Origin: Minisyncoccota bacterium
Lineage (GTDB): Bacteria; Patescibacteriota; Minisyncoccia; Phycocordibacterales; JABAAK01
Direction of reading: 5' to 3'
NCBI GenBank assembly: GCA_963668425.1
Contig: OY764332.1
Location: 41,241-105,240, forward strand
Length of the DNA: 64,000 nt
Part shown: piece by piece, positions 1 through 64,000 of the stretch
Numbering within the stretch: the stretch's first letter is position 1
How the letters are laid out: each line of letters starts with the position of its first letter
Notes under the pieces: generated by a model
Databases searched by the model: none
What the model was told of the DNA's origin: nothing
The model's input: the letters and a program-made list of their open reading frames with translations, nothing else
Position numbers and translations under genes: made by a program

Positions 1-3000
1 CATGAAAATTCAGTAACAAACCGTGTCCCACCAGTAAAGTGTTTTGCAATATCTCGCCTACGAATAAGTCCAACGCGGTTACGTCCGTCGTCTTCCGGAA
101 CATCACTCACCACAGGAGCAATAGTGTCTTGCGTTAATTTGATCGGCGCAGAGAACACGGTAGGAAGGCCGCCTGTTTGGACTTGAACGCAGATATAGTG
201 GTCACCGTCCTTGGTAAGTGATGTGGCAGTCGGAGCAGTAGCGCTATAGGTGGCAAAAGATGCATCACAGGAAGAAATAGCACCGGCAGAGTGTTTCATT
301 GCATAGGTAGCTGTTGTAGCGGGAAAGGTGACAGGAGCGGAGACAAAGGCGACGCTATTTTTTACCTCTTCCGTATTTATCCATCCATCTTCCGCATCAT
401 TTATAAGTTTTGATGGAGTTATGACAGTAATCACAGCATCGGTAACCGTAAGAGCGATTGTGATTTCGGTACTGTTCCCTGCCGCGTCAAATCCGGTAAC
501 AACGATTTTTGTGTTGCCTTTTGCGACACCTGTAATAATTAACGTTGTTAGTGATAAACTGGCGGTAGCAACCTCGGTCTCAGTGGGGCTTTCCGCGCTG
601 AAATGCACTGCTTCATCAGTAAACAGAGAAGTAGTGGCAATGGTTTCAGATCTGCCGGCAATCACAAAAAGGGTGCTGGGAGCATCCGCCGAAACAGAAG
701 GATCAGAAGTGTCACGCACTACCTTCAAAGGAGTGTGGTATGAAATGAGATTTGTTCCCTTCTTACTGCGAACACAAATATAGTGGTCACCGTCCTTGGC
801 AAGTGATGCAGCAGTCGGAGCAGTAGCGCTATAGGTGGCAAAAGATGCATCACAGGCAGAAATAGTGTTGGTAGAGTGTTTCACCGCGTACTCAGTCGTA
901 GTGGTAGGCGTGGTTACTGCCGCAGAGACAAGAGCGGTCGTATTCGTTGACTCATCCTCATTGATATACCCATCTTCTGCATCATTTATAAGCGTTACCG
1001 GTGTTGTAATGGTAATTGTGGATACGGTCACGTTGACTGTGAAGATGCCCCGTATGCTGTTTCCTGCTTGGTCAAATCCGGTAACTGTAATGGTAGAGGT
1101 GCCACTCGTGTTGCCAATTCCTGTGAGTGTAAGATTCGGTGACTCAAACGCGGTAGTGAGTATAGCAGTGTCTGAAGGAGTGCCAGCCGCGTATGTCACC
1201 GCATCATTTGAGAAAATGGTTGACAGATCAATGGTGACAGGAGTGATGGTATTGACCGCGTGGACAAGCTTTGCTCCTTGAGCAATGGTTGGCGCAACGG
1301 TATCACGAACAATCACAAGAGGGCTACTGTAGTGCGCATCGTATCTTTCTTTTTCCGCCCGAGCACAGAGTGAATACATGCCGTCTTTGGTAAGTGCTGT
1401 TGTGGTTGGAAGTGCTGATGCATATGTACCTGAGGAAGCGTCACAAATAGAAAGTGCATCGGTTGCATGGTAGTGCAATGCGTAGGTGATCGTTGTATCC
1501 TGAGTAGTTTCTGCGGCGGCGACAAGGGCAAATGCTGCTTTTCTCAGTTCAGAAGCATTCACATACCCATCAACAGCATCGTTTGCAAGTGCAGGTTGAC
1601 TGGTAAAGGTAAGTGTGAAGAGAGAGACGGTTACCGTTATCGTTGCTTCAGTGCTATTGCCGGCAGTGTCTGTTGCAGAAATGACAATGGTACTCTCCCC
1701 TTTTCCGACTGCATTAAAGGTAAGTTCTGGGGTGCTGAAGGAAGTGCTGATGACACTGCTATCACTTGGTGCTCCCACACTGTAGGTGACTGCGCCAGTG
1801 AAGATGTCGCTGAGATCAATGGTTCTTTCATCTTCAATGGTATGTGCATAGGTAAGAGGAGTATCTGCGACAATGCTAGGTGCGACGGTGTCTCTGACTA
1901 CTTTGAGTGGTGTGGTGTAGATGGTGATGTAGCCCTTCTTTTCAGAGAGCGCACAAAGGTAGTGATCGCCATCTTTGCTGAGATCTACTGCGGTAGGAAC
2001 CGTAGTGCTGTAGGTACCGAATGTTGCATCACATGTGGTGATAGCTGTACTTGAGTGTTTCACCGCATACTTTGCTATTGCTGCCGGAGTAGTAACAGGA
2101 GCGGAGACAAGCGCAGTCGTCTCTGTTGATTCTTTAAGCGTAATGAAGCCATCTGTCGCATCATTGAGTAGTGTTGGGGCTGTTTTTGCAGTAAGTGCGA
2201 GAGAGGAAACCTCAAGGGTAAGCGTAACGTCATGACTGTTCCCCGCACTGTCACGCCCTGTTACTACAATGCTGCTGGTACCGCTGTCAATAGGAGTAAT
2301 AGTGAGTGTTGGACTGGTAAAGGAGGCAGTAACAACATTGGTGTCTGTTGGGTCAGCAACGGCATATTCAGTAGCACCGGCAAAGAGTGTGTCTACAGAG
2401 ATGGTGGCAGGGGTGGTAACAGTAAGGGTGTAGGAGGTTTTTGCACCAATAGCGCTTTGCGGCGCAATGCTGTCACGAGTAACTTTCAGAGGAGTGGAGT
2501 ACAGAGGAGCATACTTAGTTTTTATAGCACGGATACAGATATAGTAGGTGCCATCACTGGTCAATGATGCTACTGTTGGACGAGTGCTGGTATATGTTCC
2601 AAAGTCCGCATCACACGTTGCAATTGCACTGGATGACTGTTTCAGAGCATAGGTAAATGCTACATCAGCATTAGCGCTAGTGGCAACAAGAGAAGTAGTG
2701 GCGCTACTCTCTTGAGCATTCACATACCCATCAACAGCATCGTTTGCAAGTGTAGGTTGACTGGTAAAGGTAAGTGTGAAGAGAGAGACGGTTACCGTTA
2801 TCGTTGCTTCAGTGCTATTGCCGGCAGTGTCTGTTGCAGAAATGACAATGGTACTCTCCCCTTTTCCGACTGCATTAAAGGTAAGTTCTGGGGTGCTGAA
2901 GGAAGTGCTGATGACACTGCTATCACTTGGTGCTCCCACACTGTAGGTGACTGCGCCAGTGAAGATGTCGCTGAGATCAATGGTTCTTTCATCTTCAATG

Positions 3001-6000
3001 GTATGTGCATAGGTAAGAGGAGTATCTGCGACAATGCTAGGTGCGACGGTGTCTCTGACTACTTTGAGTGGTGTGGTGTAGATGGTGATGTAGCCCTTCT
3101 TTTCAGAGAGCGCACAAAGGTAGTGATCGCCATCTTTGCTGAGATCTACTGCGGTAGGAACCGTAGTGCTGTAGGTACCGAATGTTGCATCACATGTGGT
3201 GATAGCTGTACTTGAGTGTTTCACCGCATACTTTGCTATTGCTGCCGGAGTAGTAACAGGAGCGGAGACAAGCGCAGTCGTCTCTGTTGATTCTTTAAGC
3301 GTAATGAAGCCATCTGTCGCATCATTGAGTAGTGTTGGGGCTGTTTTTGCAGTAAGTGCGAGAGAGGAAACCTCAAGGGTAAGCGTAACGTCATGACTGT
3401 TCCCCGCACTGTCACGCCCTGTTACTACAATGCTGCTGGTACCGCTGTCAATAGGAGTAATAGTGAGTGTTGGACTGGTAAAGGAGGCAGTAACAACATT
3501 GGTGTCTGTTGGGTCAGCAACGGCATATTCAGTAGCACCGGCAAAGAGTGTGTCTACAGAGATGGTGGCAGGGGTGGTAACAGTAAGGGTGTAGGAGGTT
3601 TTTGCAGAAGTGAGGAGCTCGGGAACAGTGGTATCGCGAACAAGGGTAACTGGTTCAGAGTATTGTGTAGTAAGCCCGGCAGTTGCAGCCATAACACAGA
3701 TATAGTAGGTGCCATCACTGGTCAATGATGCTACTGTTGGACGAGTGCTGGTATATGTTCCAAAGTCCGCATCACATGTTGTGATAGCGGTAGTAGATGT
3801 TTTTAGTGCGTATTGAACTTTTGCGAAGAAGGGCGAAACGATAGGAGCTGTAATCAGAGCACTCTTTTTAGTAGATTCTGGAGCGCTGATATACCCATCT
3901 GTTGCATCATTTGTAAGCACCGATTTGGTAATAAACTTAATACGAGAAGCAAAGACGACAACACTCACAACCTCAGAAACTGAATTACCTGCCACATCAT
4001 GTCCGGTGATCTCAACTGTGGCAGACCCTTCATCAATACCGCTGATATGCAACATGTCTAATGAAGAAATGGAGGCACTTATCACCCTTTCGTCACTTGG
4101 TGTCCCTACTGTGTAGCGAACCGCATCATTAAAGACATCAGTGAGAGGGAGAGTAACGGGTGTCCCAGTGGTAATGGCGTAGGAAAGAGTAGCATCAGGC
4201 ACAATAGTAGGTATCACCGTGTCCCGACGAATACGACGCGGAGGAAGATACTCAACTGCATCCACATCACCAGAGAGGCGACGAGTACCACGAACACAAA
4301 GATAGTAATCACCGTCTTGTTTGAGATCTGTAATGCGAGGAAGAGCCGCCTTAAACAAAGTAGAAAATCCAGTTTCGCAGGAAGTAATAGGATCGGCTGA
4401 GTGCTTGAGTGCATACGCAACAGTGGTATTAGGAGAAAAAGGTTTTACTGCAGCAAGGAGTGTGTTACTTGAACGAGATTCCTCAAGGGAGATATACCTA
4501 TCTGATGCCTCAGAAGAAAGTGGTAGTGACGAAGAGCGTCCATACACCTCCACTATTCCTGTGTTCCCTTCTCTGTCTGCAAAAAAGAAACAAAGCGTTC
4601 TTCCTATGAGAGAAACAGCATGTTCTGGAGTCGCACTAAGAGTAAGCGCGCGCGACACAGAGGCAATACCCTCAAAGGAGGTAGTAGTATCAGAAAATTC
4701 TGAAACGGTAGCAGGACATGTTGTGTATGTAGGAACAACGTCAATAAGTAAGCGATCCACTCCTGTTCCTATTGTAGTACCACCATCAAACGTATCCGTA
4801 GACGTGACATATATTGTATCGGAAAACACATTGTTATACAGCCCAGAAGTGCGCGAACCATTTGCAGGGGCTCTATATGCAGCTGTAAAGGTGTCAGATT
4901 TTAGACCGCTGGTTTGCAGTCCTTCAGCTTTTCCGTTCTCTTGATATATTATTATTGACGGAGCGCTGGTATCCTCATCATCAAGGAATGACTCAGGAAA
5001 AGTCACTGCTGTCTCAAATGCTATGACTTCATTTTCTGCAATATCACGCAATGGCGCAATAGAAGGGGGTGTGTAGGAGAGGCGAAGAGCGCCTCTTGTA
5101 CCCCAATGCACTGAAAGAGGTAGTGTTACCGTATTACCAGAAATAGCAACAGAGGTAAGGTAGGAAACCGCAGATCCATCAAGTGCACGAGCAGTGTGAT
5201 TTAAGGAGAATGCGGAAACAGAAGGAGAAGTAGTAGTCAGTGGTTCACTAAAGGTAAGTGTAATAGCGGAGCTATCTTCTGCAAGGGTTGCGCGCTCAAG
5301 AGTAGGAATAGTTGTATCAATAGTACCAAAAGGGATGGCGGCACTCTCTAGTACAGGAGGTGTGGGGGTGTTGTCATTACCATCCTCAACAAGTATGCAA
5401 AATGTGTGCCTAGAAAGATCTGTAGTAATCTCTACAACTGCCTCTGTGGGAAGAGAGGCGTACTTTGAAGAAAGTACTATCTCTCCCGTGGTAAGAGTGC
5501 CGTCCTTGAGCGCAGTAGCAGAAGGACACGTGTCATCCTCAGGGATAAGTGCAGCAATAACCTGATCAACACCTGAAACAAGCACTTCCCCAGAGACCCT
5601 ATCACGAACAACGACATAGAAAGTTTGCTCTGCTCGTACAGGAATTTTTTTAACAATCTCTCCTGCTACAGAAGAGTAAAAAAGGTGGTCTGTAGACACC
5701 CCTTCTTTCTGTAGTCCGGCACGACGAGCACTTTCGGCATAGATACGAACTTCAGGCGCTATGGTATCAGAAGAAGGTGTTGCCACATCCTCAATGAGAA
5801 TGGTAAAGCTTCCTACACGCGCACCGCTTGTATTCTGTAGTGTTGTGCCCGAAGAAGGGGCGGTATATGTAAGCGTTACCGTATCACCAAACGTCCAATA
5901 TGTACGTAGAGGGAGTGATATGATTGATCCATCAACTGTAATAGCGCCATCAGGGTCAATGTGAGACACGCTCTCACCTTCACCATCAATTGCAGTAACA

Positions 6001-9000
6001 CTCAAAGAAAAGGCAGAGCTAAGTAATGCTGAAACAGCACTCTCAGGAGCAATATCTTCTTTAAACGAAAGCACGATACGATCTCCTGAAGGAGGAATCT
6101 CTGCGCCGGTAGCAGAGAACATATCTGTTGCTTTGAAAATAAAGGAGCTTGTAGTACTTCTTCCAAAGGCGTCAGTTGCGCGCACATCTACAATGACAGA
6201 GATAGGACTGAGAAAACGGATAGCTAATAACGAGTTTTCGGTAATAGTGTGAATCTGTACGGCACTATCCAAACGTACAGAAGAATCAGATGAGCGAAGC
6301 GTGACGGCATATGTAATCGGAGAAGTATCTTCAAAGAAATTGGCGAGCTGAGCATATCCAGTGTCTACTTGTGCCGAAGAAAGTAATTTTGAATGTTCTG
6401 GAATAGGGTCAACGACAAGACGAGGCGCGCTAAGATCAATGGCAACAGGGATATCAGAGACACGCACAGCAATGTTCCCTACGCGATCTTGAAGAACACG
6501 ACAAAGGTACTTACCATTCTGTGACTCATCAGGCACTTGAGGAATCTCGGTTGTAACACTGCCAGTAAGCCAAGCACCTTCGCCCTCTATCGAGCTGTGC
6601 AATGGGAGAAATGATGCGGTGTCAATAGTAGCAATACAATCACCCGGATCTGCAACAAATCCGTACACGTTATGAGACCATACACCGCTGCCAACATCCA
6701 TTACCTCTCCTGCATCTGTTGCAGGAAGAGTCGTGCCCGACACGCCACTGTTCAACCCAACAATACTTGGAAACGCGGGATTGCTTGGTGCCGACTTGTC
6801 AGCCCCAAACCGAAAAATAAAATGTGGTTGATTACCGATATCATTTCCTGTAAGGATTAACACTTCTTTACGTTGCGAACTTGACTTACCTGTTTCCAAG
6901 ACAAACTGAAAGCCACCATTACCGAGAGCTTCACGGGAAGAAGGGACGACGCGACACTCATCACAGCGAGAAAGATCAATAGTTAGAGCGTGAGGGGAGA
7001 CAGGGTCAGTAATCAAAACGGTGAGGTGCTCAGCAGTAGTCCATTCTCCATTAACAAATACTTCCCCGTCTGGCAAGGTTACCTCTGCGGTAAGTGTGGA
7101 GGAGCGGATGGGGATGATACGGGATTGCGTATATGATATATTCCCTGCATTATCAGCAACTTCATAACAGACCCTCTTATTATTTCGAGCATACACCATG
7201 TAGGCAGGAGTAGTAAATTGTGCACGTGTATCGGAGGAAATATCCTGCTTATCATCAAACCTCTCTGTGGTGCTGTCACATCTATCGGAAGCATCAATAA
7301 GAGCCACACGATAGTATGAGAGCCCTGAGGTGGTATCCTCAAACACTGCGGTTATATCGTGTGACAGTGCTGTAGCAGAAGGCGCGCTAACGTCTGAAAT
7401 GGTAGGAGATTTGGTGTCACGAAGCATTATAAGGGGTCCAAAAAATGAAGGTGGGAAATTGCCTTTAAATACCTGCACGCAGAGAGAATACGTACCATCC
7501 GTTGAAAACGACAATGCGCTTGGAGGAGTGTGCTGATAGGTGCCAGAGGAGAGAGCGCATTCTTCCGGTGGAGTGGAGGAAGGAATAACCGCATACGTGA
7601 TAGTAGGAGAAGCAACGTGTGTGGCAATCCCGCCAATAATTGCTTGTCCGGAATCTGATTCTGAGTTTTTAATAAATCCATCAGAGGCAACACCAAGCAA
7701 CCGTGGTGGCATCTTGAACAACACATCGGAAGATACAGCAATGCGTAACGGAGCAGAATAGACAGGACTAAGAGGTGAGTTTGCAGCTTTAACACAAAGG
7801 TAATAGATGCCGTCAGAAACGAAAGAGACAGCATTTGGAACGGTTTCTTTGTATGTGCCTGTGGAAGCAGTGCAGGTTGTCACAGGAGTGGTTGAGAGAA
7901 CCATTGCGTATGAAAAGGCGGTAGATTCCAATGAAACAACGATGCCGTTAATCACCGGATCTTCACTAAAGCGCTCTGCAAGAGTAATTTTGCCGTCAGA
8001 GGCAACACCACTGAGACGTGGCTCTTTTGTGATAACAATTTCAGAGGAAACAACAAGAGAAAGCTGGCGGGTAGTAGTGTTCCCTGCAACATCAGCTGCC
8101 TGTATTGATACAGATGTTTTTCCTTCCTTTAGAGCGGCAAAAGAAAGAGTGGTGCCATCATCTGAGAGTGACACAGTGGCAATTTCACTATCCTCCACTG
8201 AAGAAAGAGTGAAGTGAGAAGGAGTGGATTCTTTGACAAAGAACTTATGAGGAGAGAGGGTGAAGGAACCCCCTTTCGCCATAGCGACTTGAGAGGAACG
8301 AGCGGTTTTCTTTGGAGCGGTAGTATCTCTCATTATGAAAAATCGAGGTGCATGCCATGTAACAAACCCCGGTTTTGAAAACTCAATACATAGCGCAACG
8401 AGTCCGTTTTTAGTTATGCTGGTAGTGGTAGGGATGTCGGTGCTATATTGATGGTTACTGGACCTTACAAAAGAACACGAAGCGTTTCTATCAGTGCGGG
8501 AGTTAACACTTGAAGCCCTAAAGCGAACAGTAACCCCTTCAGTATCTGCCTTCCCTGAAGTTAGTAGAGGAAGATCAGCGACAACATCAGCAGTACTAAT
8601 ATACCCATCAGCAACGACAGGAGTAAGCGCAGGGTGTTCAGCAATGACAACACGAGGAGCCGTAACAAAAATTGAAATTCTCCTCTTGCTTCTACCAGGA
8701 TTACCGGCAATATCAGTTGCTGCAATCTCCAAAACTGCAGTCCCTAATTGTGAAGAAGGAAGGGCGGCAAGCGTGAGCTGTGACCCAACAAGTGAGATGG
8801 TAACTCTGGCACTCCCCGAAAGCTGCACTACCTTGAAAGTGGATGGCTCGTTAAATTCTCCTGAAATATCAAAAGAAATGGTATCCCCTTTTTCTACACT
8901 ATAGCGTGAAAGAAGTTTCTGCACGGATTGTGGATGCACTGAGTCAAGAATAATCTTGAGAGGTTGAGAATAGGCAGGAGCATACCCTTTCTGAGAGGCA

Positions 9001-9980
9001 CGAGCGCAGAGGTAGTATGTACCACCCTCTTCGTCAACAATTGGAGTAAGAAAATGAGGGGTAGGAACACGAAACTGATATATACTAATCCCCTCATCGC
9101 ACTCAGTAATCTCAGAAGGAGAATAGTGTATGGCATATGCAAACGCTGCCCCTGAAGAAGAGGCAGTGGGAGCTCTCATAAGAGGGATATTTCGTTGTAG
9201 CCGCTCTGCCGCATTGATATACCCATCAGCAGCGCTGTTAATAAGGGTGGGTTGGGTGGTAATAGAGAGTTTGGGGAGAAGAGAGAGTATCTGTACGGTA
9301 AACGTGGCAGTAGCACTATTCCCCGCTTTGTCAGAAGCAGATACTTTAACGGTTGTATTTCCGGGCTTGATCCCCTTCAAAAGAAGACCTCGAGGTGCGA
9401 TGGAGGCAGAGACAAGCGCAGGGTTTGCCGGCGCTGAAACAGTAAATTTTAACGAGTTACCCTCGGAAAAAGCATTTTTTATAGGGATAACGGAAGAAGC
9501 ATTAGCATGAACACTGTGACGCAAGTCACTCCACAGAAGATTTGGTGACAGGATGTCTCTCTTTATAGCATGCGGACGAGAGATGTATAGAGTTTCTGCC
9601 CCCTGTTTACGAAACCGAACACAGACAAAATACACACCGTCACCTTCAAGGCCTCTGAAAAGATTTATGGTAGTAGGCACAGAAGCACTATAGTTAGTGA
9701 GCGTGCTACAGTTGATAAACGTGGTACTAGGACTTGGAGATTTTTGTACAGCATATTCAACCGTCACTCCGTTGGTTGCGACAACCGGCGTAGAGAGTAA
9801 AATCTTATTTGACAAAATCTCTGACCGGTTGATATACCCATCTTCTGCGGGACCGGTAAGTTCTGCATGGGTAGTAACAACAATGCTTTCAGGAGATTGG
9901 GCAAAGGCAATAAGAGAGAAGCTGCCAAGAGCGCACAGTAACAATACAAAAAACAATGTAAATGTGTGTTTATACCCCAT
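1..9980 (-). CDS. Giant secreted repetitive surface/adhesin-like protein, partial (more than 3326 codons; the C-terminus lies beyond the window start). N-terminal signal peptide, then many Ig-like modules.
   Basis: Reverse-complement reading from an ATG at 9978-9980 opens with MGYKHTFTLFFVLLLCALGSFSLIAFAQSP. The first in-frame upstream stop is at 9999-10001. No stop was seen in this frame down to position 1. The recurring motif (A/T)xDGYI(N/S)xxE is followed by TCxxxxGTY...DG.YYxCV and DxAGN(S/T) about every 130-200 aa (for example near 9840, 9215, 8600, 3890, 2730, 1570 and 990). All plus-strand ORFs in the track over this span are low-complexity V/T/S/A-rich antisense translations. The ORF track appears to omit ORFs that lack a stop inside the window. 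Confidence 0.72.
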   Translation of the reverse strand, partial: MGYKHTFTLFFVLLLCALGSFSLIAFAQSPESIVVTTHAELTGPAEDGYINRSEILSNKILLSTPVVATNGVTVEYAVQKSPSPSTTFINCSTLTNYSASVPTTINLFRGLEGDGVYFVCVRFRKQGAETLYISRPHAIKRDILSPNLLWSDLRHSVHANASSVIPIKNAFSEGNSLKFTVSAPANPALVSASIAPRGLLLKGIKPGNTTVKVSASDKAGNSATATFTVQILSLLPKLSITTQPTLINSAADGYINAAERLQRNIPLMRAPTASSSGAAFAYAIHYSPSEITECDEGISIYQFRVPTPHFLTPIVDEEGGTYYLCARASQKGYAPAYSQPLKIILDSVHPQSVQKLLSRYSVEKGDTISFDISGEFNEPSTFKVVQLSGSARVTISLVGSQLTLAALPSSQLGTAVLEIAATDIAGNPGRSKRRISIFVTAPRVVIAEHPALTPVVADGYISTADVVADLPLLTSGKADTEGVTVRFRASSVNSRTDRNASCSFVRSSNHQYSTDIPTTTSITKNGLVALCIEFSKPGFVTWHAPRFFIMRDTTAPKKTARSSQVAMAKGGSFTLSPHKFFVKESTPSHFTLSSVEDSEIATVSLSDDGTTLSFAALKEGKTSVSIQAADVAGNTTTRQLSLVVSSEIVITKEPRLSGVASDGKITLAERFSEDPVINGIVVSLESTAFSYAMVLSTTPVTTCTASTGTYKETVPNAVSFVSDGIYYLCVKAANSPLSPVYSAPLRIAVSSDVLFKMPPRLLGVASDGFIKNSESDSGQAIIGGIATHVASPTITYAVIPSSTPPEECALSSGTYQHTPPSALSFSTDGTYSLCVQVFKGNFPPSFFGPLIMLRDTKSPTISDVSAPSATALSHDITAVFEDTTSGLSYYRVALIDASDRCDSTTERFDDKQDISSDTRAQFTTPAYMVYARNNKRVCYEVADNAGNISYTQSRIIPIRSSTLTAEVTLPDGEVFVNGEWTTAEHLTVLITDPVSPHALTIDLSRCDECRVVPSSREALGNGGFQFVLETGKSSSQRKEVLILTGNDIGNQPHFIFRFGADKSAPSNPAFPSIVGLNSGVSGTTLPATDAGEVMDVGSGVWSHNVYGFVADPGDCIATIDTASFLPLHSSIEGEGAWLTGSVTTEIPQVPDESQNGKYLCRVLQDRVGNIAVRVSDIPVAIDLSAPRLVVDPIPEHSKLLSSAQVDTGYAQLANFFEDTSPITYAVTLRSSDSSVRLDSAVQIHTITENSLLAIRFLSPISVIVDVRATDAFGRSTTSSFIFKATDMFSATGAEIPPSGDRIVLSFKEDIAPESAVSALLSSAFSLSVTAIDGEGESVSHIDPDGAITVDGSIISLPLRTYWTFGDTVTLTYTAPSSGTTLQNTSGARVGSFTILIEDVATPSSDTIAPEVRIYAESARRAGLQKEGVSTDHLFYSSVAGEIVKKIPVRAEQTFYVVVRDRVSGEVLVSGVDQVIAALIPEDDTCPSATALKDGTLTTGEIVLSSKYASLPTEAVVEITTDLSRHTFCILVEDGNDNTPTPPVLESAAIPFGTIDTTIPTLERATLAEDSSAITLTFSEPLTTTSPSVSAFSLNHTARALDGSAVSYLTSVAISGNTVTLPLSVHWGTRGALRLSYTPPSIAPLRDIAENEVIAFETAVTFPESFLDDEDTSAPSIIIYQENGKAEGLQTSGLKSDTFTAAYRAPANGSRTSGLYNNVFSDTIYVTSTDTFDGGTTIGTGVDRLLIDVVPTYTTCPATVSEFSDTTTSFEGIASVSRALTLSATPEHAVSLIGRTLCFFFADREGNTGIVEVYGRSSSLPLSSEASDRYISLEESRSSNTLLAAVKPFSPNTTVAYALKHSADPITSCETGFSTLFKAALPRITDLKQDGDYYLCVRGTRRLSGDVDAVEYLPPRRIRRDTVIPTIVPDATLSYAITTGTPVTLPLTDVFNDAVRYTVGTPSDERVISASISSLDMLHISGIDEGSATVEITGHDVAGNSVSEVVSVVVFASRIKFITKSVLTNDATDGYISAPESTKKSALITAPIVSPFFAKVQYALKTSTTAITTCDADFGTYTSTRPTVASLTSDGTYYICVMAATAGLTTQYSEPVTLVRDTTVPELLTSAKTSYTLTVTTPATISVDTLFAGATEYAVADPTDTNVVTASFTSPTLTITPIDSGTSSIVVTGRDSAGNSHDVTLTLEVSSLALTAKTAPTLLNDATDGFITLKESTETTALVSAPVTTPAAIAKYAVKHSSTAITTCDATFGTYSTTVPTAVDLSKDGDHYLCALSEKKGYITIYTTPLKVVRDTVAPSIVADTPLTYAHTIEDERTIDLSDIFTGAVTYSVGAPSDSSVISTSFSTPELTFNAVGKGESTIVISATDTAGNSTEATITVTVSLFTLTFTSQPTLANDAVDGYVNAQESSATTSLVATSANADVAFTYALKQSSSAIATCDADFGTYTSTRPTVASLTSDGTYYICIRAIKTKYAPLYSTPLKVTRDSIAPQSAIGAKTSYTLTVTTPATISVDTLFAGATEYAVADPTDTNVVTASFTSPTLTITPIDSGTSSIVVTGRDSAGNSHDVTLTLEVSSLALTAKTAPTLLNDATDGFITLKESTETTALVSAPVTTPAAIAKYAVKHSSTAITTCDATFGTYSTTVPTAVDLSKDGDHYLCALSEKKGYITIYTTPLKVVRDTVAPSIVADTPLTYAHTIEDERTIDLSDIFTGAVTYSVGAPSDSSVISTSFSTPELTFNAVGKGESTIVISATDTAGNSTEATITVTVSLFTLTFTSQPALANDAVDGYVNASELRKAAFALVAAAETTQDTTITYALHYHATDALSICDASSGTYASALPTTTALTKDGMYSLCARAEKERYDAHYSSPLVIVRDTVAPTIAQGAKLVHAVNTITPVTIDLSTIFSNDAVTYAAGTPSDTAILTTAFESPNLTLTGIGNTSGTSTITVTGFDQAGNSIRGIFTVNVTVSTITITTPVTLINDAEDGYINEDESTNTTALVSAAVTTPTTTTEYAVKHSTNTISACDASFATYSATAPTAASLAKDGDHYICVRSKKGTNLISYHTPLKVVRDTSDPSVSADAPSTLFVIAGRSETIATTSLFTDEAVHFSAESPTETEVATASLSLTTLIITGVAKGNTKIVVTGFDAAGNSTEITIALTVTDAVITVITPSKLINDAEDGWINTEEVKNSVAFVSAPVTFPATTATYAMKHSAGAISSCDASFATYSATAPTATSLTKDGDHYICVQVQTGGLPTVFSAPIKLTQDTIAPVVSDVPEDDGRNRVGLIRRRDIAKHFTGGTRFVTEFS
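1556..3778. repeat. Two tandem copies of a 1161-bp (387-codon) unit inside the giant gene. They are near-identical at the nucleotide level except for an ~75-bp divergent patch.
   Basis: ORF-track pairs 1637..1873 and 2798..3034, 2035..2235 and 3196..3396, and 1467..2054 and 2712..3215 have identical translations offset by exactly 1161 bp. Direct comparison shows 1556-2459 equals 2717-3620. The copies diverge at 2460-2533 versus 3621-3694, then match again at 2534-2614 versus 3695-3775. Confidence 0.9.
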
Positions 9981-10103
9981 ACAAAAGAAGGAACTATTTC
10001 AAGTGTAGCATGTACTGAAAGAGAGATTAAAAAAAACGGATGTGGAAAACTGCATATGTGCCATCTGACTCCCCTTCTTTTTTGTTAGGTTAGGGATTGG
10101 TGC

Positions 10104-10136
10104 AAAAAAACACACCTCGTAAAAGAGGTGTGTTTT
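10104..10136 (-). terminator. Rho-independent terminator for the 731-aa gene. It is bidirectional in form (A-tract, stem, loop, stem, T-tract) and separates that gene from the giant gene.
   Basis: aaaaaaa CACACCTC gtaaaa GAGGTGTG tttt. On the minus strand the perfect 8-bp stem is followed by a 7-nt T-run. It lies 85 bp after the stop at 10221. Confidence 0.6.
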
Positions 10137-10220
10137 AACTTTAACCTTCACGTAGTGCTGATAGGATTAGTGAGGGTTAAGGAGGAATAGGAAATCCCCT
10201 CCCCCTTACCTTTCAGGTGC

Positions 10221-12416
10221 CTATTTGCAGATATCTAACCGATCAGGAATGAACTGGACGCGGTTATTGTGCGGGTGTATTATGTTGGCATTATAGACTG
10301 CACCCTGAAACTCAATATAACTATCAGGATTGGCTGCGCAGTTGGAATCACCTGCATGATCAATTTCTATAGTCATGGTCTTATAAGCCCCGGACACACT
10401 ACCAATAGCATTTGTTTGCAGAATAGGGTAAAACTTAGATGGATCGCTTCCAACGTAGGATTGACCAGCAGCTATCGCTCTAACACTATATTTAGAATTG
10501 GTTATTGATCCTATGGGTGCTCCTTTAGTACGAGTAAGATCGGTTACTTTGAACATCTCGCGCCCGGTCTCTAAAGTCACATACGCTTTTCCACCCCGTC
10601 GTTCAATTGAGGTATAGATGTAGTTCCAATCATCGTTGTTGATGATGAATATGTCGACGCTCTGGGTCACGCCGTCAATTTGATCCCTGCTGATCAATGC
10701 CCGCTTTCGGAGTATATTATCATCCTTTATCCCTCCGGAATAAGAAAGAAGGCCGTTCTTAATGCTATAACTGATATCTTCGTATGTGGCCGTGTGGCTT
10801 GTCCTGATGCCGTCAGCTATCTTGACAGTGCTGGGAATCTCACACTTACCTTCTACCCACTCGTCGGACTCATTAAAGACAATAGGCAGTTCGCAAAACG
10901 CTCTTATGAGAATTATATTAAACGGAGTAAACCTATGGACTCTTGTCCAACCTTCTGGTCTGTGCATTCGTATTGCATAGATTCCAACATCCCCATTTGG
11001 ATCAGTTATCATAGTTCCTGAGATGTCAAATATCTTCTCACCCAAGTCATAGACACAACCTCCTATAGAACATCTATCAAATACCCACATACTTTGATCG
11101 GGAGTGAATACACCATTGGAATATGTGCCGTTATACCAGGTAAATTCAGCTCCCCATGCTTCTAATTCAGAAATACCTTCAATTCTGAATGGCGCCTGTG
11201 GAGGAATCTGTTTAACGGATATATCTAGTGTATTCCAGGTCAACCCAAATGACCCCCTAAATTCTTCACCCTCCCTTACGGCAATATTATCGTTCGCAAT
11301 CGGCCCGCCCCCAAATCTTCCGACAATTTCATCGTCAGTGGTTTGGATAAACAGCTGACCTTGAAGGGCGGCAGGAAGATTTACCTCGTGCCTATTCCCG
11401 TCAGTGTATATTTCGTCATTATGATTCCCGAAGACAATCCTGATAGCGCCAGAAGGTTCATCGCCAACTGATGGACGTATGATGATTCTATTAGGATCAG
11501 TGTTACCGTAAGTGATATGAATACCACCGCCAGTGCCAAGTGAGTTACTCCATGCAGTTGATGGAGAATTGAAGAAACAAACTACCCTACCCGCACTCTC
11601 TGGTACGGTAATCGTGTAGACAGGAGTGCCACCAGAAGTCCGCGAAGCAGTCACCTGATTGCAGTTGCCACTAGTATTGCCGGGATTATCTATAACTGTA
11701 AATGGTGCCCCATTCTGTTGCTGTTGCTGTTGTTGTGCTTGCGGCGCTTGGTCAACTACAACGACTTCTGGTGTGGGGTCAGGAGTTGGGTCGGCTTGTG
11801 GCGCAGGATCAGGAGTAGGTTGCGGAATTGGGTCTGCTGTGGCTGCGGCTTTTGCCTTCATACACAGAATGGCGTCAACTACGGCATCCCATCTACCAGA
11901 AGAGTTATGGACTTTCTGGAGTCGCTTTGCCTCGTCAAGAGTAACCACAGTAGCGTCGCTTGCTTGTCCATTAAGGGTGTCGCGGACGCGTGTCCAGCGT
12001 TCAACATGCTCTGCACCGTTTTGGGTCTCGTCAATGTAGCTCTGTACGTTGGCTAGCAGTTCATCGGAGACACAAGAGCCGTTGGCGTTCAAACACAACA
12101 TGGAGCCCAGTACTGGGTCCCATCTCGCTGCCGAAAAGCGACTCCACATGTTGCGAGCTTCGCTTAGCGTGGTTGGTGTTTGGCCGTTGTCCTCGCCGAA
12201 TGCTGCCAGAACTTTCATCCACCTAGCGACATGAACAGGTCCGTGTTGTACCTCTCCCGCCCATGATTTTACATCAGATATCAAGCCATTTGCTACACAT
12301 TGCTGAGTAGGTTGCTGAGTAGAGGCCGAAGTAGGAATTAATAAAGCAAAGAAAGCAAGAGTAATGATAAGCACGGTTGTTACGCTTGCTAACCGCCATG
12401 TTTTTAAATTTTTCAT
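10221..12416 (-). CDS. Secreted hypothetical protein (731 aa): signal peptide, two ~70-aa Trp/Arg-containing repeats, a Pro/Gln-rich linker with a Q7 run, and a ~480-aa C-terminal domain of unknown function.
   Basis: N-terminus MKNLKTWRLASVTTVLIITLAFFALLIPTSAST. Repeats of the form ...HV.RW..V....G........T..EA......S..RWD.V... occur at about residues 45-115 and 120-190. The linker reads PIPQPTPDPAPQADPTPDPTPE...QAQQQQQQQ (CAA/CAG repeat at 11716-11740). No family was recognised by eye. Confidence 0.65.
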   Translation of the reverse strand: MKNLKTWRLASVTTVLIITLAFFALLIPTSASTQQPTQQCVANGLISDVKSWAGEVQHGPVHVARWMKVLAAFGEDNGQTPTTLSEARNMWSRFSAARWDPVLGSMLCLNANGSCVSDELLANVQSYIDETQNGAEHVERWTRVRDTLNGQASDATVVTLDEAKRLQKVHNSSGRWDAVVDAILCMKAKAAATADPIPQPTPDPAPQADPTPDPTPEVVVVDQAPQAQQQQQQQNGAPFTVIDNPGNTSGNCNQVTASRTSGGTPVYTITVPESAGRVVCFFNSPSTAWSNSLGTGGGIHITYGNTDPNRIIIRPSVGDEPSGAIRIVFGNHNDEIYTDGNRHEVNLPAALQGQLFIQTTDDEIVGRFGGGPIANDNIAVREGEEFRGSFGLTWNTLDISVKQIPPQAPFRIEGISELEAWGAEFTWYNGTYSNGVFTPDQSMWVFDRCSIGGCVYDLGEKIFDISGTMITDPNGDVGIYAIRMHRPEGWTRVHRFTPFNIILIRAFCELPIVFNESDEWVEGKCEIPSTVKIADGIRTSHTATYEDISYSIKNGLLSYSGGIKDDNILRKRALISRDQIDGVTQSVDIFIINNDDWNYIYTSIERRGGKAYVTLETGREMFKVTDLTRTKGAPIGSITNSKYSVRAIAAGQSYVGSDPSKFYPILQTNAIGSVSGAYKTMTIEIDHAGDSNCAANPDSYIEFQGAVYNANIIHPHNNRVQFIPDRLDICK

Positions 12417-12490
12417 ACGTTAATTTTTTATGCTATATAATGTTTTATAATCCAATTTTATTATACTGCAGGTTCATTTTTTTTCGTTTA

Positions 12491-12501
12491 CCCCCCCCCC
12501 C
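12491..12501. repeat. Homopolymeric C11 tract (G11 on the minus strand) in the promoter/5' region of the 731-aa secreted-protein gene.
   Basis: ttttcgttta ccccccccccc gacattgtg. It sits 75-85 bp upstream of the ATG at 12416 on the coding strand. Confidence 0.9.
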
Positions 12502-12744
12502 GACATTGTGGAAAACTTATTGAAAACTGTTCAGCATGCTATATACTCTTTGCTCTCTTTTTAGGGTATATTGCACTGAACAGTATGGGCGTAAGCAAAA
12601 TATCCTGTATATTGACAGCAATATGAATACCTTATATGATATAGTTACGATTTAGTAGTTATGACAATGATTTATTTTTATGTATGTCATATTTTACTTT
12701 TTTTTACACACGGACAAATTAGCAATTTTTCTATATAAGTAGGA

Positions 12745-13665
12745 CTAGTGTGGGCGGTAGACCACTATTCCTGGTTTGTTTTTGAGGTAGGTGAGGAAGT
12801 CGTCGTCAATGACCTGCTGTGCTTTTTCTCTGGAGGAAGCGTGGCGTAGGTATGTTCCCCTGCTGTTTTTGATAAAGATACCGGTGTGCGTCACATCAAG
12901 TCCGTCAATGTCTGTGTATATTCCAATGTAGTCACCGGTGCGAAGGTTCTTCATGCTCTCGTCGGTAATAGCAGTAGACGGTATGTAGTTGATTGTACGA
13001 GACAGTATCGGAATTCCTTCTAGAAAAACACTGCCGTCTTTTTTCTGATTTAATTGCTTTTTAACAGGTATCGCCACATTACCCCCGACCTCTTTTGTCA
13101 CATCAGATACTTGATCACTGTTATACTTCACCCAGTCAGAAAAGAAGTGGTTTCTGTATTGAAACTCTACAATTCCGGATTTATATCGGGTGTGCTGTAA
13201 TGCGTTCAGAAAGGTGTCATATGAATCTGACAGGCGGGCTGCTTCAACATAATCAATATACGTAAAGCAATCCAACCCGGCGAGATGGACGGTGAGCTTT
13301 TCACGTGTTTTTGCACTTCCTACGAGGGTGTTCCCTTCATACGGGGTGCCTAAAAATTTCTCTGAGATGTGAGTAATTTGTTCTCCGATATCAGATAGGT
13401 GTGTGGATCCCTGTATTACACCAGAGAGTGTTTTTTTGGTCCAATTGCCAAGGTTTGTCTGTATGGCGTTCCTTGCCATTAGTCGCTCTCTTGCATGCAC
13501 TCCTGCTGGTATTGGGTCACCATGTTCCTGTGGTTCTATCTTGGCAAGCATAGAGAGCATGCTATATGCTATCCAGCTGATACCAATCAACATGCCCACC
13601 ATTCCTAAAAGTATTACTTTTGCTTTCATACTTATAGCGTACACTATGCCTGTCTTACACTGCAT
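12745..13665 (-). CDS. Membrane-anchored putative cell-wall hydrolase, NlpC/P60-superfamily (DUF1460-like, Cys/His papain-like).
   Basis: N-terminal TM segment MKAKVILLGMVGMLIGISWIAY. A GLDCFTYIDYVEAARL segment (candidate catalytic Cys) and ...DVTHTGIFIKNSRGTYLRHAS (candidate His) resemble DUF1460/amidase-like proteins. The assignment is from memory of the family. Confidence 0.4.
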   Translation of the reverse strand: MQCKTGIVYAISMKAKVILLGMVGMLIGISWIAYSMLSMLAKIEPQEHGDPIPAGVHARERLMARNAIQTNLGNWTKKTLSGVIQGSTHLSDIGEQITHISEKFLGTPYEGNTLVGSAKTREKLTVHLAGLDCFTYIDYVEAARLSDSYDTFLNALQHTRYKSGIVEFQYRNHFFSDWVKYNSDQVSDVTKEVGGNVAIPVKKQLNQKKDGSVFLEGIPILSRTINYIPSTAITDESMKNLRTGDYIGIYTDIDGLDVTHTGIFIKNSRGTYLRHASSREKAQQVIDDDFLTYLKNKPGIVVYRPH

Positions 13666-13732
13666 ATATTCTGGTTTTAGATTGCTGTATACTGGTTTTG
13701 TTTGTTATTAAGATGCTATCGTACAGTTATAT

Positions 13733-14599
13733 ATGAAGAAGAATATTAGTATTTTTACTCACGCAAAAAAGATATTTTTTGTGACCTATGTTCGTATTGT
13801 TGCAATTTTGATTGTGAGTGTTGCAGCGACTTTTCTAGTGGGTATTGGATCGGTGTCTGAGTTATTCTACTATGTAACTGGTTTGAATTATTTTACACCT
13901 GACTTTTTCTCAGTTTTCTTGGACACGTCTTCAGGTGCTCCGTGGATGGTGCCACTTGGTATTAGTATTAGCATTCTTGCGATGTTTTTACTCTTACTTA
14001 TTACTTTCGTCACTTCTGCCACGACTGCTTTTGTGCTGGTTCGTAATACATCATTCCTGGAATCAATCAAGCTTGGGGTTACCAAGGGCTTGCGATCTAT
14101 TCCGGCGCAAGCGTTGTTTCTTGCTCTGCTGGTTGTGAGTAGTATACCGAGCTTTCTACTTATACTTCTTTCTTTGAGAATAGCAAATGATGCAAATGGC
14201 GCATTGGCGTTGTTCTGTATACTGTTAGGAGCGCTTCTTCTTCTTTTGCCGTTTTTTATTGGCTTGCGATCTGTATTTGTGGTATTTATTTGGCTGGAAA
14301 ATCAAAAAGCGAGGGCATGGTCTATTGTGAAAAAATCCTTTGTACTTACTCAAGGTACTGTTATTTGGATGATGGTGCTTGCTATTGTTTTGGCTGGAGC
14401 TGGAGCGATGATTATTCACCCGTTGCTTGTTTTACTGCTATCCACGCTGGCTGTGTTGCCGTCCGGAGACACGCTCTCGGCGATTGTTGATCAGATTATT
14501 TCTATCTTCCTTCTTACACCGATTATGTACGCATTATTCTACACGTTTTACGTGCAGGCAAAAAAACGAGCTGTCAGTATTAAGAAAAGGAGTGTATAG
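13733..14599 (+). CDS. Polytopic integral membrane protein, hypothetical.
   Basis: 288-aa ORF with six or more hydrophobic segments. Its stop (14597-14599) is 2 nt before the M16 peptidase start at 14602, which suggests an operon. Confidence 0.55.
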   Translation: MKKNISIFTHAKKIFFVTYVRIVAILIVSVAATFLVGIGSVSELFYYVTGLNYFTPDFFSVFLDTSSGAPWMVPLGISISILAMFLLLLITFVTSATTAFVLVRNTSFLESIKLGVTKGLRSIPAQALFLALLVVSSIPSFLLILLSLRIANDANGALALFCILLGALLLLLPFFIGLRSVFVVFIWLENQKARAWSIVKKSFVLTQGTVIWMMVLAIVLAGAGAMIIHPLLVLLLSTLAVLPSGDTLSAIVDQIISIFLLTPIMYALFYTFYVQAKKRAVSIKKRSV

Positions 14600-14601
14600 C
14601 T

Positions 14602-15876
14602 ATGACTGAAACACAGACATTAGAGAACGGTATTACCGTATTGTTGAGTCCGGATGATCGGGCGGAGACGGTTTGCGTGCTGGTTGGTGTGGCAATTGGC
14701 GCGAATCATGAGGCAGGAAATGAATATGGCTTGGCGCATTTTTTTGAGCATATGTGCTTTAAGGGGACAAAGACCTATCCTACCAATGCAGAGCTTGTAA
14801 CACGCATGGATGAATCTGGGATTGTGGCGAATGCGTATACTGGCAGAGAGTACACTGCCTATTATATGTCTGGGCGGGCGGAACGGCTTCAGGATATACT
14901 GTGCTTAACTGCTGATATTTTCTTGCACTCTTTGTTTCCTGCAAATGAGTTGGCTAAAGAAAAAAAAGTAATCACTGAAGAGATAGTGATGTATCGGGAT
15001 GATCCGCTATCACGAGCATTTGATGAGGTGAGTCAATTGCTATTTCATGGTACTGTAGCTGAACACCCTGTCTTGGGGACGGCAGAATCAGTTTCTTCAT
15101 TTTCCCGGGACGATTTTGTTCGCTTTTTACAAAAGCATTACACGACAGCAAACACTATTATCTCTATAGCTGGAAAATTTGATCGTGATGCCGTGTTGCA
15201 GGAGTTAGAAAAACTATATGATAGTGCGATAGTGGGTCAGCAGACCGCGCAGGTTGTTATACCGCCTGTTTTGCCAAAAGAAAACCACCGCTCTGTGGTG
15301 CGGAGTGACTTAGAACAAACTCACATTGTTATAGGTGGCTATGCGCCGTCGTACAACAGCGTGGATCGGTATACGGCTGAGGTGTTTGATGTGCTATTCG
15401 GTGGATCTATGAGCTCTAGGTTGTTTTTCCGGGTACGGGAAAAGTTGGGGGCGTGTTACACCATCAAGACCTACGTAGATTTTATGACCCATGCTGGAGA
15501 ATTTTCTATCTACACTGGTATTGCCGGCAGGAGGATGCCAGAGGTGCTGGAAGCAATTGCTGATGAATGTGCACTTATCAAAAAAACACCGGTGCCTGAC
15601 GCGGAGCTGCAAAAAGCAAAGGAGTTCCTTCTCGGGCTGTATGCGGTACAGCAGGAAAGTAAAAATAGTATTGCGACTGAGCAAATGCATGCCTGTGCGC
15701 AAGGTGGCAAGACGGAAGATGGTGAGGAGTATAAGCGGGATATTTTGTCTGTTACATCTGAGGATGTTCAGCGTGTCGCCACTACTATTTTAGATAGCAA
15801 AAAAATGAGCACTTGTTATGTGTCCAATAGTGCAATTGAAAAGTCCATTACTGAGAATTTCTATAGTGGATTTTGA
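14602..15876 (+). CDS. M16-family (pitrilysin/insulinase-like) zinc peptidase.
   Basis: GLAHFFEHMCFKGTKTY matches the inverted zinc-binding HxxEH motif of M16 peptidases. The 424-aa length is typical. Confidence 0.85.
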   Translation: MTETQTLENGITVLLSPDDRAETVCVLVGVAIGANHEAGNEYGLAHFFEHMCFKGTKTYPTNAELVTRMDESGIVANAYTGREYTAYYMSGRAERLQDILCLTADIFLHSLFPANELAKEKKVITEEIVMYRDDPLSRAFDEVSQLLFHGTVAEHPVLGTAESVSSFSRDDFVRFLQKHYTTANTIISIAGKFDRDAVLQELEKLYDSAIVGQQTAQVVIPPVLPKENHRSVVRSDLEQTHIVIGGYAPSYNSVDRYTAEVFDVLFGGSMSSRLFFRVREKLGACYTIKTYVDFMTHAGEFSIYTGIAGRRMPEVLEAIADECALIKKTPVPDAELQKAKEFLLGLYAVQQESKNSIATEQMHACAQGGKTEDGEEYKRDILSVTSEDVQRVATTILDSKKMSTCYVSNSAIEKSITENFYSGF

Positions 15877-15908
15877 TTGCTGTTGTTGCCCCTTGATCCC
15901 CCTCAATG

Positions 15909-16505
15909 CTACTGATTTTTGTGCACATCTTTCATCGCCATCATCCGTACCTTATCAATCCATTTTTGACGTATCTCATCTGATGACCCGCTGGTCGGAC
16001 CGAAACTGGTAACGGCAACTGGTTTCACGCCACAGGTGCGCAAAATTCCTTTTGATAGTTCATTTGTGTATGAGCCAATACTACACCAAAGCAAAAATGG
16101 ATGTGCTGAGCCGACGATATTGATAATCCGACCGCTCTTTCCTTTGAGCAGTGGCTTGAATGTGTTGTCTTCAAAGGAAAAAGCAAATTTCGGTAAAAAT
16201 GTCCGATCAAATAACCCTTTCATTTTTGCCGGCATAGTATTCCACCAGTTTGGATACACGAACACCAAATGATCTGCAAGACGAATTGCCTTTTGAAATT
16301 TAAGTAAATCTGGCTCTAACTCTTGAATTTCCTCATACCCCTTGTGTAGCACTGGGTCAAAATCCATCTCCTCAATGTTAAACCGCATTACTTTAGCACC
16401 TGCCTGCTCTGCTGCACTATGGTACGCATTGCTGCATGCGTATGAGAATGATGACGGCACTGGGTTTGCATTCAAAAGGAGAATTTTTTGTTTTTCCTCA
16501 TTCAT
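15909..16505 (-). CDS. Flavodoxin-fold NAD(P)H dehydrogenase (quinone)-like protein (Flavodoxin_2 / MdaB-KefF-like).
   Basis: KILLLNANPVPSSFSYACSNAYHSAAEQAG...HLVFVYPNWWNTMPAKMKGLFDRTF is typical of NAD(P)H:quinone oxidoreductase-like flavoproteins. Confidence 0.7.
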   Translation of the reverse strand: MNEEKQKILLLNANPVPSSFSYACSNAYHSAAEQAGAKVMRFNIEEMDFDPVLHKGYEEIQELEPDLLKFQKAIRLADHLVFVYPNWWNTMPAKMKGLFDRTFLPKFAFSFEDNTFKPLLKGKSGRIINIVGSAHPFLLWCSIGSYTNELSKGILRTCGVKPVAVTSFGPTSGSSDEIRQKWIDKVRMMAMKDVHKNQ

Positions 16506-16507
16506 GG

Positions 16508-17071
16508 TTATGCGGTGTCAGTGTTTTTATTATTACTCTTTTCATCCTCTTTATTGCTGATAGGGTGTATAAAGTATCGTAGTGCGAAAAATAGCAACTG
16601 GAAAATCCCTAACAATATGAGATACAGCACCATCGCGTCAATAATACCACTTGCCTGCACCCCTACTGCGCTGTAGTAGGAATGGTATGTTGCTAAAAAG
16701 TACCATCCTGCACCGATTGCCGGAGCGAAATGGTCAACAGGAAATATCTTGTGCCATCGTGCCATACCGAACGCTATGATTGCGTTTGCCATCAATACAA
16801 ATGCTTTAACGCCATACTCATACCACACCTCAGGAATGCCATCCATAATGCCAAATATAATAATGTACAGTGCCACTAAAATCGCGAGGAAAATATGAAA
16901 CAGGCGGAGGAGTGTATAGATGCTCTGAATCAGTACATTCCCTATCCCCTCCCGCGGGTACCCAAATCGCAAGCTGATACCGTATGAGATTACTGCGAGT
17001 GTAGATGCACCCAACAGTACTCCCATGATATAGTTTTCAGTCAATGAAAGAAGTGTAATTGGAATTTCCAT
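16508..17071 (-). CDS. Integral membrane protein, hypothetical. A 3-nt gap after the quinone reductase-like gene suggests an operon.
   Basis: 187 aa with five or six TM helices. No motif was recognised. Confidence 0.5.
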   Translation of the reverse strand: MEIPITLLSLTENYIMGVLLGASTLAVISYGISLRFGYPREGIGNVLIQSIYTLLRLFHIFLAILVALYIIIFGIMDGIPEVWYEYGVKAFVLMANAIIAFGMARWHKIFPVDHFAPAIGAGWYFLATYHSYYSAVGVQASGIIDAMVLYLILLGIFQLLFFALRYFIHPISNKEDEKSNNKNTDTA

Positions 17072-17074
17072 ACA

Positions 17075-17320
17075 TTATGTAGTATGCCGTATTTTTTTTA
17101 TCAATCCCTGCATTTCTGATTGATACTTCTGCATTACTGAAGCGGTGGCAAGCATTTCGTCCTGTCCGTTTTTTTTCTTCTCCTGCACTTCTTTTGCGAT
17201 TTTCTCAAACAGATCAGGATTTTCTTCAAACATCCGCATGAACAATTTTCGTTGCTCTTCTGGCATATTCTTTAGCTGCCTCTCCATCATTTTTTTTGTC
17301 AGAAACCCTTTTATCCCCAT
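17075..17320 (-). CDS. Small charged hypothetical protein (81 aa).
   Basis: ORF immediately downstream of the membrane-protein gene. The sequence MGIKGFLTKKMMERQLKNMPEEQRKLFMRMFEENPDLFEKIAKEVQEKKK is helical and Lys/Glu-rich. Confidence 0.3.
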   Translation of the reverse strand: MGIKGFLTKKMMERQLKNMPEEQRKLFMRMFEENPDLFEKIAKEVQEKKKNGQDEMLATASVMQKYQSEMQGLIKKIRHTT

Positions 17321-17393
17321 ACTCTTTTAGTATACTGTATAAACTTGTTGTGCTATGGTGTTGCCTATACTATGCTGTATAGTATAGGCATAG

Positions 17394-17468
17394 GGGCCCG
17401 TAGCTCAGTTGGCTTAGAGCACCGGTTTTGCACTCCGGAGGTCGCAGGTTCAAGTCCTGTCGGGTCCA
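17394..17468 (+). tRNA. tRNA-Ala (anticodon TGC), CCA not encoded.
   Basis: GGGCCCG-TA-GCTCAGTTGGCTTAGAGC-A-CCGGT-TTTGCAC-TCCGG-AGGTC-GCAGG-TTCAAGT-CCTGT-CGGGTCC-A. The cloverleaf can be drawn and the G3:U70 alanine identity pair is present. Confidence 0.85.
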
Positions 17469-17673
17469 CTAGATAGCATACGTGATGTATGTTCGCTATC
17501 GTTCATGCTATTGTTTTTTGATTTTTTTTGTACTATGACTTAGCCCCCTCTCCATGCTTGTTGTTGTGTTGCGGGACAGGTATACAGTATAAATAAAAAG
17601 TGGAAGGGGGTTATCCCTTCCACGATGTGTGTGCGAAGTGGTTTTGATATCTGGAGTAGATTGTCTCCCCTGC

Positions 17674-19104
17674 TTACTTAGTGATGCCAACTCCTTTGAA
17701 GAGGATGCGGCGCGCGCGATCCGTCAGAGGAGGAATGAAGTTGTGGGAGAATTTTCCAAAAAACCCTTGTTGCACTATTGCTTTTTGGTTTGAAAATGCT
17801 CTAAATCCAACCTTCCCTCCTTTATACCGACCCATCCCGCTGTACCCTACACCACCAAATCCCATAGTGTGAGATCCTGCGTGTAGTAAAAAATCGTTTA
17901 CTGTTACCCCGCCGGAAGAAGTGCGTGCAATTACTGCATTAATGTGATCTGTGCTCTTTCCAAAAATGTACAGTGCGAGCGGTTTTTCACCTTGATTAAT
18001 GTGGTTAATTGCGTCCTCAACGCTCTGATATGGGATGATAGGTAATAGCGGACCAAAAACTTCTTCCTGACACACTTTTGTGCTTTGCGGTGGATCTATC
18101 ACCAATGTCGGAGGAATTTTTCTGGTTTTTGCATCTGGCAACGCCTCATCGCGTGGAACAACAGAGATAACCTTTGCATTAAGGGTCTTGAGTTCTTGCA
18201 GATAGCTCTGTATTCGATCATACGCTCCGTCGCCTACCAAAGTGGTATATTGAGGGTTTGTCTGCAATGATGGATATGACACTTCAATTGCATCCTTCAC
18301 CAGATCAACAAAATGTGTGAGGTGTGCTTCCGGCACAAGCACATAATCACCTCTGATGCATACCTGTCCTCCGTTTAGAAGCATTACCTTTGCTACTTTT
18401 TTTGCCAGAAGAGCAAGATCGGCATCAGGGAGTACCACCACTGGTGACTTACCTCCTAATTCAAGCAGTACTGGAGTGAGGTTTGAAGCCGCTGCTGCCA
18501 TGATGTGTTTCGCTACTTCTGAGCCGCCGGTAAAGACAAGTTTGTCCCATGCCAAGGTTGAAAAATGTTTTGCTGTTTCTATGTCACCTGTGCAGATTGC
18601 GATAACGTCTTCACTGAAATATTGTTTCGCTAGAGTGCTCATCAACGTGCCTGTCTTTGGCATTGATTCAGGAAATCGCAACACCGTTGTGTTACCTGCT
18701 GCAATCGCATCAATCGCAGGGTCAAATGCTAAGCTTATCGGCGCGTTAAAAGGGGCAAGTATCCCCACAACACCGAGTGGCTCATTTCTAATGTAGGATT
18801 TTTGTCCCAATAGTCCTAGCCAGCCATCTGATTGTCGCTCGTCAGGAAGCCATGCTTTGAGATGCTTTCGTACATGTCGTACGTGATCAAGCACTGGATA
18901 GATATCCCCTAAAAAAGCCATGTCGTAATCTCTGGTGCCAAAATCTTCTTGAAGCGCCTTTATGATGTCTTCATACTGATCACGTATACACTGATCAATT
19001 TGATTGAGTGTGTGCATTCGTTGAGCATAGGAACGTCCATGACACTCTTTGTATGTAACGCTTTGCAAAGCAAATACACGGTCAAGTTCTTTGATATGAT
19101 TCAT
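17674..19104 (-). CDS. Aldehyde dehydrogenase (NAD(P)+), ALDH class-3/coniferyl-aldehyde-dehydrogenase-like.
   Basis: LELGGKSPVVV (the ELGGKSP ALDH motif), a catalytic-Cys region GGQVCIRGDYVLV, and EEVFGPLLPI. Length is 476 aa. Confidence 0.85.
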   Translation of the reverse strand: MNHIKELDRVFALQSVTYKECHGRSYAQRMHTLNQIDQCIRDQYEDIIKALQEDFGTRDYDMAFLGDIYPVLDHVRHVRKHLKAWLPDERQSDGWLGLLGQKSYIRNEPLGVVGILAPFNAPISLAFDPAIDAIAAGNTTVLRFPESMPKTGTLMSTLAKQYFSEDVIAICTGDIETAKHFSTLAWDKLVFTGGSEVAKHIMAAAASNLTPVLLELGGKSPVVVLPDADLALLAKKVAKVMLLNGGQVCIRGDYVLVPEAHLTHFVDLVKDAIEVSYPSLQTNPQYTTLVGDGAYDRIQSYLQELKTLNAKVISVVPRDEALPDAKTRKIPPTLVIDPPQSTKVCQEEVFGPLLPIIPYQSVEDAINHINQGEKPLALYIFGKSTDHINAVIARTSSGGVTVNDFLLHAGSHTMGFGGVGYSGMGRYKGGKVGFRAFSNQKAIVQQGFFGKFSHNFIPPLTDRARRILFKGVGITK

Positions 19105-19383
19105 GCTGTATATACCTCATTATATACTTAGAAGAATGTTGTTTAACCCTTTGTTTCCATGCACTTTCGGTTCTGACTGATATGACTTAGATCAAGAGTG
19201 AATACTATTTCTTAGACCTCCTTTGCTTTGATCTATTCTTTTTTTAGCATACCATCTTTTCTCCTTTTTGAGAATGCACAGAAACAAACTATTTTTTTAA
19301 GAAATATCATATGTTCATATTATATACAGCAACCTCTCCAAGATGTATGGTAATGTGTTGAAAGTTAAAGTGTAATAGAAGTA

Positions 19384-19406
19384 CCCCCCGCAAAAATGGG
19401 GGGGGG
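19384..19406 (-). other. C6 / 8-nt loop / G9 hairpin immediately 3' of the lipoprotein gene (terminator-like, but with no clear U-tract).
   Basis: CCCCCC gcaaaaat GGGGGGGGG. On the minus strand it reads C9 atttttgc G6. Confidence 0.3.
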
Positions 19407-19413
19407 TAAGGGA

Positions 19414-19839
19414 TTAACCAACAATTAGTTCATCGAGATATCCCTCAGGCGCATCCTCTCTCAGACCTTCTGTATCCATATCAAGTTCTGCCAAAAGAAC
19501 TCCAGGGAGGTTTTCAAGACCACTGAGTAACGGAGATGGATCAACATCTGACCCAAGGTATATCCTCTCTACGGAATATCCATTGTTCCAGTAATATGTC
19601 TTTATCACCCGTGAGCTATATCCTTCCTGAAGAAGAAATTCATTTACAACATCTACAGGAGTACAGTCATCGCTAGGAATAATTGAGTCGTACGTAATCC
19701 ACACAATGCCTGAATTGTTTTCGTCCAGATTATTTTCGTCCAGATTATTTTCAGATAGTTCAGAGCAACCACCCATAAACACACAGAACGTGGCAAGGAA
19801 AAACAAGATGCACAGACGATTCAAAATAAACACCTCCAT
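19414..19839 (-). CDS. Small lipoprotein, hypothetical.
   Basis: Signal peptide plus lipobox (...FCVFMGGCSE), then ENNLDENNLDENN, a 15-nt x 2 tandem repeat at 19719-19748. Length is 141 aa. Confidence 0.5.
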   Translation of the reverse strand: MEVFILNRLCILFFLATFCVFMGGCSELSENNLDENNLDENNSGIVWITYDSIIPSDDCTPVDVVNEFLLQEGYSSRVIKTYYWNNGYSVERIYLGSDVDPSPLLSGLENLPGVLLAELDMDTEGLREDAPEGYLDELIVG

Positions 19840-19930
19840 CTATACAGTATTAAAAAGAATCTTTCTTTACTAATTGTACCACATATTCTGTATTTGGCAA
19901 TAACTTCTGGACTGCACACTACATGCTATT

Positions 19931-21215
19931 TTCCATACTACCCTGCCCTCTGGACAGCACGTCTATTTGTATGATGTCGCTGTGTGTTATTTTTTAATCT
20001 ACTAGTAGGCACTATGTGCATAGAGCATGGTGCCGTGTTACACTTTAGGTACTACAAAGGAGTTTTTTTCTATGGCATTACGTACCACAAAACAATATGT
20101 TCTTTCTGTTGCACTACTTGTGCTTGTTGTTGGTGTGTTTCTTTTTTTCTCCCCTGCACAGGTTGTAAGAGATCCTTCTGTGTCTGAAGAGAGTTTGGTG
20201 CAATCATCTTTACCGAGTCGTGCACCTGAGGGATATGCAGTGCCTGCACGAGAGGTAGTCACTCTTCCCTTTACCCATGTCAGTGCTGATCGTCTTCGTC
20301 TTGGAGATGTTCGGGAGGTGGCTGAAGGAAGGTGGGTAACGGTCATAAATCCATCTGTTGATAATTACTACAATGTATCGCCTGATGGGCAATGGTCGTT
20401 ATTCACAGGATTAAATCTTTACATCACCAGAACCGATGGATCTGGTGAAGTGCGCGAACTCTTTGCAAGAGAAGCAAATGATTCTAGCAAAGGGTATATT
20501 TTTAGATCTGCTTTCATTCCAACCGCTTGGTCTTGGGATAGCAATCGTGTCTTTTACAAGATGATACGCAGATATTTGGTTGGTCAAAATTTTTTGAATG
20601 CTGAATACGAACAATGGATTGAGAGTGTTAACATTGAGACAGGTGAAGTTACTCGCCATCCTGACATTGGTTTTAGTGATAATCTTCATAGTCACGCTAC
20701 TGCTCGCTATCCTACTGACCCAATTCTGTTTGATGACAGACCTGATTACCGACTGCATGGTATCAAAACTCATGATGGCTCTGTCAGATGGGTAATTCCT
20801 GGTTTCAGCCCATTTTCTCTTTCACCGAATAAGCGATTGGTTCTAGGGCTTGAAGAAGGTGGCAAAATAATCGGTGAAACAGGATATATCATGCATTACC
20901 TTATTTATGCCGTTGATGGAACTGGTCCGCTATACAGTTTTTACGCTGCAGATACCCCCAAATGGTCCCCTGATAGCAGTAAGTTCGCCTATTACCATGT
21001 AACAGAACGTGAAGCTGATACTGGCATCCTTCTTGCCTCAGATATCTATCTTATGAACATAGACGGCACTGGTATAACTCAACTCACTGATACGCCTGAT
21101 ATTCCTGAGCGTCTCCATGGTTGGACCCCGGATGGTCGTCTTGTTTTTAGTATCGAAGAAGATTTGTATATCGCTGACCTTGTTACAGAATAATTGAAAG
21201 GAGAAAACTGATGAA
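19931..21215. repeat. Direct repeat copy 1 (~1.29 kb): promoter region, TolB-like gene, and the first 8 codons of the downstream amidase gene.
   Basis: 19931-20060 is about 97% identical to 24701-24830. The genes encode about 70% identical proteins over their 5' halves. The 3' ~420 nt are nucleotide-identical (20790-21215 versus 25560-25985). Copy 1 ends with atgaaacgagttttttgttgtg (MKRVFCC), the same start as the amidase gene at 25981. Confidence 0.9.
20027..21193 (+). CDS. Membrane-anchored TolB-like beta-propeller (PD40/WD40-like repeat) protein, paralog 1.
   Basis: N-terminal TM segment VALLVLVVGVFLFFSP. PD40-type repeats: YNVSPDGQWSL, KWSPDSSKFAYYH, HGWTPDGRLVF. The start may be the internal Met (MALRTTKQ) at 20072. 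Confidence 0.7.
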   Translation: MVPCYTLGTTKEFFSMALRTTKQYVLSVALLVLVVGVFLFFSPAQVVRDPSVSEESLVQSSLPSRAPEGYAVPAREVVTLPFTHVSADRLRLGDVREVAEGRWVTVINPSVDNYYNVSPDGQWSLFTGLNLYITRTDGSGEVRELFAREANDSSKGYIFRSAFIPTAWSWDSNRVFYKMIRRYLVGQNFLNAEYEQWIESVNIETGEVTRHPDIGFSDNLHSHATARYPTDPILFDDRPDYRLHGIKTHDGSVRWVIPGFSPFSLSPNKRLVLGLEEGGKIIGETGYIMHYLIYAVDGTGPLYSFYAADTPKWSPDSSKFAYYHVTEREADTGILLASDIYLMNIDGTGITQLTDTPDIPERLHGWTPDGRLVFSIEEDLYIADLVTE

Positions 21216-21329
21216 ACGAGTTTTTTGTTGTGCATGTATTTGACACAGGACTTGCAGCATGACATACTTTTTGCAGAGCCTATTATTGATTTGAAAGATT
21301 ACATATATACAGGAGGAAATGTAGTGAAA

Positions 21330-21620
21330 CATATGTTTACTGCAATTGTTATGCTGTTGCTGTGCATAATCGTTACTGGATGTGAAAAAGGTGTTGATAT
21401 ACTCACACCTGCTCTTTCTGAAGACCCGGTTCATATATCAGATGATGAGTCAGAAATAGCTGTATCTGATGATGTTGAGTGCTTTGACGATCCACAGGAT
21501 GTGCCTGAATGGTGGTATTCTGTTGTGAGCGTTCCAGATCCTGATGATGGTGTGCCGGATCATAATTTTATACTTTGCGATGAAGATCAGGAAGAAATCA
21601 TGGATGAGGATCTGGAGTAA
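21330..21620 (+). CDS. Small acidic lipoprotein, hypothetical (track ORF 21225..21620; start taken at the internal Met before the signal peptide).
   Basis: MFTAIVMLLLCIIVTGCEKG gives a lipobox. The C-terminal half is very Asp/Glu-rich (DDESEIAVSDDVECFDDPQDVPEWW...DEDQEEIMDEDLE). Confidence 0.4.
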   Translation, partial: HMFTAIVMLLLCIIVTGCEKGVDILTPALSEDPVHISDDESEIAVSDDVECFDDPQDVPEWWYSVVSVPDPDDGVPDHNFILCDEDQEEIMDEDLE

Positions 21621-21632
21621 CTTCTTTTAATA

Positions 21633-21660
21633 CCCCCCCCCGTATAATGGGGGGTTCTTT
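21633..21660 (+). terminator. Rho-independent terminator (C9 / gtataat / G6 hairpin followed by TTCTTTT).
   Basis: tacccccccccgtataatggggggttcttttatgg lies 13 bp after the stop of the 21330..21620 gene. Confidence 0.6.
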
Positions 21661-21770
21661 TATGGATAAGCAGCGAAAATATTAACCACGGTCAACAATA
21701 TTGCGGTAATTTTCATATTACAATTGTAACATAACCATAGATTTCAGCGCTTCGTTACTACTGTTTATTC

Positions 21771-23510
21771 TTATTTTGTATGTGTTCTTTCTTGAATTTT
21801 AGCTTTTATGATATCTGTCTCTAATCTGTACAATAGATGAGATATGCTACTTAATATATCTAGGCAATCTTTATCAGTAAAGATGTTTTTTGAGAAATCT
21901 ACTTCTTTTTTCTTAGTGGCTGTTTCATGATGACGGGTTATGTTTGCGGCGGCACAGCACCCTCTTGCTATACAGAAATTACTTTCCTCTAAATCATTTT
22001 TCACAGCTTTATCTAGTGGAACTTTTTCCAAACTTCCGCAATCTTTGCCATCTTTGCTATCTTTGCTAAGATATTCATTAATTAGTTTTGCGCCACTCAT
22101 ATTCTTCTCCCCACTGACCTTTTTTAACTCCATTTCATATATTTCCCATGCTTTCGTTAATGCGCTTGTGTAATCTTTCTTCTTGTAGTCTGCAAGAATT
22201 TTATTCTCCTTCTTCAATTTTTTATGGAGATAGCGCCAATGAAATTCTGCATATTCGGGAACAATCTCCAACACATCGCTCACTATTTTTTCTTCACGAT
22301 CTGGATGCTCTTCCGCAAGCAAAAACAATGATCGTAACGGTTCTTTTTTGTCATCAGGAATATTCTCTTGATACTTCTTAAAATCAATACTACTTAACTT
22401 TTCTGATATTTTTTTGGTAGCGCTCTCTTTCCTCATTTCACGCCACTTTTTTTCGGTACCGTTTATTATATCTTTCAAGCAATCTTCCAAAGGTTTTAAT
22501 TCTTCGTTATCCCAATCCAAAGTTCTCCTGTTCGTTGCGACCATGTCCTCTTCTTTATCCTCAATAAAGTCTATATGAATTTCTCCTGTAATGTATCTGA
22601 AGAAATTGCTTGAGGCACTGCCGAAGGCAGTCGGCTCATTAACCAATTTATTTCTTGCAAAGAGAGAAACACCTTGCATATCTTTCCGCGGTAGAGGCGA
22701 TCTTGCAGTTTTTATGATGCCTTTAATCTTACCCTTGAACACATTGTGTTGCTCAGGTATTTGTTCATCCCCTACTTGAAACTCGCCCTCTATATCAATT
22801 CCCTCAACTCTCAGTTTGTTGCTCAGAGTGTACTCATTACCATCTCCTTCTTTAACTACCACCAAAAAATCGTTGCCAAAGTTGACCCTCCTCGATAAAC
22901 TAACTGCAAGCTCTTTTACATCAATCTTTGTCTTTCTTTTGACCTCTGTAAGAGTGATTTTTGTTCCGCTACTCATCTGTGTATCAACGTCATTCTCTAT
23001 TAGCTTAAAAGAACACTTGTCGTCTTGAGATTTCTCAATATCTCTCCAATCCATTTGAAACATGTTCATTTTTCCATTTTTAATTGTTCTCACCTCAACA
23101 ATATTTGCTATACCGAACATAGCAAGCTTCCCCAACCCTTTTCTACCAGTAATTTTTCGTCCGTTTGGACTGGTATCGCCCTCCTCTTCTTTCCTTCTCT
23201 TTCTTCCGACTATGAGAAAGCGCTTTGCTAAATCTTCACGGCTCATGCCTAAACCATCGTCCTCAATCTCTATGCTCTTTACACTGTTCTTATCTTGCTG
23301 TATTGAAATCGTAATCTTTTTTGCATCTGCATCATATGCATTAGAAATACTCTCCACAAGCCCGTGTGGCAATCGTGTATACATCTTTATACCCAAATCA
23401 CCTATAGTCCTCGGGTCAAAAATTAATGGCAAACTGTCATTCATAGTAAATATTCTAAATCCACCCCTCTTTGTTAATGGAATGTTCTTTGAAGATAAAA
23501 TATAAAGCAA
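21771..23510 (-). CDS. GHKL-superfamily (HATPase_c_3 / MutL-MORC-like) ATPase, the likely second component of a restriction-modification or defence system with the adjacent cytosine methyltransferase.
   Basis: Bergerat-fold motifs: LVESISNAYDADA (N-box), IEIEDDGLGMS (G1 box), TGRKGLGKLAMFG (G2 box). The likely true start is MNDSLPLIFDPR. It lies 6 bp downstream of the methyltransferase on the same strand. The C-terminal ~300 aa is Lys/Glu-rich with scattered Cys and is unassigned. Confidence 0.7.
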   Translation of the reverse strand: MLYILSSKNIPLTKRGGFRIFTMNDSLPLIFDPRTIGDLGIKMYTRLPHGLVESISNAYDADAKKITISIQQDKNSVKSIEIEDDGLGMSREDLAKRFLIVGRKRRKEEEGDTSPNGRKITGRKGLGKLAMFGIANIVEVRTIKNGKMNMFQMDWRDIEKSQDDKCSFKLIENDVDTQMSSGTKITLTEVKRKTKIDVKELAVSLSRRVNFGNDFLVVVKEGDGNEYTLSNKLRVEGIDIEGEFQVGDEQIPEQHNVFKGKIKGIIKTARSPLPRKDMQGVSLFARNKLVNEPTAFGSASSNFFRYITGEIHIDFIEDKEEDMVATNRRTLDWDNEELKPLEDCLKDIINGTEKKWREMRKESATKKISEKLSSIDFKKYQENIPDDKKEPLRSLFLLAEEHPDREEKIVSDVLEIVPEYAEFHWRYLHKKLKKENKILADYKKKDYTSALTKAWEIYEMELKKVSGEKNMSGAKLINEYLSKDSKDGKDCGSLEKVPLDKAVKNDLEESNFCIARGCCAAANITRHHETATKKKEVDFSKNIFTDKDCLDILSSISHLLYRLETDIIKAKIQERTHTK

Positions 23511-23516
23511 GCATCC

Positions 23517-24575
23517 TCAAGTTACATGCCTGTGATGTTTTATTATAGCATCCCCCATTTTTTTTGCATAAAATGGTGGCACTGCATTGCCGATCATGCG
23601 GGCTATTTGGCTGATGCTGTCACCAATAAAAGTGTATTTTTTTGGAAACGTTTGCAAGGTTGCTCCCTCTCTTAGGGAAATGGCACGGTTCTCTTCTGGG
23701 TGAGCAAATCTACCGTTTGATATGCTAAAAAACTTTGTAGTGAGCGTGGGTGCTGGCCTGTTCCACGACATACGACCGTATGTGTCACTGAACGATGTAT
23801 TTCCATTCTTATGCTTATATGCGTTAATCTGTAAATCAGTATTTGCCCAGACATTTCGTGAACCGCCATCCTTTTTTGTCATTTTCAATCTCCTCAGATT
23901 TTCTTCGCTTAGTCCAGCCACTGTGTGAAGAAATCTTGTTGTATCTTTATGACCAGCAGAGATTTTTTTAAACCCGTTCTTTTCTCCTATAAAATCAGCA
24001 ACAACAGGCCTATTTTTTGTCTTTTTTGGAAAGACACTTTTGTCACTCACCCTATTGGCAATTAAAGAAAATCTTTTTCTCGTTTCTGGTACTCCATAGT
24101 GATGGAGGTTTACCACTTCATAATAAACTGTGTAACCACTTTTTTGCAATGATTGCACAAATATATCTAACCCACTTTCCTTGTATTTTTTTAATATACC
24201 AGGAACATTTTCAACGACAACATACCCAGGGTTATAATATTTTACAAAGCGGTGAAAATCATTCAAGAGATGCTTTGATTTTTTTGATCTGTTTTTATTG
24301 GTTCTGATTATTGTCCAGTATTGACAAGGACTGCATCCGACGAATATAAGATTATCATCATTTCTCTTGATGTTAATTTCTCTTGACAGGTAACTCTCTT
24401 TTAATTTTTTAATATCAGCTAGGATATATCTTGATCCCTTTATGTTTGCCTCATAGGTTTCTTGGCATTTTGGATCAATGTCAATACCAGCAAGAACATC
24501 AATACCTGCTTTTTGTAAGCCGAAACTCATTCCCCCGCCAGAACAAAAAAAATCAACTGCTTTTATTGCGTTCAT
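23517..24575 (-). CDS. DNA (cytosine-5)-methyltransferase.
   Basis: Motif I VDFFCSGGGMSFGL; motif IV GCSPCQYWT (PCQ); motif VI VVVENVPGIL (ENV); motif X RMIGNAVPPF. Length is 352 aa. Confidence 0.92.
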   Translation of the reverse strand: MNAIKAVDFFCSGGGMSFGLQKAGIDVLAGIDIDPKCQETYEANIKGSRYILADIKKLKESYLSREINIKRNDDNLIFVGCSPCQYWTIIRTNKNRSKKSKHLLNDFHRFVKYYNPGYVVVENVPGILKKYKESGLDIFVQSLQKSGYTVYYEVVNLHHYGVPETRKRFSLIANRVSDKSVFPKKTKNRPVVADFIGEKNGFKKISAGHKDTTRFLHTVAGLSEENLRRLKMTKKDGGSRNVWANTDLQINAYKHKNGNTSFSDTYGRMSWNRPAPTLTTKFFSISNGRFAHPEENRAISLREGATLQTFPKKYTFIGDSISQIARMIGNAVPPFYAKKMGDAIIKHHRHVT

Positions 24576-24700
24576 ACACTGTTATGGTAGCATCCTATAC
24601 TGCCTCAAAGGTTTCATGACCAATTATTGTAAAAATACCGTTATATTCATTATGACAGGCGATACAGGATTTTTCTGTAACTTTTATGTGTGCTACTTTC

Positions 24701-25985
24701 CATGCTACCCTGCCCTTTGGACAGCACGTCTATTTGTATGATGTCGCTGTGTGTTATTTTTTAACCTACTAGTAGGCACTATGTGCATAGAGCATGGTGC
24801 CGTGTTACACTTTAGGTACTACAAAGGAGTTTACTATGGCATTACTTAAGACAAAACGATATGTTTTTTCTGTTGCACTGCTTGTGCTTGTTGGTGGCGT
24901 TGTTTTTTTACTTGTTTCTCCTGCACAGGTTGTAAGAGAGTCCGCATTACCTGAAGAGAGCTTGGTGCAATCGTCTTTACCGAGTCGTGCACCGGTAGGG
25001 TATGAGGTACCTACACGACCTGTCGTTACCTTTCCCTTTACGCATGTTAGTGCTGATCGTCTTCGTCTTGGGAATATTCAAGAGGTGTCTGAAGGAAGGT
25101 GGGTAACGGTCATAAATCCATCTGTTGATAATTACTACAATGTATCGCCTGATGGGCAATGGTCGTTATCCAGAGGATTAAATCTTTACATCACCAGAAC
25201 CGATGGATCTGGTGAGAAGCGTGCACTGCTGACACACTCAAGAGATAATCCTGATGATATAATATATATCTCTACCAATCGAATTGTTTGGTCCTGGGAT
25301 AGCAGTCGCATTTTCTACCCATTTAGGCGACAATACTACCTTGATGCAGAAAGTCTAACTAGTGAATATGAACAATGGGTTGAGAGTGTTAACATTGAGA
25401 CAGGTGAAGTTACTCGTCATACTGATATTGGCTACTACGCCAATCTTCATAGTCACGCTACTGCTCGCTATCCTACTGACCCTGTTATATTTGACGATAG
25501 TTTTGATTACCCACCAGAAGGCCCTCGTGGTATCAAAACTCATGATGGCTCTGCCAGATGGGTAATTCCTGGCTTCAGACCATTTTCTCTTTCACCGAAT
25601 AAGCGATTGGTTCTAGGGCTTGAAGAAGGTGGCAAAATAATCGGTGAAACAGGATATATCATGCATTACCTTATTTATGCCGTTGATGGAACTGGTCCGC
25701 TATACAGTTTTTACGGTGCAGATACCCCCAAATGGTCCCCTGATAGCAGTAAGTTCGCCTATTACCATGTAACAGAACGTGAAGCTGATACTGGCATCCT
25801 TCTTGCCTCAGATATCTATCTTATGAACATAGACGGCACTGGTATAACTCAACTCACTGATACGCCTGATATTCCTGAGCGTCTCCATGGTTGGACCCCG
25901 GATGGTCGTCTTGTTTTTAGTATCGAAGAAGATTTGTATATCGCTGACCTTGTCACAGAATAATTAAAAGGAGGAAACTAATGAA
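24701..25985. repeat. Direct repeat copy 2 (~1.29 kb), partner of 19931-21215.
   Basis: See copy 1. The two copies bracket the small lipoprotein gene plus the methyltransferase/ATPase cassette. Confidence 0.9.
24794..25963 (+). CDS. Membrane-anchored TolB-like beta-propeller protein, paralog 2.
   Basis: 389 aa. Same architecture as 20027..21193. The C-terminal 140 aa are identical at both protein and nucleotide level. Confidence 0.7.
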   Translation: MVPCYTLGTTKEFTMALLKTKRYVFSVALLVLVGGVVFLLVSPAQVVRESALPEESLVQSSLPSRAPVGYEVPTRPVVTFPFTHVSADRLRLGNIQEVSEGRWVTVINPSVDNYYNVSPDGQWSLSRGLNLYITRTDGSGEKRALLTHSRDNPDDIIYISTNRIVWSWDSSRIFYPFRRQYYLDAESLTSEYEQWVESVNIETGEVTRHTDIGYYANLHSHATARYPTDPVIFDDSFDYPPEGPRGIKTHDGSARWVIPGFRPFSLSPNKRLVLGLEEGGKIIGETGYIMHYLIYAVDGTGPLYSFYGADTPKWSPDSSKFAYYHVTEREADTGILLASDIYLMNIDGTGITQLTDTPDIPERLHGWTPDGRLVFSIEEDLYIADLVTE

Positions 25986-27597
25986 ACGAGTTTTTTGTTG
26001 TGTAGGTGTGTTGTTGTGTTTTATGTTGCTACAGAGTGCTATTGCCCAGACCTATCGTATCTACATAGATCCAGGGCATTACAAGGGCAATGGTGCTAGT
26101 CATGTGCATGAGAAAACCGGGGAGCTGATACGTGAGGAGGATATATCTCTTGCAGTTGGCTTGAAGCTTCGTGCTCTTCTCATGAGTGACACCTTTACTG
26201 GTGTCACCTGGGATGTGCGGATGTCTCGCATGGGACCAGATTCACGTACTCGTGCACTGAGTGACCCAAAGAATAGAGCAGAAGATGCGATAGATTTTCG
26301 AGCAGGTATATTCATCAGCATCCACTGTAATAAAGGTAAGGGAGATGGTACTGAAACCTTTTGGGCTGACAGAAAGGATACTGATCTTGACAACAGAGGA
26401 ATACCGATAGGATTTGCATTCAAGAAACAAAGTGTCAACAATAAGAGTAAACGCCTTGCTGGACTTGTGCACAAGCACATGGTATCCCGTGGTAATTGGT
26501 CTAGTCGTTCTCATGATACAGAAAGTAGTGAGGGAGAAACTCTGGATCAAAAATATATGATTAACCGCACGGCTAAATTCTTTGAGGACGACACTCGATT
26601 CCCCGGCTTCGGAGGACATATTCCAATACTTCTGGCGCTTAAGGGTGTTCCCGGCTGCCTCAATGAGATAGGGTTTCTTGACAATCAGAAGAACTTGGAA
26701 AAGTTGGTGTCTCCGTACTGGCAACATCGGTTTGCTGAGGCGTATCGGGATGCTATTTTTGAGTATGTTGGATTAGAGATGCCAGAGTATCTCACTGTCT
26801 ATTTGGAGCCAGGTCAGAACATGATCTCTTGGCCTGGTATTCCTATTGGCACTGGTAGCAGAGGAGTCCTTATCAACAGTGAGCAGTTTCCAGCGACTCG
26901 AATACTGAGACGATGGAATCCTGAGAAAAAAGAACATGAACGAGTTAGTCAGGTTGTCTTTGGTGAAGGGTATCTACTGTACGTACCAGCACGAAGAGCG
27001 GAGGGAGAGTTACTAGATATTTCCTTTTTCCCTCAAACTTCTTACACACTACAGTTGAAAAGTGGGTTCAATATGATTGGTAGTGTTTCTGGCCATACCT
27101 TGTTCTCAACTATTGTAGATAGAGTGAATAGAGGAGGTGTACAGTGTCTTGACTCAACGTTCTTGATTTTGCGTAATGGGAGGTTGACCGTGGATAGTGA
27201 TGGTGTCATGCGACCAGGTGTTGGATATCTTGTGCGGGCATGTAAAGATGTTGAGATAACGGTGTCTGCTTCGTTGGCAGCACCTTCTGTGGTGTCTCTT
27301 CCTGCAGAGACCCAGCTGTTTGCTAACTTCCCTAACCCTTTCAATCCTGAGACGTGGATACCGTTTCATTTGCAGAATGCTGGGGAGGTTACTCTTTCTA
27401 TCTATGGTGTCTCAGGACACCTTGTTAGAACTATACCTCTTGGTCATCTTTCCTCAGGTTCCTATGATACCAAAGACACTGCTGCCTACTGGGATGGTAG
27501 GAATGAACACGGTACTCAGGTTGCCTCTGGTATCTACTTCTATACACTAGAGACACAAGGTGTTTCTTTTACTAGAAAGATGGTGGTGTTGAAGTAG
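25981..27597 (+). CDS. Secreted N-acetylmuramoyl-L-alanine amidase (Amidase_3 family) with a C-terminal beta-sandwich resembling the T9SS type-A sorting domain (FlgD-Ig-like).
   Basis: Signal peptide MKRVFCCVGVLLCFMLLQSAIA. Amidase_3 motifs RIYIDPGHYKGNGAS and IFISIHCNKGKGDGTETFW. The C-terminal 90 aa, FANFPNPFNPETWIPFHL...VTLSIYGVSGHLVRTIPLG...AAYWDGRNEHGTQVASGIYFYTLET...RKMVVLK, matches the consensus N[YF]PNPFNP..TI.F.L......V.L.IYd.sGrlVrtL....l.aG.....WDG.d..G..vasGvYfy.L.......KmvllK closely. Confidence 0.8.
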   Translation: MKRVFCCVGVLLCFMLLQSAIAQTYRIYIDPGHYKGNGASHVHEKTGELIREEDISLAVGLKLRALLMSDTFTGVTWDVRMSRMGPDSRTRALSDPKNRAEDAIDFRAGIFISIHCNKGKGDGTETFWADRKDTDLDNRGIPIGFAFKKQSVNNKSKRLAGLVHKHMVSRGNWSSRSHDTESSEGETLDQKYMINRTAKFFEDDTRFPGFGGHIPILLALKGVPGCLNEIGFLDNQKNLEKLVSPYWQHRFAEAYRDAIFEYVGLEMPEYLTVYLEPGQNMISWPGIPIGTGSRGVLINSEQFPATRILRRWNPEKKEHERVSQVVFGEGYLLYVPARRAEGELLDISFFPQTSYTLQLKSGFNMIGSVSGHTLFSTIVDRVNRGGVQCLDSTFLILRNGRLTVDSDGVMRPGVGYLVRACKDVEITVSASLAAPSVVSLPAETQLFANFPNPFNPETWIPFHLQNAGEVTLSIYGVSGHLVRTIPLGHLSSGSYDTKDTAAYWDGRNEHGTQVASGIYFYTLETQGVSFTRKMVVLK

Positions 27598-27654
27598 GTG
27601 TAGTAAAGTAAAGACCCACACCATGGTGTGGGTCTTTTTCATTTCTTCTGTTTC

Positions 27655-28350
27655 TTATTCCTGCTCTTCAATCAAGTCAAGATTGAGTTCATCAGGAACA
27701 AGAAAGGCGAATTTTCCACCAAATGCAAATGGATCATTGGGGTGAAAACCTCGTGCATCCTCGTCTATAAGTAATTCTAGTAGAAGTATCCAAAGGCCGA
27801 TGTTGGTGGCAGGGTCTGGATATGCGTCATCCCGTGTGATGACAGGCACCTTCGGGATGTCATTTTCAACACCGACAATCGGTGGATCAATTGCCACAAT
27901 AAACTCACCAAGACGATCTCCTGTGGAATAATCGGGCTGATCAAGGAACTGCTCCCGTAGTGCAAGAGCGACTTCAAATGTCATGGGTGCAAGCCCCATT
28001 GTTTCTGCCCTTTTAAGAATAGTATCGTACTGGACGATTTCATCTTCAGCGAATCCCATCTCCGGCATAGAGAGAACGACAACATGATACACTTCTCGCT
28101 TTCCGGAGAGTATGAGATGATCATTTATTGCTTCCTCTGTCCATCCGCTGACAGTAATATTACGTTCACGAAGACCACGAAATATATCCTCAGTGGTCTT
28201 ATGCACAGTAACAACAGTGAAATCAGGACGAAATTTTTCCAACTCTAATGCTTGCCCTTCATCTAATGGATTTTCACCTCCAGAGCAAGATAGTAGTGAT
28301 AGACAGACAAGACACAGTAGTAGTACCGTGAAAGAAAAGCGATGAAACAA
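27655..28350 (-). CDS. Lipoprotein, hypothetical.
   Basis: MFHRFSFTVLLLCLVCLSLLSCSGGENP contains a lipobox (LLSCSGG). Length is 231 aa. Confidence 0.5.
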   Translation of the reverse strand: MFHRFSFTVLLLCLVCLSLLSCSGGENPLDEGQALELEKFRPDFTVVTVHKTTEDIFRGLRERNITVSGWTEEAINDHLILSGKREVYHVVVLSMPEMGFAEDEIVQYDTILKRAETMGLAPMTFEVALALREQFLDQPDYSTGDRLGEFIVAIDPPIVGVENDIPKVPVITRDDAYPDPATNIGLWILLLELLIDEDARGFHPNDPFAFGGKFAFLVPDELNLDLIEEQE

Positions 28351-28504
28351 AATATGTTTGCCTCCTTTTGTAATTTGAGTTTTAGGGTATGTGCCCCAAG
28401 ACGATTATATAGGAGAAAAATGGTATATGCAAAAACAGATTCCGGCTATACAACTCTTGTTAGAGGAAGAACAGCCCTCAACGATCTCCCATTGTCGTGT
28501 ACTG

Positions 28505-29485
28505 TTACAATCTTGGTGTCTGCGTACCTTTTGCAAGGTAGTAGTACTTCCCTCTTTTTTCAATTACTCCTTCGGTGAGGAGTCCTGTTAGCCCTTCGTT
28601 AATTCGCTCTACTTGCACTGTCTGCAGTTGTTTTTTTGAGATACCTTTTTCAGTACTGATGAAAAGGCGTAGCAGTGCGCCACGTGCCTGACGGATTGAT
28701 CCGTCAAACTTGCTTTGTTTGGTGTAATGCTTACTCCGTGCATTTGTTCGTACTCCTTGTGATTTCAGGTGTGCACCGTAGTCCATCATTGCGGAATAAA
28801 ATATCCGAGGGCTCACTTTGCGCTCAAGAGCATTTTGTAGTAGTCGTTTGACAAAAACACTAATCGTCTTATCCGCAACCTCTTTCTTTTTTTGGATGCA
28901 GTGATGCAGTAGGACAGTGCGAATATTTGTTTCAATAATAATGACCGGTCTGTTGTATGCGAACGCTAACACGGCACCAGCGGTATACTCACCAACACCG
29001 GGTAGGGTGAGTAATGTTTCTTTATTTTCTGGCACTACGCTGTCATGCTCGGCGACAAGTATCTTTGCCGCATCGTGTAGCGCGGTTGCCCGTCTGTTGT
29101 ACCCAAGCCCACTCCATAGTGTGAGTACTTCTTTTCGTGTGCTTGAGGCGAGCGCTGTAACCTTTGGAAACTTTTTTAAAAAGGAAATATATTTTGGCAC
29201 CACTCGATCTGCCTGTGTTTGCTGTAGCATGTATTCTGAGATTAAGATGTGATACGGATTATCTGTTTCTCGCCACGGAAGTGTTCGCTGATTGTTTTTG
29301 TAATGCAGTAGTACATGAGAGAGAACGTCATTACTTTTTTCCTTGGATATCTTAGAAGGCATAAAAAATGAAAATATGAAAAACCCCCGGCAGACCAAAG
29401 GAAAGATATTGAGGTCAGCCGAGGGGTTATGGTTGTGCTTTGCTTGGATGAGTTGCCGGATCCATGGCAATCTTACATCCTGCAC
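28505..29485 (-). CDS. HhH-GPD DNA glycosylase of the MutY/Nth family (A/G-specific adenine glycosylase-like), apparently lacking the 4Fe-4S cluster cysteines.
   Basis: RTLPWRETDNPYHILISEYMLQQTQADRVVPKY...LWSGLGYNRRATALHDAAK...LLTLPGVGEYTAGAVLAFAYN follows the MutY N-domain pattern. Only one Cys follows the HhH motif. The start is more likely the internal Met (MPSKISK) near 29359. Confidence 0.72.
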   Translation of the reverse strand: MQDVRLPWIRQLIQAKHNHNPSADLNIFPLVCRGFFIFSFFMPSKISKEKSNDVLSHVLLHYKNNQRTLPWRETDNPYHILISEYMLQQTQADRVVPKYISFLKKFPKVTALASSTRKEVLTLWSGLGYNRRATALHDAAKILVAEHDSVVPENKETLLTLPGVGEYTAGAVLAFAYNRPVIIIETNIRTVLLHHCIQKKKEVADKTISVFVKRLLQNALERKVSPRIFYSAMMDYGAHLKSQGVRTNARSKHYTKQSKFDGSIRQARGALLRLFISTEKGISKKQLQTVQVERINEGLTGLLTEGVIEKRGKYYYLAKGTQTPRL

Positions 29486-30038
29486 TTAGTGCGATGCATA
29501 CAACGGTACCCAGAGGTATGCAGCACTACTGTACGGCATTAGACCGCACCTTAAGGAACAGACATAATAAAAAAAATTATTATGTTGTTATTTGCATCAA
29601 CTTAGAGATTGATGCTTGACGGTCCCCCACGACCACACAAAACAATTCAAAGATCATATACCCTGCAAATCGCTCAGCGACTTGGGTTAAGTCGTCCGGT
29701 GTCATCGATGTCAATATCTCCCGAAAGCTCTGAGCGAGATATCAACATTCAAAGACCAAAAACGAAACTGGCACAGCGTCTTCCTTTCAGAAAGAAACGT
29801 ACACGGTTCAGATTTGAAAAAAAGTATCGGCAATTCTGCGCATATATTTTTATGATTATCAACATCGCACAAGATTTCATCTTATGCGAACACCAAAAAG
29901 ATTTTCGATCTCTCTTGGTGAGTTTTTTTTCAAATCATCTTCTTAATGCTTCGTTCTGCTTTTATGATACCATGGTCTAATAAAAAACATTGCCTTGAAA
30001 TATCTGTGTGGATAAATTGAAAGATTCTACGTTAGATG

Positions 30039-30632
30039 TTATGCCCTCCCGAGTAGATTTCCTAAGAAACTCCGACGATGAATCGGACTTGGTCCATGTT
30101 CTTTGATCATCTCCCTATGGTGTTTAGTGGCATATCCTTTATGTCGTTCAAAGCCGTATGCAGGAAACTGCTCGCTCATCTTGCACATCGTGTTATCACG
30201 AGATTCTTTGGCAATGATTGAGGCAAGTGAAATAAGTTGATTTTTTTCATCACCTTTGATGATGTGTGTTGTGTCGTATTCTTCTGGAATAGGTAATCCG
30301 TAATCAGCATATATATGCTTTATCGGTGTGCAGTATTGTAATTTAAGTAATGCTTCAGTTGATGCGGTGTGTAGCGCTCGACTAATACCACATGCGTCTA
30401 TTTCTCCTGCGGAAACAGAAAACACTGCACAATGAAAACTGTTTTTTTCCATTGTGTTTATCGCACGTATCAACCACTCTTGTCGTTTTTTCTGTGAAAG
30501 TTTTTTAGAGTCACGAATACCGGTTAATATTTTTTCTGGCATTTCACTATCTAGCCACTGCACCGCACATACGGTTACTGGACCTGCTAATGGTCCTCTC
30601 CCCACTTCATCTATTCCGACGCATCCTTTCAT
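30039..30632 (-). CDS. rnhB: Ribonuclease HII.
   Basis: MKGCVGIDEVGRGPLAGPVTVCAV matches the RNase HII signature. Length is 197 aa. Confidence 0.9.
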   Translation of the reverse strand: MKGCVGIDEVGRGPLAGPVTVCAVQWLDSEMPEKILTGIRDSKKLSQKKRQEWLIRAINTMEKNSFHCAVFSVSAGEIDACGISRALHTASTEALLKLQYCTPIKHIYADYGLPIPEEYDTTHIIKGDEKNQLISLASIIAKESRDNTMCKMSEQFPAYGFERHKGYATKHHREMIKEHGPSPIHRRSFLGNLLGRA

Positions 30633-30759
30633 ATACTTTATTCTACACTATTATATTTGAAATTGATGTGTTGCTGTACATACTTCTCCTGTAGATGTTT
30701 TTAGAAAAGATTATCAGTATATAGTCAAGTGTTATAGGTAACCCGCACTTTGACTTGCA

Positions 30760-33700
30760 GTGCAACATATGGCGCACGGACAAAAAATGCTACACTGCTT
30801 GTACATGTTCGGCTATCTCAATACTCACAGTCACTATTCATTATTACGAGGAATAGCGAAGGTGCCGGCGTTATTGGAAAAAGCAAAGGCGACAGGATGT
30901 GATGCGATTGCGTTGACTGATACACATAATCTTTACGGTGCAATTGAGTTTTACAAAGAAGCGCGGGATGTGGGCATTCGTCCGATCTTAGGAGTTACAC
31001 TATTCATTCGTACTGCCGACACCGCACAACACACACCCATTGTCTTGCTCGCACAAAATAAACAAGGGTATCAGAATATCTTGGCGTTAACTACACAGGC
31101 ACATTTTGCAGAAGGAAAAATACCCGTCCTCACTTTAGAGAAAATTGATGCTTGTAAGAAAGGTATCATTGCACTTCTTCCTGCGTTGCACAACCCGGTA
31201 CAACAGTCGCTCATTCACCAAGATACGGCGACAGCGACGAGGCATCTCACTGCCTATAAAACTATCTTTGGGGAAAATCTTTTTATCGGCATCTCACCGC
31301 AAAACCCAACACCTAAAGATGGTACCGCTGTTGCTGCTCCAACAGAGGAGCTTGTTGCACTTGCGCGAGAGCACGCTGTCAGTGTTATTCCTGCTCCGTT
31401 GATTTATCTCTTAGAAGAAAGTGATAAAGAAGCGCGAGATGTTCTTCTCCGCATTCAGCGCACCACCTTGTCTAACCTTGAGGAAGAGGTGTTTGAAGAT
31501 GCACTCCTTTTCCCAAGTCGCGATCAGATAGAAGTATGGTGTCAGACCGCATGTCCTGAGGCAATGCAAAATCTTTCTGATCTCATAGAAAGTATTGATT
31601 GGGAATTGGAACTCGGGAATTGGGTCTTCCCTGACCCGCCAGTCGGTGATGATGCCCGCGATCATGAGGAGATTCTTCGTGACTACGTGGAGCAAGGATT
31701 TGCTCGTCGCGAGATTCAAAAAACAAAGGAAATAGAAGAACGAATTGCATTTGAACTCGGTGTCATTACCGAGCGTGGCTATACTGATTACTTCCTTTCA
31801 GTGATTAATCTCATTCATTATATGCATGACCATGGCATTCTTACTACCACACGCGGATCTGCCGCTGGTTCTATGGTGTCGTACTTGGCAGGCATCACGA
31901 ATGTCAACCCAATAGAATACCAACTTCCTTTTGAACGATTTCTCAATCCATTTCGCCCTTCCCCGCCTGATATTGATATGGATATTGCTGATAATCGCCG
32001 AAATGAAGTTATTGATTATATCTTACGTTGTTTTGGTAAAGAAAAGGTTGCACAAATTGGTACGCTCGGAACGATGATGGCGCGTGCTGCGGTACGTGAC
32101 ACTGCGCGTGCGCTTGGTTATTCATATATGACTGGCGACCGCATTGCCAAACTCATTCCGCCCGGTGCGCAAGGTGCGCCCATGTACATAGACACCGCGC
32201 TTGAGCAGGAAAAGGACTTGCGTGACTTGCATAATGGTGATGAAACCGTACAGCATATTATTCGTGTTGCTAAAAAAATAGAAGGTAACGCCCGGCATAT
32301 CTCGGTACATGCTGCCGGTGTGGTTATCTCTCCGAATACTGTGGCTGCCTATACCCCACTCGAGCGTGATCCGAAAGGTGTGACCAATCGCCCTATCACT
32401 CAATATGATATGCATGCAGTGGAGGATGCAGGACTGCTCAAGTTTGATATTCTCGGACTTACAAACCTTGCTATTCTTGCTGGTGCTGTGAAACTAACAC
32501 AGCAGGATAAGGATATTGCTGTTGATGTTGAGAAGATACCTGTTGATGATCGAAGGACCTATGAGATGATCGGCAAGGGGTACACTATCGGCGTGTTTCA
32601 GCTTGGCGGTGCTGGCATGACCTCTGTGCTCAAGCGTATGAAACCGACTTCTATGTATGACATCGCTGCGATTGTCGCGCTATATCGTCCAGGTCCGATG
32701 GGTAATATAGATGAGTATATCGCACGCAAGCAAGGTAAAAAGCCGGCTTCTTATATTCACCCCAAAATGGAATCATACCTTAAAAATTCTTATGGTGTAT
32801 TGGTGTATCAGGATGACCTTCTCTACACTGCTATTGAACTTGCTGGATATGACTGGAAGGAGGTGGATGTTTTCAGAAAAGCAGTTGGTAAAAAGATTCC
32901 TGAACTCATGGCGGAACAAGAAAAAATATTTAAAAAACGTGTGATAGAAATTAGTGGGCTTACAGATGCGCAGGCAAATAAATTGTGGGACTTGTTTGAG
33001 CCGTTCAAGGGCTATGGCTTTAATAAAGCACATGCGATGAGCTACGCGAAAGTTGCTTATCAAACGGCATATATGAAAGCACATTACCCCGCACAGTATA
33101 TGACCGCACACCTTACCGCCGTCTCAGGAGAAACAGATAATGTGGCAGAGTTGGTATATGAATCAAAACGTATTGGGCTTACCATACTGGCACCTGAATT
33201 AAATGAATCCGCTGTGTCGTTTAGCACTGAAAAAAATGCTACTGACAAAGAATCTATCCGCATCGGATTAGAAACCATTAAGCAGGTTGGTGGTGCTGTT
33301 GCACAGGCGATTGTTTCAGAGCGAGAAAAAAATGGTCATTACACCACATTGGAAGATTTCTTTATCCGTATTGGCTCGTATGGTGTCATTAGCAAACGTA
33401 GCTTGGAAGCACTTATCAAAACTGGTGTGTTTGATTCGTTTGATAAGCGTGATGTGCTGTTGGAGAATATATCGTTACTATTAGAATGCACTAAAGACAC
33501 CAAGGGCGCTGAACAGCAGCATGCTCTTTTTGATACTACGGCAACTATCTCACTGGAGTTGCAACCTGCAAAAATGCCGATTAGCAAAGCACAAGAGCTG
33601 TATTGGGAAAAAGAACTTCTCGGTGTGTATGTTTCTGGTCACCCACTTGACCTCTGTCAGCGAGAAGGATTGCATTTGCAGGATATCCAGCGCAGAGAAA

Positions 33701-34095
33701 AGAAAAAGAAAGTTATGGTTACTGCCGTCATCAGCGACATCAAACCATTCAGAAGCAAATCGGGCAGAAAAATGTATTTTGTCACTCTTGAAGATGATCA
33801 CAACAATAAACTAGAGGCCGTCTACTTCTTTCCAGAAAATAAAGAAGAGGCAGAAAAAGCAGAAGAGCAATACGAACCTCTGCTTGCCCTGTATCGCCCC
33901 GTTAAAATTCGCGGCATTACTTCATTCAGAAACAATGAAATTACTATTCGTATAGATAGTATAGAAAATCCGATACCGGTGGTGAATGAGCAAGTGGTCA
34001 CGCCGCACATGAGCCAGCACCGTGCTTCTGCACATACTTTTGATGATACTCCTCTGCCTCATGAAACTGCACAGCCGGTACAACATCCGTCATAA
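30760..34095 (+). CDS. dnaE: DNA polymerase III alpha subunit (DnaE).
   Basis: PHP domain NTHSHYSLLRGIAKV...LTDTHNLYGAIEFYK; polymerase core with PDIDMDIAD...; full-length ~1100 aa architecture. The start is probably the internal Met (MFGYLNTHSHY) near 30805. Confidence 0.95.
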   Translation: MQHMAHGQKMLHCLYMFGYLNTHSHYSLLRGIAKVPALLEKAKATGCDAIALTDTHNLYGAIEFYKEARDVGIRPILGVTLFIRTADTAQHTPIVLLAQNKQGYQNILALTTQAHFAEGKIPVLTLEKIDACKKGIIALLPALHNPVQQSLIHQDTATATRHLTAYKTIFGENLFIGISPQNPTPKDGTAVAAPTEELVALAREHAVSVIPAPLIYLLEESDKEARDVLLRIQRTTLSNLEEEVFEDALLFPSRDQIEVWCQTACPEAMQNLSDLIESIDWELELGNWVFPDPPVGDDARDHEEILRDYVEQGFARREIQKTKEIEERIAFELGVITERGYTDYFLSVINLIHYMHDHGILTTTRGSAAGSMVSYLAGITNVNPIEYQLPFERFLNPFRPSPPDIDMDIADNRRNEVIDYILRCFGKEKVAQIGTLGTMMARAAVRDTARALGYSYMTGDRIAKLIPPGAQGAPMYIDTALEQEKDLRDLHNGDETVQHIIRVAKKIEGNARHISVHAAGVVISPNTVAAYTPLERDPKGVTNRPITQYDMHAVEDAGLLKFDILGLTNLAILAGAVKLTQQDKDIAVDVEKIPVDDRRTYEMIGKGYTIGVFQLGGAGMTSVLKRMKPTSMYDIAAIVALYRPGPMGNIDEYIARKQGKKPASYIHPKMESYLKNSYGVLVYQDDLLYTAIELAGYDWKEVDVFRKAVGKKIPELMAEQEKIFKKRVIEISGLTDAQANKLWDLFEPFKGYGFNKAHAMSYAKVAYQTAYMKAHYPAQYMTAHLTAVSGETDNVAELVYESKRIGLTILAPELNESAVSFSTEKNATDKESIRIGLETIKQVGGAVAQAIVSEREKNGHYTTLEDFFIRIGSYGVISKRSLEALIKTGVFDSFDKRDVLLENISLLLECTKDTKGAEQQHALFDTTATISLELQPAKMPISKAQELYWEKELLGVYVSGHPLDLCQREGLHLQDIQRREKKKKVMVTAVISDIKPFRSKSGRKMYFVTLEDDHNNKLEAVYFFPENKEEAEKAEEQYEPLLALYRPVKIRGITSFRNNEITIRIDSIENPIPVVNEQVVTPHMSQHRASAHTFDDTPLPHETAQPVQHPS

Positions 34096-34471
34096 TTGGT
34101 GATTTGTATACACCCACATCCTGCAGTGCTTGTTTTGATTTCTCTGCCGCTTCTTTTTGCGCGTCAGTGTGATAAAAGATAACTGAGTGGTACTGCTCTC
34201 CGATATCAAGCCCCTGACGGTTTGCTGTTGTTGGATCGTGTATGCTCCAAAATGTTTTCAGCAATTGCTCGTATGTTATTTGCTCGGGGTCAAATACAAC
34301 CTCAACTGCCTCTTTGTGTCCAGTATCGCCATTGCATACCATTTCATACGTTGGGCTCTTGGCACTGCCTCCAGCATATCCAACTCGTGTCTTTAGCACT
34401 CCAGGTAGTTTCATAAATGTATTCTCTACACCCCAAAAACACCCTGCTGCAAATGTTGCTTTCTCTTCCAT
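33998..34471 (-). CDS. msrA: Peptide methionine sulfoxide reductase A.
   Basis: ATFAAGCFWGVE (GCFWG active-site motif). Length is 157 aa. Confidence 0.92.
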   Translation of the reverse strand: MEEKATFAAGCFWGVENTFMKLPGVLKTRVGYAGGSAKSPTYEMVCNGDTGHKEAVEVVFDPEQITYEQLLKTFWSIHDPTTANRQGLDIGEQYHSVIFYHTDAQKEAAEKSKQALQDVGVYKSPIMTDVVPAVQFHEAEEYHQKYVQKHGAGSCAA

Positions 34472-34621
34472 ATACCATGCAGTGTACGATACTTCTCAGA
34501 TGTTATATCAAATCGTATATTGTAAAGAATAAAAAATATGGCCACCCTCATCACCTTGTCACTTTCTTTTTCAATTATTCCTACTGCCCTTTTCACTCTT
34601 CATGGAATGTAAAGGGTGCTT

Positions 34622-34697
34622 TGGTGGACTGTAGCGGGATTGAACCGCTGACCTCTCGCATGCCATGCGAGCGCTCTACCAGCTGAGCTAACAGCCC
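34622..34697 (-). tRNA. tRNA-Ala (anticodon GGC), CCA encoded.
   Basis: The reverse complement GGGCTGT-TA-GCTC-AGCTGGTA-GAGC-G-CTCGC-ATGGCAT-GCGAG-AGGTC-AGCGG-TTCAATC-CCGCT-ACAGTCC-A-CCA has a G3:U70 pair. Confidence 0.85.
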
Positions 34698-34706
34698 TTG
34701 CCCCAG

Positions 34707-34777
34707 TCGGACTGCCGGGAATCGAACCCGGACCACACGCACCCCATGCGTGCACACTACCACTATGCTACAGTCCG
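34707..34777 (-). tRNA. tRNA-Pro (anticodon GGG), CCA not encoded.
   Basis: The reverse complement CGGACTG-TA-GCAT-AGTGGTA-GTGT-G-CACGC-ATGGGGT-GCGTG-TGGT-CCGGG-TTCGATT-CCCGG-CAGTCCG-A lies 9 nt upstream of tRNA-Ala on the same strand. Confidence 0.8.
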
Positions 34778-34897
34778 TGTCGCTTTCATGCTACTAGTAT
34801 ACAGAATCTTTCTCTCACTTCTGCTTTTTTGGCACTGTTGCTCTTTTGGCAATATTTTTATTTGATTACATATTATCTGTGCTATACTATCTTACAC

Positions 34898-35128
34898 ATG
34901 GAGCATGATACTCAGAAAAAATTTGCGGATGGACTTTTTTTCAGCAGAAATAATAATGCACCTGATTTTGTTGTAGGGTCGCTTGGCATACAAGTTGAAA
35001 AGGCGGTCGCATGGATCGGGCAGCAAAAGCAGAAGGAAAATGGTTTTATTAATGTTGATATTAAAAAGTCCCGAGAAGGAAAATACTACCTTGAACTGAA
35101 TGACTTTGAACCAAAACGGGGGCAATAA
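34898..35128 (+). CDS. Small hypothetical protein (76 aa from the internal Met; track ORF 34829..35128).
   Basis: MEHDTQKKFADGLFFSRNNNAPDFVVGSLGIQVEKAVAWIGQQKQKENGFINVDIKKSREGKYYLELNDFEPK. No recognised motif. Confidence 0.3.
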   Translation: MEHDTQKKFADGLFFSRNNNAPDFVVGSLGIQVEKAVAWIGQQKQKENGFINVDIKKSREGKYYLELNDFEPKRGQ

Positions 35129-35186
35129 GAGGGGTGTCTGTTGGTTGCTGGTAGGATCTGCCTATTAATGCGGTATAGTTACAGTA

Positions 35187-36674
35187 ATGCCTCAGAGACA
35201 GGAAACATACATTGAAGCGAAAGATATTATTGCTGCTATGCAGCAGAGGTCTACTATGCAGGAGAGAAAAATGATTGAGCGAGCATGTGCGTTCGCTCAA
35301 AAAAAACATGCAGGACAGACACGCTATTCAGGAGAGCCGTATTATACACACCCGCTAGAAGTTGGACGGCTTCTTGCGGAGGTTGGCATGTCTGCAGAAG
35401 TAGTTGTTGCCGGCATTCTGCATGACACACTTGAAGACACTGATACCTCTGCTAAAGAATTAGAAAAAGAATTCACTAAAAAGGTGGCATTTTTTGTTGG
35501 CGGTGTGAGTAATCTTGGTAAGGTGCGGTACCAAGGACTTGATGCACGAGTAAAATCTTTGCAAAAGCTCCTTGTCGCAACCTCAAAAGACATTCGTGTT
35601 ATTATTATCAAGCTGATGGACCGACTTCACAACATGCGCACTCTTGGCGCTGTCCCAAAAACTAAACAAAAACGTATTGCCAAAGAGACACAACAGGTGT
35701 ATGCGCCGATTGCCGATCGCCTCGGTATGGGAATGCTGAAAACAGAATTGGAAGAGCTTGCCTTTAAGCATCTTGACCCCTCAACCTACACTGATCTTAA
35801 GAAAGAGATTGATACTGCTATCGGCTCAATCTCAATGCCCGCTATAGAGAAGAAGGTAAAAAAGATACTTGCTGATATGGATATCACTGACAGCATCATT
35901 ACTTCTCGAATAAAAAGTGTGTACAGCACCTATATGAAAATGCGGTACAAAAAATACACCCTTGAGCAGATACAGGACTTGGCAGCTCTGCGTATCTTAG
36001 TCCATACTGTGCCGGACGCATACAGCGTGTTAGGTATTTTACATGCAGAATGGCGATCTATCCCTGGGGCACTTAAAGATTACATCTCTCTTCCGAAGCC
36101 GAATGGTTACCAATCACTTCATACTCGGATACTCATAGATAAACATATTCTTGAAGTGCAAATACTCACCCATGAAATGTATCGGCATGCACAGTTTGGT
36201 ATTGCTGCGCATTTCTCGTATAAAGATAAACGACATGGAATAGTGAGTTTGGAGCTGGAATGGTTTGATACATTGCTTGCCAATAAAAAAGGTGCGAAAC
36301 GGATACCGTGGTCAGAGAGAATTGCTACAACACAGCAGAAAATCGCCGATGACCCTGATTTTATGGATACTATGCAGTCGGATTTTTTACAGGAGCGAAT
36401 GTTTATTTTTACCCCGAAGGGTGAAGTGGTTGACCTGCCTCAAAAAGCAACTCCTGTTGATTTTGCGTTTGCTATTCATGGCGATATTGGCAAACACGCC
36501 GAAGGTGCATTTGTTAATGGCAAATATGTATCCCTTCGTCATGAATTGCAGAATGGTGATGTGGTTACTATTAAAGTTGGCAAGAAAGCGACTGTAAACA
36601 AAAAATGGCTTGATTGGGTTAAAACAACTGAGGCACGTGCTCGTATTCGTAACCTTACAAAGAAAAATTCTTAA
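35187..36674 (+). CDS. rel: Bifunctional (p)ppGpp synthetase/hydrolase, short RelA/SpoT homolog.
   Basis: HD hydrolase motif AGILHDTLEDT, synthetase-domain motif RIKSVYSTYMKMRYKK, and a TGS-like C-terminus. Length is 495 aa; the ACT region is absent. Confidence 0.88.
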   Translation: MPQRQETYIEAKDIIAAMQQRSTMQERKMIERACAFAQKKHAGQTRYSGEPYYTHPLEVGRLLAEVGMSAEVVVAGILHDTLEDTDTSAKELEKEFTKKVAFFVGGVSNLGKVRYQGLDARVKSLQKLLVATSKDIRVIIIKLMDRLHNMRTLGAVPKTKQKRIAKETQQVYAPIADRLGMGMLKTELEELAFKHLDPSTYTDLKKEIDTAIGSISMPAIEKKVKKILADMDITDSIITSRIKSVYSTYMKMRYKKYTLEQIQDLAALRILVHTVPDAYSVLGILHAEWRSIPGALKDYISLPKPNGYQSLHTRILIDKHILEVQILTHEMYRHAQFGIAAHFSYKDKRHGIVSLELEWFDTLLANKKGAKRIPWSERIATTQQKIADDPDFMDTMQSDFLQERMFIFTPKGEVVDLPQKATPVDFAFAIHGDIGKHAEGAFVNGKYVSLRHELQNGDVVTIKVGKKATVNKKWLDWVKTTEARARIRNLTKKNS

Positions 36675-37683
36675 AATTGTACATCTCGTCTTCGGTTCCT
36701 TCTGTCTCCCCAATATCCTCTTCCTCTTCAAGAGTGATGGTTGTCACTGCGTCTGTACTGGTACTACCCTGCTCTGCTCCAGATGCATCTTCTAGTTTAT
36801 TGATAATGCCTTCCAAATCTTGTCCAGAGAAATAATCAATTACGATTTTGCCACCGGTCTCTCCTTGTGAGCGGATATGCACTCGTGTCTCTAGAAAACC
36901 TTCCAATACTGATTGTGCTTTTTGTACATATGGATCATGCTCAATTTTTCGTGCGCGGTTTTTTGCTTGCCGTCGCGCGATGAGCTCTGAATCCCGCACT
37001 GTTATTCTTCGATTTACAATTTCGTCAAATAATGCTCGTTGATCATCGGGGGTCTCCACCAACATTAGCAATGGTCTGGTATGCCCTTCCGATATTTTTT
37101 TATCCGTTACCGCCTGAATCATGTCCTCTGGCAGTGTTAGGAGGCGTATACTGTTTGATATGTATTCCCTACTACGACTCATCCGCTGCGCTACTTCGGT
37201 GTGCGTCATATTAAAATCTTCAATGAGCTGCTTGAATGCACGTGCTCGATCAATAGGGTTCAAATCATCCCGTTCAAGGTTTTCTATCATTGCTAATTCA
37301 AGTCGTATGTTATTTTCAGATATATCAACCCTGATTACTGCTGGCACTTCGGAGAGCCCGGCGATTTTTGATGCACGCAATCGTCGCTCTCCTGCGATAA
37401 GTTCGTATCGGGCTGACATATCACCTGTATCAGCAACGTCCTCTTTTTTTGTGACCACTAATGGCTGCAATACTCCATATCGCCGAATTGATTGTGCTAA
37501 GCTTTGTAATTTACCATCTTCAAACTCTTTTCTAGGTTGAAACGGATTTGGGTCAATTTTGTCAACTGATAGCCAGAATACTGACGGCTGGCTGTTATTA
37601 CCTGTATTCTGCACTATACTTTCCTCCATATAGTATGCAGTATACAGTATTCTTGTTATTCGTATATTGCTGGGCGGACACAA
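36655..37683 (-). CDS. parB: ParB/Spo0J-family partition protein. No adjacent parA.
   Basis: ParB box LIAGERRLRASKIAGLSEVPAVIRV, HTH region, and an acidic C-terminal tail. The start is probably an internal Met (MEESIVQ). The 3' end overlaps the rel 3' end by 20 bp (convergent). Confidence 0.85.
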   Translation of the reverse strand: MCPPSNIRITRILYTAYYMEESIVQNTGNNSQPSVFWLSVDKIDPNPFQPRKEFEDGKLQSLAQSIRRYGVLQPLVVTKKEDVADTGDMSARYELIAGERRLRASKIAGLSEVPAVIRVDISENNIRLELAMIENLERDDLNPIDRARAFKQLIEDFNMTHTEVAQRMSRSREYISNSIRLLTLPEDMIQAVTDKKISEGHTRPLLMLVETPDDQRALFDEIVNRRITVRDSELIARRQAKNRARKIEHDPYVQKAQSVLEGFLETRVHIRSQGETGGKIVIDYFSGQDLEGIINKLEDASGAEQGSTSTDAVTTITLEEEEDIGETEGTEDEMYNFKNFSL

Positions 37684-37819
37684 GAGGCATTCATTCTATA
37701 CTACCGATCTTCCGTTTATCCCTACCTACTTCCCTGCGTTATTTCTTTCCTGTGGTGCTGTATACTGCTCTGTGTAGGATTGTTCCTATAACAAATTATT
37801 AAGATATGATATTTAACCT

Positions 37820-38464
37820 ATGTTACAATTAAAAAATAGACAGTTGTTGTACGCTGGGATTGGTGTTACGCTTGCGTTTGTTGTTTCTATGCTGTTCGTG
37901 CTTACCTTGTACGCTGAAAATGAGGTTCACTCCAAGCGAAGTATGCACTCATCGGAAACCAAAAGTGCAATTCACACAGCATTTGAGGATAATGACTACG
38001 ATGCTTATGTTATGGCTGTTACTGAGAAAAATAAGCAATCTATACTAACTGAAGAAGAGTTCAATAGTCATGTTCAAAAAATTGCTAAAAAACAGCAGAT
38101 TCGGGATGCGCTTACCGCTGACGACTATGATGCCTACCTTAAGCTTACTGACGGAAGTATGCACCAGTTATCTGAAGCAGCATTTACCAAGAAATCAAAA
38201 ATGCTTGCGCTGAAAGAAGAGATCAAAACAGCACTAGAAGGTCGCGATTATACCTCTTTCACACAAAAGAAACAGGCATTGCAAGAGTTGCTTGGTGATG
38301 AATATGTAAGTCATAAAGGTCATGGTGACTCAGAGGAGATAACTGAAGAGCGGTTCGGCATGCTTGCTGATAGAGCTGAACAGCATGGTACTGAAGGTTT
38401 TGCTGGAAAAAAGCAGCAAGGTTATCACAACAAGTGCGGACACTCGTCCTACCACTCTTGGTAA
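37820..38464 (+). CDS. Membrane-anchored hypothetical protein with DYDAY-type repeats.
   Basis: N-terminal TM segment, then repeated ...(D/N)DYDAY... segments. Length is 214 aa. Confidence 0.45.
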   Translation: MLQLKNRQLLYAGIGVTLAFVVSMLFVLTLYAENEVHSKRSMHSSETKSAIHTAFEDNDYDAYVMAVTEKNKQSILTEEEFNSHVQKIAKKQQIRDALTADDYDAYLKLTDGSMHQLSEAAFTKKSKMLALKEEIKTALEGRDYTSFTQKKQALQELLGDEYVSHKGHGDSEEITEERFGMLADRAEQHGTEGFAGKKQQGYHNKCGHSSYHSW

Positions 38465-38514
38465 CTGAACACAAAGATGAAACGCAAAAAATATTTTTTG
38501 CGCGACATCATAAG

Positions 38515-38560
38515 AAAAACCCACCACGTTCCGTAAAAAGAATGTGGTGGTTTTCTTTTG
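38515..38560 (+). terminator. Rho-independent terminator.
   Basis: CCACCAC gttccgtaaaaagaat GTGGTGG ttttctttt follows the 37820..38464 gene. An AT palindrome gcaaaaaatattttttgc (38484-38501) lies just before it. Confidence 0.45.
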
Positions 38561-38638
38561 AGTACAGTAGTGCGGACATATTATTTTTTATCTCTGTGTG
38601 CTGGCAAGGAGAAAGTGCTCAAACCATTGTAGTAAATA

Positions 38639-39538
38639 TTAGTATGCTTTCACACACGCCACAACTTCGCTATCAGGTCCTATGTTGTACGATGATCCTT
38701 GGACAAGAGGATTGACATCATACATGTTTAAATATTTTAATATCTTGATAAGATCAAAACTTTCAGTTTGTGAGTACACTGTACTTACGGAATTTATAAA
38801 AGATCCACTGTTTCTTTGTGGCAACATAAAATCCTCTGAGAGACAATTCTTTTCTAATATATTCTTATTAAAATACTCAACTGTCTTTTTATGTATATCA
38901 GTATATAACACCTCACCTTCACGCTGATCTCCATGCGCTAATTGATTTCTCATTTTCCAGGCCTTATCTTTGAGATCTTTTCCCAAAATTTCTTTAAGTA
39001 TCTCATCTTTATCTCCCTTACTCTTCGCCAGTGCTTCTAATGCAAAGAACATCAACGATAATTTTCCAATATAATTGTGTGTCATTGATGCATCTGCCCA
39101 ATATAAATAAAACTCCTCTGACACTCTCTGCTCACTCAATTCTTTCAATATAGGGAGAGTTGTGAGGTGGTTGAAGCTATTCCCAACGTTTCTATATAGC
39201 GCCCTCCAAAGAATTGCATGACCTGCTCCCTCTTTATAACAGACAGTTCCATACTGTTTTTCCACGGATGTTTGTGCTATGAATATTATTTTTGGCAACC
39301 ACTGATCCACCTCTTTAGAAAATTCCTTTAGTGCCATCTTGTGATTTTCTCCTTTAAATTCACCGAAAACTGCAATCCTATTTTTAGATATTGAGCAAAA
39401 GTTAAGATTGCCAATGGGCAATACGCTTTTAGGGTCAGGAGCATTTTTATAGCTTTGGTAATTTTCTCCACAGAAGTCAATCGAGCTCTGGTAACTTCGT
39501 GCAATACGATATGTATTCATATTTTTATACTGTACCAC
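38639..39538 (-). CDS. Hypothetical protein with a HEPN-like Rx4H motif (Abi-like candidate).
   Basis: ...KAWKMRNQLAHGDQREGE contains R-x4-H-G. The protein is predicted helical and lies in the defence islet next to the restriction-modification genes. Confidence 0.35.
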   Translation of the reverse strand: MVQYKNMNTYRIARSYQSSIDFCGENYQSYKNAPDPKSVLPIGNLNFCSISKNRIAVFGEFKGENHKMALKEFSKEVDQWLPKIIFIAQTSVEKQYGTVCYKEGAGHAILWRALYRNVGNSFNHLTTLPILKELSEQRVSEEFYLYWADASMTHNYIGKLSLMFFALEALAKSKGDKDEILKEILGKDLKDKAWKMRNQLAHGDQREGEVLYTDIHKKTVEYFNKNILEKNCLSEDFMLPQRNSGSFINSVSTVYSQTESFDLIKILKYLNMYDVNPLVQGSSYNIGPDSEVVACVKAY

Positions 39539-39588
39539 ACAGTACTCTATTTTTTATTTGCTAAAAGATAAATGAAGATGTTATTACA

Positions 39589-40014
39589 CTACTCCAAACG
39601 TTTTGAGTTTATTGACTTATGTAACTCTATGTACTCACTAACTGGACCAATTTTCATTTCCAAACCTTCTGTTCCTGCTGTACTTAGGTATATTCTGGCA
39701 ACGCCAAGCATTCTTTCTGCAACATTTTGTTTATAATAAACGTTTTTAATATCTGAATAATTCGTGTCAACAAAATCTCTTGATACAAAACTAAATAACC
39801 TACTCACTCTCTTGTTCGTTACTGCAAAATGAGTACATCGCACCTGTACTTCTATCACAATCACAATTATTAGCGGAATAATGATTGTCCAGCAGAGGAC
39901 TATTGCAATAAGATATCGCACCCAAAAAATCCTTCGTGGATGTTTGTATATTTTTTCAATTTTTTCACCGTCAACAAGATGTTTTTTAATACAATCTGGT
40001 ATATCTTTTTTCAT
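39589..40014 (-). CDS. Membrane protein with a bacterial PH domain (bPH_2 / YdbS-YdbT-like).
   Basis: EKIEKIYKHPRRIFWVRYLIAIVLCWTIIIPLIIVIVI is a TM hairpin, followed by ...THFAVTNKRV...IKNVYYKQNVAERMLGVARIY. This is the characteristic DUF304/bPH_2 layout. Confidence 0.6.
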   Translation of the reverse strand: MKKDIPDCIKKHLVDGEKIEKIYKHPRRIFWVRYLIAIVLCWTIIIPLIIVIVIEVQVRCTHFAVTNKRVSRLFSFVSRDFVDTNYSDIKNVYYKQNVAERMLGVARIYLSTAGTEGLEMKIGPVSEYIELHKSINSKRLE

Positions 40015-40117
40015 ACTGTACTACTATTGTACACATTAAATCTGAAGCTCTTCAGCACAATAAGTTTTACAGGTCTTTGCAAATAATATATAAGTAGGAG
40101 ATTGTACTACATATCAA

Positions 40118-40951
40118 CTACAGAATCACTTTTTGTTTTTCGTAGAGCATTGGGAGAGTATTTTGCCTCATGCGGAATTTGGTGCCGTGGTTGTGTCTGG
40201 TACGAGCATCAAAATCAATAAGTATCTTCCCCTCTTCCAGCGCTTTCAGAAATCCTGTGAAAGTGAATTTCTGCAACATCATAATTTTTGTATAATGGTA
40301 GTGTTCTTTGTTGCGTATCTTTTTTACTTCCGCCTGTACATAAAAAGTATTGAGCAGTTTTGTCCCAGCTGTATGCTCTAAGTCGTCAAACCCCCAATAC
40401 GGTTGCGGGTCAAACTCATCTAGTCCTGCGCGTTTTTTGACGGATGCAAGCCATTGTTTATGCCGAACGTCAACACTCCCAGCATCAAAAGAAACAGCTA
40501 CTTTCTGGTTTTTTCGATCAATCTTCACCATAAACCCACGATCGCTACGTGATTGACCATGTATGGTCACACGAAAACTCATCTCATTTTTTGGGTACCT
40601 TCCGCCGCTTTCCCTGTGTCTCCAGCCGTATAAGGGGAGGAGTACTTGTGGCACAAGTCGTAGTGCGCGAGGTGATGGTTCACAATGAAACAGTGTTGTA
40701 AGCGAGGAGGAATTGACACGTTGCGTCTTTAATTCCCACTCTGCAGCATTTGGTATAGGCAAATTATTCTCTTCAATGCCGAGCAAGTCCTCAAGCGTGT
40801 TGCCAACACCGCCATCGTTACCGTGCCGCGTGTTTGGTACCCACTCCATTTCTACAATCTTTTTTAACTTTTCTGTTAGCCCTCTTTTTGTATATATCTT
40901 TTGCTTTTTTACTCTCATACCTGAAGAAGGAGTTTTGGTTGAGATTGACAT
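40118..40951 (-). CDS. Putative type II restriction endonuclease, MutH/MvaI/BcnI-like PD-(D/E)xK fold.
   Basis: ...VGNTLEDLLGIEENNLPIPNAAEWELKTQR gives D...ExK, like the MutH DLGD...ELK catalytic segment. It overlaps the upstream methyltransferase by 37 bp on the same strand. Length is 277 aa. Confidence 0.45.
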   Translation of the reverse strand: MSISTKTPSSGMRVKKQKIYTKRGLTEKLKKIVEMEWVPNTRHGNDGGVGNTLEDLLGIEENNLPIPNAAEWELKTQRVNSSSLTTLFHCEPSPRALRLVPQVLLPLYGWRHRESGGRYPKNEMSFRVTIHGQSRSDRGFMVKIDRKNQKVAVSFDAGSVDVRHKQWLASVKKRAGLDEFDPQPYWGFDDLEHTAGTKLLNTFYVQAEVKKIRNKEHYHYTKIMMLQKFTFTGFLKALEEGKILIDFDARTRHNHGTKFRMRQNTLPMLYEKQKVIL

Positions 40952-41664
40952 TGTTTGATTCTTTGTTTTGCCATCTCACAGTATTCTGGGGAAATATCAA
41001 TGCCGATATAATCTCTTTGTAAATTTACTGCTGAAACTGCCACTGTACCTGAACCCATAAATGGATCTAAGACAACTTGTGCGCTGGTTGAGGATATAAT
41101 ACGTTCTATTAAGCCAGATGGAAACGCAGCTGGATGGCCATTCTTCATTTCTTGAGTAAACTCCCACACATCACCACATCCGTTTGCTTTTGGCAGTAAT
41201 TTGAACTCTGGCTTTGCGATGAGGTAGATTACTTCGTAGGTAGGTAAGAAGTATCCTGGATTAAAATTAAAACCGCCCTTTCTACGCCAGATAATGATTT
41301 GGCGAACTGGAAAACCTGCTACAATATCTTGCCGATCCTGTAGTAAACCGCCCTGCACACGCCACTTATGGTTATAGAAAATTGCACCATCTTCAGGAAT
41401 AAGCCGCATCATCTCAGCTAGGCAGTTTCGTTGCCACTGTACATATTTCTCATGAGGCATACAGTCATCGTAATGCGAGTAACCATTTTGTAGTTTGGCA
41501 TTTGCCCATTTACCACCATTACCATTTTTTAGACCGTTGCCAGTAGAGTTTTTGATGTTGTATGGTGGCGAAGTGACCACCAAATCAATCGATTCGCTTG
41601 GTATTTGTTTCATAGCATCCAACACATCACCGCAAATAATGGTATTTAAAAACTTCTTTTTCAT
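40915..41664 (-). CDS. Beta-class amino-DNA methyltransferase (N4-cytosine or N6-adenine; the SPPY motif favours N4C).
   Basis: Motif IV DLVVTSPPYN precedes motif I VLDPFMGSGTVAV (beta permutation). C-terminal ...DYIGIDISPEYCEMAKQRI. Length is 249 aa. Confidence 0.9.
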   Translation of the reverse strand: MKKKFLNTIICGDVLDAMKQIPSESIDLVVTSPPYNIKNSTGNGLKNGNGGKWANAKLQNGYSHYDDCMPHEKYVQWQRNCLAEMMRLIPEDGAIFYNHKWRVQGGLLQDRQDIVAGFPVRQIIIWRRKGGFNFNPGYFLPTYEVIYLIAKPEFKLLPKANGCGDVWEFTQEMKNGHPAAFPSGLIERIISSTSAQVVLDPFMGSGTVAVSAVNLQRDYIGIDISPEYCEMAKQRIKQCQSQPKLLLQV

Positions 41665-41856
41665 GTTAGTTTTGACTATCTCTTATGTATTTTAGTATAC
41701 CAGTATCACTGAAGCACTCTGTACTGCCGGCAGAATTTTAATATTTTTGGAGGAATACTTAATCAAAATTTACTTGGGCTAGGGATTGCCTATATTGTTG
41801 GAGCAAATAATGTGAGAAAACAACTGCTATGGAATATTACTTACTATGAGATTGTG

Positions 41857-41927
41857 TGCGGGTAGGGAGAATCGAACTCCCGTTTTGGCCTTGGGAAGGC
41901 CACGTCATACCACTAAACCATACCCGC
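41857..41927 (-). tRNA. tRNA-Gly (anticodon CCC), CCA not encoded.
   Basis: Reverse complement GCGGGTA-TG-GTTT-AGTGGTA-TGAC-G-TGGCC-TTCCCAA-GGCCA-AAAC-GGGAG-TTCGATT-CTCCC-TACCCGC-A. Confidence 0.8.
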
Positions 41928-42024
41928 GTAATGAGCAAACAAATCAAGAAACGAATGTTTTTTGTTTGCGCTGCGAATGAACAATTACTATCAGTATATC
42001 GCCTGTTTTTTAAGATGCTACTGC

Positions 42025-42909
42025 TTATTCTGTAGTGGTGAGCAGGTGCTGCTTGAAAAAGTCAGAGCAGGCAGTGCCACTGTTGCAGATGAGCAGGTAC
42101 TCAAGATTGTTATCCTGCAATAGCTTTGGAGTGGATTGTGGTGGTGTCGCGCAGGCGATAGTTGCAAAAACATCGGCTGCCAGTGCAGTTTCTGCAATGA
42201 TGTGAGCGGATATCTCACTGGTGTGTTCAGCAATGATGTGATGGTGTGCTGTGTCGGATTTGCGCCAACGGCGTTTATGTGTGCTTGAGCCGGCGAACCC
42301 CTGGTTTGTAAGAGGCACTTTTGCAATGCTGTTTTTTTGTTTAGTCGGATGTTCAATGAAAACGTCAATAGGAGAGTTATCAGGAAGTGTGGTTGCATAT
42401 ATATCACCACCACCGTTTACTAGGAAGTGTTTGATTCTAAGGTCTGTCTGTAGCATATTGGCTACCTCATCAATAAGCCACCCTTTTCCAAAACCGCCAA
42501 GGTCAACAGATCCCCGATGTAGTGTGATTTGTTTTTTATCTATTATGAGATCAATGTCTGGATTTGCAGGTGCTGTGCTGTCATTTGAGCGTACTGTTTG
42601 TGATGCCCCATACCCACGAGCAACTTGTGTGTGGGCAGATAGGAAATTGAACATGCCTTTTGTGTCTTTGTAGAGTTTTTTCCCGAATTGCAACAGAGCG
42701 ATAAGTTCGTCAGTAGGATTTTCAAGAATGCCTGTTCTGTTGAGTTTCCCTATAAAGGAAGTATTTAAAAAGCGTGAGTATTGCTTCTCAAAAACAGTAA
42801 GGCGTTTTGTGATGCAGTCAGTAACTTCCTTTTCTCTTTCCTCTGGTGCATCAAATAGGTCAAACCACCACAGTGTTCCTAGTGCCGCGATTTCTTTAAT
42901 TCGTATCAT
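42025..42909 (-). CDS. apbE: FAD:protein FMN transferase (ApbE family).
   Basis: SVDLGGFGKGWLIDEVA matches the ApbE DLGG(I/F)xKGxxxD signature. Length is 294 aa. It is the last gene of a three-gene minus-strand operon; the upstream gene ends 1 bp inside it. Confidence 0.75.
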   Translation of the reverse strand: MIRIKEIAALGTLWWFDLFDAPEEREKEVTDCITKRLTVFEKQYSRFLNTSFIGKLNRTGILENPTDELIALLQFGKKLYKDTKGMFNFLSAHTQVARGYGASQTVRSNDSTAPANPDIDLIIDKKQITLHRGSVDLGGFGKGWLIDEVANMLQTDLRIKHFLVNGGGDIYATTLPDNSPIDVFIEHPTKQKNSIAKVPLTNQGFAGSSTHKRRWRKSDTAHHHIIAEHTSEISAHIIAETALAADVFATIACATPPQSTPKLLQDNNLEYLLICNSGTACSDFFKQHLLTTTE

Positions 42910-43424
42910 TATAGAGATGCGTCTGATGCAATATCTGCTAATGCTTCATTAAAGGCAACAGTGGTCAGTGATGCGCCACCGACCCGTGCTAGGTCAAGAT
43001 CGTCTATCTCTACACCAAGTACCAGTTGCTCATATGCCCCATCAAACCCTGTGTGGCTAGGTGTTTTTGCCTCCGCGTCATCGTAGAGCACATCTGCTGC
43101 GGTGATGACATCGTTATTGATAGTCAATGTAACAGAGATATTGTGCTGTACACGTTTTGGTGTGAAATATGCTGCGTCTGCGGTGTATGTGCCGTTGTTA
43201 TAGGTGTTTTTTTCTGCGGAGATGGTGTCTGCTTCCCTGTCGGACGTGGTTGTGTATTCTACCGGCGGATCTAGGGGCTGATCTATGGGCGATTGCTTGT
43301 TTGGAAATACAAAAAATAGGAGGCCGGCAGCTGCGCCAATGATAACGATGATAATGAGTGCGATGGGCATATGCGATATATGACTGTGTGATGTAGTATA
43401 CCACGGAAAAGTTGTTGCAGTCAT
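42909..43424 (-). CDS. Extracytoplasmic FMN-binding-domain protein (NqrC/RnfG-like FMN_bind), a candidate ApbE flavinylation substrate.
   Basis: N-terminal TM/signal MPIALIIIVIIGAAAGLLFFVF. C-terminal ...AYEQLVLGVEIDDLDLARVGGASLTTVAFNEALADI carries a [ST]GA[ST]-like flavinylation-type motif (GGAS). Confidence 0.6.
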   Translation of the reverse strand: MTATTFPWYTTSHSHISHMPIALIIIVIIGAAAGLLFFVFPNKQSPIDQPLDPPVEYTTTSDREADTISAEKNTYNNGTYTADAAYFTPKRVQHNISVTLTINNDVITAADVLYDDAEAKTPSHTGFDGAYEQLVLGVEIDDLDLARVGGASLTTVAFNEALADIASDASL

Positions 43425-44938
43425 GCCAGTCCCGGGAAAAAGTCACGTATGATGTTTTCTTTTGACACCTTACTATTTTTGAGCAGCAGTGAATATGCAC
43501 GCACCATTTCGGACGGCCCTGAAAGATACCATACTCGCTCTTGATAGTCGGGGGTATGCTCTTTAATACTGCCTTCCGTGAGAAATCCATGCATGTACCC
43601 GCTTCTCTTCTCTTCTGCTAACACATGCACTACCTTGCACCATCCAGCATCAGCAAGTGAGGTGAAGATCTCTCGGTATGCGATGTCCTCGTAGGTGTTG
43701 TTACAGTAGAACAAAACGATATCTCGTGGAATATTCTGTTGCTTGATATGACTGAAATGACTCAGAAATGGAGTAATGCCGATGCCGCCTGCGACAAACG
43801 CAAGCTTTGCCTTGGTATCTTTTGGTAAAAGAAAATCACCGGCACGTTGACTGCCAATGATGTGATCTCCTGGTTTTAGTTTTTGCAGTGCTTGCTTGTA
43901 TGTGCTTCCTTTTTCAGAAAACCGTACCGCCATGCGCAGAGTACTTTCATGTGGTGCGGAGGCAATAGTAAAGTAACGTCTGATACCACGGCTATCTGGC
44001 TTTTTATGAGGTAGTGTCCATTCAAGATACTGTCCGGCATGAAACTGCATATCAGCCGGTTTTCTAAAAATAAATTCTTTTGTGTTTTTAGTAATTTCTT
44101 TTACTTTGATGAGCGCTGGGTGTATTTTTTGGCGTAGAGAAAATGGATAGAAGGCGAGGTTGCCGATAATTAGTGCGAGTTCTGGAGACATTGCTATATA
44201 CGGTGCAAAAAAAGTGGCGCTGGATAATCCGCCGACCAGTGCACCATACCACCGTTGCAATTTCTTGGTTGGCGGGGTGGTAAATGGCTCGGTCAGCATA
44301 AAAAATGCAAGGAACAATATTGGCCATGAGGTAAAGAAGGTTGGTATAGCAGAGAACGTGTTAGTACCAAGTCGCCATGCTTCAAATATATATACAACAA
44401 ATGCAGTGCCCACACACCAGCACACGAGGTTCCACCGTCGTATCTTCATTACCACAAGAGACCCTGCTGCCAGCAGTGGTACAAATAGCCATGGAGTCCC
44501 TATCCACCATGTCGCCTCAACAATTCCAGGTGCACTCAGTGCAAGCGCGCCAAATGCTGCAGGGTTAAAAATGTGCTGCTTTTTCCATGCAAAGAGAAAT
44601 TTTGAACCGATCGCAATGAAGGTAACAGCACTGATGACCCATTGTCCAGACAGTGTGGGTGCAGGGACAAAAAGGAAAAAGATAATCAGTGCTGTTATTA
44701 TTGCCGAGCCATGATTTGCGGATACACGCCATAGCCGAGCAAGTGCTACATTACTTATCATAGCAACACCAAGCGCAGTAGCAAGTGAAGCTGTCTGATC
44801 AATGAAACTGTACGGCACTTTCCCTATCACTCCAAACACTAAACTTGTTGCGACTAAAAAATACAGCGCGAGTGTAACTGTGCGGTACATACCTACCCCG
44901 TCTAACCGCTTTCGTATGGTGTGTGCAATAGCAATCAT
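43421..44938 (-). CDS. Membrane oxidoreductase: N-terminal polytopic NQR2/RnfD-like domain fused to a C-terminal FNR-like FAD/NAD(P)H-binding domain.
   Basis: Eight or more TM helices carrying KKQHIFNPAAFGAL (RnfD/NqrB-like FNPA segment). The C-terminal part has RRYFTIASAP (RxYS FAD-binding motif) and KLAFVAGGIGITPF (NAD(P)H-binding GGxGxxP). It overlaps the FMN-binding gene by 4 bp. Confidence 0.65.
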   Translation of the reverse strand: MIAIAHTIRKRLDGVGMYRTVTLALYFLVATSLVFGVIGKVPYSFIDQTASLATALGVAMISNVALARLWRVSANHGSAIITALIIFFLFVPAPTLSGQWVISAVTFIAIGSKFLFAWKKQHIFNPAAFGALALSAPGIVEATWWIGTPWLFVPLLAAGSLVVMKIRRWNLVCWCVGTAFVVYIFEAWRLGTNTFSAIPTFFTSWPILFLAFFMLTEPFTTPPTKKLQRWYGALVGGLSSATFFAPYIAMSPELALIIGNLAFYPFSLRQKIHPALIKVKEITKNTKEFIFRKPADMQFHAGQYLEWTLPHKKPDSRGIRRYFTIASAPHESTLRMAVRFSEKGSTYKQALQKLKPGDHIIGSQRAGDFLLPKDTKAKLAFVAGGIGITPFLSHFSHIKQQNIPRDIVLFYCNNTYEDIAYREIFTSLADAGWCKVVHVLAEEKRSGYMHGFLTEGSIKEHTPDYQERVWYLSGPSEMVRAYSLLLKNSKVSKENIIRDFFPGLA

Positions 44939-45241
44939 GCTATTTGTAGTATAGCGTTATAGGAAGGTTTGAATTTACTATAAAGAAGATGTATACTACT
45001 AGAGAAGAGGTATTGCATATTCTATGATTTTTTCTTTTTGGAAGGATAAAAATGGTGGTAAAAAGGATGGTGGAGCAATATCACCTGCAGAGTAGGCATC
45101 TAGGGATTTTGTAAATATGACGGCAAGAGATCATAAAAAATTGATGAAGAAAGTTATCAGAAAGGCCTCAGAGGATCAAATGAAAATTTTGAGGAGTTAG
45201 CATGAAGTGGGTAATAGCATTGTGGTACCATATCAAATGAT

Positions 45242-45315
45242 GCTGGCGTAGCTCAGTTGGTTAGAGCGTAGGACTCATAAACCTAAGGTCGGTGGTTCAA
45301 ATCCACCCGTCAGCA
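45242..45315 (+). tRNA. tRNA with CAT anticodon (elongator Met or lysidine-Ile; not initiator, since the 1-72 pair is G-C), CCA not encoded.
   Basis: GCTGGCG-TA-GCTC-AGTTGGTTA-GAGC-G-TAGGA-CTCATAA-ACCTA-AGGTC-GGTGG-TTCAAAT-CCACC-CGTCAGC-A. Confidence 0.8.
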
Positions 45316-45353
45316 CTACAGTGTTGTATGGAGCAGGAAGTATTTTTTTCTTG

Positions 45354-47189
45354 TTAACCATCAAGATAGTCAATGTCTCTCTGGAATATTCTTGCGTTGG
45401 ATGCAACTGCGTTGCAGTAGTTTAATGCGTGCTGTTTGTATCTTCCCAGTCGCCACCCTGGTCCGGCATAGTAGCTTGCCGCTGCATTACATTCATCCTT
45501 TGTGGCGCCAAGTTTTTGTAGATATGTCGCGGAAGCAAAAAAGGCATCTCGTGGATTCCATGGGTTGGATGGTCGGTGATTAGCTGCTTTTGCTCGTATG
45601 ATATCTTTATCCGCCCTATACTGCCATGGTCCAGAGTAAAAATGTAGTTGATTAATGGCATTTCTTGTTGAGTTGCCGACTATGCCGGTGCCACGAGTGT
45701 ACCCGTACGGATGTAAAATCCTGCTTGCGTATTTCTCTTGAAATCTACTTACCGCTGCTGCTGTTTTACTGGCGTAGCGACTACTCTCATTTCCAGGACT
45801 ACCCTCTCCGCTTGTCGCGATGGTGAATCCGTTTTGATTTAAAAACTGCTGCAATCGCTTTACATCTGCACCAGTGCTTCCCACCTGCAATGTGCGTGTT
45901 GTTTGTATAAGTTTTCTTCCGGGTGCGCTTGTGCCGGTTTTTGTGTTTATCAACCCCCCAAACTGAACCCATGTTGACGGTATAAACTGTGCCGGACCCA
46001 TTGCACCACCCCAACCAAACCCTGGATTTGCGGATACTTTTAGCTCGTTTGGATTGTTGAATCCAAGCAACTTTGCGATATACGGAAAAATCGGCGCATC
46101 CCGAGTCGGGTGCATGTCAGTTATGTAGTTTCCGGTTCCAACATTCTTCCCAAGGTCGGACTCATTTTTAATCAAGCCGAGCAAAAAGGCAGGTCGCACG
46201 CCGGTTGCTCGTTGCGCCTCTTGGGCATACTGCACCGCCTGACCAAATGAAATATCACCGCTTCCGCGCAATTCAAATAAGCGATTTTGTATTTCTGCAA
46301 CCCTGCTTTCATATCCACTTAATTTTTCCACTGTTTGTTTTTCTTGGGTCACTTGCAAATCAAGCAAACGCTCTTTTTCTTTTCTTTGATATTGCACTTG
46401 ACTTACCGTTGCCTGTTGCTGTTGTCGTGCTGATCCGCGCTGATCTTTTCTTTGCTGCAGGTCATCAATATTTGCTGCGAAACGCTTTTGTAATACCTCC
46501 ACTTTTTGTATAGAATCTTCCATTGTCTCCCGCAATGATTGATATTCATTAATACGGTTAAAGAATGAAGAAAGGGTTGCGTTTGAGAACAGAAACCTGG
46601 CAAACCCTTGTTGCTCTGATTCGTTGATGCGCTGCAGCAATGTACGCAAAAATTGCTGATTTTCAGAAAGCTGTTGAGCAAGGTTTTCAATTGTGCTCTC
46701 TTTAGTATTAATCTCTTCCCCTAATGCTTCGATGGCTGTATCAATTTGGCGAATGCGAACTAATCCTCTGTTAATCTCGTTGTTTATTAATAAAATATCA
46801 GATTCGGTACCCTTCCGCGCATTCGCTTGCTCTTGCAATATCTTTTCATTTTTTTCAATTTGTGCCTGACACTCCGCAAGCGCTTTCTCCAGCGCCTTCC
46901 GACTAGTATCAAGATTGGTAAAGCATTCTTCCGCAGATGTTGTGAGCGGATGCTGTACTACCAATGTTACCAAGCAAAGCAAAAAAACACTGCAAAGAGT
47001 GCCTGCTCTTATAGAAATGCTTTCTCTATTCCTCTGTGGAGGTATCTTCTTTGTCGCCGTCTTCGGTGGCTTCTTCCTCCTTCTTACCGCCTTTTCCGGT
47101 AACTTCAATTTTTGATAGGTAATCTTCATCGGTTTCTGTTCCTTGTTCTTCCTCTTGAGATTCTTCCATAATGGACACGATAATCTCAT
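45354..47189 (-). CDS. Secreted lytic murein transglycosylase (MltB/SLT_2-like) with an N-terminal coiled-coil and a PG_binding_1 domain. The true start is probably downstream of the annotated ATG.
   Basis: Catalytic region LIKNESDLG...GAMGPAQFIPSTW. Peptidoglycan-binding repeat TLQVGSTGADVKRLQQFLNQNGF. A ~250-aa coiled-coil precedes these. The first 55 codons overlap rplY (47026-47189), and the only in-frame ATG (47129) is also inside rplY. The start is unresolved. Confidence 0.7.
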   Translation of the reverse strand: MRLSCPLWKNLKRKNKEQKPMKITYQKLKLPEKAVRRRKKPPKTATKKIPPQRNRESISIRAGTLCSVFLLCLVTLVVQHPLTTSAEECFTNLDTSRKALEKALAECQAQIEKNEKILQEQANARKGTESDILLINNEINRGLVRIRQIDTAIEALGEEINTKESTIENLAQQLSENQQFLRTLLQRINESEQQGFARFLFSNATLSSFFNRINEYQSLRETMEDSIQKVEVLQKRFAANIDDLQQRKDQRGSARQQQQATVSQVQYQRKEKERLLDLQVTQEKQTVEKLSGYESRVAEIQNRLFELRGSGDISFGQAVQYAQEAQRATGVRPAFLLGLIKNESDLGKNVGTGNYITDMHPTRDAPIFPYIAKLLGFNNPNELKVSANPGFGWGGAMGPAQFIPSTWVQFGGLINTKTGTSAPGRKLIQTTRTLQVGSTGADVKRLQQFLNQNGFTIATSGEGSPGNESSRYASKTAAAVSRFQEKYASRILHPYGYTRGTGIVGNSTRNAINQLHFYSGPWQYRADKDIIRAKAANHRPSNPWNPRDAFFASATYLQKLGATKDECNAAASYYAGPGWRLGRYKQHALNYCNAVASNARIFQRDIDYLDG

Positions 47190-47694
47190 CTGTATTCGTT
47201 ACCAGTGTAACATTCTCTGGAAGTGGTATGGCAGATGCTGTTAGGCGGGAGCCGATCTCTTGGAGATCGCTGACATCAGCAATAACTTGGCTCGGGATGT
47301 GTTGTGGCAGAGCACGCACTTCAATTTTGTCCAGTGTTACTAACACCTGTCCTCCATATGCTTTCTCTGCTGGTGCCTCACCTTCAATGTGTACCGGCAC
47401 TTCGTGTGTCACCTCTTGTGTTGCATCAACAAACAAAAAATCAACATGGAGTGGCTCCTCAGTGATAGGATGATATGCGACATCCTGTACCATTACTTGC
47501 TTTTCTGATACATCACCGTCTATCTCAAATACCATTTTATCAGATGTTAATGCTGTTTTTAATGTTTTTGTATTGACTGTATATGACTGTGGCTTTTCCT
47601 GATTGCCGTAGCAGACAACTGGTGTCTGTCCTTGTGCACGCAGACCCGCAACCTTTTTACCTACCACTTCCCTTTTCAAAAATGCTATTTTCAT
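47026..47694 (-). CDS. rplY: Ribosomal protein L25 / general stress protein Ctc form, with an acidic C-terminal tail.
   Basis: MKIAFLKREVVGKKVAGLRAQGQTPVVCYGNQEKPQSYTVNTKTLK...; 222 aa; Glu/Asp-rich tail. Confidence 0.9.
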   Translation of the reverse strand: MKIAFLKREVVGKKVAGLRAQGQTPVVCYGNQEKPQSYTVNTKTLKTALTSDKMVFEIDGDVSEKQVMVQDVAYHPITEEPLHVDFLFVDATQEVTHEVPVHIEGEAPAEKAYGGQVLVTLDKIEVRALPQHIPSQVIADVSDLQEIGSRLTASAIPLPENVTLVTNTDEIIVSIMEESQEEEQGTETDEDYLSKIEVTGKGGKKEEEATEDGDKEDTSTEE

Positions 47695-47929
47695 ACTATA
47701 TATATTACCTTATATGTTTTAAGTGCGCAATGCACACATCACTGTGCAAATGCCGCCAAACAAATATCACCCAACCCATACATGAGCGGTACACGTTGAA
47801 CATACAATGAGTTTGCGGTACGGAACAATTTTCTTTTGCTGAGGGTTTCTGTATATCTCCCTCTGCAAAAGAAAGATTGTGGAGTGCCGCTTATGGCAAA
47901 AGGTGTGTACAACGGATACCCAAGCCAAG

Positions 47930-48002
47930 AGCCACCTGTCGGATTTGAACCGACGACCTACGCGTTACGAGTGCGTTGCTCTACCGACTGAGCTAAGGTG
48001 GC
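47930..48002 (-). tRNA. tRNA-Thr (anticodon CGT), CCA not encoded.
   Basis: Reverse complement GCCACCT-TA-GCTC-AGTCGGTA-GAGC-A-ACGCA-CTCGTAA-CGCGT-AGGTC-GTCGG-TTCAAAT-CCGAC-AGGTGGC-T. Confidence 0.78.
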
Positions 48003-48070
48003 GGATACCTGTACTATACCAGCAACATACTATATATCTCGCCTTGCTCATACTGTTACTCAAGTGGTGC

Positions 48071-50224
48071 TTACCACTTCTCAACGATGAGGAGTTTTTG
48101 TGTTTTATACGCTCCTTCTGGGATATGTTGCCAAATGGTTTCGGTGATAAACGGCATAAACGGGTGTAGTGCCTTGAGCGAGTTAGCGTAGAGATACAGC
48201 AGTAATGATTGTCGCGACTGCTTAATGTCGGCACTGCTGTCTGAGAAAATCTTTTTACTTTCTTCAATAATATTGTCCGCGAAGGTGTGCCATGTATACT
48301 GGTAGATTTTTTCAGCGGCAAGGTGATATCTATGCTGCTCCATATCGTCTGTTATCTCTTGCAGGAGTGTGTCAAATGAATTTTTGTGCTCTTTGTCTTG
48401 CTTTGTAATAGCATTTGTATATACACACCCATTTGTTTCAGTCAAGATAAACCGTCCGATATTCCATACCTTGTTTGCGAATTTTTTATATCCACGAATT
48501 TTATCCAAAGAGAAATTAATATGTTCTCCGGGTACGTTGCCGACAATGTATGCCATACGCATTGCATCCGTGCCGTACTCTTTTGCCACCTCAGTCGGAT
48601 CAATGACATTACCTTTTGACTTACTCATCTTCTCTCCCTTACTATCCCGCACCAATCCGTGTAAATACACTTCCTTAAACGGCGCTTTGCCGGTACGGTA
48701 GAGTCCTAGCAATATCATTCGCACTACCCAAAAAAATAAGATATCATTTCCGGTTTCCATCATGTCTGTTGGGTAAAAAGTGTCGTACTCTTTTCCATCT
48801 GGGTATCCAAGGGTAATAAATGGCCACTGTCCAGAGGAGAACCATGTGTCAAATGTGTCAGGGTCCTGTTCAACAGCACCGCCACATTTTGTGCATTGTG
48901 TTATCGTGTTTTCAATGTCAACCATGCCATGATCACACTGTGTGCAGATTTTTGCCGGTATCGGTATGCCCCACACAATCTGTCGTGATATGTTCCAATC
49001 TTGTATTTGTGAAAGCCAGTGCAGTGCAACTCGCCTGTGCCGCTCTGTTACAAATACTACTTCTTTGTTGTTAATTGCCGTGATTGCCTGCTCTGCCAAT
49101 GGCTTCATCTTAATAAACCACTGCTTTTTGAGTTGTGGCTCAATTTCTTTTCCACACTTATAACATACTGATACTGCATGCGTATACTCCTTGTCAATTC
49201 GTACTATTAACCCCATTTTCCCCATTTTTTCCACAATTTTTCCACGAGCATCCATACTTTTCATGCCGGCAAATTCCCCTGCAATTGGCAATAGTTTCCC
49301 ACGTTCGTCAATAATCTGCTCCACCTCCAGATTGTGGCGTTGTGCTATTTCCCAGTCAATTTTTGAATGCCATGGTGTGATGGTCATTGCACCAGTTCCT
49401 TTTTCAGGGTCCCCCGCTTCGTCTTTTATCACCGTTGCCTCTACAGTGCCGTTAATCCAATTGATAGATATTTTTTGTCCGTGCTTGTACGCTTTGTACC
49501 GCTCATCGTCTGGATGTACTACCACATACTTATCACTGAATTTTGTTTCCGGTCGTACTGTACCGATAACGAAGGGTCCGTATTGAAGATAGTAAAATGG
49601 GTCTTTTCGCTCTACATGCTCTAACTCTAAATCAGAGAAACCTGTTTGATGTTTTGGACACCAGTGTACCGAGCGTAGAGAGCGATACAATAACCCATCT
49701 TTTTCCAGTTGCGCGAATGTCGCATACACCTGTTCTTTTACACGATCATCAAGCGTGAATAGCATTCGTGACCAATCACAACTTGCCCCAAGCGAGCGCA
49801 GCTGTCTTTCCATGTGTGATTTGTTTTCTTTTGTGAACGCCAATATTTCGGAGTACAACTCTTCTCGTGACATATCAAACCGTGATCGTTTCTCCTTTGC
49901 TAATTTTTTTTCATATACTACCTGTGTTTCAAATCCAGCATGATCTGCTCCGGGTACCCACAATGCTTTTTTACCTCGCATACGTTGATATCGCGCCATC
50001 ATGTCTTCTAATGTTACAAACAGTGCGTGTCCCGCATGCAATGAGCCGTTTGCATTTGGTGGTGGCATGATTATGGTATATGCTTTTTTTCGTTCTCCCG
50101 GCAGGTTGTCAGGATTAAAAAAACCACTTTCCTCCCACAATGTATATATCTTTTTCTCATTCTCTTCATGATTATACGGAGAGAGAAAAGTATTCGGAAT
50201 ATCAGGTGTAGTATTCATACCCAT
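48071..50224 (-). CDS. valS: Valine--tRNA ligase (short form, 717 aa).
   Basis: HIGH-region PPPNANGSLHAGHAL and KMSKS-region KMSKSKGNVIDP are both of the ValS type. The C-terminal coiled-coil domain is absent. Confidence 0.85.
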   Translation of the reverse strand: MGMNTTPDIPNTFLSPYNHEENEKKIYTLWEESGFFNPDNLPGERKKAYTIIMPPPNANGSLHAGHALFVTLEDMMARYQRMRGKKALWVPGADHAGFETQVVYEKKLAKEKRSRFDMSREELYSEILAFTKENKSHMERQLRSLGASCDWSRMLFTLDDRVKEQVYATFAQLEKDGLLYRSLRSVHWCPKHQTGFSDLELEHVERKDPFYYLQYGPFVIGTVRPETKFSDKYVVVHPDDERYKAYKHGQKISINWINGTVEATVIKDEAGDPEKGTGAMTITPWHSKIDWEIAQRHNLEVEQIIDERGKLLPIAGEFAGMKSMDARGKIVEKMGKMGLIVRIDKEYTHAVSVCYKCGKEIEPQLKKQWFIKMKPLAEQAITAINNKEVVFVTERHRRVALHWLSQIQDWNISRQIVWGIPIPAKICTQCDHGMVDIENTITQCTKCGGAVEQDPDTFDTWFSSGQWPFITLGYPDGKEYDTFYPTDMMETGNDILFFWVVRMILLGLYRTGKAPFKEVYLHGLVRDSKGEKMSKSKGNVIDPTEVAKEYGTDAMRMAYIVGNVPGEHINFSLDKIRGYKKFANKVWNIGRFILTETNGCVYTNAITKQDKEHKNSFDTLLQEITDDMEQHRYHLAAEKIYQYTWHTFADNIIEESKKIFSDSSADIKQSRQSLLLYLYANSLKALHPFMPFITETIWQHIPEGAYKTQKLLIVEKW

Positions 50225-50370
50225 AGTGTATCATCTCCTTCTGGTGAAAAAGTAGTTTGTCTTTAAAAAAATTAGGCGGTATACGTTACTGGATATTTTT
50301 GAAAAAGAATGCCTTGGTGCTATTTTCGTCTGTCTGTATTACATCCTACGAGGTTGTCACTAACTACCTG

Positions 50371-50961
50371 TTACTTACTCTCTTCAGCATTTCGCCACAC
50401 GATATACAGCGGGTTTATAATCAGCCCTGCCACTACAAGCACGACGCCGATGGCTGTCAAGACAGCAAGTGCAGCTGCCGTCTCATTGTTTGACTCTGCA
50501 AATTTTGTTATTTCTGTGTGTAAGATAATTGTTCCTATCATTATGCCGAGTACTGCATATATCCGAGATCCCCATCGTAGCAGTGCTTGCCATAGTGGTT
50601 GTCTATTTTTAAGGAGTAAAAATAGCGCTGTGCCGGCGAGGAGTGGAATATACACCTGCTTTAGATAAAACACTATAGCTTCGGGGATGGATAGAGAGCC
50701 GTAGGAGCGATGCATTAAAGATGGAACACTTAACACGAGTAGAATAACACTGAAGGCAATTGCAATCCGTTGGTGTCCATGCAGATCCAGCATTGAGAAT
50801 ATCGCTAATGCCGTTGCTGTTGCGAGTGCTATGGTTAGGAGCAGTCCGTACCATGGCATATCAGTTAAATTGCCGTTGAACCATGCTAGCATAAAAATCA
50901 AAAATGACAGTACTATTGATCCATAATCAAACAATGTTATGTATGTTTTCCTTCCTTTCAT
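50371..50961 (-). CDS. Integral membrane protein, hypothetical.
   Basis: 196 aa with five or six TM helices. Confidence 0.5.
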   Translation of the reverse strand: MKGRKTYITLFDYGSIVLSFLIFMLAWFNGNLTDMPWYGLLLTIALATATALAIFSMLDLHGHQRIAIAFSVILLVLSVPSLMHRSYGSLSIPEAIVFYLKQVYIPLLAGTALFLLLKNRQPLWQALLRWGSRIYAVLGIMIGTIILHTEITKFAESNNETAAALAVLTAIGVVLVVAGLIINPLYIVWRNAEESK

Positions 50962-51039
50962 GTATATGCATAGTATACAGTATGCGAGATATGCTGTTCT
51001 ACGTTTTTAACATGCTGGTGGTCAAAGGGTTGTCAGGCA

Positions 51040-52695
51040 CTAATACATGCCACCGCCCATAGCCGCCGCCGGATCCATCTCTGGCTTATTTTCTTTTTCA
51101 GGAATATCAGTTACTGCCGCTTCAGTTGTCAAAAAGATACCAACTGTTGAAACTGCATGCTGCAAGCCACCACGTGCAACCTTTACTGGATCAATAATAC
51201 CGGCAGAAAACATGTCGTCAACATACAACTGCTTCAGTGCATTATACCCCGCTGTTTTACTTGCTGCATCCTGCACTTTTCGCACAACTGCTTTTCCTTC
51301 GCCATCGCCAATAGCATTCTCAACAATCCGCATCAATGGTGCTTCAAGTGCATCTGTAACGATTGCATATCCCTTTTCTTCGTACTCGTCATTCCACTGT
51401 ATATTTGCTCTCTGATCCCTTAGGTGTTTTGCGATATGCACGAATGCTGCGCCGCCGCCGGCAATCACCCCTTCTTCAAGTGCCGCCTTTGTTGCGTTTA
51501 CTGCATCTTCTATCTTCAGTTTCAGGTATTTCATCTCTGCCTCAGTTGCTGCACCAACACGGATAACTGCCACACCTCCGGAAAGTTTTGCGATTCTCTC
51601 TTGTAATTTTTCTTTTTCAAATGACTGATCTGTCTCTTCAAGCGTTGCCTCAAGCGAGCGAATACGTTCATCAACTGCCGGTTTCACATCAGATGCGCCT
51701 ACAATAATTGTGCTGTCTTTTTTTGCGACAACACGGGATGCCCTGCCGAGTACCTCGGTACCGATATTTTCAAAAGACATGCCGGCATCTTTAGAGACAA
51801 CCTGCGCTCCGATTGTTGTTGCTATGTCACCAAGCACATCTTTCTTCTGGTCACCAAACCCAGGTGCTTTTATCGCAAGCACATTAAAGGTGCCACGCAG
51901 TTTGTTTAGGACAAATGTGGTTAATGCTTCACCCTCAACATCTTCGGCAATAATCACTAAATCTTTAGTCCCCATTTGTGTCAGTTTTTCAAGGAATGGC
52001 AAAATTTCTTTCACGCCGGAGATTTTTTCGGTTGTTATTAACACTGGTACATCTTTGTACTCTGCTTCAAGGCGGTCTGGATTAGTCATCATGTATGGCG
52101 AGATATACCCGTTATCTATCTCCAAACCTTCCACGACCTCTGACTCAATGCCGAATGATTGCGATTCCTCAACGGTAACAACTCCTTTGTTGCCGACTTT
52201 TTGCACGGTTTCGGCGATGATTTTTCCAAACTCCTCTGATTCGGCGGACACTGATGCAATATGCGCTACTTCAGCATCATTAGAGATGTTCCGCTTCATC
52301 TGTGTTAACTGCTCTTCAGCCATTTTATGCGCTCGTTCCATACCTCGCCGCACAGACATTGCGTTTACCCCCTTGTCAATTTGCTTTAGCCCTTCATCAA
52401 CCATAGATTGTGCCAACACTACTGAAGTGCTGGTTCCGTCCCCCGCTAATTCATTGGTCTTATTGGCAACTTCTTTGATGATGTCAGCACCGATGTTTTC
52501 AAATGGGTCCTCAAGAGAAATTTCCTTTGCAATAGAAACACCGTCATTGGTAATAGTCGGCCCGCCAAATGACTTTTGTAGAGCGACATTCCGCCCGAAC
52601 GGTCCGATAGTAACCCCGACCGCTTTTGCAACAGCATCAACACCCTTTTTTACTTTGGCGCGTGCTTCTTCGTGAAATATAATTTGTTTAGCCAT
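51040..52695 (-). CDS. groL: Chaperonin GroEL (Cpn60).
   Basis: MAKQIIFHEEARAKVKKGVD..., AGDGTSTSVVLA, and a C-terminal GGM repeat (AAAMGGGMY). Length is 551 aa. Confidence 0.97.
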   Translation of the reverse strand: MAKQIIFHEEARAKVKKGVDAVAKAVGVTIGPFGRNVALQKSFGGPTITNDGVSIAKEISLEDPFENIGADIIKEVANKTNELAGDGTSTSVVLAQSMVDEGLKQIDKGVNAMSVRRGMERAHKMAEEQLTQMKRNISNDAEVAHIASVSAESEEFGKIIAETVQKVGNKGVVTVEESQSFGIESEVVEGLEIDNGYISPYMMTNPDRLEAEYKDVPVLITTEKISGVKEILPFLEKLTQMGTKDLVIIAEDVEGEALTTFVLNKLRGTFNVLAIKAPGFGDQKKDVLGDIATTIGAQVVSKDAGMSFENIGTEVLGRASRVVAKKDSTIIVGASDVKPAVDERIRSLEATLEETDQSFEKEKLQERIAKLSGGVAVIRVGAATEAEMKYLKLKIEDAVNATKAALEEGVIAGGGAAFVHIAKHLRDQRANIQWNDEYEEKGYAIVTDALEAPLMRIVENAIGDGEGKAVVRKVQDAASKTAGYNALKQLYVDDMFSAGIIDPVKVARGGLQHAVSTVGIFLTTEAAVTDIPEKENKPEMDPAAAMGGGMY

Positions 52696-52803
52696 ATTTA
52701 GTACTGTAATACCACCTTAAGATTAATAATAAGTATTTTCATTATAATGAAAACGGCAAAAAAAATCAAATCTTGGCTTTTTTGCTGCCTTATTTTGGCT
52801 GTC

Positions 52804-53106
52804 TTACCCTGTCCCTAAGATGCCGAGCAAACTGCTTTCACCGACCAAGTGGTATTCTTTTCCCTCAATTTCTACCTTTTCGCCCCATGAAAATACAACT
52901 CTTTGTCCAATCTCCACTTTTGGCTTGATAACTGTTCCATTGTCAGTTTCTCGTCCGTCACCAACTGCAATAACTTTGCCTATAGTAGTAGCACCACCGC
53001 CTTCTTCGGAGTTTTTTGGGATAATGATGCCGGATCGCGTCTCTTCACCCTTTTCTTCAGCTTCAACAAGGACACGATCACCTAATGGTTTGATTGCTAT
53101 ACTCAT
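52804..53106 (-). CDS. groS: Co-chaperonin GroES (Cpn10).
   Basis: MSIAIKPLGDRVLVEAEEKGEETRSGIIIP; 100 aa; upstream of groL on the same strand. Confidence 0.95.
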   Translation of the reverse strand: MSIAIKPLGDRVLVEAEEKGEETRSGIIIPKNSEEGGGATTIGKVIAVGDGRETDNGTVIKPKVEIGQRVVFSWGEKVEIEGKEYHLVGESSLLGILGTG

Positions 53107-53290
53107 ACTAAATTAATTTATTAAAAAATTAAATAATACCTACGTAACCTTTAAATAAATTGATTACCTTTTAAGTATGACACAAAAACTACTTAAATGC
53201 AAAACTTTTGATCCGCCGGCTCATTTTTTATGCTTTTCTGATTGCTATTTGCGTATACTCCATCATCATTGTGCGGTATAGTACTGCTAT

Positions 53291-54727
53291 ATGCTTACGT
53301 CGTTACTTTCTACTGTGCTATCGCGCAAAAAAAAGGCCTACTTTATCGGTATTGCTGGTGCGGGAATGAGTGCAGTCGCCCAGCTTTTAAAAACGCGTGG
53401 CTGGAAGGTGAGTGGCTCCGATGAGGGCGCATACCCACCGATCACCACATATCTTGAACAGCACAATATTCCGTATACCAAAACTCACAGCAAGGACTCC
53501 GTGCCGAGGGACGCTGATTTGGTGGTTGTCGGCAAGCATGCTGGGCTCACTAGAGAAGAAAATGAAGAGGTTGCTTTTGTCTATGATAATAACTTTACCA
53601 TTCAGTCGTTTCCAGAAGTGCTGCATGACCTTACACAGCACACCCGCAATATTATATGCGCGGGTAGCCATGGTAAATCAACCTGCACAGGTTTGCTGAC
53701 GTGGTGCCTTCTTGAGCAAGGTCCCAGTTTTTTCATTGGCGCCCTTCCTTATAATCTTGATACAAATGCGCGCTCAGGTAAGGGAGACCTGTTTATTCTT
53801 GAAGGAGATGAATACCCCGCATCAAATACTGACACTACGTCAAAATTTCTTTACTATAACGCGAGTGATGTGCTTATCACCTCATTGGAACATGATCATC
53901 TCAACGTATTCAACACTCAAGAAGCGTACACAGCACCCTTTCTTCAGCTTATAGATTCACTGCCGACTGATGGGTGGCTGGTTATGAGTGGTGAAGATGA
54001 GCACATACAAAAAACACTGCCACGTATATCAAGAAAGATAGTAACCTACAGCACTGATCAACGATTTGAAACTGATTGGTATGCGAGAGATATCACCTAT
54101 GGGGAGGAGACCCATTTTGATCTGTATCGCAATGGTGATCATGTTACCCATCTTGCTACTACCCTACTTGGGCGACACAACGTAGAAAACATCATCGGCG
54201 TCTCTGCTTTATTACTGGAAAAAAATCTTCTAACAGCGGAGACACTGCAGCAAAAAGTGCGTTCGTTTACCGGCATCAGACGCCGACTAGATAAAAAAAC
54301 AGAACAATCGTCAGTTTTATTGTATGAGGGCTTTGGCTCATCACACAGTAAGGCACAATCCGCTATTGTTGCAATGAAAACACATTTTCCTGAAAGACGA
54401 TTATTGATTATTTTTGAGCCGCATTCACTTTCATGGCGTAGAAAAGAATATCTTAAGCACTATCAAGGGCTTTTTGATGACGCGGCAAAGGTGTTTGTCC
54501 ATATTGATTCTGTGCCTGTACCAAAAGATGGCACTACCGTATCTGGTGAGGATTTATTTGCTCATATTAAAGATAGTGGTGTTGCTGCGGTACGCCTCAA
54601 GAGCGATCTTGCGCCAGTCCTTGAGGAAGTTCAAAAAGATGATGTCATCCTCTGTCTCTCTTCTGGTGACATAGGTGGCATTCTCCCGACTCTCACGCAA
54701 GCATTAGAACAGCGGTTTTCTGGTTAA
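53291..54727 (+). CDS. Mur ligase family protein, Mpl-like (UDP-MurNAc:L-Ala-gamma-D-Glu-meso-DAP ligase) or MurC-like.
   Basis: N-terminal YFIGIAGAGMSAVAQLLKTRGWKVSGSDEGAYPPI has the GSDxxxYPP(M/I) feature typical of Mpl. The ATP site reads ICAGSHGKSTCTGLLTW. Length is 478 aa. Confidence 0.75.
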   Translation: MLTSLLSTVLSRKKKAYFIGIAGAGMSAVAQLLKTRGWKVSGSDEGAYPPITTYLEQHNIPYTKTHSKDSVPRDADLVVVGKHAGLTREENEEVAFVYDNNFTIQSFPEVLHDLTQHTRNIICAGSHGKSTCTGLLTWCLLEQGPSFFIGALPYNLDTNARSGKGDLFILEGDEYPASNTDTTSKFLYYNASDVLITSLEHDHLNVFNTQEAYTAPFLQLIDSLPTDGWLVMSGEDEHIQKTLPRISRKIVTYSTDQRFETDWYARDITYGEETHFDLYRNGDHVTHLATTLLGRHNVENIIGVSALLLEKNLLTAETLQQKVRSFTGIRRRLDKKTEQSSVLLYEGFGSSHSKAQSAIVAMKTHFPERRLLIIFEPHSLSWRRKEYLKHYQGLFDDAAKVFVHIDSVPVPKDGTTVSGEDLFAHIKDSGVAAVRLKSDLAPVLEEVQKDDVILCLSSGDIGGILPTLTQALEQRFSG

Positions 54728-54856
54728 CGTAAAGAGCTGTATATGATACGTGTACTAATTGCAACTGGTGACTAATTGTTTCTTTTTTCTATCTTAAAAA
54801 ATATGCCACCCACCTTATACTATTGTAGTAAGGATGGGTGGCGTGTTAGTAGTTAG

Positions 54857-55918
54857 CTATTCTTTTTTGTTGTGCTGGACTATTCCGTGTTGGACTACTC
54901 CTGCTCCAACTATAATAAACTTGAGATGCCCGCCGGTTATTACATTGCCCTGAAGGACGACTGCCGTCTTTCCTTCTTTGATGGACTCTTCTACGCCAGC
55001 TTTGTATGCACTGGCTGAAGCCATCGTTTTAGCAATTTTCTCACTATAGTCCTCAGCAATCTGCGCTCTTATACTGTCAATTTTGCTGAAATCTGAGACC
55101 TGGTACCTTCCCTTAGGGAGAGTAGATACCCGGAAATATACCTCTTCTTCAGACACAACGAACTTAAGATACCCACCGATTAGTCGGCTGCCCTGCAGAG
55201 TTGCTACAATTCGTCCTTCTTTGACGGACTCTTCTACACCGGCCTTGTATACACCGAATGAAGTCATCGTTTCGGCAACTCTCTCACCATAGTCCTCAGC
55301 AATCTGCGCTCTTATGTTGTCAATCTTGCTTATATCCGATATCTTGTAGACATTGCTGGGAGTAGTGGGTACTACTGCAACAGGTGTTTGATTTACCTGA
55401 GGTTTCTGAGTTCCCTGCTGTTTAAGAGGGCTTGAGTGTGCACCTCGGAGTCCGACTGCCTTGAATCCACGAATTGCTGGTACGGTACGGGTTACCTGTC
55501 TTCGAATTGTTATCCGTTTGGTACTGGAACCCTGAGCTTGATTGACTGGATACTTTTCAAGTAGCATTTCCAGCAATCCTATTGTTGCTCCGTCCTCAAG
55601 GTACTCTTTTCCTTCCTGCTTTGCTTGTAGGATCCTAACGCCAACCTCTTGGGCTTTTGGATTATCTTTCCCAAGATCTCTTCCTGTCAGATCAGACGCA
55701 TACTCCAGTGCTTCCTCTAATGGGATCTTGTAGCCATCGTTGTCACTCTCGGTAGTAACGAATGTTGGCTCTATTGACCGAACAGGTTCTTTATCACTAG
55801 GATTTGCATCTGCAAAACTATGTGTCATGCATACGACAACAATGGTCGCTATAATGACTAATCGTTTCATTTTCTCTCCTCCTGAGAATGTGCCACCCAC
55901 CTTATACCATGGTAGCAA
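54857..55918 (-). CDS. Secreted hypothetical protein with an internal tandem ~70-aa repeat; paralog of 61925..62566.
   Basis: Signal peptide MKRLVIIATIVVVCMTHSFA. A conserved N-domain ...LTGRDLGKDNPKAQEVGVRILQAKQEGKEYLEDGATIGLLEMLLEKYPVN is shared with 61925..62566. Two repeats follow: Y(K/Q)(I/V)SD(I/F)SKID(N/S)IRAQIAEDY...KAGVEES(V/I)KEG...LQG...GG(Y/H)LKF. Confidence 0.55.
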   Translation of the reverse strand: MLPWYKVGGTFSGGEKMKRLVIIATIVVVCMTHSFADANPSDKEPVRSIEPTFVTTESDNDGYKIPLEEALEYASDLTGRDLGKDNPKAQEVGVRILQAKQEGKEYLEDGATIGLLEMLLEKYPVNQAQGSSTKRITIRRQVTRTVPAIRGFKAVGLRGAHSSPLKQQGTQKPQVNQTPVAVVPTTPSNVYKISDISKIDNIRAQIAEDYGERVAETMTSFGVYKAGVEESVKEGRIVATLQGSRLIGGYLKFVVSEEEVYFRVSTLPKGRYQVSDFSKIDSIRAQIAEDYSEKIAKTMASASAYKAGVEESIKEGKTAVVLQGNVITGGHLKFIIVGAGVVQHGIVQHNKKE

Positions 55919-55930
55919 GGTTGCGTGACG

Positions 55931-56170
55931 TTAGTAGTCAACTACTTTTTTGCTGTACTTAAGAACAAGCCCCTCTTGAGGTCTATTTTTCAGTATATCA
56001 CAGAGTGCCTCTACCCATGATGCGGAACTCTTTTTCTGATGCGCGCTCAAAAATGTTATCCTGTTGCTTCTGTGCTTTCTGGTGCCCCCCATAGAAATTT
56101 GCATTGGAATATTATCTTTCTCTGGTTCAAATTTTTCATTCGGCTGAAATTCTTTTACTAGTAGCAGCAC
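55931..56170 (-). CDS. Small hypothetical protein (79 aa), 12 bp downstream of ychF.
   Basis: ORF only. No motif recognised. Confidence 0.2.
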   Translation of the reverse strand: MLLLVKEFQPNEKFEPEKDNIPMQISMGGTRKHRSNRITFLSAHQKKSSASWVEALCDILKNRPQEGLVLKYSKKVVDY

Positions 56171-56181
56171 GTTATGGTGAA

Positions 56182-57264
56182 TTATCCATGCCGAAATACA
56201 ATAACGTCTCCGTCTTGGACAATGTATTCCTTTCCTTCCAGTCGCAAGTCACCGCTATCTCGTGCTGAGGCATATGAGCCGGCACTGATGAGGGTGTCAT
56301 GCATGACGACTTCGGCGCGGATAAAATTCTTTTCAAAGTCAGTGTGAATCACTCCTCCTGCCTGTGGTGCTGTAGAGCCGGCAGGTATGCTCCACGCCTT
56401 GGTTTCTTTTTCGCCGGTAGTAAAAAATGTGATATAGCCCAGCGTTTTGTATGCCGACTGTATAATTGCATCAAGTCCACCGCCTGCGACCGCCAACTCT
56501 TTGCGCATATCTTTTGCCTCCTGCGGATCAAGTACGGATAGCTCTTGTTCAGTTAGTGCAGATATCGTAACTACTTCGCTTCCCGTTCGTGTTGCGCATT
56601 CCTGCACCTGCTCTACACTTTTCTCATCATAGTGTGTCCCAATGTTACACACATACATCACGGGTTTGACTGTGAGAAGACCTAATTCGCATAATTGTTT
56701 TGTTTTATCTTCTGTGAGTGAAAGTGATGCTACCATCCGCCCAGTTTGTAGCATTTTCACCACTTCCTCCAGTAGCGCTTTTTCGGCTATTGCCACCTTA
56801 TCACCCCGTTTCACCTCTTTTTCAATTTTCTCTAATCGTCGTTCGGTGAGCTGCATGTCTGCCAATAGTAATTCTGTTTCTATTACTTCAATATCTCGTG
56901 TTGGATTGATATCGCCGTCTACGTGCGTTACTGCATCGTCAAGAAAACAGCGGACTGTATGCGCAATGGCATCCACTTCGCGAATGTGCGAAAGAAATGC
57001 ATTACCCAGCCCTTCGCCAACTGAGGCACCGCGCACTAGCCCTGCGATGTCAACAAATTCAATCACTGTCGGTATAACCTTTTCAGATGCAGACATCTTT
57101 GCGAGTGTGGCAAGCCGCTCATCTGGCACTGCCACTACTCCGACAGACGGATCAATCGTGCAAAATGGGAAATTTTCTGCCGGTACTGATTTCTTTGTTA
57201 GTGCATTAAATAAGGTGCTTTTTCCTGTATTTGGTAATCCAACGATACCTATTGCTATGTTCAT
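56182..57264 (-). CDS. ychF: Ribosome-binding ATPase YchF (Obg family).
   Basis: MNIAIGIVGLPNTGKSTLFNALTK (P-loop), a coiled-coil insert, and a C-terminal TGS domain ...AWSIPAGSTAPQAGGVIHTDFEKNFIRAEVV. Confidence 0.9.
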   Translation of the reverse strand: MNIAIGIVGLPNTGKSTLFNALTKKSVPAENFPFCTIDPSVGVVAVPDERLATLAKMSASEKVIPTVIEFVDIAGLVRGASVGEGLGNAFLSHIREVDAIAHTVRCFLDDAVTHVDGDINPTRDIEVIETELLLADMQLTERRLEKIEKEVKRGDKVAIAEKALLEEVVKMLQTGRMVASLSLTEDKTKQLCELGLLTVKPVMYVCNIGTHYDEKSVEQVQECATRTGSEVVTISALTEQELSVLDPQEAKDMRKELAVAGGGLDAIIQSAYKTLGYITFFTTGEKETKAWSIPAGSTAPQAGGVIHTDFEKNFIRAEVVMHDTLISAGSYASARDSGDLRLEGKEYIVQDGDVIVFRHG

Positions 57265-57328
57265 ATTGTACTTGGCAGTATACCACCCAAACCTTGTGCA
57301 TTAGCGGGTATTTTAAGGTAAGAAATCC

Positions 57329-57877
57329 TTATACAGATGCCTTTGTGTGCACCTTGTTTTCTTTTTGCTGTATTATTTTATCCCGCAGAGTAAGGGCAAG
57401 CACTGAGTATATTTGCGTTATAGGGAATCCGTGTTCATAGAGAGCGTCTTTTGCTATTCTCTGTGTTTTTTCGTCTAATTCCTCATAGATGTCTCGACTA
57501 ACCTCTCGTGCTTTTTCTTCTATGTCCAATTTTATATCTAGGATGGAAAAGTGTTCGGCAGACAATCTCTCTAACCTGTCTTCTATTATCTTTTCGGCGT
57601 TTATTTTCTCTGCAATGTCTCTGCCGGCTTTGCTCAATCTTACTGGGCTGTTTGATTCTTCTGTGCCACCTCCCTCTTTTTGTGAAAGCATCTGTACAGC
57701 TACCTCAAGCCTAAAAATAGATTTTTGTATGTTAGATAGTTCTTTTTTAATGGCATCTACAACTTTTTCCTTCTCCTCCCACTTGCCCGCAAAAAAGGCA
57801 ACTTTGTACACGGCAGCAATGCAGGTAGCAACTACCGTAATACCACCACCGATTGATGCAAACTCTAACCATGTCAT
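57329..57877 (-). CDS. Membrane-anchored coiled-coil protein, hypothetical.
   Basis: N-terminal TM segment MTWLEFASIGGGITVVATCIAAVYKV. The remainder is charged and helical. Confidence 0.45.
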   Translation of the reverse strand: MTWLEFASIGGGITVVATCIAAVYKVAFFAGKWEEKEKVVDAIKKELSNIQKSIFRLEVAVQMLSQKEGGGTEESNSPVRLSKAGRDIAEKINAEKIIEDRLERLSAEHFSILDIKLDIEEKAREVSRDIYEELDEKTQRIAKDALYEHGFPITQIYSVLALTLRDKIIQQKENKVHTKASV

Positions 57878-58041
57878 AGTAATAATGTACCATCAGTGTA
57901 CATTCTTGTGTCAGGTTGTCAAGAAATACACCCCAGGCATGCCGTGGGGAGAGGCGTTGATCGGCATCGCATCAAAATACCTAAAATCCCCCTTATTCTT
58001 GCATATCTTGGTATACTGTTATTATTCACTATGACACAAAT

Positions 58042-59514
58042 ATGACACAAAAACGCCCGCCAATTATTGCTGTAGTAGGTCATATAGACCATGGAAAGTC
58101 AACCCTTCAGCATGCGCTTCGTAAAGCAGATGATGACCTGTCTGAAGCAGGTGACATTACCCAGCACATTGGTGCATATGAATTGCATGCCCGATATGAA
58201 GGTGCGGAACGTAGGGCAACCATTATAGACACCCCTGGTCATGAGGCATTTTCTATGGTGCGAGAACATGGACTTGATCTTGCTGATATCGCTCTTTTGG
58301 TTATCTCCTCGGAAGAGGGGTGGAAAGAGCAAACTGCAGAAGCGTATGCCACGATACAGGAGAAGCAATTGCCGCATATTATTGTGTTTACCATGATTGA
58401 CAAGTCGCAGGCGAATATAGAGCGTGCGAAGCAGACCGTGATGCAGGCAGGGGTGCTTCTTGAGGGGCTTGGTGGCTCAGTGCCGTGGATTGGGGTCTCA
58501 TCAATCACTGCCGAAGGTATCAGTGACTTAGTAGAGCTCATATTCCTTACGACTGATGTATATGAAATTATAGAAGACCGAAAAGATGGTTCGGTCGGTA
58601 TTCTTGTTGAGGCAGTGGTTGACTCAAAAATTGGCATAACCGGCACTGTTATTGTATTGCAAGGGGTGCTGGAGCAGAGTAAGTATATTCGTGTTGGTGA
58701 CACTATCGCCCCGTTGCGCATTATGAAAGATGATAAAGGAGGAATGATCTCTGCCGCAAAGCCGTCTATGCCAGTACAAGTTGCCGGCTTTAATGCTATC
58801 CCACTGGTTGGCACTTCGGTGTTTCTGTATACGACAAAAAAAGAGGCGCTTGAAGCGATAGAGAAACATCAATCGCTCAGTAGTCAAAAGGATACTGCAG
58901 ATGAGACAAAAAAGGTTGTTATCCCCCTTGTTTTGCGATCAGACACTGCATCTGGACTCTCCTCCATACAACAGGCGATTGATACGGTTGCCTCGGATGG
59001 TGTGCAATTTACGATCATCAAAAGTAGCGTGGGAAATATAACTGAAGAGGATGTTCGTCTCGCCCTTGCCCAGTCGGGCGGACAGGTGCTTGGTTTTCAT
59101 ACCCAAGCCGATCAACGGGCAAAGCATCTCGCCGAGCGGAGTAGTATTTCTATTAACCTCTTCCCTACTATCTATGAAGTGGTGCAATGGGCAACGCTAC
59201 TTTCAACACAAAAACAAGAAGCGTATGAGATACAAAATCCGACTGGCACTGCAGACATTATTCGTATTTTTGAAGAACAGCAAGCGCAAAACATCTACAT
59301 TGTTGGCGCACAAATACAGAATGGCTCTTTTTCTGTGGAACAGCATATCGCTATTCTCAGAAATAAAGACATTGTTGGGCGGTTTGTCGTTGAGTCCATT
59401 GAGCAGCGAAATAGTACACAGGAGATGGCATCTGGTGAAAAAACACAGTTTGCAATGCGTATTCGTGGCACTGGTGAGGTGAAGGTGAGTGACACTGCAT
59501 TTGCACTTCCTTAA
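58042..59514 (+). CDS. infB: Translation initiation factor IF-2, short form lacking the N-terminal domains.
   Basis: G1 motif AVVGHIDHGKSTL; G3 motif DTPGHEAF; C-terminal beta-barrel domains. rbfA follows 24 bp downstream, as in infB-rbfA operons. Length is 490 aa. Confidence 0.85.
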   Translation: MTQKRPPIIAVVGHIDHGKSTLQHALRKADDDLSEAGDITQHIGAYELHARYEGAERRATIIDTPGHEAFSMVREHGLDLADIALLVISSEEGWKEQTAEAYATIQEKQLPHIIVFTMIDKSQANIERAKQTVMQAGVLLEGLGGSVPWIGVSSITAEGISDLVELIFLTTDVYEIIEDRKDGSVGILVEAVVDSKIGITGTVIVLQGVLEQSKYIRVGDTIAPLRIMKDDKGGMISAAKPSMPVQVAGFNAIPLVGTSVFLYTTKKEALEAIEKHQSLSSQKDTADETKKVVIPLVLRSDTASGLSSIQQAIDTVASDGVQFTIIKSSVGNITEEDVRLALAQSGGQVLGFHTQADQRAKHLAERSSISINLFPTIYEVVQWATLLSTQKQEAYEIQNPTGTADIIRIFEEQQAQNIYIVGAQIQNGSFSVEQHIAILRNKDIVGRFVVESIEQRNSTQEMASGEKTQFAMRIRGTGEVKVSDTAFALP

Positions 59515-59538
59515 AAGCAACGTACTATATTTACCACT

Positions 59539-59844
59539 ATGCAAAAGAACCCATTTCGCACCGGTAGAGCACATACCGTACTACATCAGGCAATAGCCAA
59601 TTTTCTCAAAGAAAATGCTAATGATGAGCCATTTATTACTATATCGTATATTGACCTCAACAAAGCAGGAACAACCGTTACGGTCTATTGCTCTGTCTTC
59701 CCAAAAGAGCAACAAGAGTCAGTGCTCACTTTTCTTAAACGTAAAGAATCTCATTGTCGTGATCATCTTAAGAAACACACTGCCTTACGTATAGCCCCTG
59801 CCGTTCGCTTCGTCCTTGCAAAAGAGGTTTCTTTTGATGCTTGA
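59539..59844 (+). CDS. rbfA: Ribosome-binding factor A.
   Basis: 101 aa; ...RAHTVLHQAIANFLKEN...ITISYIDLNKAGTTVTVY... (KH-like RbfA pattern). Position is directly after infB. Confidence 0.82.
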   Translation: MQKNPFRTGRAHTVLHQAIANFLKENANDEPFITISYIDLNKAGTTVTVYCSVFPKEQQESVLTFLKRKESHCRDHLKKHTALRIAPAVRFVLAKEVSFDA

Positions 59845-60067
59845 ATCACCGATGGCATCCTGTTTGCTTTAAGATGGTACTTGTTGCCATGGTGGCAAAT
59901 AAAAAAAGCGGTAATGCCTAGGCATTACCGCTTCCTAATGAACAAAACAACTAGCGAATGAACAAAAAACATGGAACTGTCCGAGGACAGTTTCGCCACC
60001 ATGCTTTTCATTCCATTCATTACCAGTGTACCGCCATCACCACTTTCAAGCAAGAGGATATTTTCAG

Positions 60068-60139
60068 AGGCGTGGGCGGGAATCGAACCCGCGTATAGAG
60101 GTTTTGCAAACCCCTGCCTTACCACTTGGCTACCACGCC
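60068..60139 (-). tRNA. tRNA-Cys (anticodon GCA), CCA not encoded.
   Basis: Reverse complement GGCGTGG-TA-GCC-AAGTGGTAA-GGC-A-GGGGT-TTGCAAA-ACCTC-TATAC-GCGGG-TTCGATT-CCCGC-CCACGCC-T. Confidence 0.8.
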
Positions 60140-60203
60140 AGTACTGGTATTCTGCCATAGAAAAATAAAAACAGCACACCGTTTTATAACGGTATGCTGT
60201 TAG

Positions 60204-60824
60204 CTAAAGATCACCCACCTTTTTTGCCGCTCGCTTTTGCCCGGCGGCTTTTAACTTTTTCTCCACACTCTTTTTTGCAGATTTATACTGCTGCTCAGTG
60301 AGTGTGCTGAGCCACACATCAACACCATCCTTCCCAACAGAGAACCGGTAGATATGCATGCCTTTCTTTCCCATGAAAAGCACTATACCCATTTTTGTTT
60401 CATCTCCCCTGCTCTCTTGGAACTTGCCACTGATTACCTTCCCTTTTAGATTGAGAAGAAACGTGTCAGCGGACTTGCCAAACGCTCTTTCAGAGATTAG
60501 CAGTGAAGGGGCTCTCTGCTCTCCATGCATTGCTTCATCTGCGACCATCGCTGGCAGAGAAAGCGTCTTGGTTGCAACCGCTTTTTCTCTTCCCAGTAGC
60601 AATCGCAACTTTCGGCTGAGTGGGCGTAGGTAGAGATTGTTTCCTCTGTACAGCGCAACCATCTCAACCTCTTCTGCTTCAAACACCACTCCAATTTTCT
60701 TTTCAAACCCGGGAAGGGAAAGAAAAACTGCGCTTTCTTCTTTATCAGAATCAGAATTTGCGGCTGCATCCGTAAAGGATAGCAAGCATATCACTACCCT
60801 TGCTATCAGCAAAACTTTCTTCAC
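60204..60824 (-). CDS. Secreted hypothetical protein.
   Basis: Signal peptide MKKVLLIARVVICLLSFTDAAANS. Length is 206 aa. Confidence 0.5.
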   Translation of the reverse strand: MKKVLLIARVVICLLSFTDAAANSDSDKEESAVFLSLPGFEKKIGVVFEAEEVEMVALYRGNNLYLRPLSRKLRLLLGREKAVATKTLSLPAMVADEAMHGEQRAPSLLISERAFGKSADTFLLNLKGKVISGKFQESRGDETKMGIVLFMGKKGMHIYRFSVGKDGVDVWLSTLTEQQYKSAKKSVEKKLKAAGQKRAAKKVGDL

Positions 60825-60957
60825 AATTCACCTCTCCAAATCCAATCAAAATCAAAATATCAACTTACTATATATTATACCCCATTTCTTCTATTTTGAC
60901 AAGTTCTTGATAGCACCTTTAAGGTTTACTACACCACCAGTCAATTTTTGAAATAAG

Positions 60958-61043
<86 letters not shown>

Positions 61044-61044
61044 G

Positions 61045-61117
61045 TCCGCCCACTAGGGCTCGAACCTAGGACCTACCGGTTAAGAGCCGGTTGCTCTACC
61101 AACTGAGCTATGGGCGG
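61045..61117 (-). tRNA. tRNA-Lys (anticodon CTT), CCA not encoded; 3 nt upstream of tRNA-Leu(TAG).
   Basis: Reverse complement CCGCCCA-TA-GCTC-AGTTGGTA-GAGC-A-ACCGG-CTCTTAA-CCGGT-AGGTC-CTAGG-TTCGAGC-CCTAG-TGGGCGG-A. The C1-G72 first pair is unusual but fully paired. Confidence 0.72.
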
Positions 61118-61535
61118 AGTGAGCAGACAGTAAAAGAATACCACAGTATTCTTTTGTTTCTGCGAACGACAAGTTTATCAAACTACGGCTTGATATGGGC
61201 GGAGTGAGCAGACAGTAAAAGAATACCACAGTATTCTTTTGTTTCTGCGAACGACAAGTTTATCAAACTACGGCTTGATATGGGCGGAGTGAGCAGACAG
61301 TAAAAGAATACCACAGTATTCTTTTGTTTCTGCGAACGACAAGTTTATCAAACTACGGCTTGATATGGGCGGAGTGAGCAGACAGTAAAAGAATACCACA
61401 GTATTCTTTTGTTTCTGCGAACGACAAGTTTATCAAACTACGGCTTGATATGGGCGGAGTGAGCAGACAGTAAAAGAATACCACAGTATTCTTTTGTTTC
61501 TGCGAACGACAAGTTTATCAAACTACGGTCTGATC
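61111..61535. repeat. Perfect tandem array of 5 x 85 bp (the last unit diverged at its end). Unit 1 begins inside the 5' end of tRNA-Lys, and each unit carries an A4-stem-loop-stem-T4 hairpin.
   Basis: Unit: tgggcggagtgagcagacagtaaaagaataccacagtattcttttgtttctgcgaacgacaagtttatcaaactacggcttgata. Copies start at 61111, 61196, 61281, 61366 and 61451. tgggcgg is the reverse complement of the tRNA-Lys 5' acceptor strand. Hairpin: AAAAGAATAC-caca-GTATTCTTTT. Confidence 0.95.
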
Positions 61536-61614
61536 TTGGCAATGAATGGGTGTTTTATAGTATACCGCAAAAGACAGTTACAATTTCCGCATACTTGCTA
61601 TACTGAATGCATAA

Positions 61615-61696
61615 GCCGGAGTGGCGGAATTGGTATACGCGCACGACTTAAAATCGTGTATCGCAAGATATGTGGGTTCAAGTCCCACCTCCGGCA
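61615..61696 (+). tRNA. tRNA-Leu (anticodon TAA), long variable arm, CCA not encoded.
   Basis: GCCGGAG-TG-GCGG-AATTGGTAT-ACGC-G-CACGA-CTTAAAA-TCGTG-TATCGCAAGATAT-GTGGG-TTCAAGT-CCCAC-CTCCGGC-A. Confidence 0.85.
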
Positions 61697-61748
61697 CAAA
61701 AAATTCTGCCTCCTCGTGGCGTCTACTAGTCAGCGTCAATCAGAGATT

Positions 61749-61822
61749 GCCGGCATTGGTATACGCACTGGTCTTATAGCAGTGAGGTTACACCCATGGA
61801 GGTTCAAGTCCTCTCCTCGGCA
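61749..61822 (+). pseudogene. Degenerate tRNA-Leu(TAG)-like copy. It has a 5' acceptor/D-arm deletion and a disrupted anticodon stem, so it is a probable tRNA pseudogene or integration remnant.
   Basis: GCCGGCATTGGTATACGCACTGGTCTTATAGCAGTGAGGTTACACCCATGGAGGTTCAAGTCCTCTCCTCGGCA. The 3' 50 nt are identical to tRNA-Leu(TAG) at 60958-61041. The 5' part lacks about 9 nt of acceptor/D-stem, and the anticodon-stem 3' half is replaced (GCAGTG versus ACCAG). Confidence 0.5.
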
Positions 61823-61834
61823 CTAAACACAATT

Positions 61835-61868
61835 CCGCCACCCTATTGGGTGGCGGTCGTTTATTTTT
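61835..61868 (+). terminator. Rho-independent terminator after the plus-strand tRNA pair.
   Basis: CCGCCACCC tatt GGGTGGCGG tcgtttattttt. Confidence 0.6.
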
Positions 61869-61924
61869 AATAAAAAAATTGGCACCGATTCATTGCTGAA
61901 TCAGTGCCTGAGTTAAAAGATCAA

Positions 61925-62566
61925 TTATCGGCGCAATCCTCGGAACCTTCGACGCTCCTGCCACTCATGTGAGTGGTTTGAGTGGTGCGTCCCGAGGGCA
62001 CGAAACCCTATGATTGCCGGCCGAGTGCGGCGAACTTCTTCCCGTACTAGAAATCTCTTGGTGCCGGCCGACCCTTCCAAGGAGATTATGGGGGCGTTAT
62101 AATGCACCGTCATATCTCCTCCGGCAGTGTGGGCAACACCACTGTTTCCTACGGAGGTAACAGTCCGGGATTTGTTCACCGGGTACTTCTCAAGAAGCTT
62201 CTCCAGCAACGCAATGGTTGCTACGTCTTCCAGTTTTTCCTTCCCTTCCTCCTTCGCTTGGAGGACCTCAAGGGCTACCTCCTGGACCTCTGGGTTGTCT
62301 TCCCCGAGGTCCTGCCCTGTCAGTCCAGCCACCCACTCCAGGACCCCTTCTAGGCTGATATGTTTTGGTAGCCCTACTATCCTGGCGTTGGAGCCAATGT
62401 CTGTCCCCAGATCAACCTTTACGGTCAAATCTGTCTCTAGAGCCTGCCCTTTTTTTAATGCCGGATCAGGACGATGCCCAAGGCGGAATACCTCGTCGGC
62501 ATTAGCAAGTGTAACATTAGCCACCACAGTGAAAGCAAACATAACAAACAATTTTAAAAATTTCAT
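61925..62566 (-). CDS. Secreted hypothetical protein, shorter paralog of 54857..55918 (track ORF 61925..62662; start taken at the Met preceding the signal peptide).
   Basis: MKFLKLFVMFAFTVVANVTLANA signal. ...LTGQDLGEDNPEVQEVALEVLQAKEEGKEKLEDVATIALLEKLLEKYPVN and ...RRTRPAIIGFRALG parallel the paralog. The local GC is visibly higher than the window average. Confidence 0.5.
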   Translation of the reverse strand: MKFLKLFVMFAFTVVANVTLANADEVFRLGHRPDPALKKGQALETDLTVKVDLGTDIGSNARIVGLPKHISLEGVLEWVAGLTGQDLGEDNPEVQEVALEVLQAKEEGKEKLEDVATIALLEKLLEKYPVNKSRTVTSVGNSGVAHTAGGDMTVHYNAPIISLEGSAGTKRFLVREEVRRTRPAIIGFRALGTHHSNHSHEWQERRRFRGLRR

Positions 62567-62850
62567 TTCCTTTTCCTTTCCTGGCAAAATGCCAGGGTAA
62601 AAATTGAGTTTTTCATCAGAACCTCTGATGATTATTTTTCGGGCACATAGCCCGCATAACATGACTAAAAACTATCACGTTATGTGGACTATGTTTCCTT
62701 TTAAGATTTTCAATGTGTCTCTATTTCGTCCTACCATGGACTCATCAGGTAAACGGTATCAGTTTACGATAGAGGGAGTTTTTTAATAGAACTCCTTGGA
62801 AAACTATAACAGATTCTGTTCACACGCTCTGTTGGACGTGTAAATGTTCG

Positions 62851-63909
62851 CTATTCTGGCACTACGCTTAGTGCCAATCCATCTCTTGATACGTCAAGTT
62901 GAACGTATCCCCCCACAATCTTCTTTCCGTCCAGCTTGACGGGGATACCCTCTCTCTTAATGAAATCTGTTGCCGCCTGCTTGTATGCGGCAGTATTTAG
63001 AGGGATACTGACTTCGTGATCCTTATAAATTAAATCCTTTACCTTTTTCACGGACTTATCACTTATCTCTCTGAGTCCGTATGATCCCAGGATTCCGGGA
63101 TCGGCAGAGGCAGTTTCCTTGGCAGTGGCGGTTTTTCCATCTTCCTCCTCCACCTTCTGAAACATGACTACTTGCCTTACGGCGTAGTCATATCCCATAT
63201 AACAGGGAAAAGCATTAGATGGGTTTTCAAACCCATTTTGATACTGAGAGAAGACCTCCATGATCTCCTTTCTTCCCTGCAGACATCCATACCCGAAATG
63301 GGTTTCTTTCGGGTCTTGATCCAGGACCCTTTGAATCACCGCCTGGAGCTGTGCCCGATTCTTAATTTCCATTGGAATCAGCTCGCGGACATTTCGGTAG
63401 GACAACACTTTTGGTTCTGTCCCAGACTTGCTTTCCCGAGTCAATCTTACGAATTTATTGGGAAATTCCGAGTGTTGGTAGATCCTCTGACCTTTTACAT
63501 CCTCATACAGACCAAGCTGGTCGAGGATGTGGGTTTCCAGATCGTCTATGGAGACCTGGGTCCCGAGCAGTGCTGATCCGACCCTGTAAGACTCCCTCCA
63601 TAGATCTTCTGGGCTTAATACCCTTATATCTACGTCTGTTTTCACAGACGGCACCTCTACTGTCAGCTTTGACCTGTGAGGCCAATAGCTGACAAGTGCC
63701 CGACGAGTGTTCGTCTCCTTGACAATCTCTTCAATCGCCTCTTGGAGGCGATCTGGATCTAGGTCCAATGCCTCGGCAAACTTATTCCGTCTTTCCTGGT
63801 GGACCGGGTGGGTACTTACTGCTCTACGCTCCATGTAGGGCAGGAACCGAACAGAAGGCATACTCTGTTCAGACCCTTTCTTATATGCCCACCACACTTT
63901 GGCGGACAT
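62851..63909 (-). CDS. Hypothetical protein (352 aa from the ATG at 63909; the reading frame stays open upstream to the window edge, so the gene may be longer).
   Basis: ORF with no recognised motifs. The in-frame upstream sequence to 64000 (...SADKEAILEAAQKGFESDLKFFEIQATPGI-MSAKVWW) has no stop. The region has higher GC than the rest of the window. Confidence 0.45.
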   Translation of the reverse strand: MSAKVWWAYKKGSEQSMPSVRFLPYMERRAVSTHPVHQERRNKFAEALDLDPDRLQEAIEEIVKETNTRRALVSYWPHRSKLTVEVPSVKTDVDIRVLSPEDLWRESYRVGSALLGTQVSIDDLETHILDQLGLYEDVKGQRIYQHSEFPNKFVRLTRESKSGTEPKVLSYRNVRELIPMEIKNRAQLQAVIQRVLDQDPKETHFGYGCLQGRKEIMEVFSQYQNGFENPSNAFPCYMGYDYAVRQVVMFQKVEEEDGKTATAKETASADPGILGSYGLREISDKSVKKVKDLIYKDHEVSIPLNTAAYKQAATDFIKREGIPVKLDGKKIVGGYVQLDVSRDGLALSVVPE

Positions 63910-64000
63910 AATCCCTGGAGTTGCCTGGATCTCAAAAAATTTGAGATCTGACTCAAATCCTTTTTGAGCTGCTTCCAGGATTGCCTCTTTGTCAGCCGAT

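What the first reader, a model, noticed from the sequence alone, without database searches (positions are those of the whole stretch)
25981..27597. Cell-wall amidase carrying a T9SS-type C-terminal sorting domain in a genome that otherwise looks like CPR/Patescibacteria
The last ~90 aa (NFPNPFNPETWIPF...LSIYGVSGHLVRTI...YWDGRNEHGTQVASGIYFYTLE...KMVVLK) match the Por/T9SS type-A C-terminal domain consensus almost position by position. The N-terminal half is an Amidase_3 peptidoglycan hydrolase. T9SS is regarded as specific to the Bacteroidota/FCB group, yet the gene content here (short IF-2, short ValS, many tRNAs without CCA, small genome style) points to a different, streamlined lineage. Either the organism uses this domain with a different export or anchoring machinery, or the taxonomic inference is wrong. 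A secreted amidase could be an attack or entry enzyme directed at a host cell wall.
Basis: partly seen in the sequence, partly recalled or inferred. Interest (0 to 1): 0.55.

Follow-up and report, generated by a model that had tools for sequence, protein, structure and literature searches.

The report
T9SS-tailed wall amidase in a CPR bacterium
A tiny-genome CPR bacterium, of a group thought to lack an outer membrane, carries a cell-wall-cutting enzyme with a tail that normally directs export across an outer membrane; the gene probably came from Poribacteria-like bacteria, and the tail is still tightly conserved, so it likely has another job here.

Summary
ORF 25981..27597 (+, 538 aa) encodes a Sec signal peptide, an Amidase_3 domain with its metal-binding and catalytic motif residues conserved, an unannotated ~160-aa beta-rich module, a disordered linker, and a C-terminal beta-sandwich. 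That sandwich passes TIGR04183 (T9SS type A; 29.3 bits, cut-off 23) and PF13860 FlgD_ig, but misses PF18962 (23.2 vs 27). The host genome is CPR: GroEL is 93% identical to Candidatus Kaiserbacteria, and related contigs are 0.6-0.85 Mb.

New findings:
- The gene forms an operon with a membrane-anchored PD40 beta-propeller gene.
- The family splits into a CPR clade and a diderm clade that includes a Poribacteria-labelled genome.
- The C-terminal domain's closest relatives are Poribacteria proteins (52-63% identity).
- "Module + C-terminal domain" is a common tail of secreted proteins, and within the 64-kb window the amidase is its only carrier.
- The cassette is duplicated, recombined, and sits near transposases and restriction-modification genes.
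- The C-terminal domain is the most conserved part, with no relaxation in CPR.

Most likely this is a horizontally acquired T9SS-cargo-type amidase cassette, exported by Sec alone, whose tail was kept for binding or retention. I could not check the rest of the genome for T9SS genes.

The parts
24836..25963 (+). Partner gene: PD40/TolB-like beta-propeller protein anchored by an N-terminal transmembrane helix (375 aa from the conserved MALLKTK start). It stops 17 nt before the amidase ATG.
   Evidence: ORF and start context. It is 47% identical to the L081 partner and 31% to the partner in Poribacteria-labelled L001, which carries a PD40 repeat. A profile search finds the same gene upstream of the amidase in L081, L084 (3 copies), L108, L109, L086 and L001. 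Homologs share 12 contig lengths with amidase homologs.
25970..25974 (+). Shine-Dalgarno sequence GGAGG, 6 nt before the amidase ATG
   Evidence: Read directly from the sequence.
25981..26046 (+). Sec (SPI-type) signal peptide, residues 1-22 (MKRVFCCVGVLLCFMLLQSAIA), with predicted cleavage between A22 and Q23
   Evidence: Translation. The N-terminus is conserved across homologs. The cleavage site is inferred from the AxA rule, not computed.
26059..26757 (+). Amidase_3 N-acetylmuramoyl-L-alanine amidase domain, residues 27-259. The motif residues H33, E52, H115 and E229 are conserved.
   Evidence: PF01520 scores 83.1 bits. Invariant and near-invariant columns are listed. PDB relatives include 4rn7, CwlV (1jwq), CwlD (7rag) and AmiC (4bin). 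Model pLDDT is mostly 84-95.
26782..27273 (+). Unannotated beta-rich module, residues 268-431, with two GWN...GYW half-repeats. It recurs in front of T9SS-type C-terminal domains.
   Evidence: No Pfam or NCBIfam hit covers it. In the model it is all-beta with one helix, pLDDT about 85-95. The profile search finds 2,941 representatives. In 20 of 40 sampled hits it is followed by FlgD_ig, Por_Secre_tail or CHU_C.
27274..27327 (+). Disordered linker, residues 432-449
   Evidence: pLDDT is below 50 over residues 432-457. Its length varies across the family.
27328..27597 (+). T9SS type A-like / FlgD Ig-like C-terminal beta-sandwich, residues 450-538, plus the stop codon
   Evidence: TIGR04183 scores 29.3 bits (cut-off 23), PF13860 36.1 (27) and PF18962 23.2 (27). 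Foldseek matches PorU 6za2, PorZ 5m11 and FlgD 7eh9/3osv. It is the most conserved module of the family, with 65.5% mean pairwise identity.
27610..27647 (+). Intrinsic-terminator-like hairpin (12-bp stem) and T-run that end the operon
19924..21243 (+). Duplicated copy A of the cassette's 5' part. It comprises the upstream region, a PD40 paralog (20072..21193, 80% aa identity, last ~140 aa identical) and an 11-codon amidase stub (21211..21243, MKRVFCCACI*).
   Evidence: Direct repeats at 85-99% identity with a 4.77-kb offset. DNA alignment, protein comparison, sequence, profile hit.
21771..24575 (-). Type II restriction-modification pair lying between the two cassette copies: an HATPase_c_3/Hypoth_Ymh restriction enzyme (21771..23510) and a C5 cytosine methylase (23517..24575)
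   Evidence: Pfam results. PADLOC assigns REase_II and MTase_II.

Best explanation
This is a peptidoglycan amidase (N-acetylmuramoyl-L-alanine amidase, Amidase_3) with the full architecture of a type IX secretion cargo: signal peptide, catalytic domain, a 'pre-CTD' beta module, a linker and a type A-like C-terminal domain (CTD). It sits in a CPR (Paceibacteria, Kaiserbacteria-like) genome.

Shown here. It is the second gene of a two-gene operon whose first gene encodes a membrane-anchored PD40 beta-propeller. The same cassette occurs in diderm genomes, including one labelled Poribacteria. The module plus CTD is a common tail of unrelated secreted proteins, two of them Poribacteria-labelled. 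No other ORF in the 64-kb window carries the CTD, and no CTD-only hit among the top 120 lies on a contig matching a known CPR contig. Within CPR the cassette has persisted long enough to diversify, duplicate and recombine. The CTD is the most conserved module and is not relaxed in CPR.

Inferred. The cassette entered the CPR lineage once, by horizontal transfer from a CTD-rich diderm lineage that was Poribacteria-like. In the CPR cell, which is proposed to have no outer membrane, the Sec signal peptide alone puts the enzyme outside the membrane. The CTD therefore cannot act as an outer-membrane export signal there. It has been kept as an Ig-like binding or retention module, for the PD40 partner, the producer's own envelope, or a target cell surface.

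The paralog arrays, the orphan PD40 copy with an amidase stub, and the variable catalytic half joined to a constant tail all resemble conflict or interaction systems. I therefore favour an extracellular wall-cutting enzyme used on neighbouring or host cells, with the PD40 protein as its regulator or self-protection partner, over a plain housekeeping autolysin.
For: Identity and architecture.

CPR host: GroEL relatives and contig sizes, with contig lengths 647,271 and 130,672 shared between the GroEL and amidase hit lists. L081 is syntenic with the window: PD40, amidase, HhH-GPD, RNase HII, DnaE.

Operon: a 17-nt gap, a Shine-Dalgarno sequence and a terminator.

Cassette in diderm contexts: L001, labelled Poribacteria, on a 2.12-Mb contig, is the only full-length hit among 185,579 species-representative genomes. 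L085 lies beside an RND pump and an OEP outer-membrane factor. L086 lies beside an integrase. L083 also carries a WD40 protein with the CTD.

Transfer direction: CTD-only hits are Poribacteria 'T9SS type A sorting domain' proteins at 52-63% identity. The middle module is widespread in front of CTDs. No other CTD ORF occurs in the window or in L081. The tree separates members with CPR contexts from members with diderm contexts.

Constraint: mean pairwise identity is CTD 65.5%, amidase 52.8%, module 39.0%. CTD identity is 71.6% in the CPR clade and 69.0% in the diderm clade.

Conflict-like dynamics: the same-contig paralogs P0001 and P0004 are 70% identical in the catalytic half and 98-100% in the module and CTD. 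The source contig carries at least four PD40 paralogs. The window contains an orphan PD40 copy with an amidase stub. L084 holds three PD40 genes and two amidases beside an IS1595 transposase, inside a ribosomal-protein operon. L108 has the cassette at the same site.

Literature: T9SS is described as unique to the FCB superphylum (PMC12421860, PMC12398890). Patescibacteria are proposed to lack an outer membrane, and peptidoglycan hydrolases were essential for epibiotic growth of Ca. S. epibionticum (PMC12102498).
Against: Only 64 kb of a contig of about 697 kb could be read. Absence of T9SS and outer-membrane genes from the whole genome is therefore assumed from general knowledge of CPR, not shown.

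The direction of transfer rests on distribution arguments and a midpoint-rooted neighbour-joining tree. In that tree the two clades are reciprocal rather than nested.

Whether Poribacteria themselves have a working T9SS is unknown; I found no literature on it. The CTD may therefore belong to a wider, T9SS-independent class.

The PD40 partner was not detected upstream of the amidase in L083 or L085 at E <= 1e-3. PADLOC has no match for either cassette gene. Nothing shows that the PD40 protein binds or inhibits the amidase.

High CTD conservation could partly reflect gene conversion between paralogs rather than selection alone. PF18962 is below threshold.
Confidence: 0.5

Rival explanations
1. 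It is a housekeeping autolysin. The amidase trims the CPR cell's own peptidoglycan during growth or daughter-cell separation. The module and C-terminal domain hold it in the wall zone, and the TolB-like PD40 protein positions or activates it.
For: The organism makes peptidoglycan: MurC is in the window, along with an SLT_2/PG_binding_1 protein and an AmiA-like protein. The gene keeps its position across CPR relatives, beside housekeeping genes or inside a ribosomal-protein operon. The catalytic motifs are conserved. From general knowledge, TolB-type propellers are linked to septal wall processing in diderms.
Against: The cassette looks horizontally acquired, multi-copy and recombining, with orphan partner copies and nearby mobile or restriction-modification genes. 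That pattern is unusual for division amidases. This reading does not explain why a T9SS-type tail is the best-conserved part.
Confidence: 0.25
2. It is host-surface mimicry. The CPR bacterium lives on a Poribacteria-like host that decorates its surface with CTD proteins. The host-type module and C-terminal domain dock the secreted amidase onto the host's CTD-handling surface proteins (PorV or PorU/PorZ-like) or onto its surface polymer, concentrating the enzyme at the contact site.
For: The closest relatives of the C-terminal domain outside the family are Poribacteria proteins. The module plus C-terminal domain is a standard tail of such proteins. The domain is under strong constraint in CPR. 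CPR-type and diderm-type carriers come from sample series with similar names. CPR bacteria are typically epibionts, and wall hydrolases can be essential for that lifestyle (PMC12102498).
Against: There is no evidence that Poribacteria are the host, or that they have T9SS attachment proteins. The two clades are only 47-59% identical across domains, so the transfer is old and says little about current partners. An amidase applied from outside cannot reach a diderm's wall without a breach in the outer membrane.
Confidence: 0.1
3. It is an assembly or binning artefact, or a very recent insertion of foreign DNA, so the C-terminal domain is passive baggage of no significance in CPR.
For: The protein family also occurs in diderm genomes. 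Mobile-element genes lie near some copies.
Against: The gene lies between CPR housekeeping genes on a long contig. CPR copies have diverged to 53% identity while keeping their position. The C-terminal domain is as conserved in CPR as in diderms. GC content at the locus (0.40-0.45) is within the window's range.
Confidence: 0.03
4. The C-terminal domain belongs to a broader family of FlgD-Ig-like surface-protein tails that never depended on T9SS in these lineages, Poribacteria included. Its presence in CPR would then involve no change of mechanism at all.
For: FlgD_ig is the best-scoring Pfam model and PF18962 is sub-threshold. The fold matches FlgD Ig domains at least as well as T9SS proteins. 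No report of T9SS machinery in Poribacteria was found. Reviews restrict T9SS to the FCB superphylum (PMC12421860).
Against: TIGR04183 passes its curated cut-off in the window protein and hits 23 of 24 family members. Many related tails also hit PF18962 and CHU_C. The position at the extreme C-terminus, combined with a Sec signal and diverse enzyme or adhesin heads, is the T9SS cargo pattern.
Confidence: 0.15

Closest known systems
T9SS type A cargo proteins of Bacteroidota (for example P. gingivalis gingipains, PorU, PorZ), defined by the TIGR04183 / PF18962 C-terminal domain
   Same: It has an N-terminal Sec signal, an enzymatic head and a beta-sandwich domain of about 90 aa at the extreme C-terminus. 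That domain passes TIGR04183 and resembles the PorU and PorZ structures. By inspection it also has PNP, GxY and a terminal K-x-hydrophobic-K motif.
   Different: The host is a CPR bacterium, a group proposed to have no outer membrane. No T9SS genes occur in the readable 64 kb. PF18962 is below its cut-off. Within the window the amidase is the only carrier of the domain.
Poribacteria 'T9SS type A sorting domain-containing' proteins (P0046, P0053, P0054, P0100)
   Same: The C-terminal domain is 52-63% identical. P0046 and P0053 also carry the same unannotated module in front of it. A Poribacteria-labelled genome (L001) carries an orthologous PD40 + amidase cassette.
   Different: Those proteins have other head domains (LRR, cohesin/dockerin, WD40) and sit in multi-megabase diderm genomes. 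Whether these genomes carry many such tails was not counted; L083 holds a second one. In the CPR window and L081 the tail is found on this amidase only.
Amidase_3 cell-wall amidases (CwlV 1jwq, CwlD 7rag, C. difficile 4rn7, AmiA/B/C)
   Same: The catalytic domain and its motif residues match, with profile E-values of 1e-20 to 1e-9 against solved structures.
   Different: Those enzymes use AMIN, SH3, LysM or SPOR-type wall-binding domains, or none. None of the listed matches has a T9SS-type tail or a PD40 partner gene. The family has variable insertions between the GTETFW and NEIGF motifs.
FlgD flagellar hook-cap Ig-like domain (PF13860; 7eh9, 3osv)
   Same: This is the best-scoring Pfam model and the closest compact structural match, with rmsd 2.4 A over 77 residues at 23-30% identity.
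   Different: There is no FlgD N-terminal domain and no flagellar gene context. The domain is a terminal tail on a secreted enzyme.
Secreted antibacterial effector plus adjacent immunity gene (polymorphic toxin logic; PMC3482391 appeared in a search listing but was not read, so the general principle rests on my own knowledge)
   Same: There is a tightly linked partner gene, extra orphan partner copies, a truncated effector stub, a variable catalytic part joined to a constant trafficking tail, and mobile elements nearby.
   Different: The partner lies upstream and is a 375-aa beta-propeller. Nothing shows that it inhibits the amidase, and PADLOC does not match either gene. This is an analogy, not a demonstrated membership.

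Membership tests
Amidase_3 (PF01520) N-acetylmuramoyl-L-alanine amidase | Profile score above the curated cut-off | tested here: met
   83.1 bits against 27, residues 27-259. All 24 family members hit amidase models.
Amidase_3 (PF01520) N-acetylmuramoyl-L-alanine amidase | Zn-binding His/Glu/His and the catalytic Glu at the DPGH, E, SIHxN and xE-GF motif positions | tested here: met
   H115 and E229 are invariant. H33 and E52 are at least 90% conserved in A1 and invariant in A2. The assignment is by motif position from general knowledge, not by structural superposition.
Amidase_3 (PF01520) N-acetylmuramoyl-L-alanine amidase | Cleaves the MurNAc-L-Ala bond of peptidoglycan | not testable with these tools
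   Needs an enzyme assay.
T9SS type A C-terminal sorting domain | NCBIfam TIGR04183 score at or above its cut-off | tested here: met
   29.3 bits against 23, model positions 2-71 of 72. 23 of 24 family members hit at E <= 1e-3.
T9SS type A C-terminal sorting domain | Pfam PF18962 score at or above its gathering cut-off | tested here: not met
   23.2 bits against 27, although the alignment runs the full length of the model, positions 2-75 of 75.
T9SS type A C-terminal sorting domain | Located at the extreme C-terminus of a protein with an N-terminal Sec signal peptide | tested here: met
   The domain spans residues 450-538 of 538. The N-terminus MKRVFCCVGVLLCFMLLQSAIA|Q is conserved in homologs. 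The signal peptide was judged by eye.
T9SS type A C-terminal sorting domain | Ig-like beta-sandwich fold resembling solved T9SS C-terminal domains | tested here: inconclusive
T9SS type A C-terminal sorting domain | T9SS machinery (SprA/Sov, PorV, PorU, PorK/L/M/N) and an outer membrane in the same organism | tested here: inconclusive
   None of the 31 window proteins scanned has such a family. Only 64 kb of about 697 kb was readable. The literature proposes no outer membrane in Patescibacteria (PMC12102498) and restricts T9SS to FCB (PMC12421860).
T9SS type A C-terminal sorting domain | The domain is removed by PorU and the cargo is attached to anionic LPS | not testable with these tools
   Needs proteomics or biochemistry.
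FlgD hook-cap protein | An FlgD N-terminal domain together with the Ig-like domain, in a flagellar gene cluster | tested here: not met
   Only the Ig-like part matches (PF13860 36.1 bits, residues 465-525). The rest of the protein is an amidase, and no flagellar genes occur in the window.
Effector-immunity (conflict) cassette | A tightly linked partner gene that is conserved with the effector | tested here: met
   The gap is 17 nt. The partner lies upstream of the amidase in L081, L084, L108, L109, L086 and L001, and 12 contig lengths are shared. It was not detected in L083 or L085.
Effector-immunity (conflict) cassette | Orphan partner copies and effector remnants; variable toxin part with a constant trafficking part | tested here: met
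   The copy at 19924-21243 has an 11-codon amidase stub. The source contig has at least four PD40 paralogs. P0001 and P0004 are 70% identical in the catalytic half and 98-100% in the tail.
Effector-immunity (conflict) cassette | The partner protein neutralises the effector | not testable with these tools
   Needs co-expression or binding assays.

The most novel reading that the evidence does not exclude
The conserved host-type tail (beta module plus T9SS-like C-terminal domain) is a docking device. A sponge-associated CPR epibiont secretes an amidase that mimics the surface-protein tails of Poribacteria-like hosts. This lets it bind the host's CTD-handling or anchoring apparatus at the contact site. 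If so, T9SS-type C-terminal domains would have a secretion-independent, inter-species targeting role, and a candidate host would be named for this CPR clade.
Probability: 0.1. Interest if true: 0.85.

Novelty: new variant of a known kind. Interest (0 to 1): 0.55.

Why it matters
T9SS C-terminal domains are treated as export and anchoring signals that only make sense with an outer membrane and the T9SS machine of the FCB group. Here one is kept under strong constraint in a lineage proposed to have neither. That would mean the domain has a second, secretion-independent function such as binding or retention. It would also mean that annotating a protein as 'T9SS sorting domain-containing' does not by itself imply T9SS.

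The cassette also documents gene flow between CPR bacteria and Poribacteria-type bacteria. That gives a concrete, testable lead on who these uncultured CPR cells interact with.

As by-products, the analysis defines a widespread, unannotated beta module that precedes such tails, and a PD40-amidase gene pair whose paralog dynamics suggest a role in conflict between cells.

Tried and rejected
- **Exact look-ups.** The window protein, P0001 and P0004 are not in the contig index. The rest of the 696,550-bp genome could therefore not be read or scanned for T9SS genes.
- **Cluster look-up.** It gave no names or accessions.
- **Genome-representative scan.** It did not return the window's own genome, only L001 as a full-length relative. 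The other 79 loci are generic Amidase_3 matches.
- **Phage origin.** IMG/VR has no full-length member, only generic endolysin-type Amidase_3 hits. Rejected.
- **Short ORF 21225..21620 as an amidase remnant.** Rejected. The real remnant is the 11-codon stub at 21211..21243.
- **Other carriers of the C-terminal domain or middle module in the window.** None found in a six-frame HMM search.
- **Literature.** Nothing on T9SS in Poribacteria or on T9SS tails in CPR.
- **Sample origin.** A search for sample accessions found nothing relevant. One of the three terms, a BioProject number, was my own guess and matched unrelated papers. The sponge origin of the samples is therefore an inference from the Poribacteria link, not a result.
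- **PADLOC.** No match for the PD40 protein or the amidase.

Full report
**1. The observation**

A GGAGG ribosome-binding site lies 6 nt before the ATG. A 12-bp hairpin with a T-run follows the stop codon.

Pfam finds Amidase_3 over residues 27-259, at 83.1 bits against a cut-off of 27. At the C-terminus it finds three overlapping models:
- FlgD_ig: 36.1 bits, passes its cut-off of 27.
- Por_Secre_tail (PF18962): 23.2 bits, below 27, although the alignment covers model positions 2-75 of 75.
- CHU_C: 19.8 bits, below its cut-off.

NCBIfam TIGR04183, the T9SS type A sorting domain, scores 29.3 bits and passes its cut-off of 23. It hits 23 of 24 family members. So the domain call is right, though 'almost position by position' overstates the score.

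AlphaFold models give a pLDDT of 76 for the whole protein and 80 for the C-terminal half. They show an amidase fold (residues 23-263), an all-beta module (269-429), a disordered linker (432-457) and a beta-sandwich (462-536). Foldseek against the PDB ranks P. gingivalis PorU first and also lists PorZ. Both are T9SS proteins with C-terminal domains of their own. The compact, accurate matches are FlgD Ig-like domains, with rmsd 2.4 A over 77 residues.

The amidase motif residues H33, E52, H115 and E229 are conserved across the family. An active enzyme is therefore expected.

**2. The organism**

The window's GroEL is 93% identical to a protein named Candidatus Kaiserbacteria. It is about 60% identical to Zambryskibacteria, Paceibacterota, Nomurabacteria and 'Patescibacteria group' proteins. 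Its nearest relatives lie on contigs of 0.6-1.1 Mb.

The rest of the window agrees with a CPR genome. IF-2 is 490 aa and ValS 716 aa. The window also holds DnaE, ParB, RelA/SpoT, MurC, L25, two restriction-modification systems and ten tRNAs.

An identical amidase (P0001) and an identical GroEL (P0122) both lie on a 696,550-bp contig. Contig lengths 647,271 and 130,672 also appear in both hit lists. The CPR inference is correct and the gene is not a binning artefact.

None of the 31 window proteins scanned has a T9SS or outer-membrane family. I could not read the other roughly 630 kb of the genome.

**3. A two-gene cassette**

Seventeen nucleotides upstream ends a gene at 24836..25963. It encodes a protein with an N-terminal transmembrane helix and a PD40/TolB-like beta-propeller.

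The same pair occurs in several places:
- L081, a CPR relative on a 451-kb contig. The partner is 47% and the amidase 53% identical. Downstream synteny with the window is kept through HhH-GPD, RNase HII and DnaE.
- L084 and L108, where the cassette sits between rplP and rpsQ inside a ribosomal-protein operon. In L084 there are three PD40 genes and two amidases next to an IS1595 transposase.
- L109, L086 and L001.

PD40 homologs share twelve contig lengths with amidase homologs.

**4. Where it came from**

Among 185,579 species-representative genomes, the only full-length relative is on a 2.12-Mb contig labelled Candidatus Poribacteria (L001). There the amidase is 42% and the PD40 partner 31% identical. 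The neighbouring genes are a BCCT transporter, SBP56 and a Type ISP restriction-modification enzyme.

Other members also sit in large-genome or diderm settings:
- L085 is next to an RND pump with an OEP outer-membrane factor.
- L083 has a sigma-70/BNR protein, a cytochrome and a WD40 protein carrying the same C-terminal domain.
- L086 is beside an integrase on a 159-kb contig.

A neighbour-joining tree of the amidase plus module separates a clade holding every member with a CPR context from a clade holding every member with a diderm context.

Outside the family, the C-terminal domain's best hits are Poribacteria 'T9SS type A sorting domain' proteins at 52-63% identity.

The middle module has no Pfam or NCBIfam model. 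A profile search of 1.84 billion representatives finds 2,941 proteins carrying it, usually near the C-terminus. In 20 of 40 sampled proteins it is followed by a FlgD_ig, Por_Secre_tail or CHU_C tail. The head domains are proteases, cohesins, LRRs, cadherins and fn3 domains.

So 'module plus tail' is a stock ending of secreted proteins in tail-rich lineages. In the CPR window and in L081, by contrast, the amidase is its only carrier. The simplest reading is one old transfer of the whole cassette from a Poribacteria-like diderm into this CPR lineage. The direction is inferred, not proven. No full-length member occurs in IMG/VR.

**5. The tail is not decaying**

Mean pairwise identity across the family is 65.5% for the C-terminal domain, 52.8% for the amidase and 39.0% for the module.

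Within the CPR clade the C-terminal domain is 71.6% identical, against 69.0% in the diderm clade. This holds even though the CPR catalytic domains are the more diverged, at 55.9% against 60.1%. The NFPNPF, SG-YF and KM-LK positions are invariant in both clades.

Patescibacteria are proposed to have no outer membrane (PMC12102498). T9SS is described as unique to the FCB superphylum (PMC12421860, PMC12398890). A T9SS-only signal should therefore be free to decay in CPR. It has not decayed. Gene conversion between paralogs may contribute, but it cannot explain conservation between genomes.

**6. Dynamics inside the genome**

The source contig holds a second amidase, P0004. It is 70% identical in the catalytic half and 98-100% identical in the module and tail. 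The contig also holds at least four PD40 paralogs.

The window itself contains a duplicated copy of the cassette's 5' part, at 19924-21243, matching 24691-26013 at 85-99% identity. This copy has a PD40 paralog (80% aa identity, with the last ~140 residues identical). It also has the amidase ribosome-binding site and first seven codons, followed by a stop (MKRVFCCACI*). A lipoprotein gene and a type II restriction-modification pair lie between the two copies.

Orphan partner genes, an effector stub, and a variable enzymatic part joined to a constant tail are what one sees in conflict or interaction systems. Division amidases do not usually look like this.

**7. How it most likely works**

Shown: the protein has a Sec-type signal peptide, a catalytically competent amidase, a widely recurring beta module and a T9SS type A-like tail. 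It is co-transcribed with a membrane-anchored propeller protein. It is probably foreign in origin and long retained.

Inferred: in a cell without an outer membrane, Sec export already places the enzyme outside. The tail therefore cannot serve as an outer-membrane export signal. It is retained as a binding or retention module, for the PD40 partner, the cell's own envelope, or a target surface.

I favour a role in acting on other cells' walls, with the PD40 protein as regulator or self-protection. Peptidoglycan hydrolases were essential for the epibiotic growth of another Patescibacteria member (PMC12102498).

Rival readings, with my estimates:
- Housekeeping autolysin: about 0.25.
- A tail family that never depended on T9SS: about 0.15.
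- Deliberate mimicry of a Poribacteria-like host's surface proteins: about 0.1.

**8. Comparison with known families, and novelty**

It is a member of Amidase_3. Its tail passes the NCBIfam definition of a T9SS type A sorting domain but fails the Pfam cut-off. The organism-level requirement, a T9SS and an outer membrane, could not be tested beyond the window and is not expected to be met. It works like a Sec-secreted wall hydrolase with a C-terminal Ig-like module. It probably does not work like T9SS cargo in this host.

I found no report of T9SS-type tails in CPR, or of T9SS in Poribacteria. I rate it a new variant of a known kind, of moderate interest. The finding is real and somewhat surprising. 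It also yields a testable lead on CPR partners. The central claim, that no T9SS is present, still needs a whole-genome check.

Noticed in passing
window 3-9998, minus strand: A stop-free frame of more than 3,332 aa runs off the left end of the window, so the ORF listing does not report it. It starts with a signal-peptide-like N-terminus near 9998 and is built of degenerate ~195-aa repeats (585-nt period, 60-87% identity). Only weak Ig-like hits were found (Big_13, HYR, Glucodextran_B). It is probably a giant surface protein. Its C-terminus lies outside the window, so whether it ends in a sorting domain is unknown.
   Followed up: partly
window 26782-27273; proteins P0046, P0053, P0280-P0422: The ~160-aa module between the amidase and the tail is an unannotated domain with two GWN...GYW half-repeats. 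It has 2,941 representatives in the 50%-identity library, and a T9SS-type C-terminal domain often follows it directly. It has no Pfam or NCBIfam model and no convincing PDB match.
   Followed up: partly
L084 6257-17747 and L108 7842-12772: In two related small-genome contigs (204 kb and 847 kb, from different samples) the cassette sits inside the S10/spc ribosomal-protein operon, between rplP (L16) and rpsQ (S17). In L084 it is duplicated and lies beside an IS1595-family transposase. The operon also stops after L5 and is followed by SocA_Panacea and ribonucleotide reductase genes.
   Followed up: partly
window 21771-24575: A type II restriction-modification pair lies exactly between the two copies of the duplicated cassette segment. 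It consists of an HATPase_c_3 + Hypoth_Ymh restriction enzyme and a C5 cytosine methylase. Next to it, at 21324..21620, is a 98-aa acidic protein that looks like a lipoprotein.
   Followed up: partly
window 40118-41664: A second restriction-modification system: an MvaI/BcnI-family endonuclease overlapping an N4/N6 DNA methylase.
   Followed up: no
window 42025-44938: A 505-aa protein combines an NQR2/RnfD/RnfE-like membrane part with FAD_binding_6 and NAD_binding_1 domains. An ApbE flavin transferase gene lies next to it. Redox membrane proteins of this kind are not what one expects in a minimal CPR genome.
   Followed up: no
window 12745-13665, 45354-47189, 53291-54727: The window holds further cell-wall genes: an AmiA-like protein (PF07313), an SLT_2 lytic transglycosylase with a PG_binding_1 domain, and MurC. 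The organism therefore makes and remodels peptidoglycan independently of the cassette.
   Followed up: no
L086 (158,901-bp contig whose name ends in '_c'): The cassette lies beside a phage-type integrase, a HEPN protein, a group II intron-like GIIM/HNH gene, two large lamin-tail-domain proteins and a Big_1 protein with a FlgD_ig tail. The contig name suggests a circular element at high coverage. It could be a plasmid-like carrier of the cassette.
   Followed up: no
window 26044-26049 (residues A22|Q23): The predicted signal-peptidase cleavage would leave an N-terminal glutamine, as it would in many family members (AQT, AQR, AQK). An N-terminal Gln after cleavage is described as a Bacteroidetes-specific 'Q-rule' (PMC5837995, abstract only). 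This may be coincidence.
   Followed up: no
window 10221-12416 (minus strand) and 27655-28350 (minus strand): A 731-aa protein has no Pfam or PADLOC match. A 231-aa protein that looks like a lipoprotein lies directly downstream of the amidase terminator and is absent from the syntenic locus L081.
   Followed up: no

Follow-up and report, generated by a model that had tools for sequence, protein, structure and literature searches.

A type II restriction-modification pair in a probable variable slot beside the gene for a candidate HEPN-type protein in a Minisyncoccota genome

Layout of the block

The window, a 64,000-nucleotide stretch of a Minisyncoccota genome (contig OY764332.1), contains a block of four genes on its minus strand (Table 1). 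An ORF check confirmed all four, on a common strand as stated in the first-pass annotation. At their longest, two of the ORFs are larger than the coding regions listed, spanning 40118-40951 for the nuclease gene and 38639-39538 for the gene at the 3' end of the block. The latter ORF opens with a GTG codon; the start of its product, previously described as a 299-aa protein, is most likely the ATG six codons further in, which gives the 293 aa of database entry P0001.

Table 1. Features of the block and their positions in the window.
Feature	Position	Strand	Evidence
tRNA-Gly(ccc)	41856..41927	-	ARAGORN; Rfam tRNA, 65.9 bits; same tRNA upstream of the methylase gene in sibling strain L116
Beta-class DNA methyltransferase, 249 aa	40915..41664	-	PF01555, PADLOC and PDB matches
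MvaI/BcnI-family type IIP nuclease, 266 aa from Met12	40118..40918	-	PF15515; longest ORF 277 aa, to 40951
Small membrane-anchored bPH_2 protein, 141 aa	39589..40014	-	PF03703
293-aa protein of a rare unannotated family	38639..39520	-	Family alignments, AlphaFold2 model, neighbourhoods of relatives
Back-to-back terminator-like hairpins between the convergent genes for the 293-aa and a 214-aa protein	38482..38550	.	Consensus scan

The block had been described as flanked by terminators and a tRNA-Gly, and this description held in part. The tRNA-Gly is present and is the upstream border of a variable slot, and at the opposite end, where the block has its 3' limit, a consensus scan detected the hairpins of the plus strand (38521-38550, 11 pairs) and of the minus strand (38503-38482, 9 pairs); the same scan, however, found no terminator-like hairpin between the tRNA-Gly and the methylase gene. 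It also found no minus-strand terminator between the four genes, and co-transcription, and hence some coupling among them, is therefore possible.

The methyltransferase and its nuclease

The methyltransferase had been assigned to the beta class on the basis of an SPPY motif ahead of FxGxG. This was borne out by the motif order read from the sequence (TSPPY near residue 31, FMGSG near residue 202) and by a match to PF01555 (N6_N4_Mtase; E=2e-39, 136 bits, cut-off 26.7). The protein also matched the PADLOC profile MTase_II PDLC03305 (E=1e-117). Its best solved relatives are 8s9n and 8s9m, each a 'DNA cytosine-N4 methyltransferase' matched over the full length (E=7e-33), with adenine methylases following at 4e-20 or weaker. 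The SPPY motif and these relatives are indirect signs that the enzyme probably methylates cytosine at N4.

The protein encoded next to it was confirmed as a nuclease of the MvaI/BcnI family, as had been proposed. It matched PF15515 (MvaI_BcnI; E=3e-65, 220.8 bits, cut-off 25) over residues 27-270 and profile positions 2-227 of 227, and the PADLOC profile REase_II (E=8e-78); among solved enzymes it was matched to R.MvaI (2oa9, E=1e-16) and R.BcnI (E=2e-6). Homologs of the 277-aa ORF begin to align at residues 12-19, the gene call in sibling strain L116 is 266 aa long, and a start at Met12 would create an ATGA, a 4-bp stop/start overlap with the methylase gene at 40915-40918. The product probably begins at Met12 and comprises 266 aa; the 37-bp overlap of the two genes noted earlier applies to the longest ORF only.

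The methylase gene lies directly upstream of the nuclease gene in 79 of 80 homologous loci (nucleases 66-78% identical), and this order spans Patescibacteria, DPANN archaea and Bacteroidales. With the Pfam, PADLOC and PDB matches, it makes for a well-supported prediction that the two genes are a complete type II restriction-modification (R-M) pair, as previously suggested, consisting of an MvaI/BcnI-type nuclease and an N4-cytosine-type methylase. Relatives of the bPH_2 or the 293-aa protein were found within 6 kb in none of the 80 loci. The pair is an autonomous mobile module and, as such, is ordinary. It is routine as a system, yet it is among the more promiscuous R-M modules of ultra-small microbes, because at least 586 species genomes across the same three groups carry it at 66-78% identity.

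The catalytic residues of MvaI are Glu36, Asp50, Glu55 and Lys57. The equivalent site in the window nuclease is the pentad E54-N68-E71-E73-K75 (277-aa numbering), in which E54, E73 and K75 are retained and Asn68 aligns with MvaI Asp50 and BcnI Asp55, leaving the canonical set incomplete. A 'D...EWELK' segment had been taken for the active site; the type of nuclease it pointed to and the residues E54, E73 and K75 stand, but the segment is not the canonical triad. Judged from the alignment, Asn68 speaks against a canonical site and not against membership of PF15515.

Asp50 of MvaI is a ligand of both metal ions (PMC1874612). The replacement of this residue by Asn could mean that the nuclease is catalytically dead and that the methyltransferase is effectively an orphan whose partner has decayed, a reading to which the internal stops in five of the 80 homolog matches would also lend themselves. 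It is nevertheless improbable, as the overall pattern of conservation is unlike that of pseudogenes. All 80 close homologs, which come from different phyla, share the residues ENEEK; the matches are near full length (248-277 residues) with an internal stop in just those five; and the pairing with a methylase is kept in all but one. Moreover, of 114 family representatives in the alignment, 58 have Asn and 52 have Asp at position 68, and by this measure Asn68 is a conserved trait of a sub-lineage. An acidic residue is found at position 71 in 54 of the 58 Asn-type members, compared with 22 of the 52 Asp-type members. Because Glu71 is nearly invariant where the metal-bridging Asp has become Asn, it probably supplies the carboxylate in its place, and this selective conservation suggests compensation rather than loss of function. 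An Asn-for-Asp site with a co-varying Glu makes it cheap to test how plastic catalysis is in monomeric PD-(D/E)XK nucleases.

In other respects the nuclease resembles R.MvaI and R.BcnI: it keeps the Glu, the Glu-x-Lys and the two-lobe length, with a full-length Pfam match, it is likewise paired with a beta-class SPPY methylase, and its size and single-domain build fit a monomeric mechanism of nicking twice (PMC1874612, PMC5766183). It differs from R.MvaI in the combination of Asn68 with a fixed Glu71 and in its low identity to that enzyme (E=1e-16). The two genes would form a translationally coupled type IIP module in which the methylase probably makes N4-methylcytosine, shielding host DNA, and the nuclease, with its MvaI/BcnI fold, probably cleaves an unmodified 5-bp pseudopalindrome one strand at a time, flipping over between the two nicks. 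The proposed order of nick, flip and nick is extrapolated from the structures and biochemistry of MvaI and BcnI.

MvaI/BcnI enzymes are expected to be monomers that cleave CC/WGG or CC/SGG. The observed/expected ratio of CCWGG was 0.62 in the window, while R-M loci gave 0.70 and control loci 0.57; that of CCSGG was 0.86. Because depletion is just as strong in the controls, avoidance of these motifs is uninformative on specificity. AGNCT is near-absent both from the window (10 observed, 115 expected) and from the sibling strain. It was rejected as the site of the nuclease, since its ratio was 0.88, i.e., no avoidance, in 795 kb around the 80 close homologs.

The 293-aa protein and its family

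The family to which the 293-aa protein belongs is rare. It numbers 72 clusters, each consisting of hypothetical proteins; one JGI label is DUF86/YutE. Searches of Pfam, NCBIfam, PADLOC and PHROGs with single proteins or with 7 or 20 family members returned nothing above threshold, PADLOC on the 20 members giving just two unrelated weak hits, and a profile search of the PDB came back empty. The AlphaFold2 model (pLDDT 73, pTM 0.74) predicts an N-terminal alpha/beta domain (residues ~1-106) and a helical domain (~118-222), the latter of which carries E162-x3-K166 and R191-x4-H196-G197. Among 20 members that are 24-62% identical to the window protein, R191-[N/H]-x-L-x-H196-G197 is invariant (RNQLAHG in the window), as is E162, which lies in segments such as ALEALAK, ALEALIR, AIESIVK and AVESIVR that conform to E-x3-[KR].

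The hallmarks of HEPN proteins are R-x4-6-H, in which the Arg is followed by a polar residue, and E-x3-[KR] in an upstream helix (PMC3710099). Both are found in the alignment of the 20 members, and the earlier description of the protein as HEPN-like is upheld at this level. It was not upheld by the profile check, in which HEPN_Apea was hit by one of 20 members, at 14.7 bits where the cut-off is 24.4, nor by Foldseek, which found no significant match for the full model or for the helical domain and placed HEPN toxins at E=6-9 with a TM score of ~0.3. We regard the protein as a candidate HEPN-type RNase at the level of its motifs. An orphan methyltransferase, the outcome foreseen if both a PD-(D/E)xK fold and HEPN similarity were lacking, does not describe this locus.

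The sub-threshold profile and fold matches, together with conserved motifs that have no HEPN counterpart (PQR at 234-236, YW at 140-141 and Q83), leave some room for the protein being something other than a HEPN RNase, with R-x4-H-G serving other chemistry or binding, e.g., in a regulatory or scaffold subunit of an R-M complex. We consider this rather unlikely: E-x3-[KR] and R-[NH]-x3-H lie on consecutive helices of a domain predicted to be all-alpha, the weak HEPN_Apea and DUF86 signals point the same way, and the gene context of the family is typical of HEPN families.

That context was examined across 22 distinct loci, and in approximately 12 of them, a tally made by hand with no formal background model, the relative of the 293-aa protein (X) is embedded in a type I, II or III R-M operon. 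In the type I arrangement, HsdR-DUF3800-HsdM-X-HsdS, stop and start codons overlap, and X lies between hsdM and hsdS in four loci (L089, L091, L098 and L099). In two others (L103 and L087) it lies between mod and res. The gene orders seen besides the HsdR one are Mod-X-PRiA4-RhuM/Fic-Res, methylase-X-ResIII and EcoRI methylase-X, and other relatives adjoin XhoI, Tsp45I or HaeII genes. In the window the gene is beside the R-M pair, with the bPH_2 gene in between, and is not embedded in it. The first-pass annotation knew of no functional link between either accessory protein and R-M; this stands for the bPH_2 protein, for which no link was detected, but not for the 293-aa family, whose members recur in R-M operons. 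R-M-embedded HEPN families have already been described (PMC3710099), and the link of the 293-aa family to R-M in general is real and of that kind.

By analogy with such families, the 293-aa protein is probably an R-M-linked second-line effector, which would make it a known concept in an undescribed family. Its most likely role, inferred from PrrC and other R-M-embedded HEPN proteins, would be that of an endoRNase that stays silent during restriction and is unleashed by infection or by the disabling of restriction. Like PrrC/EcoprrI, AbiJ, AbiU2 and ApeA/BMEI1217, the family carries R-x4-H and E-x3-[KR], and its members occur inside type I and III operons, sometimes with RhuM/Fic, as described for PrrC-type systems (PMC3710099). 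Unlike PrrC, whose HEPN domain is fused to an N-terminal ABC-ATPase, and RloC, which has an ABC-ATPase too, the family has no ATPase domain detectable with Pfam or NCBIfam; unlike ApeA, which has a beta-rich ApeA-NTD1 of ~300 aa (PMC3710099), the 293-aa protein has a novel alpha/beta N-terminal domain of ~106 residues, and PADLOC gave no hit to the ApeA defence system in 20 members. The window gene departs from the PrrC type further in being next to, and not inside, its type II pair.

The proximity to R-M genes could instead reflect clustering in islands and mobile elements, the protein being an independent single-gene defence or toxin with no functional coupling. Approximately 10 of the 22 loci have no R-M gene in view, among them L118 and L119, where the gene lies among housekeeping genes, L108 and L112, where it is beside recombinases or an integrase, and L001, where it is beside a reverse transcriptase. 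The neighbouring R-M types are heterogeneous, and no conserved partner was found: the upstream genes of 271-335 aa are non-homologous across loci, except for a related pair in L095 and L101. This reading deserves consideration but appears doubtful, as in several divergent loci the gene either separates hsdM from hsdS, its stop and start codons overlapping or abutting theirs, or separates mod from res; such embedding is tighter than co-location in an island and corresponds to the arrangement of PrrC and other R-M-embedded HEPN genes.

The second-line effector role can be extended to the tentative and, on balance, unlikely proposal that the family is an undescribed 'restriction guard' indifferent to R-M type, and that the Asn-type MvaI/BcnI enzymes are an undescribed Glu71 active-site variant. 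If the proposal is true, the guard would combine a compact HEPN-like RNase with a novel sensor domain at its N-terminus; it would attach itself to R-M systems of type I, II or III and fire upon bypass or inhibition of restriction. The family is rare, has no annotation in any of the libraries searched and recurs as a part of R-M operons. This makes it a concrete candidate for a second-line defence effector of a new kind, coupled to R-M, and R191, H196 and E162 are clear targets for mutation.

The bPH_2 gene and the composition of the block

The bPH_2 protein passes the Pfam threshold (PF03703; E=6e-9, 36.5 bits, cut-off 22) and matches phrog_3707 (E=2e-13); the GC content of its gene is 33%. 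The domain named in the earlier two-transmembrane description was thus recovered, but a single continuous hydrophobic stretch of ~27 residues (29-56) is evident, not two separate helices. An N-terminal hydrophobic anchor ahead of the PH domain is shared with YdbS/YdbT-like bPH_2 proteins, from which the window protein differs in lacking two clear transmembrane helices. Its sole close relative, P0159 (58% identity), has a Band_7 gene and a RuvX gene as its neighbours. The 80 R-M loci and the surroundings of P0159 gave no sign that the protein is associated with defence, and a literature search for bPH proteins in defence returned no relevant paper, its matches being to 'brown planthopper'. The protein looks like an unrelated passenger with no detected link to its neighbours.

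The four genes had been described as one islet, their co-occurrence elsewhere being named as a check, and the idea of a co-occurring unit found no support. They share a strand, their gaps are short (103 and 68 bp), the internal intergenic regions are free of terminator-like hairpins and the sibling strain keeps the four-gene order, all of which would suit a single integrated defence operon in which the R-M pair, the membrane bPH_2 protein and the HEPN-like effector cooperate. The sibling strain, however, belongs to the same species (96-98% nucleotide identity; 96% over the block), so that its conservation carries little weight. An integrated operon is highly improbable given the 80 R-M loci without either accessory gene, the contexts of other members of the 293-aa family, which contain neither a bPH gene nor an MvaI-type pair, the housekeeping surroundings of the bPH_2 homolog, and a break in synteny in a related species (L003) that separates the 293-aa gene from the cargo.

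In that species homology stops at window position 39539, the 5' end of the longest ORF of the 293-aa gene, and beyond the break the bPH_2, nuclease and methylase genes give way to two others, one for NERD and one, truncated, for a nuclease of the HaeII type. The block is accordingly rather likely to be a composite of independent pieces: an R-M module in a variable slot, a resident 293-aa gene and a bPH_2 passenger. The R-M module would occupy the slot between the tRNA-Gly and the resident gene, which is positionally conserved beside the 214-aa gene in both L003 and L116. A viral origin was rejected, relatives not having been found in IMG/VR contigs; relatives of the window's accessory genes came mostly from Patescibacteria.

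The four genes beside tRNA-Gly

The four minus-strand ORFs and the tRNA-Gly gene listed in the first-pass annotation as a defence islet were all present (table below). The terminators said to flank them were found, as terminator-like hairpins, at the 3' end, whereas none was found on the tRNA-Gly/methylase side; minus-strand hairpins of this kind were absent from the two internal gaps and from the interval between tRNA-Gly and the methylase. Apart from the tRNA, no structured RNA was detected. The window GC content of 43.5% serves as the reference for the base composition of the four genes.

Features of the block, in window coordinates
Feature	Positions	Strand	Product	GC
Methylase ORF	40915-41664	-	249 aa	40.5%
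Nuclease, longest ORF	40118-40951	-	277 aa	43.4%
bPH gene	39589-40014	-	141 aa	33.1%
Last gene, longest ORF	38639-39538	-	299 aa	35.9%
Last gene, database entry (ATG six codons inside the longest-ORF start)	38639-39520	-	293 aa	
tRNA-Gly(ccc)	41856-41927			
3' end hairpins	38482-38550			

The methylase and nuclease pair

The 249-aa protein, by sequence a beta-class methyltransferase, matches PF01555 (E=2e-39) and PADLOC MTase_II (E=1e-117), and its motifs read in the order TSPPY, then FMGSG. Its closest solved structures over the full length are 8s9n and 8s9m, deposited as DNA cytosine-N4 methyltransferases (E=7e-33); solved adenine methylases match at 4e-20 or weaker. The enzyme would modify cytosine at N4. 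The nuclease is placed in the MvaI/BcnI family by its matches to PF15515 (MvaI_BcnI; E=3e-65, 220.8 bits), the Pfam family against which the first-pass annotation had proposed checking it, to PADLOC REase_II (E=8e-78) and to the solved enzymes R.MvaI (2oa9; E=1e-16) and R.BcnI (E=2e-6). Because both genes have such matches, the earlier proposal of a complete type II restriction-modification (R-M) system of the MvaI/BcnI type holds. One PADLOC model named 'MTase_II', PDLC03305, has 513 positions, of which 9-243 match the methylase and 254-506 the nuclease; the model therefore derives from a sequence of this family in which methylase and nuclease are fused or concatenated.

Homologs of the nuclease begin to align only at residues 12-19 (numbered on the 277-aa ORF), and in the near-identical sibling genome the gene is called at 266 aa. 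With a start at Met12, the methylase end (...CAG GTA TGA) and the nuclease start (ATG AGA GTA) share a 4-bp ATGA stop/start overlap; the 37-bp overlap reported previously is true of the longest ORF only.

The catalytic residues of MvaI are Glu36, Asp50, Glu55 and Lys57, and both metal ions are ligated by Asp50 (PMC1874612). These residues align to E54, N68, E73 and K75 of the nuclease, and the canonical Asp is therefore an Asn; the Asp of the D...EWELK segment, to which the active site had been attributed, is not the catalytic one. Among 150 family representatives, E73 and K75 are almost invariant. Asn68 does not appear to be a lesion, since Asn fills this column in 58 of the representatives and Asp in 52, the E-N-E-E-K pentad is identical in 80/80 of the closest genomic homologs, and position 71 is acidic in 54/58 Asn-type members versus 22/52 Asp-type members. 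Glu71 would furnish the carboxylate in the Asn sub-lineage. Relocation of this kind is known from the active-site plasticity of PD-(D/E)XK enzymes, and no published description of it was found for the MvaI/BcnI family. The nuclease would act as a monomer, nicking the strands of a 5-bp site in sequence. Overall, the pair is one of the ordinary members of a family already known, and its active-site variant is of mild interest.

AGNCT was considered as the site of this nuclease. It is extremely depleted in the window (1-64000; 10 observed, 115 expected), in both its AGACT/AGTCT (6 against 68) and AGCCT/AGGCT (4 against 47) forms, and in the sibling strain (1-20882; 2 against 57). This candidate was rejected because AGNCT is not avoided around 80 close homologs of the R-M pair (ratio 0.88). 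As those loci lack the avoidance, another system must be behind the depletion in the window and its sibling, which implies that a different R-M activity, specific to the lineage, has a site of the AGNCT type. TCGA, GGCC, AGCT and GAATTC are also depleted.

A mobile pair in an exchangeable slot

In a scan that took a single genome from each species, relatives of the nuclease were encoded at no fewer than 586 loci, the best 80 of which have 66-78% identity and belong to Patescibacteria, DPANN archaea, Bacteroidales and others. The four window proteins were compared by tblastn with these 80 loci and 6 kb of sequence on either side. In 79 loci the methylase is immediately upstream of the nuclease, the lone exception being at a contig edge, and relatives of the bPH protein and of the 299-aa protein occur in 0/80 each. 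On these counts the two R-M genes make up a module that is autonomous and highly mobile; the co-occurrence of all four genes, raised earlier as a possibility, was not borne out in these loci, and the four are not one system. Bacteria share the pair with MAGs of DPANN and other archaea at identities of about 70-75%, an indication that it was transferred between domains recently. Internal stops interrupt 5/80 of the nuclease homolog matches, and these may reflect pseudogenes or errors in sequencing.

The bPH protein carries the bPH_2 domain ascribed to it (PF03703, above threshold), but in place of the two proposed TM helices it has a single hydrophobic stretch (residues 29-56). It has only one close relative among 5.8 billion clusters, flanked by Band_7 and RuvX genes. 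No tie of the bPH gene to the R-M genes or the last gene was found in the 80 R-M loci or in the relative's neighbourhood, and the gene is a passenger. In the locus of that relative (L086), a DUF3800 gene is nearby. The housekeeping cluster of this locus is followed, after about 1 kb, by a Shedu-type SduA_C gene together with a pair made up of a methylase and ResIII/YagJ (9581-14934).

From tRNA-Gly through the four genes to the 214-aa gene on the 3' side of the last gene, the window is collinear with the sibling strain (L116; 96-98% nucleotide identity); two 3.2-kb indels between the strains lie outside the block. Synteny with a related species (L003; 74-83% identity) extends over DnaE, MsrA, RelA, ParB and the 214-aa and 293-aa genes. 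Homology ends where the longest ORF of the 293-aa gene has its 5' end (window position 39539), past which the related species has a NERD gene and a HaeII nuclease gene that is truncated. Because synteny stops at this point and other genes lie beyond it, the 293-aa gene is a resident element and the slot up to tRNA-Gly holds interchangeable cargo. Within L003 1060-2724, the HaeII-type nuclease gene covers profile positions 131-338 of 338, so that the N-terminal third is missing, and no methylase is in view; the 293-aa homolog is broken into two ORFs, of 104 aa and 174 aa. The L003 sequence suggests a decaying islet or assembly errors.

The window's extra 3.2 kb (41981-45203, between tRNA-Gly and tRNA-Met) encodes ApbE-like, 171-aa and 505-aa membrane/FAD-type proteins. 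The extra 3.2 kb of the sibling (a 263-aa gene, a sigma-70 gene and CTP synthase) replaces about 100 bp at window 37656-37763.

A HEPN-like family in R-M loci

The family of the 293-aa protein is rare, with seven matches to the single sequence and 72 clusters to a 20-member profile. Its members are all hypothetical proteins without a Pfam domain, one of them labelled by JGI as DUF86/YutE, a HEPN family. In a 20-sequence alignment that takes in members with only 24-62% identity to the window protein, R191-x4-H196-G197 is invariant (consensus GLRHRLVHGEY) and an upstream E162-x3-[KR] is conserved (ALEALAK). Both the R-x4-H type and the E-x3-[KR] motif are named as HEPN hallmarks by Anantharaman et al. 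2013 (PMC3710099). An AlphaFold2 model (pLDDT 73, pTM 0.74) has an alpha/beta N-terminal domain (~1-106) and a helical domain (~118-222) bearing both motifs. HEPN_Apea scored 14.7 bits (cut-off 24.4) and matched only 1/20 members. Nothing for the family was found in NCBIfam, PADLOC or PHROGs, profile searches against the PDB were empty, and Foldseek searches that used either the whole model or its helical domain gave no significant match (HEPN toxins only at E=6-9). The HEPN likeness first proposed is thus retained in the two conserved motifs but is not matched by any significant HEPN profile or fold hit; the protein is a candidate HEPN member on its motifs.

Comparison of genomic contexts was the most informative analysis of this family (table below). 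By hand count, about 12/22 distinct loci are R-M-linked; several other contigs, on which no R-M gene is in view, are too short to judge. In type I loci the family member (X) is embedded between hsdM and hsdS with stop and start codons overlapping or abutting (L089 and four near-identical copies, L091, L098/L099). Neither a conserved partner gene across the loci compared nor any relative in viral contigs was found. The same arrangement, co-resident RhuM/Fic genes included, has been described for PrrC and further HEPN families embedded in R-M loci (PMC3710099). The family is undescribed, and it fits a category that is already known, that of HEPN effectors linked to R-M; its window member would be a HEPN-type metal-independent RNase, acting as a second line once restriction fails.

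Neighbourhoods of the 293-aa family (X, family member)
Locus	Positions	Context	Arrangement
L089		type I	HsdR, DUF3800, HsdM, X, HsdS
L103	2201-9375	type III	Mod, X, PRiA4_ORF3, RhuM/Fic, Res
L087		type III	N6_N4 methylase, X, ResIII
L096/L097		type II	EcoRI-type methylase, then X
L117		type II	XhoI + Eco57I-type methylase, one gene from X
L002		type II	Tsp45I + methylase, one gene from X
L003		type II	X directly adjoins HaeII-type nuclease gene
L105			divergent LexA-methylase fusion gene beside X
L101			D12-class methylase three genes upstream of X
L001		no R-M gene in view	reverse transcriptase nearby
L108, L112		no R-M gene in view	recombinases or integrase
L118, L119		no R-M gene in view	among housekeeping genes

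Several of these loci hold further genes. The DUF3800 gene of L089 (5557-6186) sits between hsdR and hsdM of the X-bearing operon, and in L103 three accessory genes (X, PRiA4_ORF3-like and RhuM/Fic) separate Mod from Res. The L105 fusion (6244-7767, 507 aa) joins LexA DNA-binding, Peptidase_S24 and N6_N4 DNA methyltransferase domains, an unusual SOS-type repressor-methylase architecture, and such a fusion also lies beside X in L106 and L115, and probably in L095 (1-336). A 370-aa gene beside the XhoI pair (L117 575-1687) has a sub-threshold HEPN_Apea match (19.1 bits, E=0.002) and could be a second HEPN-like gene in an X-bearing R-M locus. Of the non-self homologs of the 293-aa protein, the closest has a 396-aa reverse transcriptase (RVT_1; L001 6172-7362) 1 kb downstream, which may be defence-associated.

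Follow-up and report, generated by a model that had tools for sequence, protein, structure and literature searches.

A CPR operon encoding a probable Nqr/Rnf-like flavinylation system, with a divergent FMN_bind subunit and an ApbE without an export signal

The operon described here comes from a candidate-phyla-radiation (CPR) bacterium and lies in a window of 64 kb, the whole stretch of DNA that was analysed. It consists of three co-directional minus-strand genes, which we call A, B and C, between two tRNA genes (Table 1). A sequence-only reading had proposed a three-gene operon on this strand, and we recovered the same ORFs to the exact nucleotide. It had also read overlaps of 1 bp between B and C and of 4 bp between A and B. 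The first is there (TAATG), but the second is present only with the longest ORF of B. Met19 of that ORF is the start in all 22 B homologues in our alignment, and the public gene call (P0291) is the 153-aa form; B therefore most likely starts at 43370. This start would leave a 50-nt gap after A, and the 4-bp overlap probably arises only from taking the longest ORF. Apart from the tRNAs, the flanking features are a lytic transglycosylase, L25 and an R-M system. A promoter scan of the operon gave the count expected from shuffled sequence, and the terminator count was not clearly above expectation. No rRNA turned up in an Rfam scan of the window, and the first 10 kb, which are poor in ORFs, are not explained by rRNA or other non-coding DNA, as a giant minus-strand ORF lies there.

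Table 1. Features of the operon and its boundaries (positions counted from the first letter of the window)
Feature	Position	Strand	Remarks
tRNA-Met	45242..45316	+	upstream boundary of operon
ORF A	43421..44938	-	505 aa
Membrane domain of A, aa 1-270	44129..44938	-	~10 transmembrane segments; helices from structure model
FNPA, aa 124-127 of A	44558..44569	-	common to RnfD/NqrB
Short outer loop of A, aa 136-148	44495..44533	-	invariant W144-W145; K/R-poor
FNR-like domain of A, aa 271-505	43424..44128	-	FAD-binding beta-barrel and NAD(P)H-binding fold
RYFT (RxYS-type), aa 321-324 of A	43967..43978	-	FAD-binding beta-barrel
GGIGITP, aa 384-390 of A	43769..43789	-	NAD(P)H-binding fold
ORF B, longest form	42909..43424	-	171 aa
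Gene B, most likely form	42909..43370	-	153 aa
Membrane anchor of B	43302..43367	-	'MP', then directly ~21 hydrophobic residues; helix 21-35 in model
RVGGASLTT, aa 147-155 of 171-aa ORF	42960..42986	-	predicted flavinylation motif
Ser152 of B (Ser134 in 153-aa form), codon	42969..42971	-	predicted FMN attachment site
Gene C, ApbE	42025..42909	-	294 aa
DLGGFGKGW, aa 136-144 of C	42478..42504	-	invariant in orthologues
tRNA-Gly	41856..41927	-	downstream boundary of operon

Protein A joins a membrane domain to a reductase domain in a single polypeptide. In a Pfam search, the same protein matched NQR2_RnfD_RnfE (PF03116; 34.7 bits, cut-off 27.7), FAD_binding_6 (28.8 bits) and NAD_binding_1 (PF00175; 56.3 bits, cut-off 22), all above the curated cut-offs. 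Fold comparison confirmed the RnfD/NqrB fold, and hhalign matched the membrane domain to E. coli RsxD with a probability of 95.4% (E = 1.9e-8). The RnfD-like::FNR fusion suspected earlier is thus borne out, and the motifs on which the suspicion was based are all seen in the sequence: FNPA, RYFT and GGIGITP in A, GGAS (within RVGGASLTT) in B, and DLGGFGKGW in C. The FNPA of A aligns with the FNPA of RsxD and of A. vinelandii RnfD, and N125 is invariant. The N terminus and the end of the membrane domain are both on the cytoplasmic side. The number of K+R per loop alternates strictly (1.8/0.06/0.8/0.06/1.7/0.14/3.0/0/1.9/0.4/2.7), a positive-inside pattern that puts the FNR domain in the cytoplasm.

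In RnfD and NqrB, a loop of ~80 residues bears the flavinylated Thr. The short outer loop of A (Table 1) takes its place. The RsxD insertion with GIDGISQATPLD, the loop of GISQATPLD, has no counterpart in A in the alignment; that position is variable among 35 homologues. Judging from these alignments, the covalent-FMN loop is deleted in A. We considered T143 (EAT) as a flavinylation site but rejected it, as this residue, unlike the invariant W144 and W145, is not conserved. Flavinylation of the RnfD-like domain, which the sequence-only reading had implied, can therefore be dropped: the Thr loop is absent, and the residue found there is not conserved.

Protein B starts with a membrane anchor, continues with a Pro/Thr/Glu-rich linker of low complexity and ends in a divergent FMN_bind domain resembling those of NqrC and RnfG. 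It had been taken for an exported FMN_bind protein, to be verified with Pfam. That search came out negative: B has no match in Pfam or NCBIfam, and FMN_bind (PF04205, gathering score 22 bits) gives none even at E ≤ 10. Weak PF04205 matches appear in 5 of 23 close homologues (best E, 0.0043), and one distant family member reaches exactly 22.0 bits. Profiles made from the close homologues or from 45 members found no FMN_bind chain among PDB sequences; the matches that they did return (a Kelch-like designed repeat protein, an enterotoxin-like protein and 4les) are not meaningful. When the B profile was aligned to the single E. coli RsxG sequence with hhalign, only the motif aligned, and the result was not significant (E = 0.37). 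Fold comparison and profile-profile comparison, however, both identify B as an FMN_bind protein. It has the FMN_bind fold, with the candidate Ser at the N terminus of the C-terminal helix; in the structure model this last helix (152-169) begins at Ser152. Sister lineages have a canonical Pfam FMN_bind protein (37.3 bits) at the position of B.

The predicted flavinylation motif is strongly conserved: RVGGASLTT is invariant in 23 of 23 B homologues, and VGGAS is found in 129 family members. The Ser of GGAS aligns with FTGAT of RsxG and VSGAT of canonical FMN_bind proteins, in which Thr is flavinylated. Two positions of the family motif, [AS]-R-V-G-G-A-S, do not agree with the canonical D-x-x-[ST]-G-A-[ST]. 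B itself reads A-R-V-G-G-A-S, so that the G-A-S core is kept while the Asp and the first Ser/Thr are replaced. According to a review, an Asp-to-Ala change in the ApbE recognition motif has minor effects only (PMC12052999).

Gene C encodes ApbE, as had been read from its DLGGFGKGW. The match to Pfam ApbE (PF02424) is full-length, with aa 11-272 of the protein covering profile positions 2-265 of 266 at 117.9 bits (cut-off 25.6). The protein has no signal peptide, lipobox or membrane segment. It begins MIRIKEIAALGTLWW, aligned to profile position 2, and this N terminus is conserved and unextended in orthologues, with five residues or fewer before the domain in 49 of 61 CPR orthologues. Extracytosolic ApbEs typically carry an N-terminal lipoprotein or secretion signal, and the lack of one here is difficult to square with a target outside the cytoplasm. 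Some ApbEs do act in the cytoplasm on targets there, an example being that of Klebsiella fumarate reductase (PMC12052999).

Which way B faces thus has to be weighed against the location of its enzyme. In an inward-facing arrangement, the B domain would be cytoplasmic, held by an N-out/C-in anchor, and would be flavinylated there by the signal-less ApbE. It would then shuttle electrons between the FNR domain and the cytoplasmic face of the RnfD-like domain, or simply be a membrane-tethered cytoplasmic flavoprotein. The N terminus of C and the Klebsiella precedent point this way. So does the anchor of B, which lacks the positive N-flank found in RnfG/NqrC: there is no K/R before the helix in 155 of 164 family members and a mean of 0.77 K/R just after it. 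However, the flank after the helix is net acidic (2.8 D/E), and it leads into the low-complexity Pro/Thr/Glu-rich linker. Relatives or positional equivalents of B carry classical signal anchors with K/R or signal-like N termini (P0254, P0284, P0241, P0250 and P0154; MKK... in A7). The FMN site of RnfD/NqrB falls on the outer face of A, and the published AlphaFold-multimer model places the NqrC/RnfG-like subunit at the outer site (PMC10979944). We consider an inward-facing B improbable. That its FMN_bind domain lies outside the membrane is something we infer from relatives only; the earlier claim of export is favoured by those relatives but does not pass cleanly, given an ApbE without an export signal.

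There may be a way to have both a cytoplasmic enzyme and an external domain. The CPR ApbE of this module would act in the cytoplasm, and B would either receive its FMN inside, before Sec/YidC export of the unfolded domain, or be a flavinylated subunit that faces inward; the B family would, in addition, be a large un-annotated clade of GGAS FMN_bind proteins overlooked by HMM surveys. We put this combined proposal forward tentatively, as somewhat unlikely. If true, flavinylation before export would add an undescribed route for ApbE substrates and save a minimal cell from having to export FAD. Either version would break with the paradigm of 'extracytosolic flavinylation' in CPR.

The module is widespread: it occurs in at least 578 species genomes, and the 80 best matches are apparently all CPR. 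The three genes lie side by side in 61 of 84 related loci; their order takes at least four forms and the flanks are unrelated, so their association is not due to chance. The B family comprises 2837 clusters at 50% identity and includes proteins with three and seven domains. Published surveys under-count the family because this FMN_bind partner escapes Pfam. Neighbours in 80-plus related loci, clustered by BLAST, included no conserved acceptor or partner gene beside the module.

A and B might also be what is left, or one part, of a true Rnf or Na+-NQR, an ion-pumping ferredoxin/NADH oxidoreductase with its other subunits encoded elsewhere. The membrane domain of A and B are homologous to RnfD/NqrB and RnfG/NqrC, and source annotations name A 'RnfABCDGE type electron transport complex subunit D'. 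However, a Pfam scan of the 43 larger ORFs of the window (the three operon genes and 40 others, including every ORF of at least 150 aa between 10.2 and 55.9 kb, antisense overlaps excepted) found no RnfA/E, B or C and no NqrA/D/E. No Rnf/Nqr subunit adjoins the module in three relatives with Pfam-annotated neighbours. The recurring neighbour clusters of the 80-plus related loci, which were made by BLAST only, the largest being named from Pfam-annotated relatives or by reading sequences, contain nothing Rnf/Nqr-like. Moreover, in A the RnfD-like domain runs straight on into the NADH-oxidising module and the covalent-FMN loop is deleted, and the three genes travel together through different genomic neighbourhoods. 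We reject a true Rnf/Nqr complex because no further subunits are present among these ORFs and neighbours, and we give a remnant of one very little credence.

In our judgement the operon probably encodes the 'Nqr/Rnf-like' flavinylation system of the literature: a membrane electron conduit of two subunits and the enzyme that matures it. ApbE would move FMN from FAD onto Ser152 of B. NAD(P)H would reduce the FAD of A, and electrons would then cross the membrane via a presumed non-covalent flavin site or sites in the RnfD-like domain, along the NqrB route (outer FMN to inner riboflavin) run in reverse. The covalent FMN of B, docked on the outside of A close to the invariant Trp-Trp loop, would receive them, and from B they would exit to an external acceptor, e.g., O2, Fe(III), free flavins or a compound derived from a host. 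For a CPR cell lacking a respiratory chain, the benefit could be the re-oxidation of NAD(P)H or the reduction of an external substrate, such as iron to be taken up. The sequence-only reading, a minimal NAD(P)H-to-outside flavin conduit and a stripped-down relative of Nqr/Rnf, remains the best one, and the same proposal has been made for the family (PMC8238504, PMC10979944). The literature on the Nqr/Rnf-like family holds no experimental evidence for flavinylation, electron flow or its direction.

The same hardware could also do another job. It could be a surface NAD(P)H oxidase or a ferric/flavin reductase, in O2 scavenging or iron assimilation, or it could take in electrons from outside in a reverse flow. 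A VIT1 iron transporter is present in 6 of 127 published clusters (PMC8238504), and the base-excision genes UDG and Fpg adjoin the module in 17-20 of ~80 related loci. The present operon, however, holds neither an iron transporter nor an oxidative-stress gene, and the linkage to UDG and Fpg may be no more than synteny within a lineage. Judging from the midpoint potentials of flavins and NAD, electrons flowing back to NAD(P)+ would have to go uphill without an energy input. We regard another job of this kind as possible, with the odds against it.

CPR bacteria (Patescibacteria) are thought to lack respiratory chains. A conserved, self-contained NAD(P)H-driven conduit through the membrane may thus belong to the few membrane redox devices that they have, and it could account for the way in which they get rid of reducing equivalents, reduce iron or interact with hosts. 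Small size (two structural genes plus ApbE) and the lack of haem and Fe-S make the module an attractive minimal model, both for electron transfer across membranes by flavins alone and for the workings of NqrB/RnfD. The module is real, but it is not a new kind of machine: the idea was proposed in 2021 and 2024. What we add is a well-documented CPR example, the loop deletion in A, evidence that the family is under-counted in published surveys, and the problem of the signal-less ApbE.

The fusion in A had been presented as having no characterised example. It is not new, because the systems of Méheust et al. 2021 (eLife 10:e66878, PMC8238504; 127 clusters) and Huang et al. 2024 (bioRxiv 2024.03.13.584918 / PMC11334425; PMC10979944; AlphaFold-multimer model) are defined by exactly PF03116 plus PF00175 in an ApbE cluster. 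It was thus described and defined in 2021 and modelled in 2024, but experimentally it is still uncharacterised. The operational definition of NQR/RNF-like is PF03116 and PF00175 in one protein inside an ApbE cluster, with the fusion gene within five genes of ApbE or of a flavinylation target (PMC8238504). Here, A has PF03116 as its N-domain and PF00175 as its C-domain, and ApbE lies two genes downstream. The 2024 description fits as well: the second subunit, B, is homologous to NqrC/RnfG, and the NqrB/RnfD Thr is not conserved. Both have two structural subunits only, and for both it is proposed that electrons pass one way, from NAD(P)H outwards. Such systems have been reported mainly from Actinobacteria and CPR. 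The present one differs in its FMN_bind subunit, which is too divergent for PF04205, has GGAS rather than [ST]GA[ST] and is anchored by 'MP' plus a helix, and in its ApbE without a signal peptide. To enter the 2021 pipeline, a cluster needed a target gene that Pfam recognises and that bears a signal peptide or lipidation site (PMC8238504); a cluster like this one would probably fail that filter, since its ApbE has no signal peptide and B is not recognised by Pfam. The family found here, with its 578 or more species genomes, is far larger than the 127 published clusters.

More distant systems share parts of the design. Rnf (RnfD and RnfG) and Na+-NQR (NqrB, NqrC and NqrF) depend on ApbE, as this module does, and B has the FMN_bind fold of RnfG/NqrC. 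Unlike them, the module has no RnfA/E, B or C, no NqrA/D/E and no Fe-S modules; its NADH module is fused to the RnfD-like domain, its covalent-FMN loop is deleted, and its electron path is expected to be linear rather than semicircular. In Listeria-type EET (Ndh2, EetA/B, DmkA/B, FmnB and PplA), the last protein-bound carrier of NADH-derived electrons is an extracytoplasmic FMN_bind protein that is tethered to the membrane and flavinylated by a member of the ApbE family; we predict both features here. Listeria, however, relies on a type II NADH dehydrogenase and a pool of the quinone DMK, whereas here one RnfD-like::FNR polypeptide replaces both. FmnB is a lipoprotein, in contrast to the ApbE of this operon, which has no export signal, and PplA has two canonical FMN_bind domains. 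The NOX/ferric-reductase (FRD) and MsrQ-like/PepSY-like flavinylation systems also have a fused PF00175, but they carry b-type haems in a six-helix ferric-reductase domain. The membrane domain of A is instead RnfD/NqrB-like and presumably flavin-based, with no homology to that of NOX.

Three tightly linked minus-strand ORFs, which a sequence-only reading had called an ApbE-dependent flavinylation and electron-transfer module, were recovered at the same coordinates in the ORF listing, bounded by two tRNA genes (table). We refer to them as A (an RnfD-like membrane domain fused to an FNR domain), B (an FMN_bind-type protein) and C (ApbE). As to the overlaps reported between them, the single base common to the B stop and the C start (TAATG) stands, but A and B overlap by 4 bp only if the longest ORF of B is taken. 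Since 22 of 22 database homologues start with the Met found here at residue 19, and the public gene call for B's exact sequence (P0291) is the 153-aa form, B most likely begins at 43370, 50 nt past the A stop. In a promoter and terminator scan of the operon, promoter-like sites equaled the shuffled expectation and terminator-like sites were not clearly above it.

Features of the operon and of the window around it
Feature	Position	Strand	Remark
A	43421..44938	-	505 aa
B	42909..43424	-	171 aa as longest ORF
C	42025..42909	-	294 aa
tRNA-Met	45242..45316	+	bounds operon
tRNA-Gly	41856..41927	-	bounds operon
RYFT	A residues 321-324		FNR motif
GGIGITP	A residues 384-390		FNR motif
SGPxxM	A residues 473-478		FNR motif
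Stop-free frame	3..9998	-	3332 codons, open past window start
Flavin reductase	15909..16505	-	Flavodoxin_2/FMN_red type, NAD(P)H-dependent
Aldehyde dehydrogenase	17674..19104	-	NAD(P)H-linked
Low-GC block	38639..41664		GC 0.36 vs about 0.44; includes 299-aa protein of no assigned family and bPH_2 protein
MvaI/BcnI restriction endonuclease	40118..40951		in low-GC block
N4/N6 DNA methylase	40915..41664		in low-GC block, overlaps endonuclease gene
Lytic transglycosylase	45354..47189	-	SLT_2/PG_binding_1; longest ORF
L25 gene	47026..47694	-	

The proposed domain fusion in A holds. A Pfam search gave NQR2_RnfD_RnfE (34.7 bits against a curated cut-off of 27.7), FAD_binding_6 (28.8 bits) and NAD_binding_1 (56.3 bits), all above their cut-offs, and the FNR motifs are present, with several of their residues invariant among homologues. 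Against PDB sequences, the RnfD relationship looked weak: phmmer matched A to no PDB chain, and a profile of its membrane domain reached only E = 0.25 with Azotobacter vinelandii RnfD. By other methods of sequence comparison it is firm; hhalign aligned a 21-sequence profile of the membrane domain with Escherichia coli RsxD at a probability of 95.4% (E = 1.9e-8, 190 columns). This alignment leaves an ~80-residue segment of RsxD, between FNPA and the following helix, unmatched in A. The segment contains the flavinylated Thr, GIDGISQATPLD; in its place A has a loop of 13 residues whose two adjacent Trp (W144, W145) are invariant. The preceding Thr (EATWW) is not conserved among homologues. The K+R content per loop in 35 homologues was, in order, 1.8, 0.06, 0.8, 0.06, 1.7, 0.14, 3.0, 0, 1.9, 0.4, and 2.7. 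This strictly alternating, positive-inside pattern puts the Trp-Trp loop outside and the N terminus, the FNR domain, and the loop LTEPFTxPPTKK inside.

At thresholds as loose as E ≤ 1, neither Pfam nor NCBIfam matched B, so the HMM search suggested for it could not have confirmed the FMN_bind assignment. Only 5 of 23 close homologues gave a weak FMN_bind match in Pfam (best E = 0.0043), and B-family profiles found no FMN_bind chain among PDB sequences. The assignment itself was confirmed by lines other than the HMM libraries: the position of the motif, positional equivalents, and profile-profile comparison. RVGGASLTT is invariant, with Ser152 (numbered from the 171-aa ORF) at the N terminus of the last helix. 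In a sister group of loci from the candidate phyla radiation (CPR; Patescibacteria), the gene at the position of B encodes a canonical FMN_bind protein (37.3 bits in Pfam) with the motif VD-x-[VI]-[ST]-G-A-[ST]. When a 45-member B profile was compared with an alignment of these proteins, hhalign returned a probability of 96.6% (E = 6.9e-10, 96 columns) and paired GGAS with SGAT. GGAS pairs in the same register with FTGAT of RsxG, a comparison not significant alone. The canonical ApbE target motif is D-x-x-[S/T]-G-A-[S/T] (PMC12052999); that of B differs from it at the Asp and the first Ser/Thr.

C is an ApbE, as read: it matches the Pfam profile over positions 2-265 of 266 (117.9 bits), and DLGGFGKGW and further residues are invariant in orthologues. 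The window gene encodes no signal peptide, lipobox, or membrane segment. Its ORF cannot be lengthened, and the domain's first strand stands at the very start of the protein. Of 61 full-length CPR orthologues, each adjoining an A homologue, 49 have at most 5 residues ahead of the domain even when their ORFs are extended as far as possible, and the sister-group ApbE (249 aa) likewise opens directly with it. This absence of an export signal does not fit the model, in which the predicted target domain is expected to be extracytoplasmic. Conceivably, B faces inward, with its FMN_bind domain in the cytoplasm next to a C that lacks an export signal. Three observations argue for an outside domain instead: the flavin site lies on the outer face of A, judging from loop position and K+R pattern; canonical FMN_bind proteins at B's position in sister lineages carry "MKK + hydrophobic" anchors; and a minority of B-family members have K/R-containing or lipoprotein-like N termini. 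B itself starts with "MP" directly followed by the helix, and 155 of 164 members have no K/R ahead of it, so orientation cannot be read from charge. Alternatively, an outward-facing B could conceivably be flavinylated before membrane insertion. Both scenarios are conceivable because some ApbEs act in the cytoplasm on targets located there, and a motif of seven residues is all that ApbE requires (PMC12052999).

The operon is real and well conserved, and the sequence-only reading was right in essentials. A has thousands of homologues; among the best 120 (49-100% identity), nearly all have PF00175, most also have PF03116, and all named ones are from Patescibacteria. With one genome per GTDB species, the membrane-domain profile confirmed at least 578 A loci. 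By their titles, nearly all of the best 80 records fall in CPR lineages (Kaiserbacteria, Paceibacteria, Nomura-, Adler-, Yanofsky-, Uhr-, and Doudnabacteria, and Levyibacteriota). The rest, a dozen-odd third-party MAGs, bear generic titles ("uncultured Gammaproteobacteria," "Anaerolinea sp.," "bacterium") that are probably imprecise. A, B, and C were all found in 61 of 84 related loci, as a rule no more than about 1 kb apart, in at least four orders (A-B-C; divergent C-B/A; B-C-A; A-C with B convergent). The flanking genes differ between loci. We clustered neighbors by BLAST (loci L004 and L007-L085) and named the largest clusters from the Pfam annotation of L004 or by reading sequences; no recurring candidate for an acceptor gene emerged among them. 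The commonest were UDG-like (20 loci), Fpg-like (17), V/A-type ATPase (14), and a His-/Cys-rich membrane protein without a Pfam match (10; HVHSD...HxHDG...HRH...CPERG...CGLTCE); examples are L071:7950-8618, L022:7795-8658, and L022:6528-7121. Their linkage may be functional or plain synteny.

An exhaustive profile search put the B family at 2837 cluster representatives at E ≤ 1e-3 and 1963 at E ≤ 1e-10. Ten members were scanned with Pfam: one scored exactly the 22.0 bits of the FMN_bind gathering threshold, one fell just short of it at 18.7 bits, and eight, the multidomain proteins among them, had no FMN_bind match. P0143 (440 aa) carries three tandem copies of the GGAS-type domain with linkers, and P0154 (1005 aa) carries seven, with Pro/Thr-rich linkers and a signal-like N terminus; lacking a Pfam match, both would be overlooked as "multi-flavinylated proteins." Two B paralogues (~145-157 and ~192-245 aa) lie side by side next to the A homologue in L015, L021, L022, L025, L026, and L031. 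In the sister loci (L055, L061-L065, L067, L068, and L075), the B-type protein and 290-aa ApbE are replaced, upstream of the A homologue, by a canonical Pfam FMN_bind protein that has a signal anchor of the MKK type and by a short ApbE of ~250 aa.

The 43 larger ORFs of the window scanned with Pfam, the three operon genes among them, are mostly housekeeping genes and restriction-modification systems and included no further Rnf/Nqr subunit. In this otherwise housekeeping stretch, the flavin reductase (a flavoenzyme) and the aldehyde dehydrogenase are two further NAD(P)H-linked redox enzymes, 25 kb off the operon. Because the syntenic relative L001 lacks it, the low-GC block just beyond tRNA-Gly looks like an inserted restriction-modification island. 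The longest transglycosylase ORF shares 164 nt with the L25 gene, against 35 nt in L001, so its true start is probably further downstream. The long stop-free frame had only weak Ig-like matches (Glucodextran_B, Big_13, and HYR in Pfam) and is probably a giant surface protein. Such proteins are common in CPR genomes.

We propose that C would attach FMN to Ser152 of B. NAD(P)H would reduce FAD in the FNR domain of A, and electrons would cross by way of noncovalent flavin site(s) in its RnfD-like domain, reversing the NqrB path. The FMN of B would then dock at the outer Trp-Trp face of A and pass electrons to an acceptor. The mechanistic reading of the sequence-only note, a minimal conduit from NAD(P)H to an extracytoplasmic flavin, is the published one (PMC8238504, PMC10979944).

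The operon belongs to the system that Méheust et al. 2021 named "NQR/RNF-like" and recognized by fused PF03116 and PF00175 domains within a flavinylation gene cluster (PMC8238504). The fusion is thus not undescribed: it is the defining feature of a system published in 2021 and modeled in 2024. We found no experimental study of the family in the literature. CPR were "strikingly underrepresented" in the 2021 survey (PMC8238504), which required a signal peptide or lipidation site and a Pfam-recognized target gene; the window cluster would probably fail on both counts, which suggests a reason for that scarcity. The kind is already described, and nothing here is categorically new; our analysis adds a clean CPR example, a large Pfam-invisible FMN_bind clade, and the localization problem of a signal-less ApbE. 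Huang et al. 2024 modeled the Ktedonobacter complex with AlphaFold-multimer and reported only two subunits, an NqrB/RnfD flavinylation site that is not conserved, and an NqrC/RnfG-like subunit whose covalent FMN extends to the flavin site of its RnfD-like partner (PMC10979944). Our independent results agree with the published account on domain content, fold, deleted loop, and FMN_bind partner.
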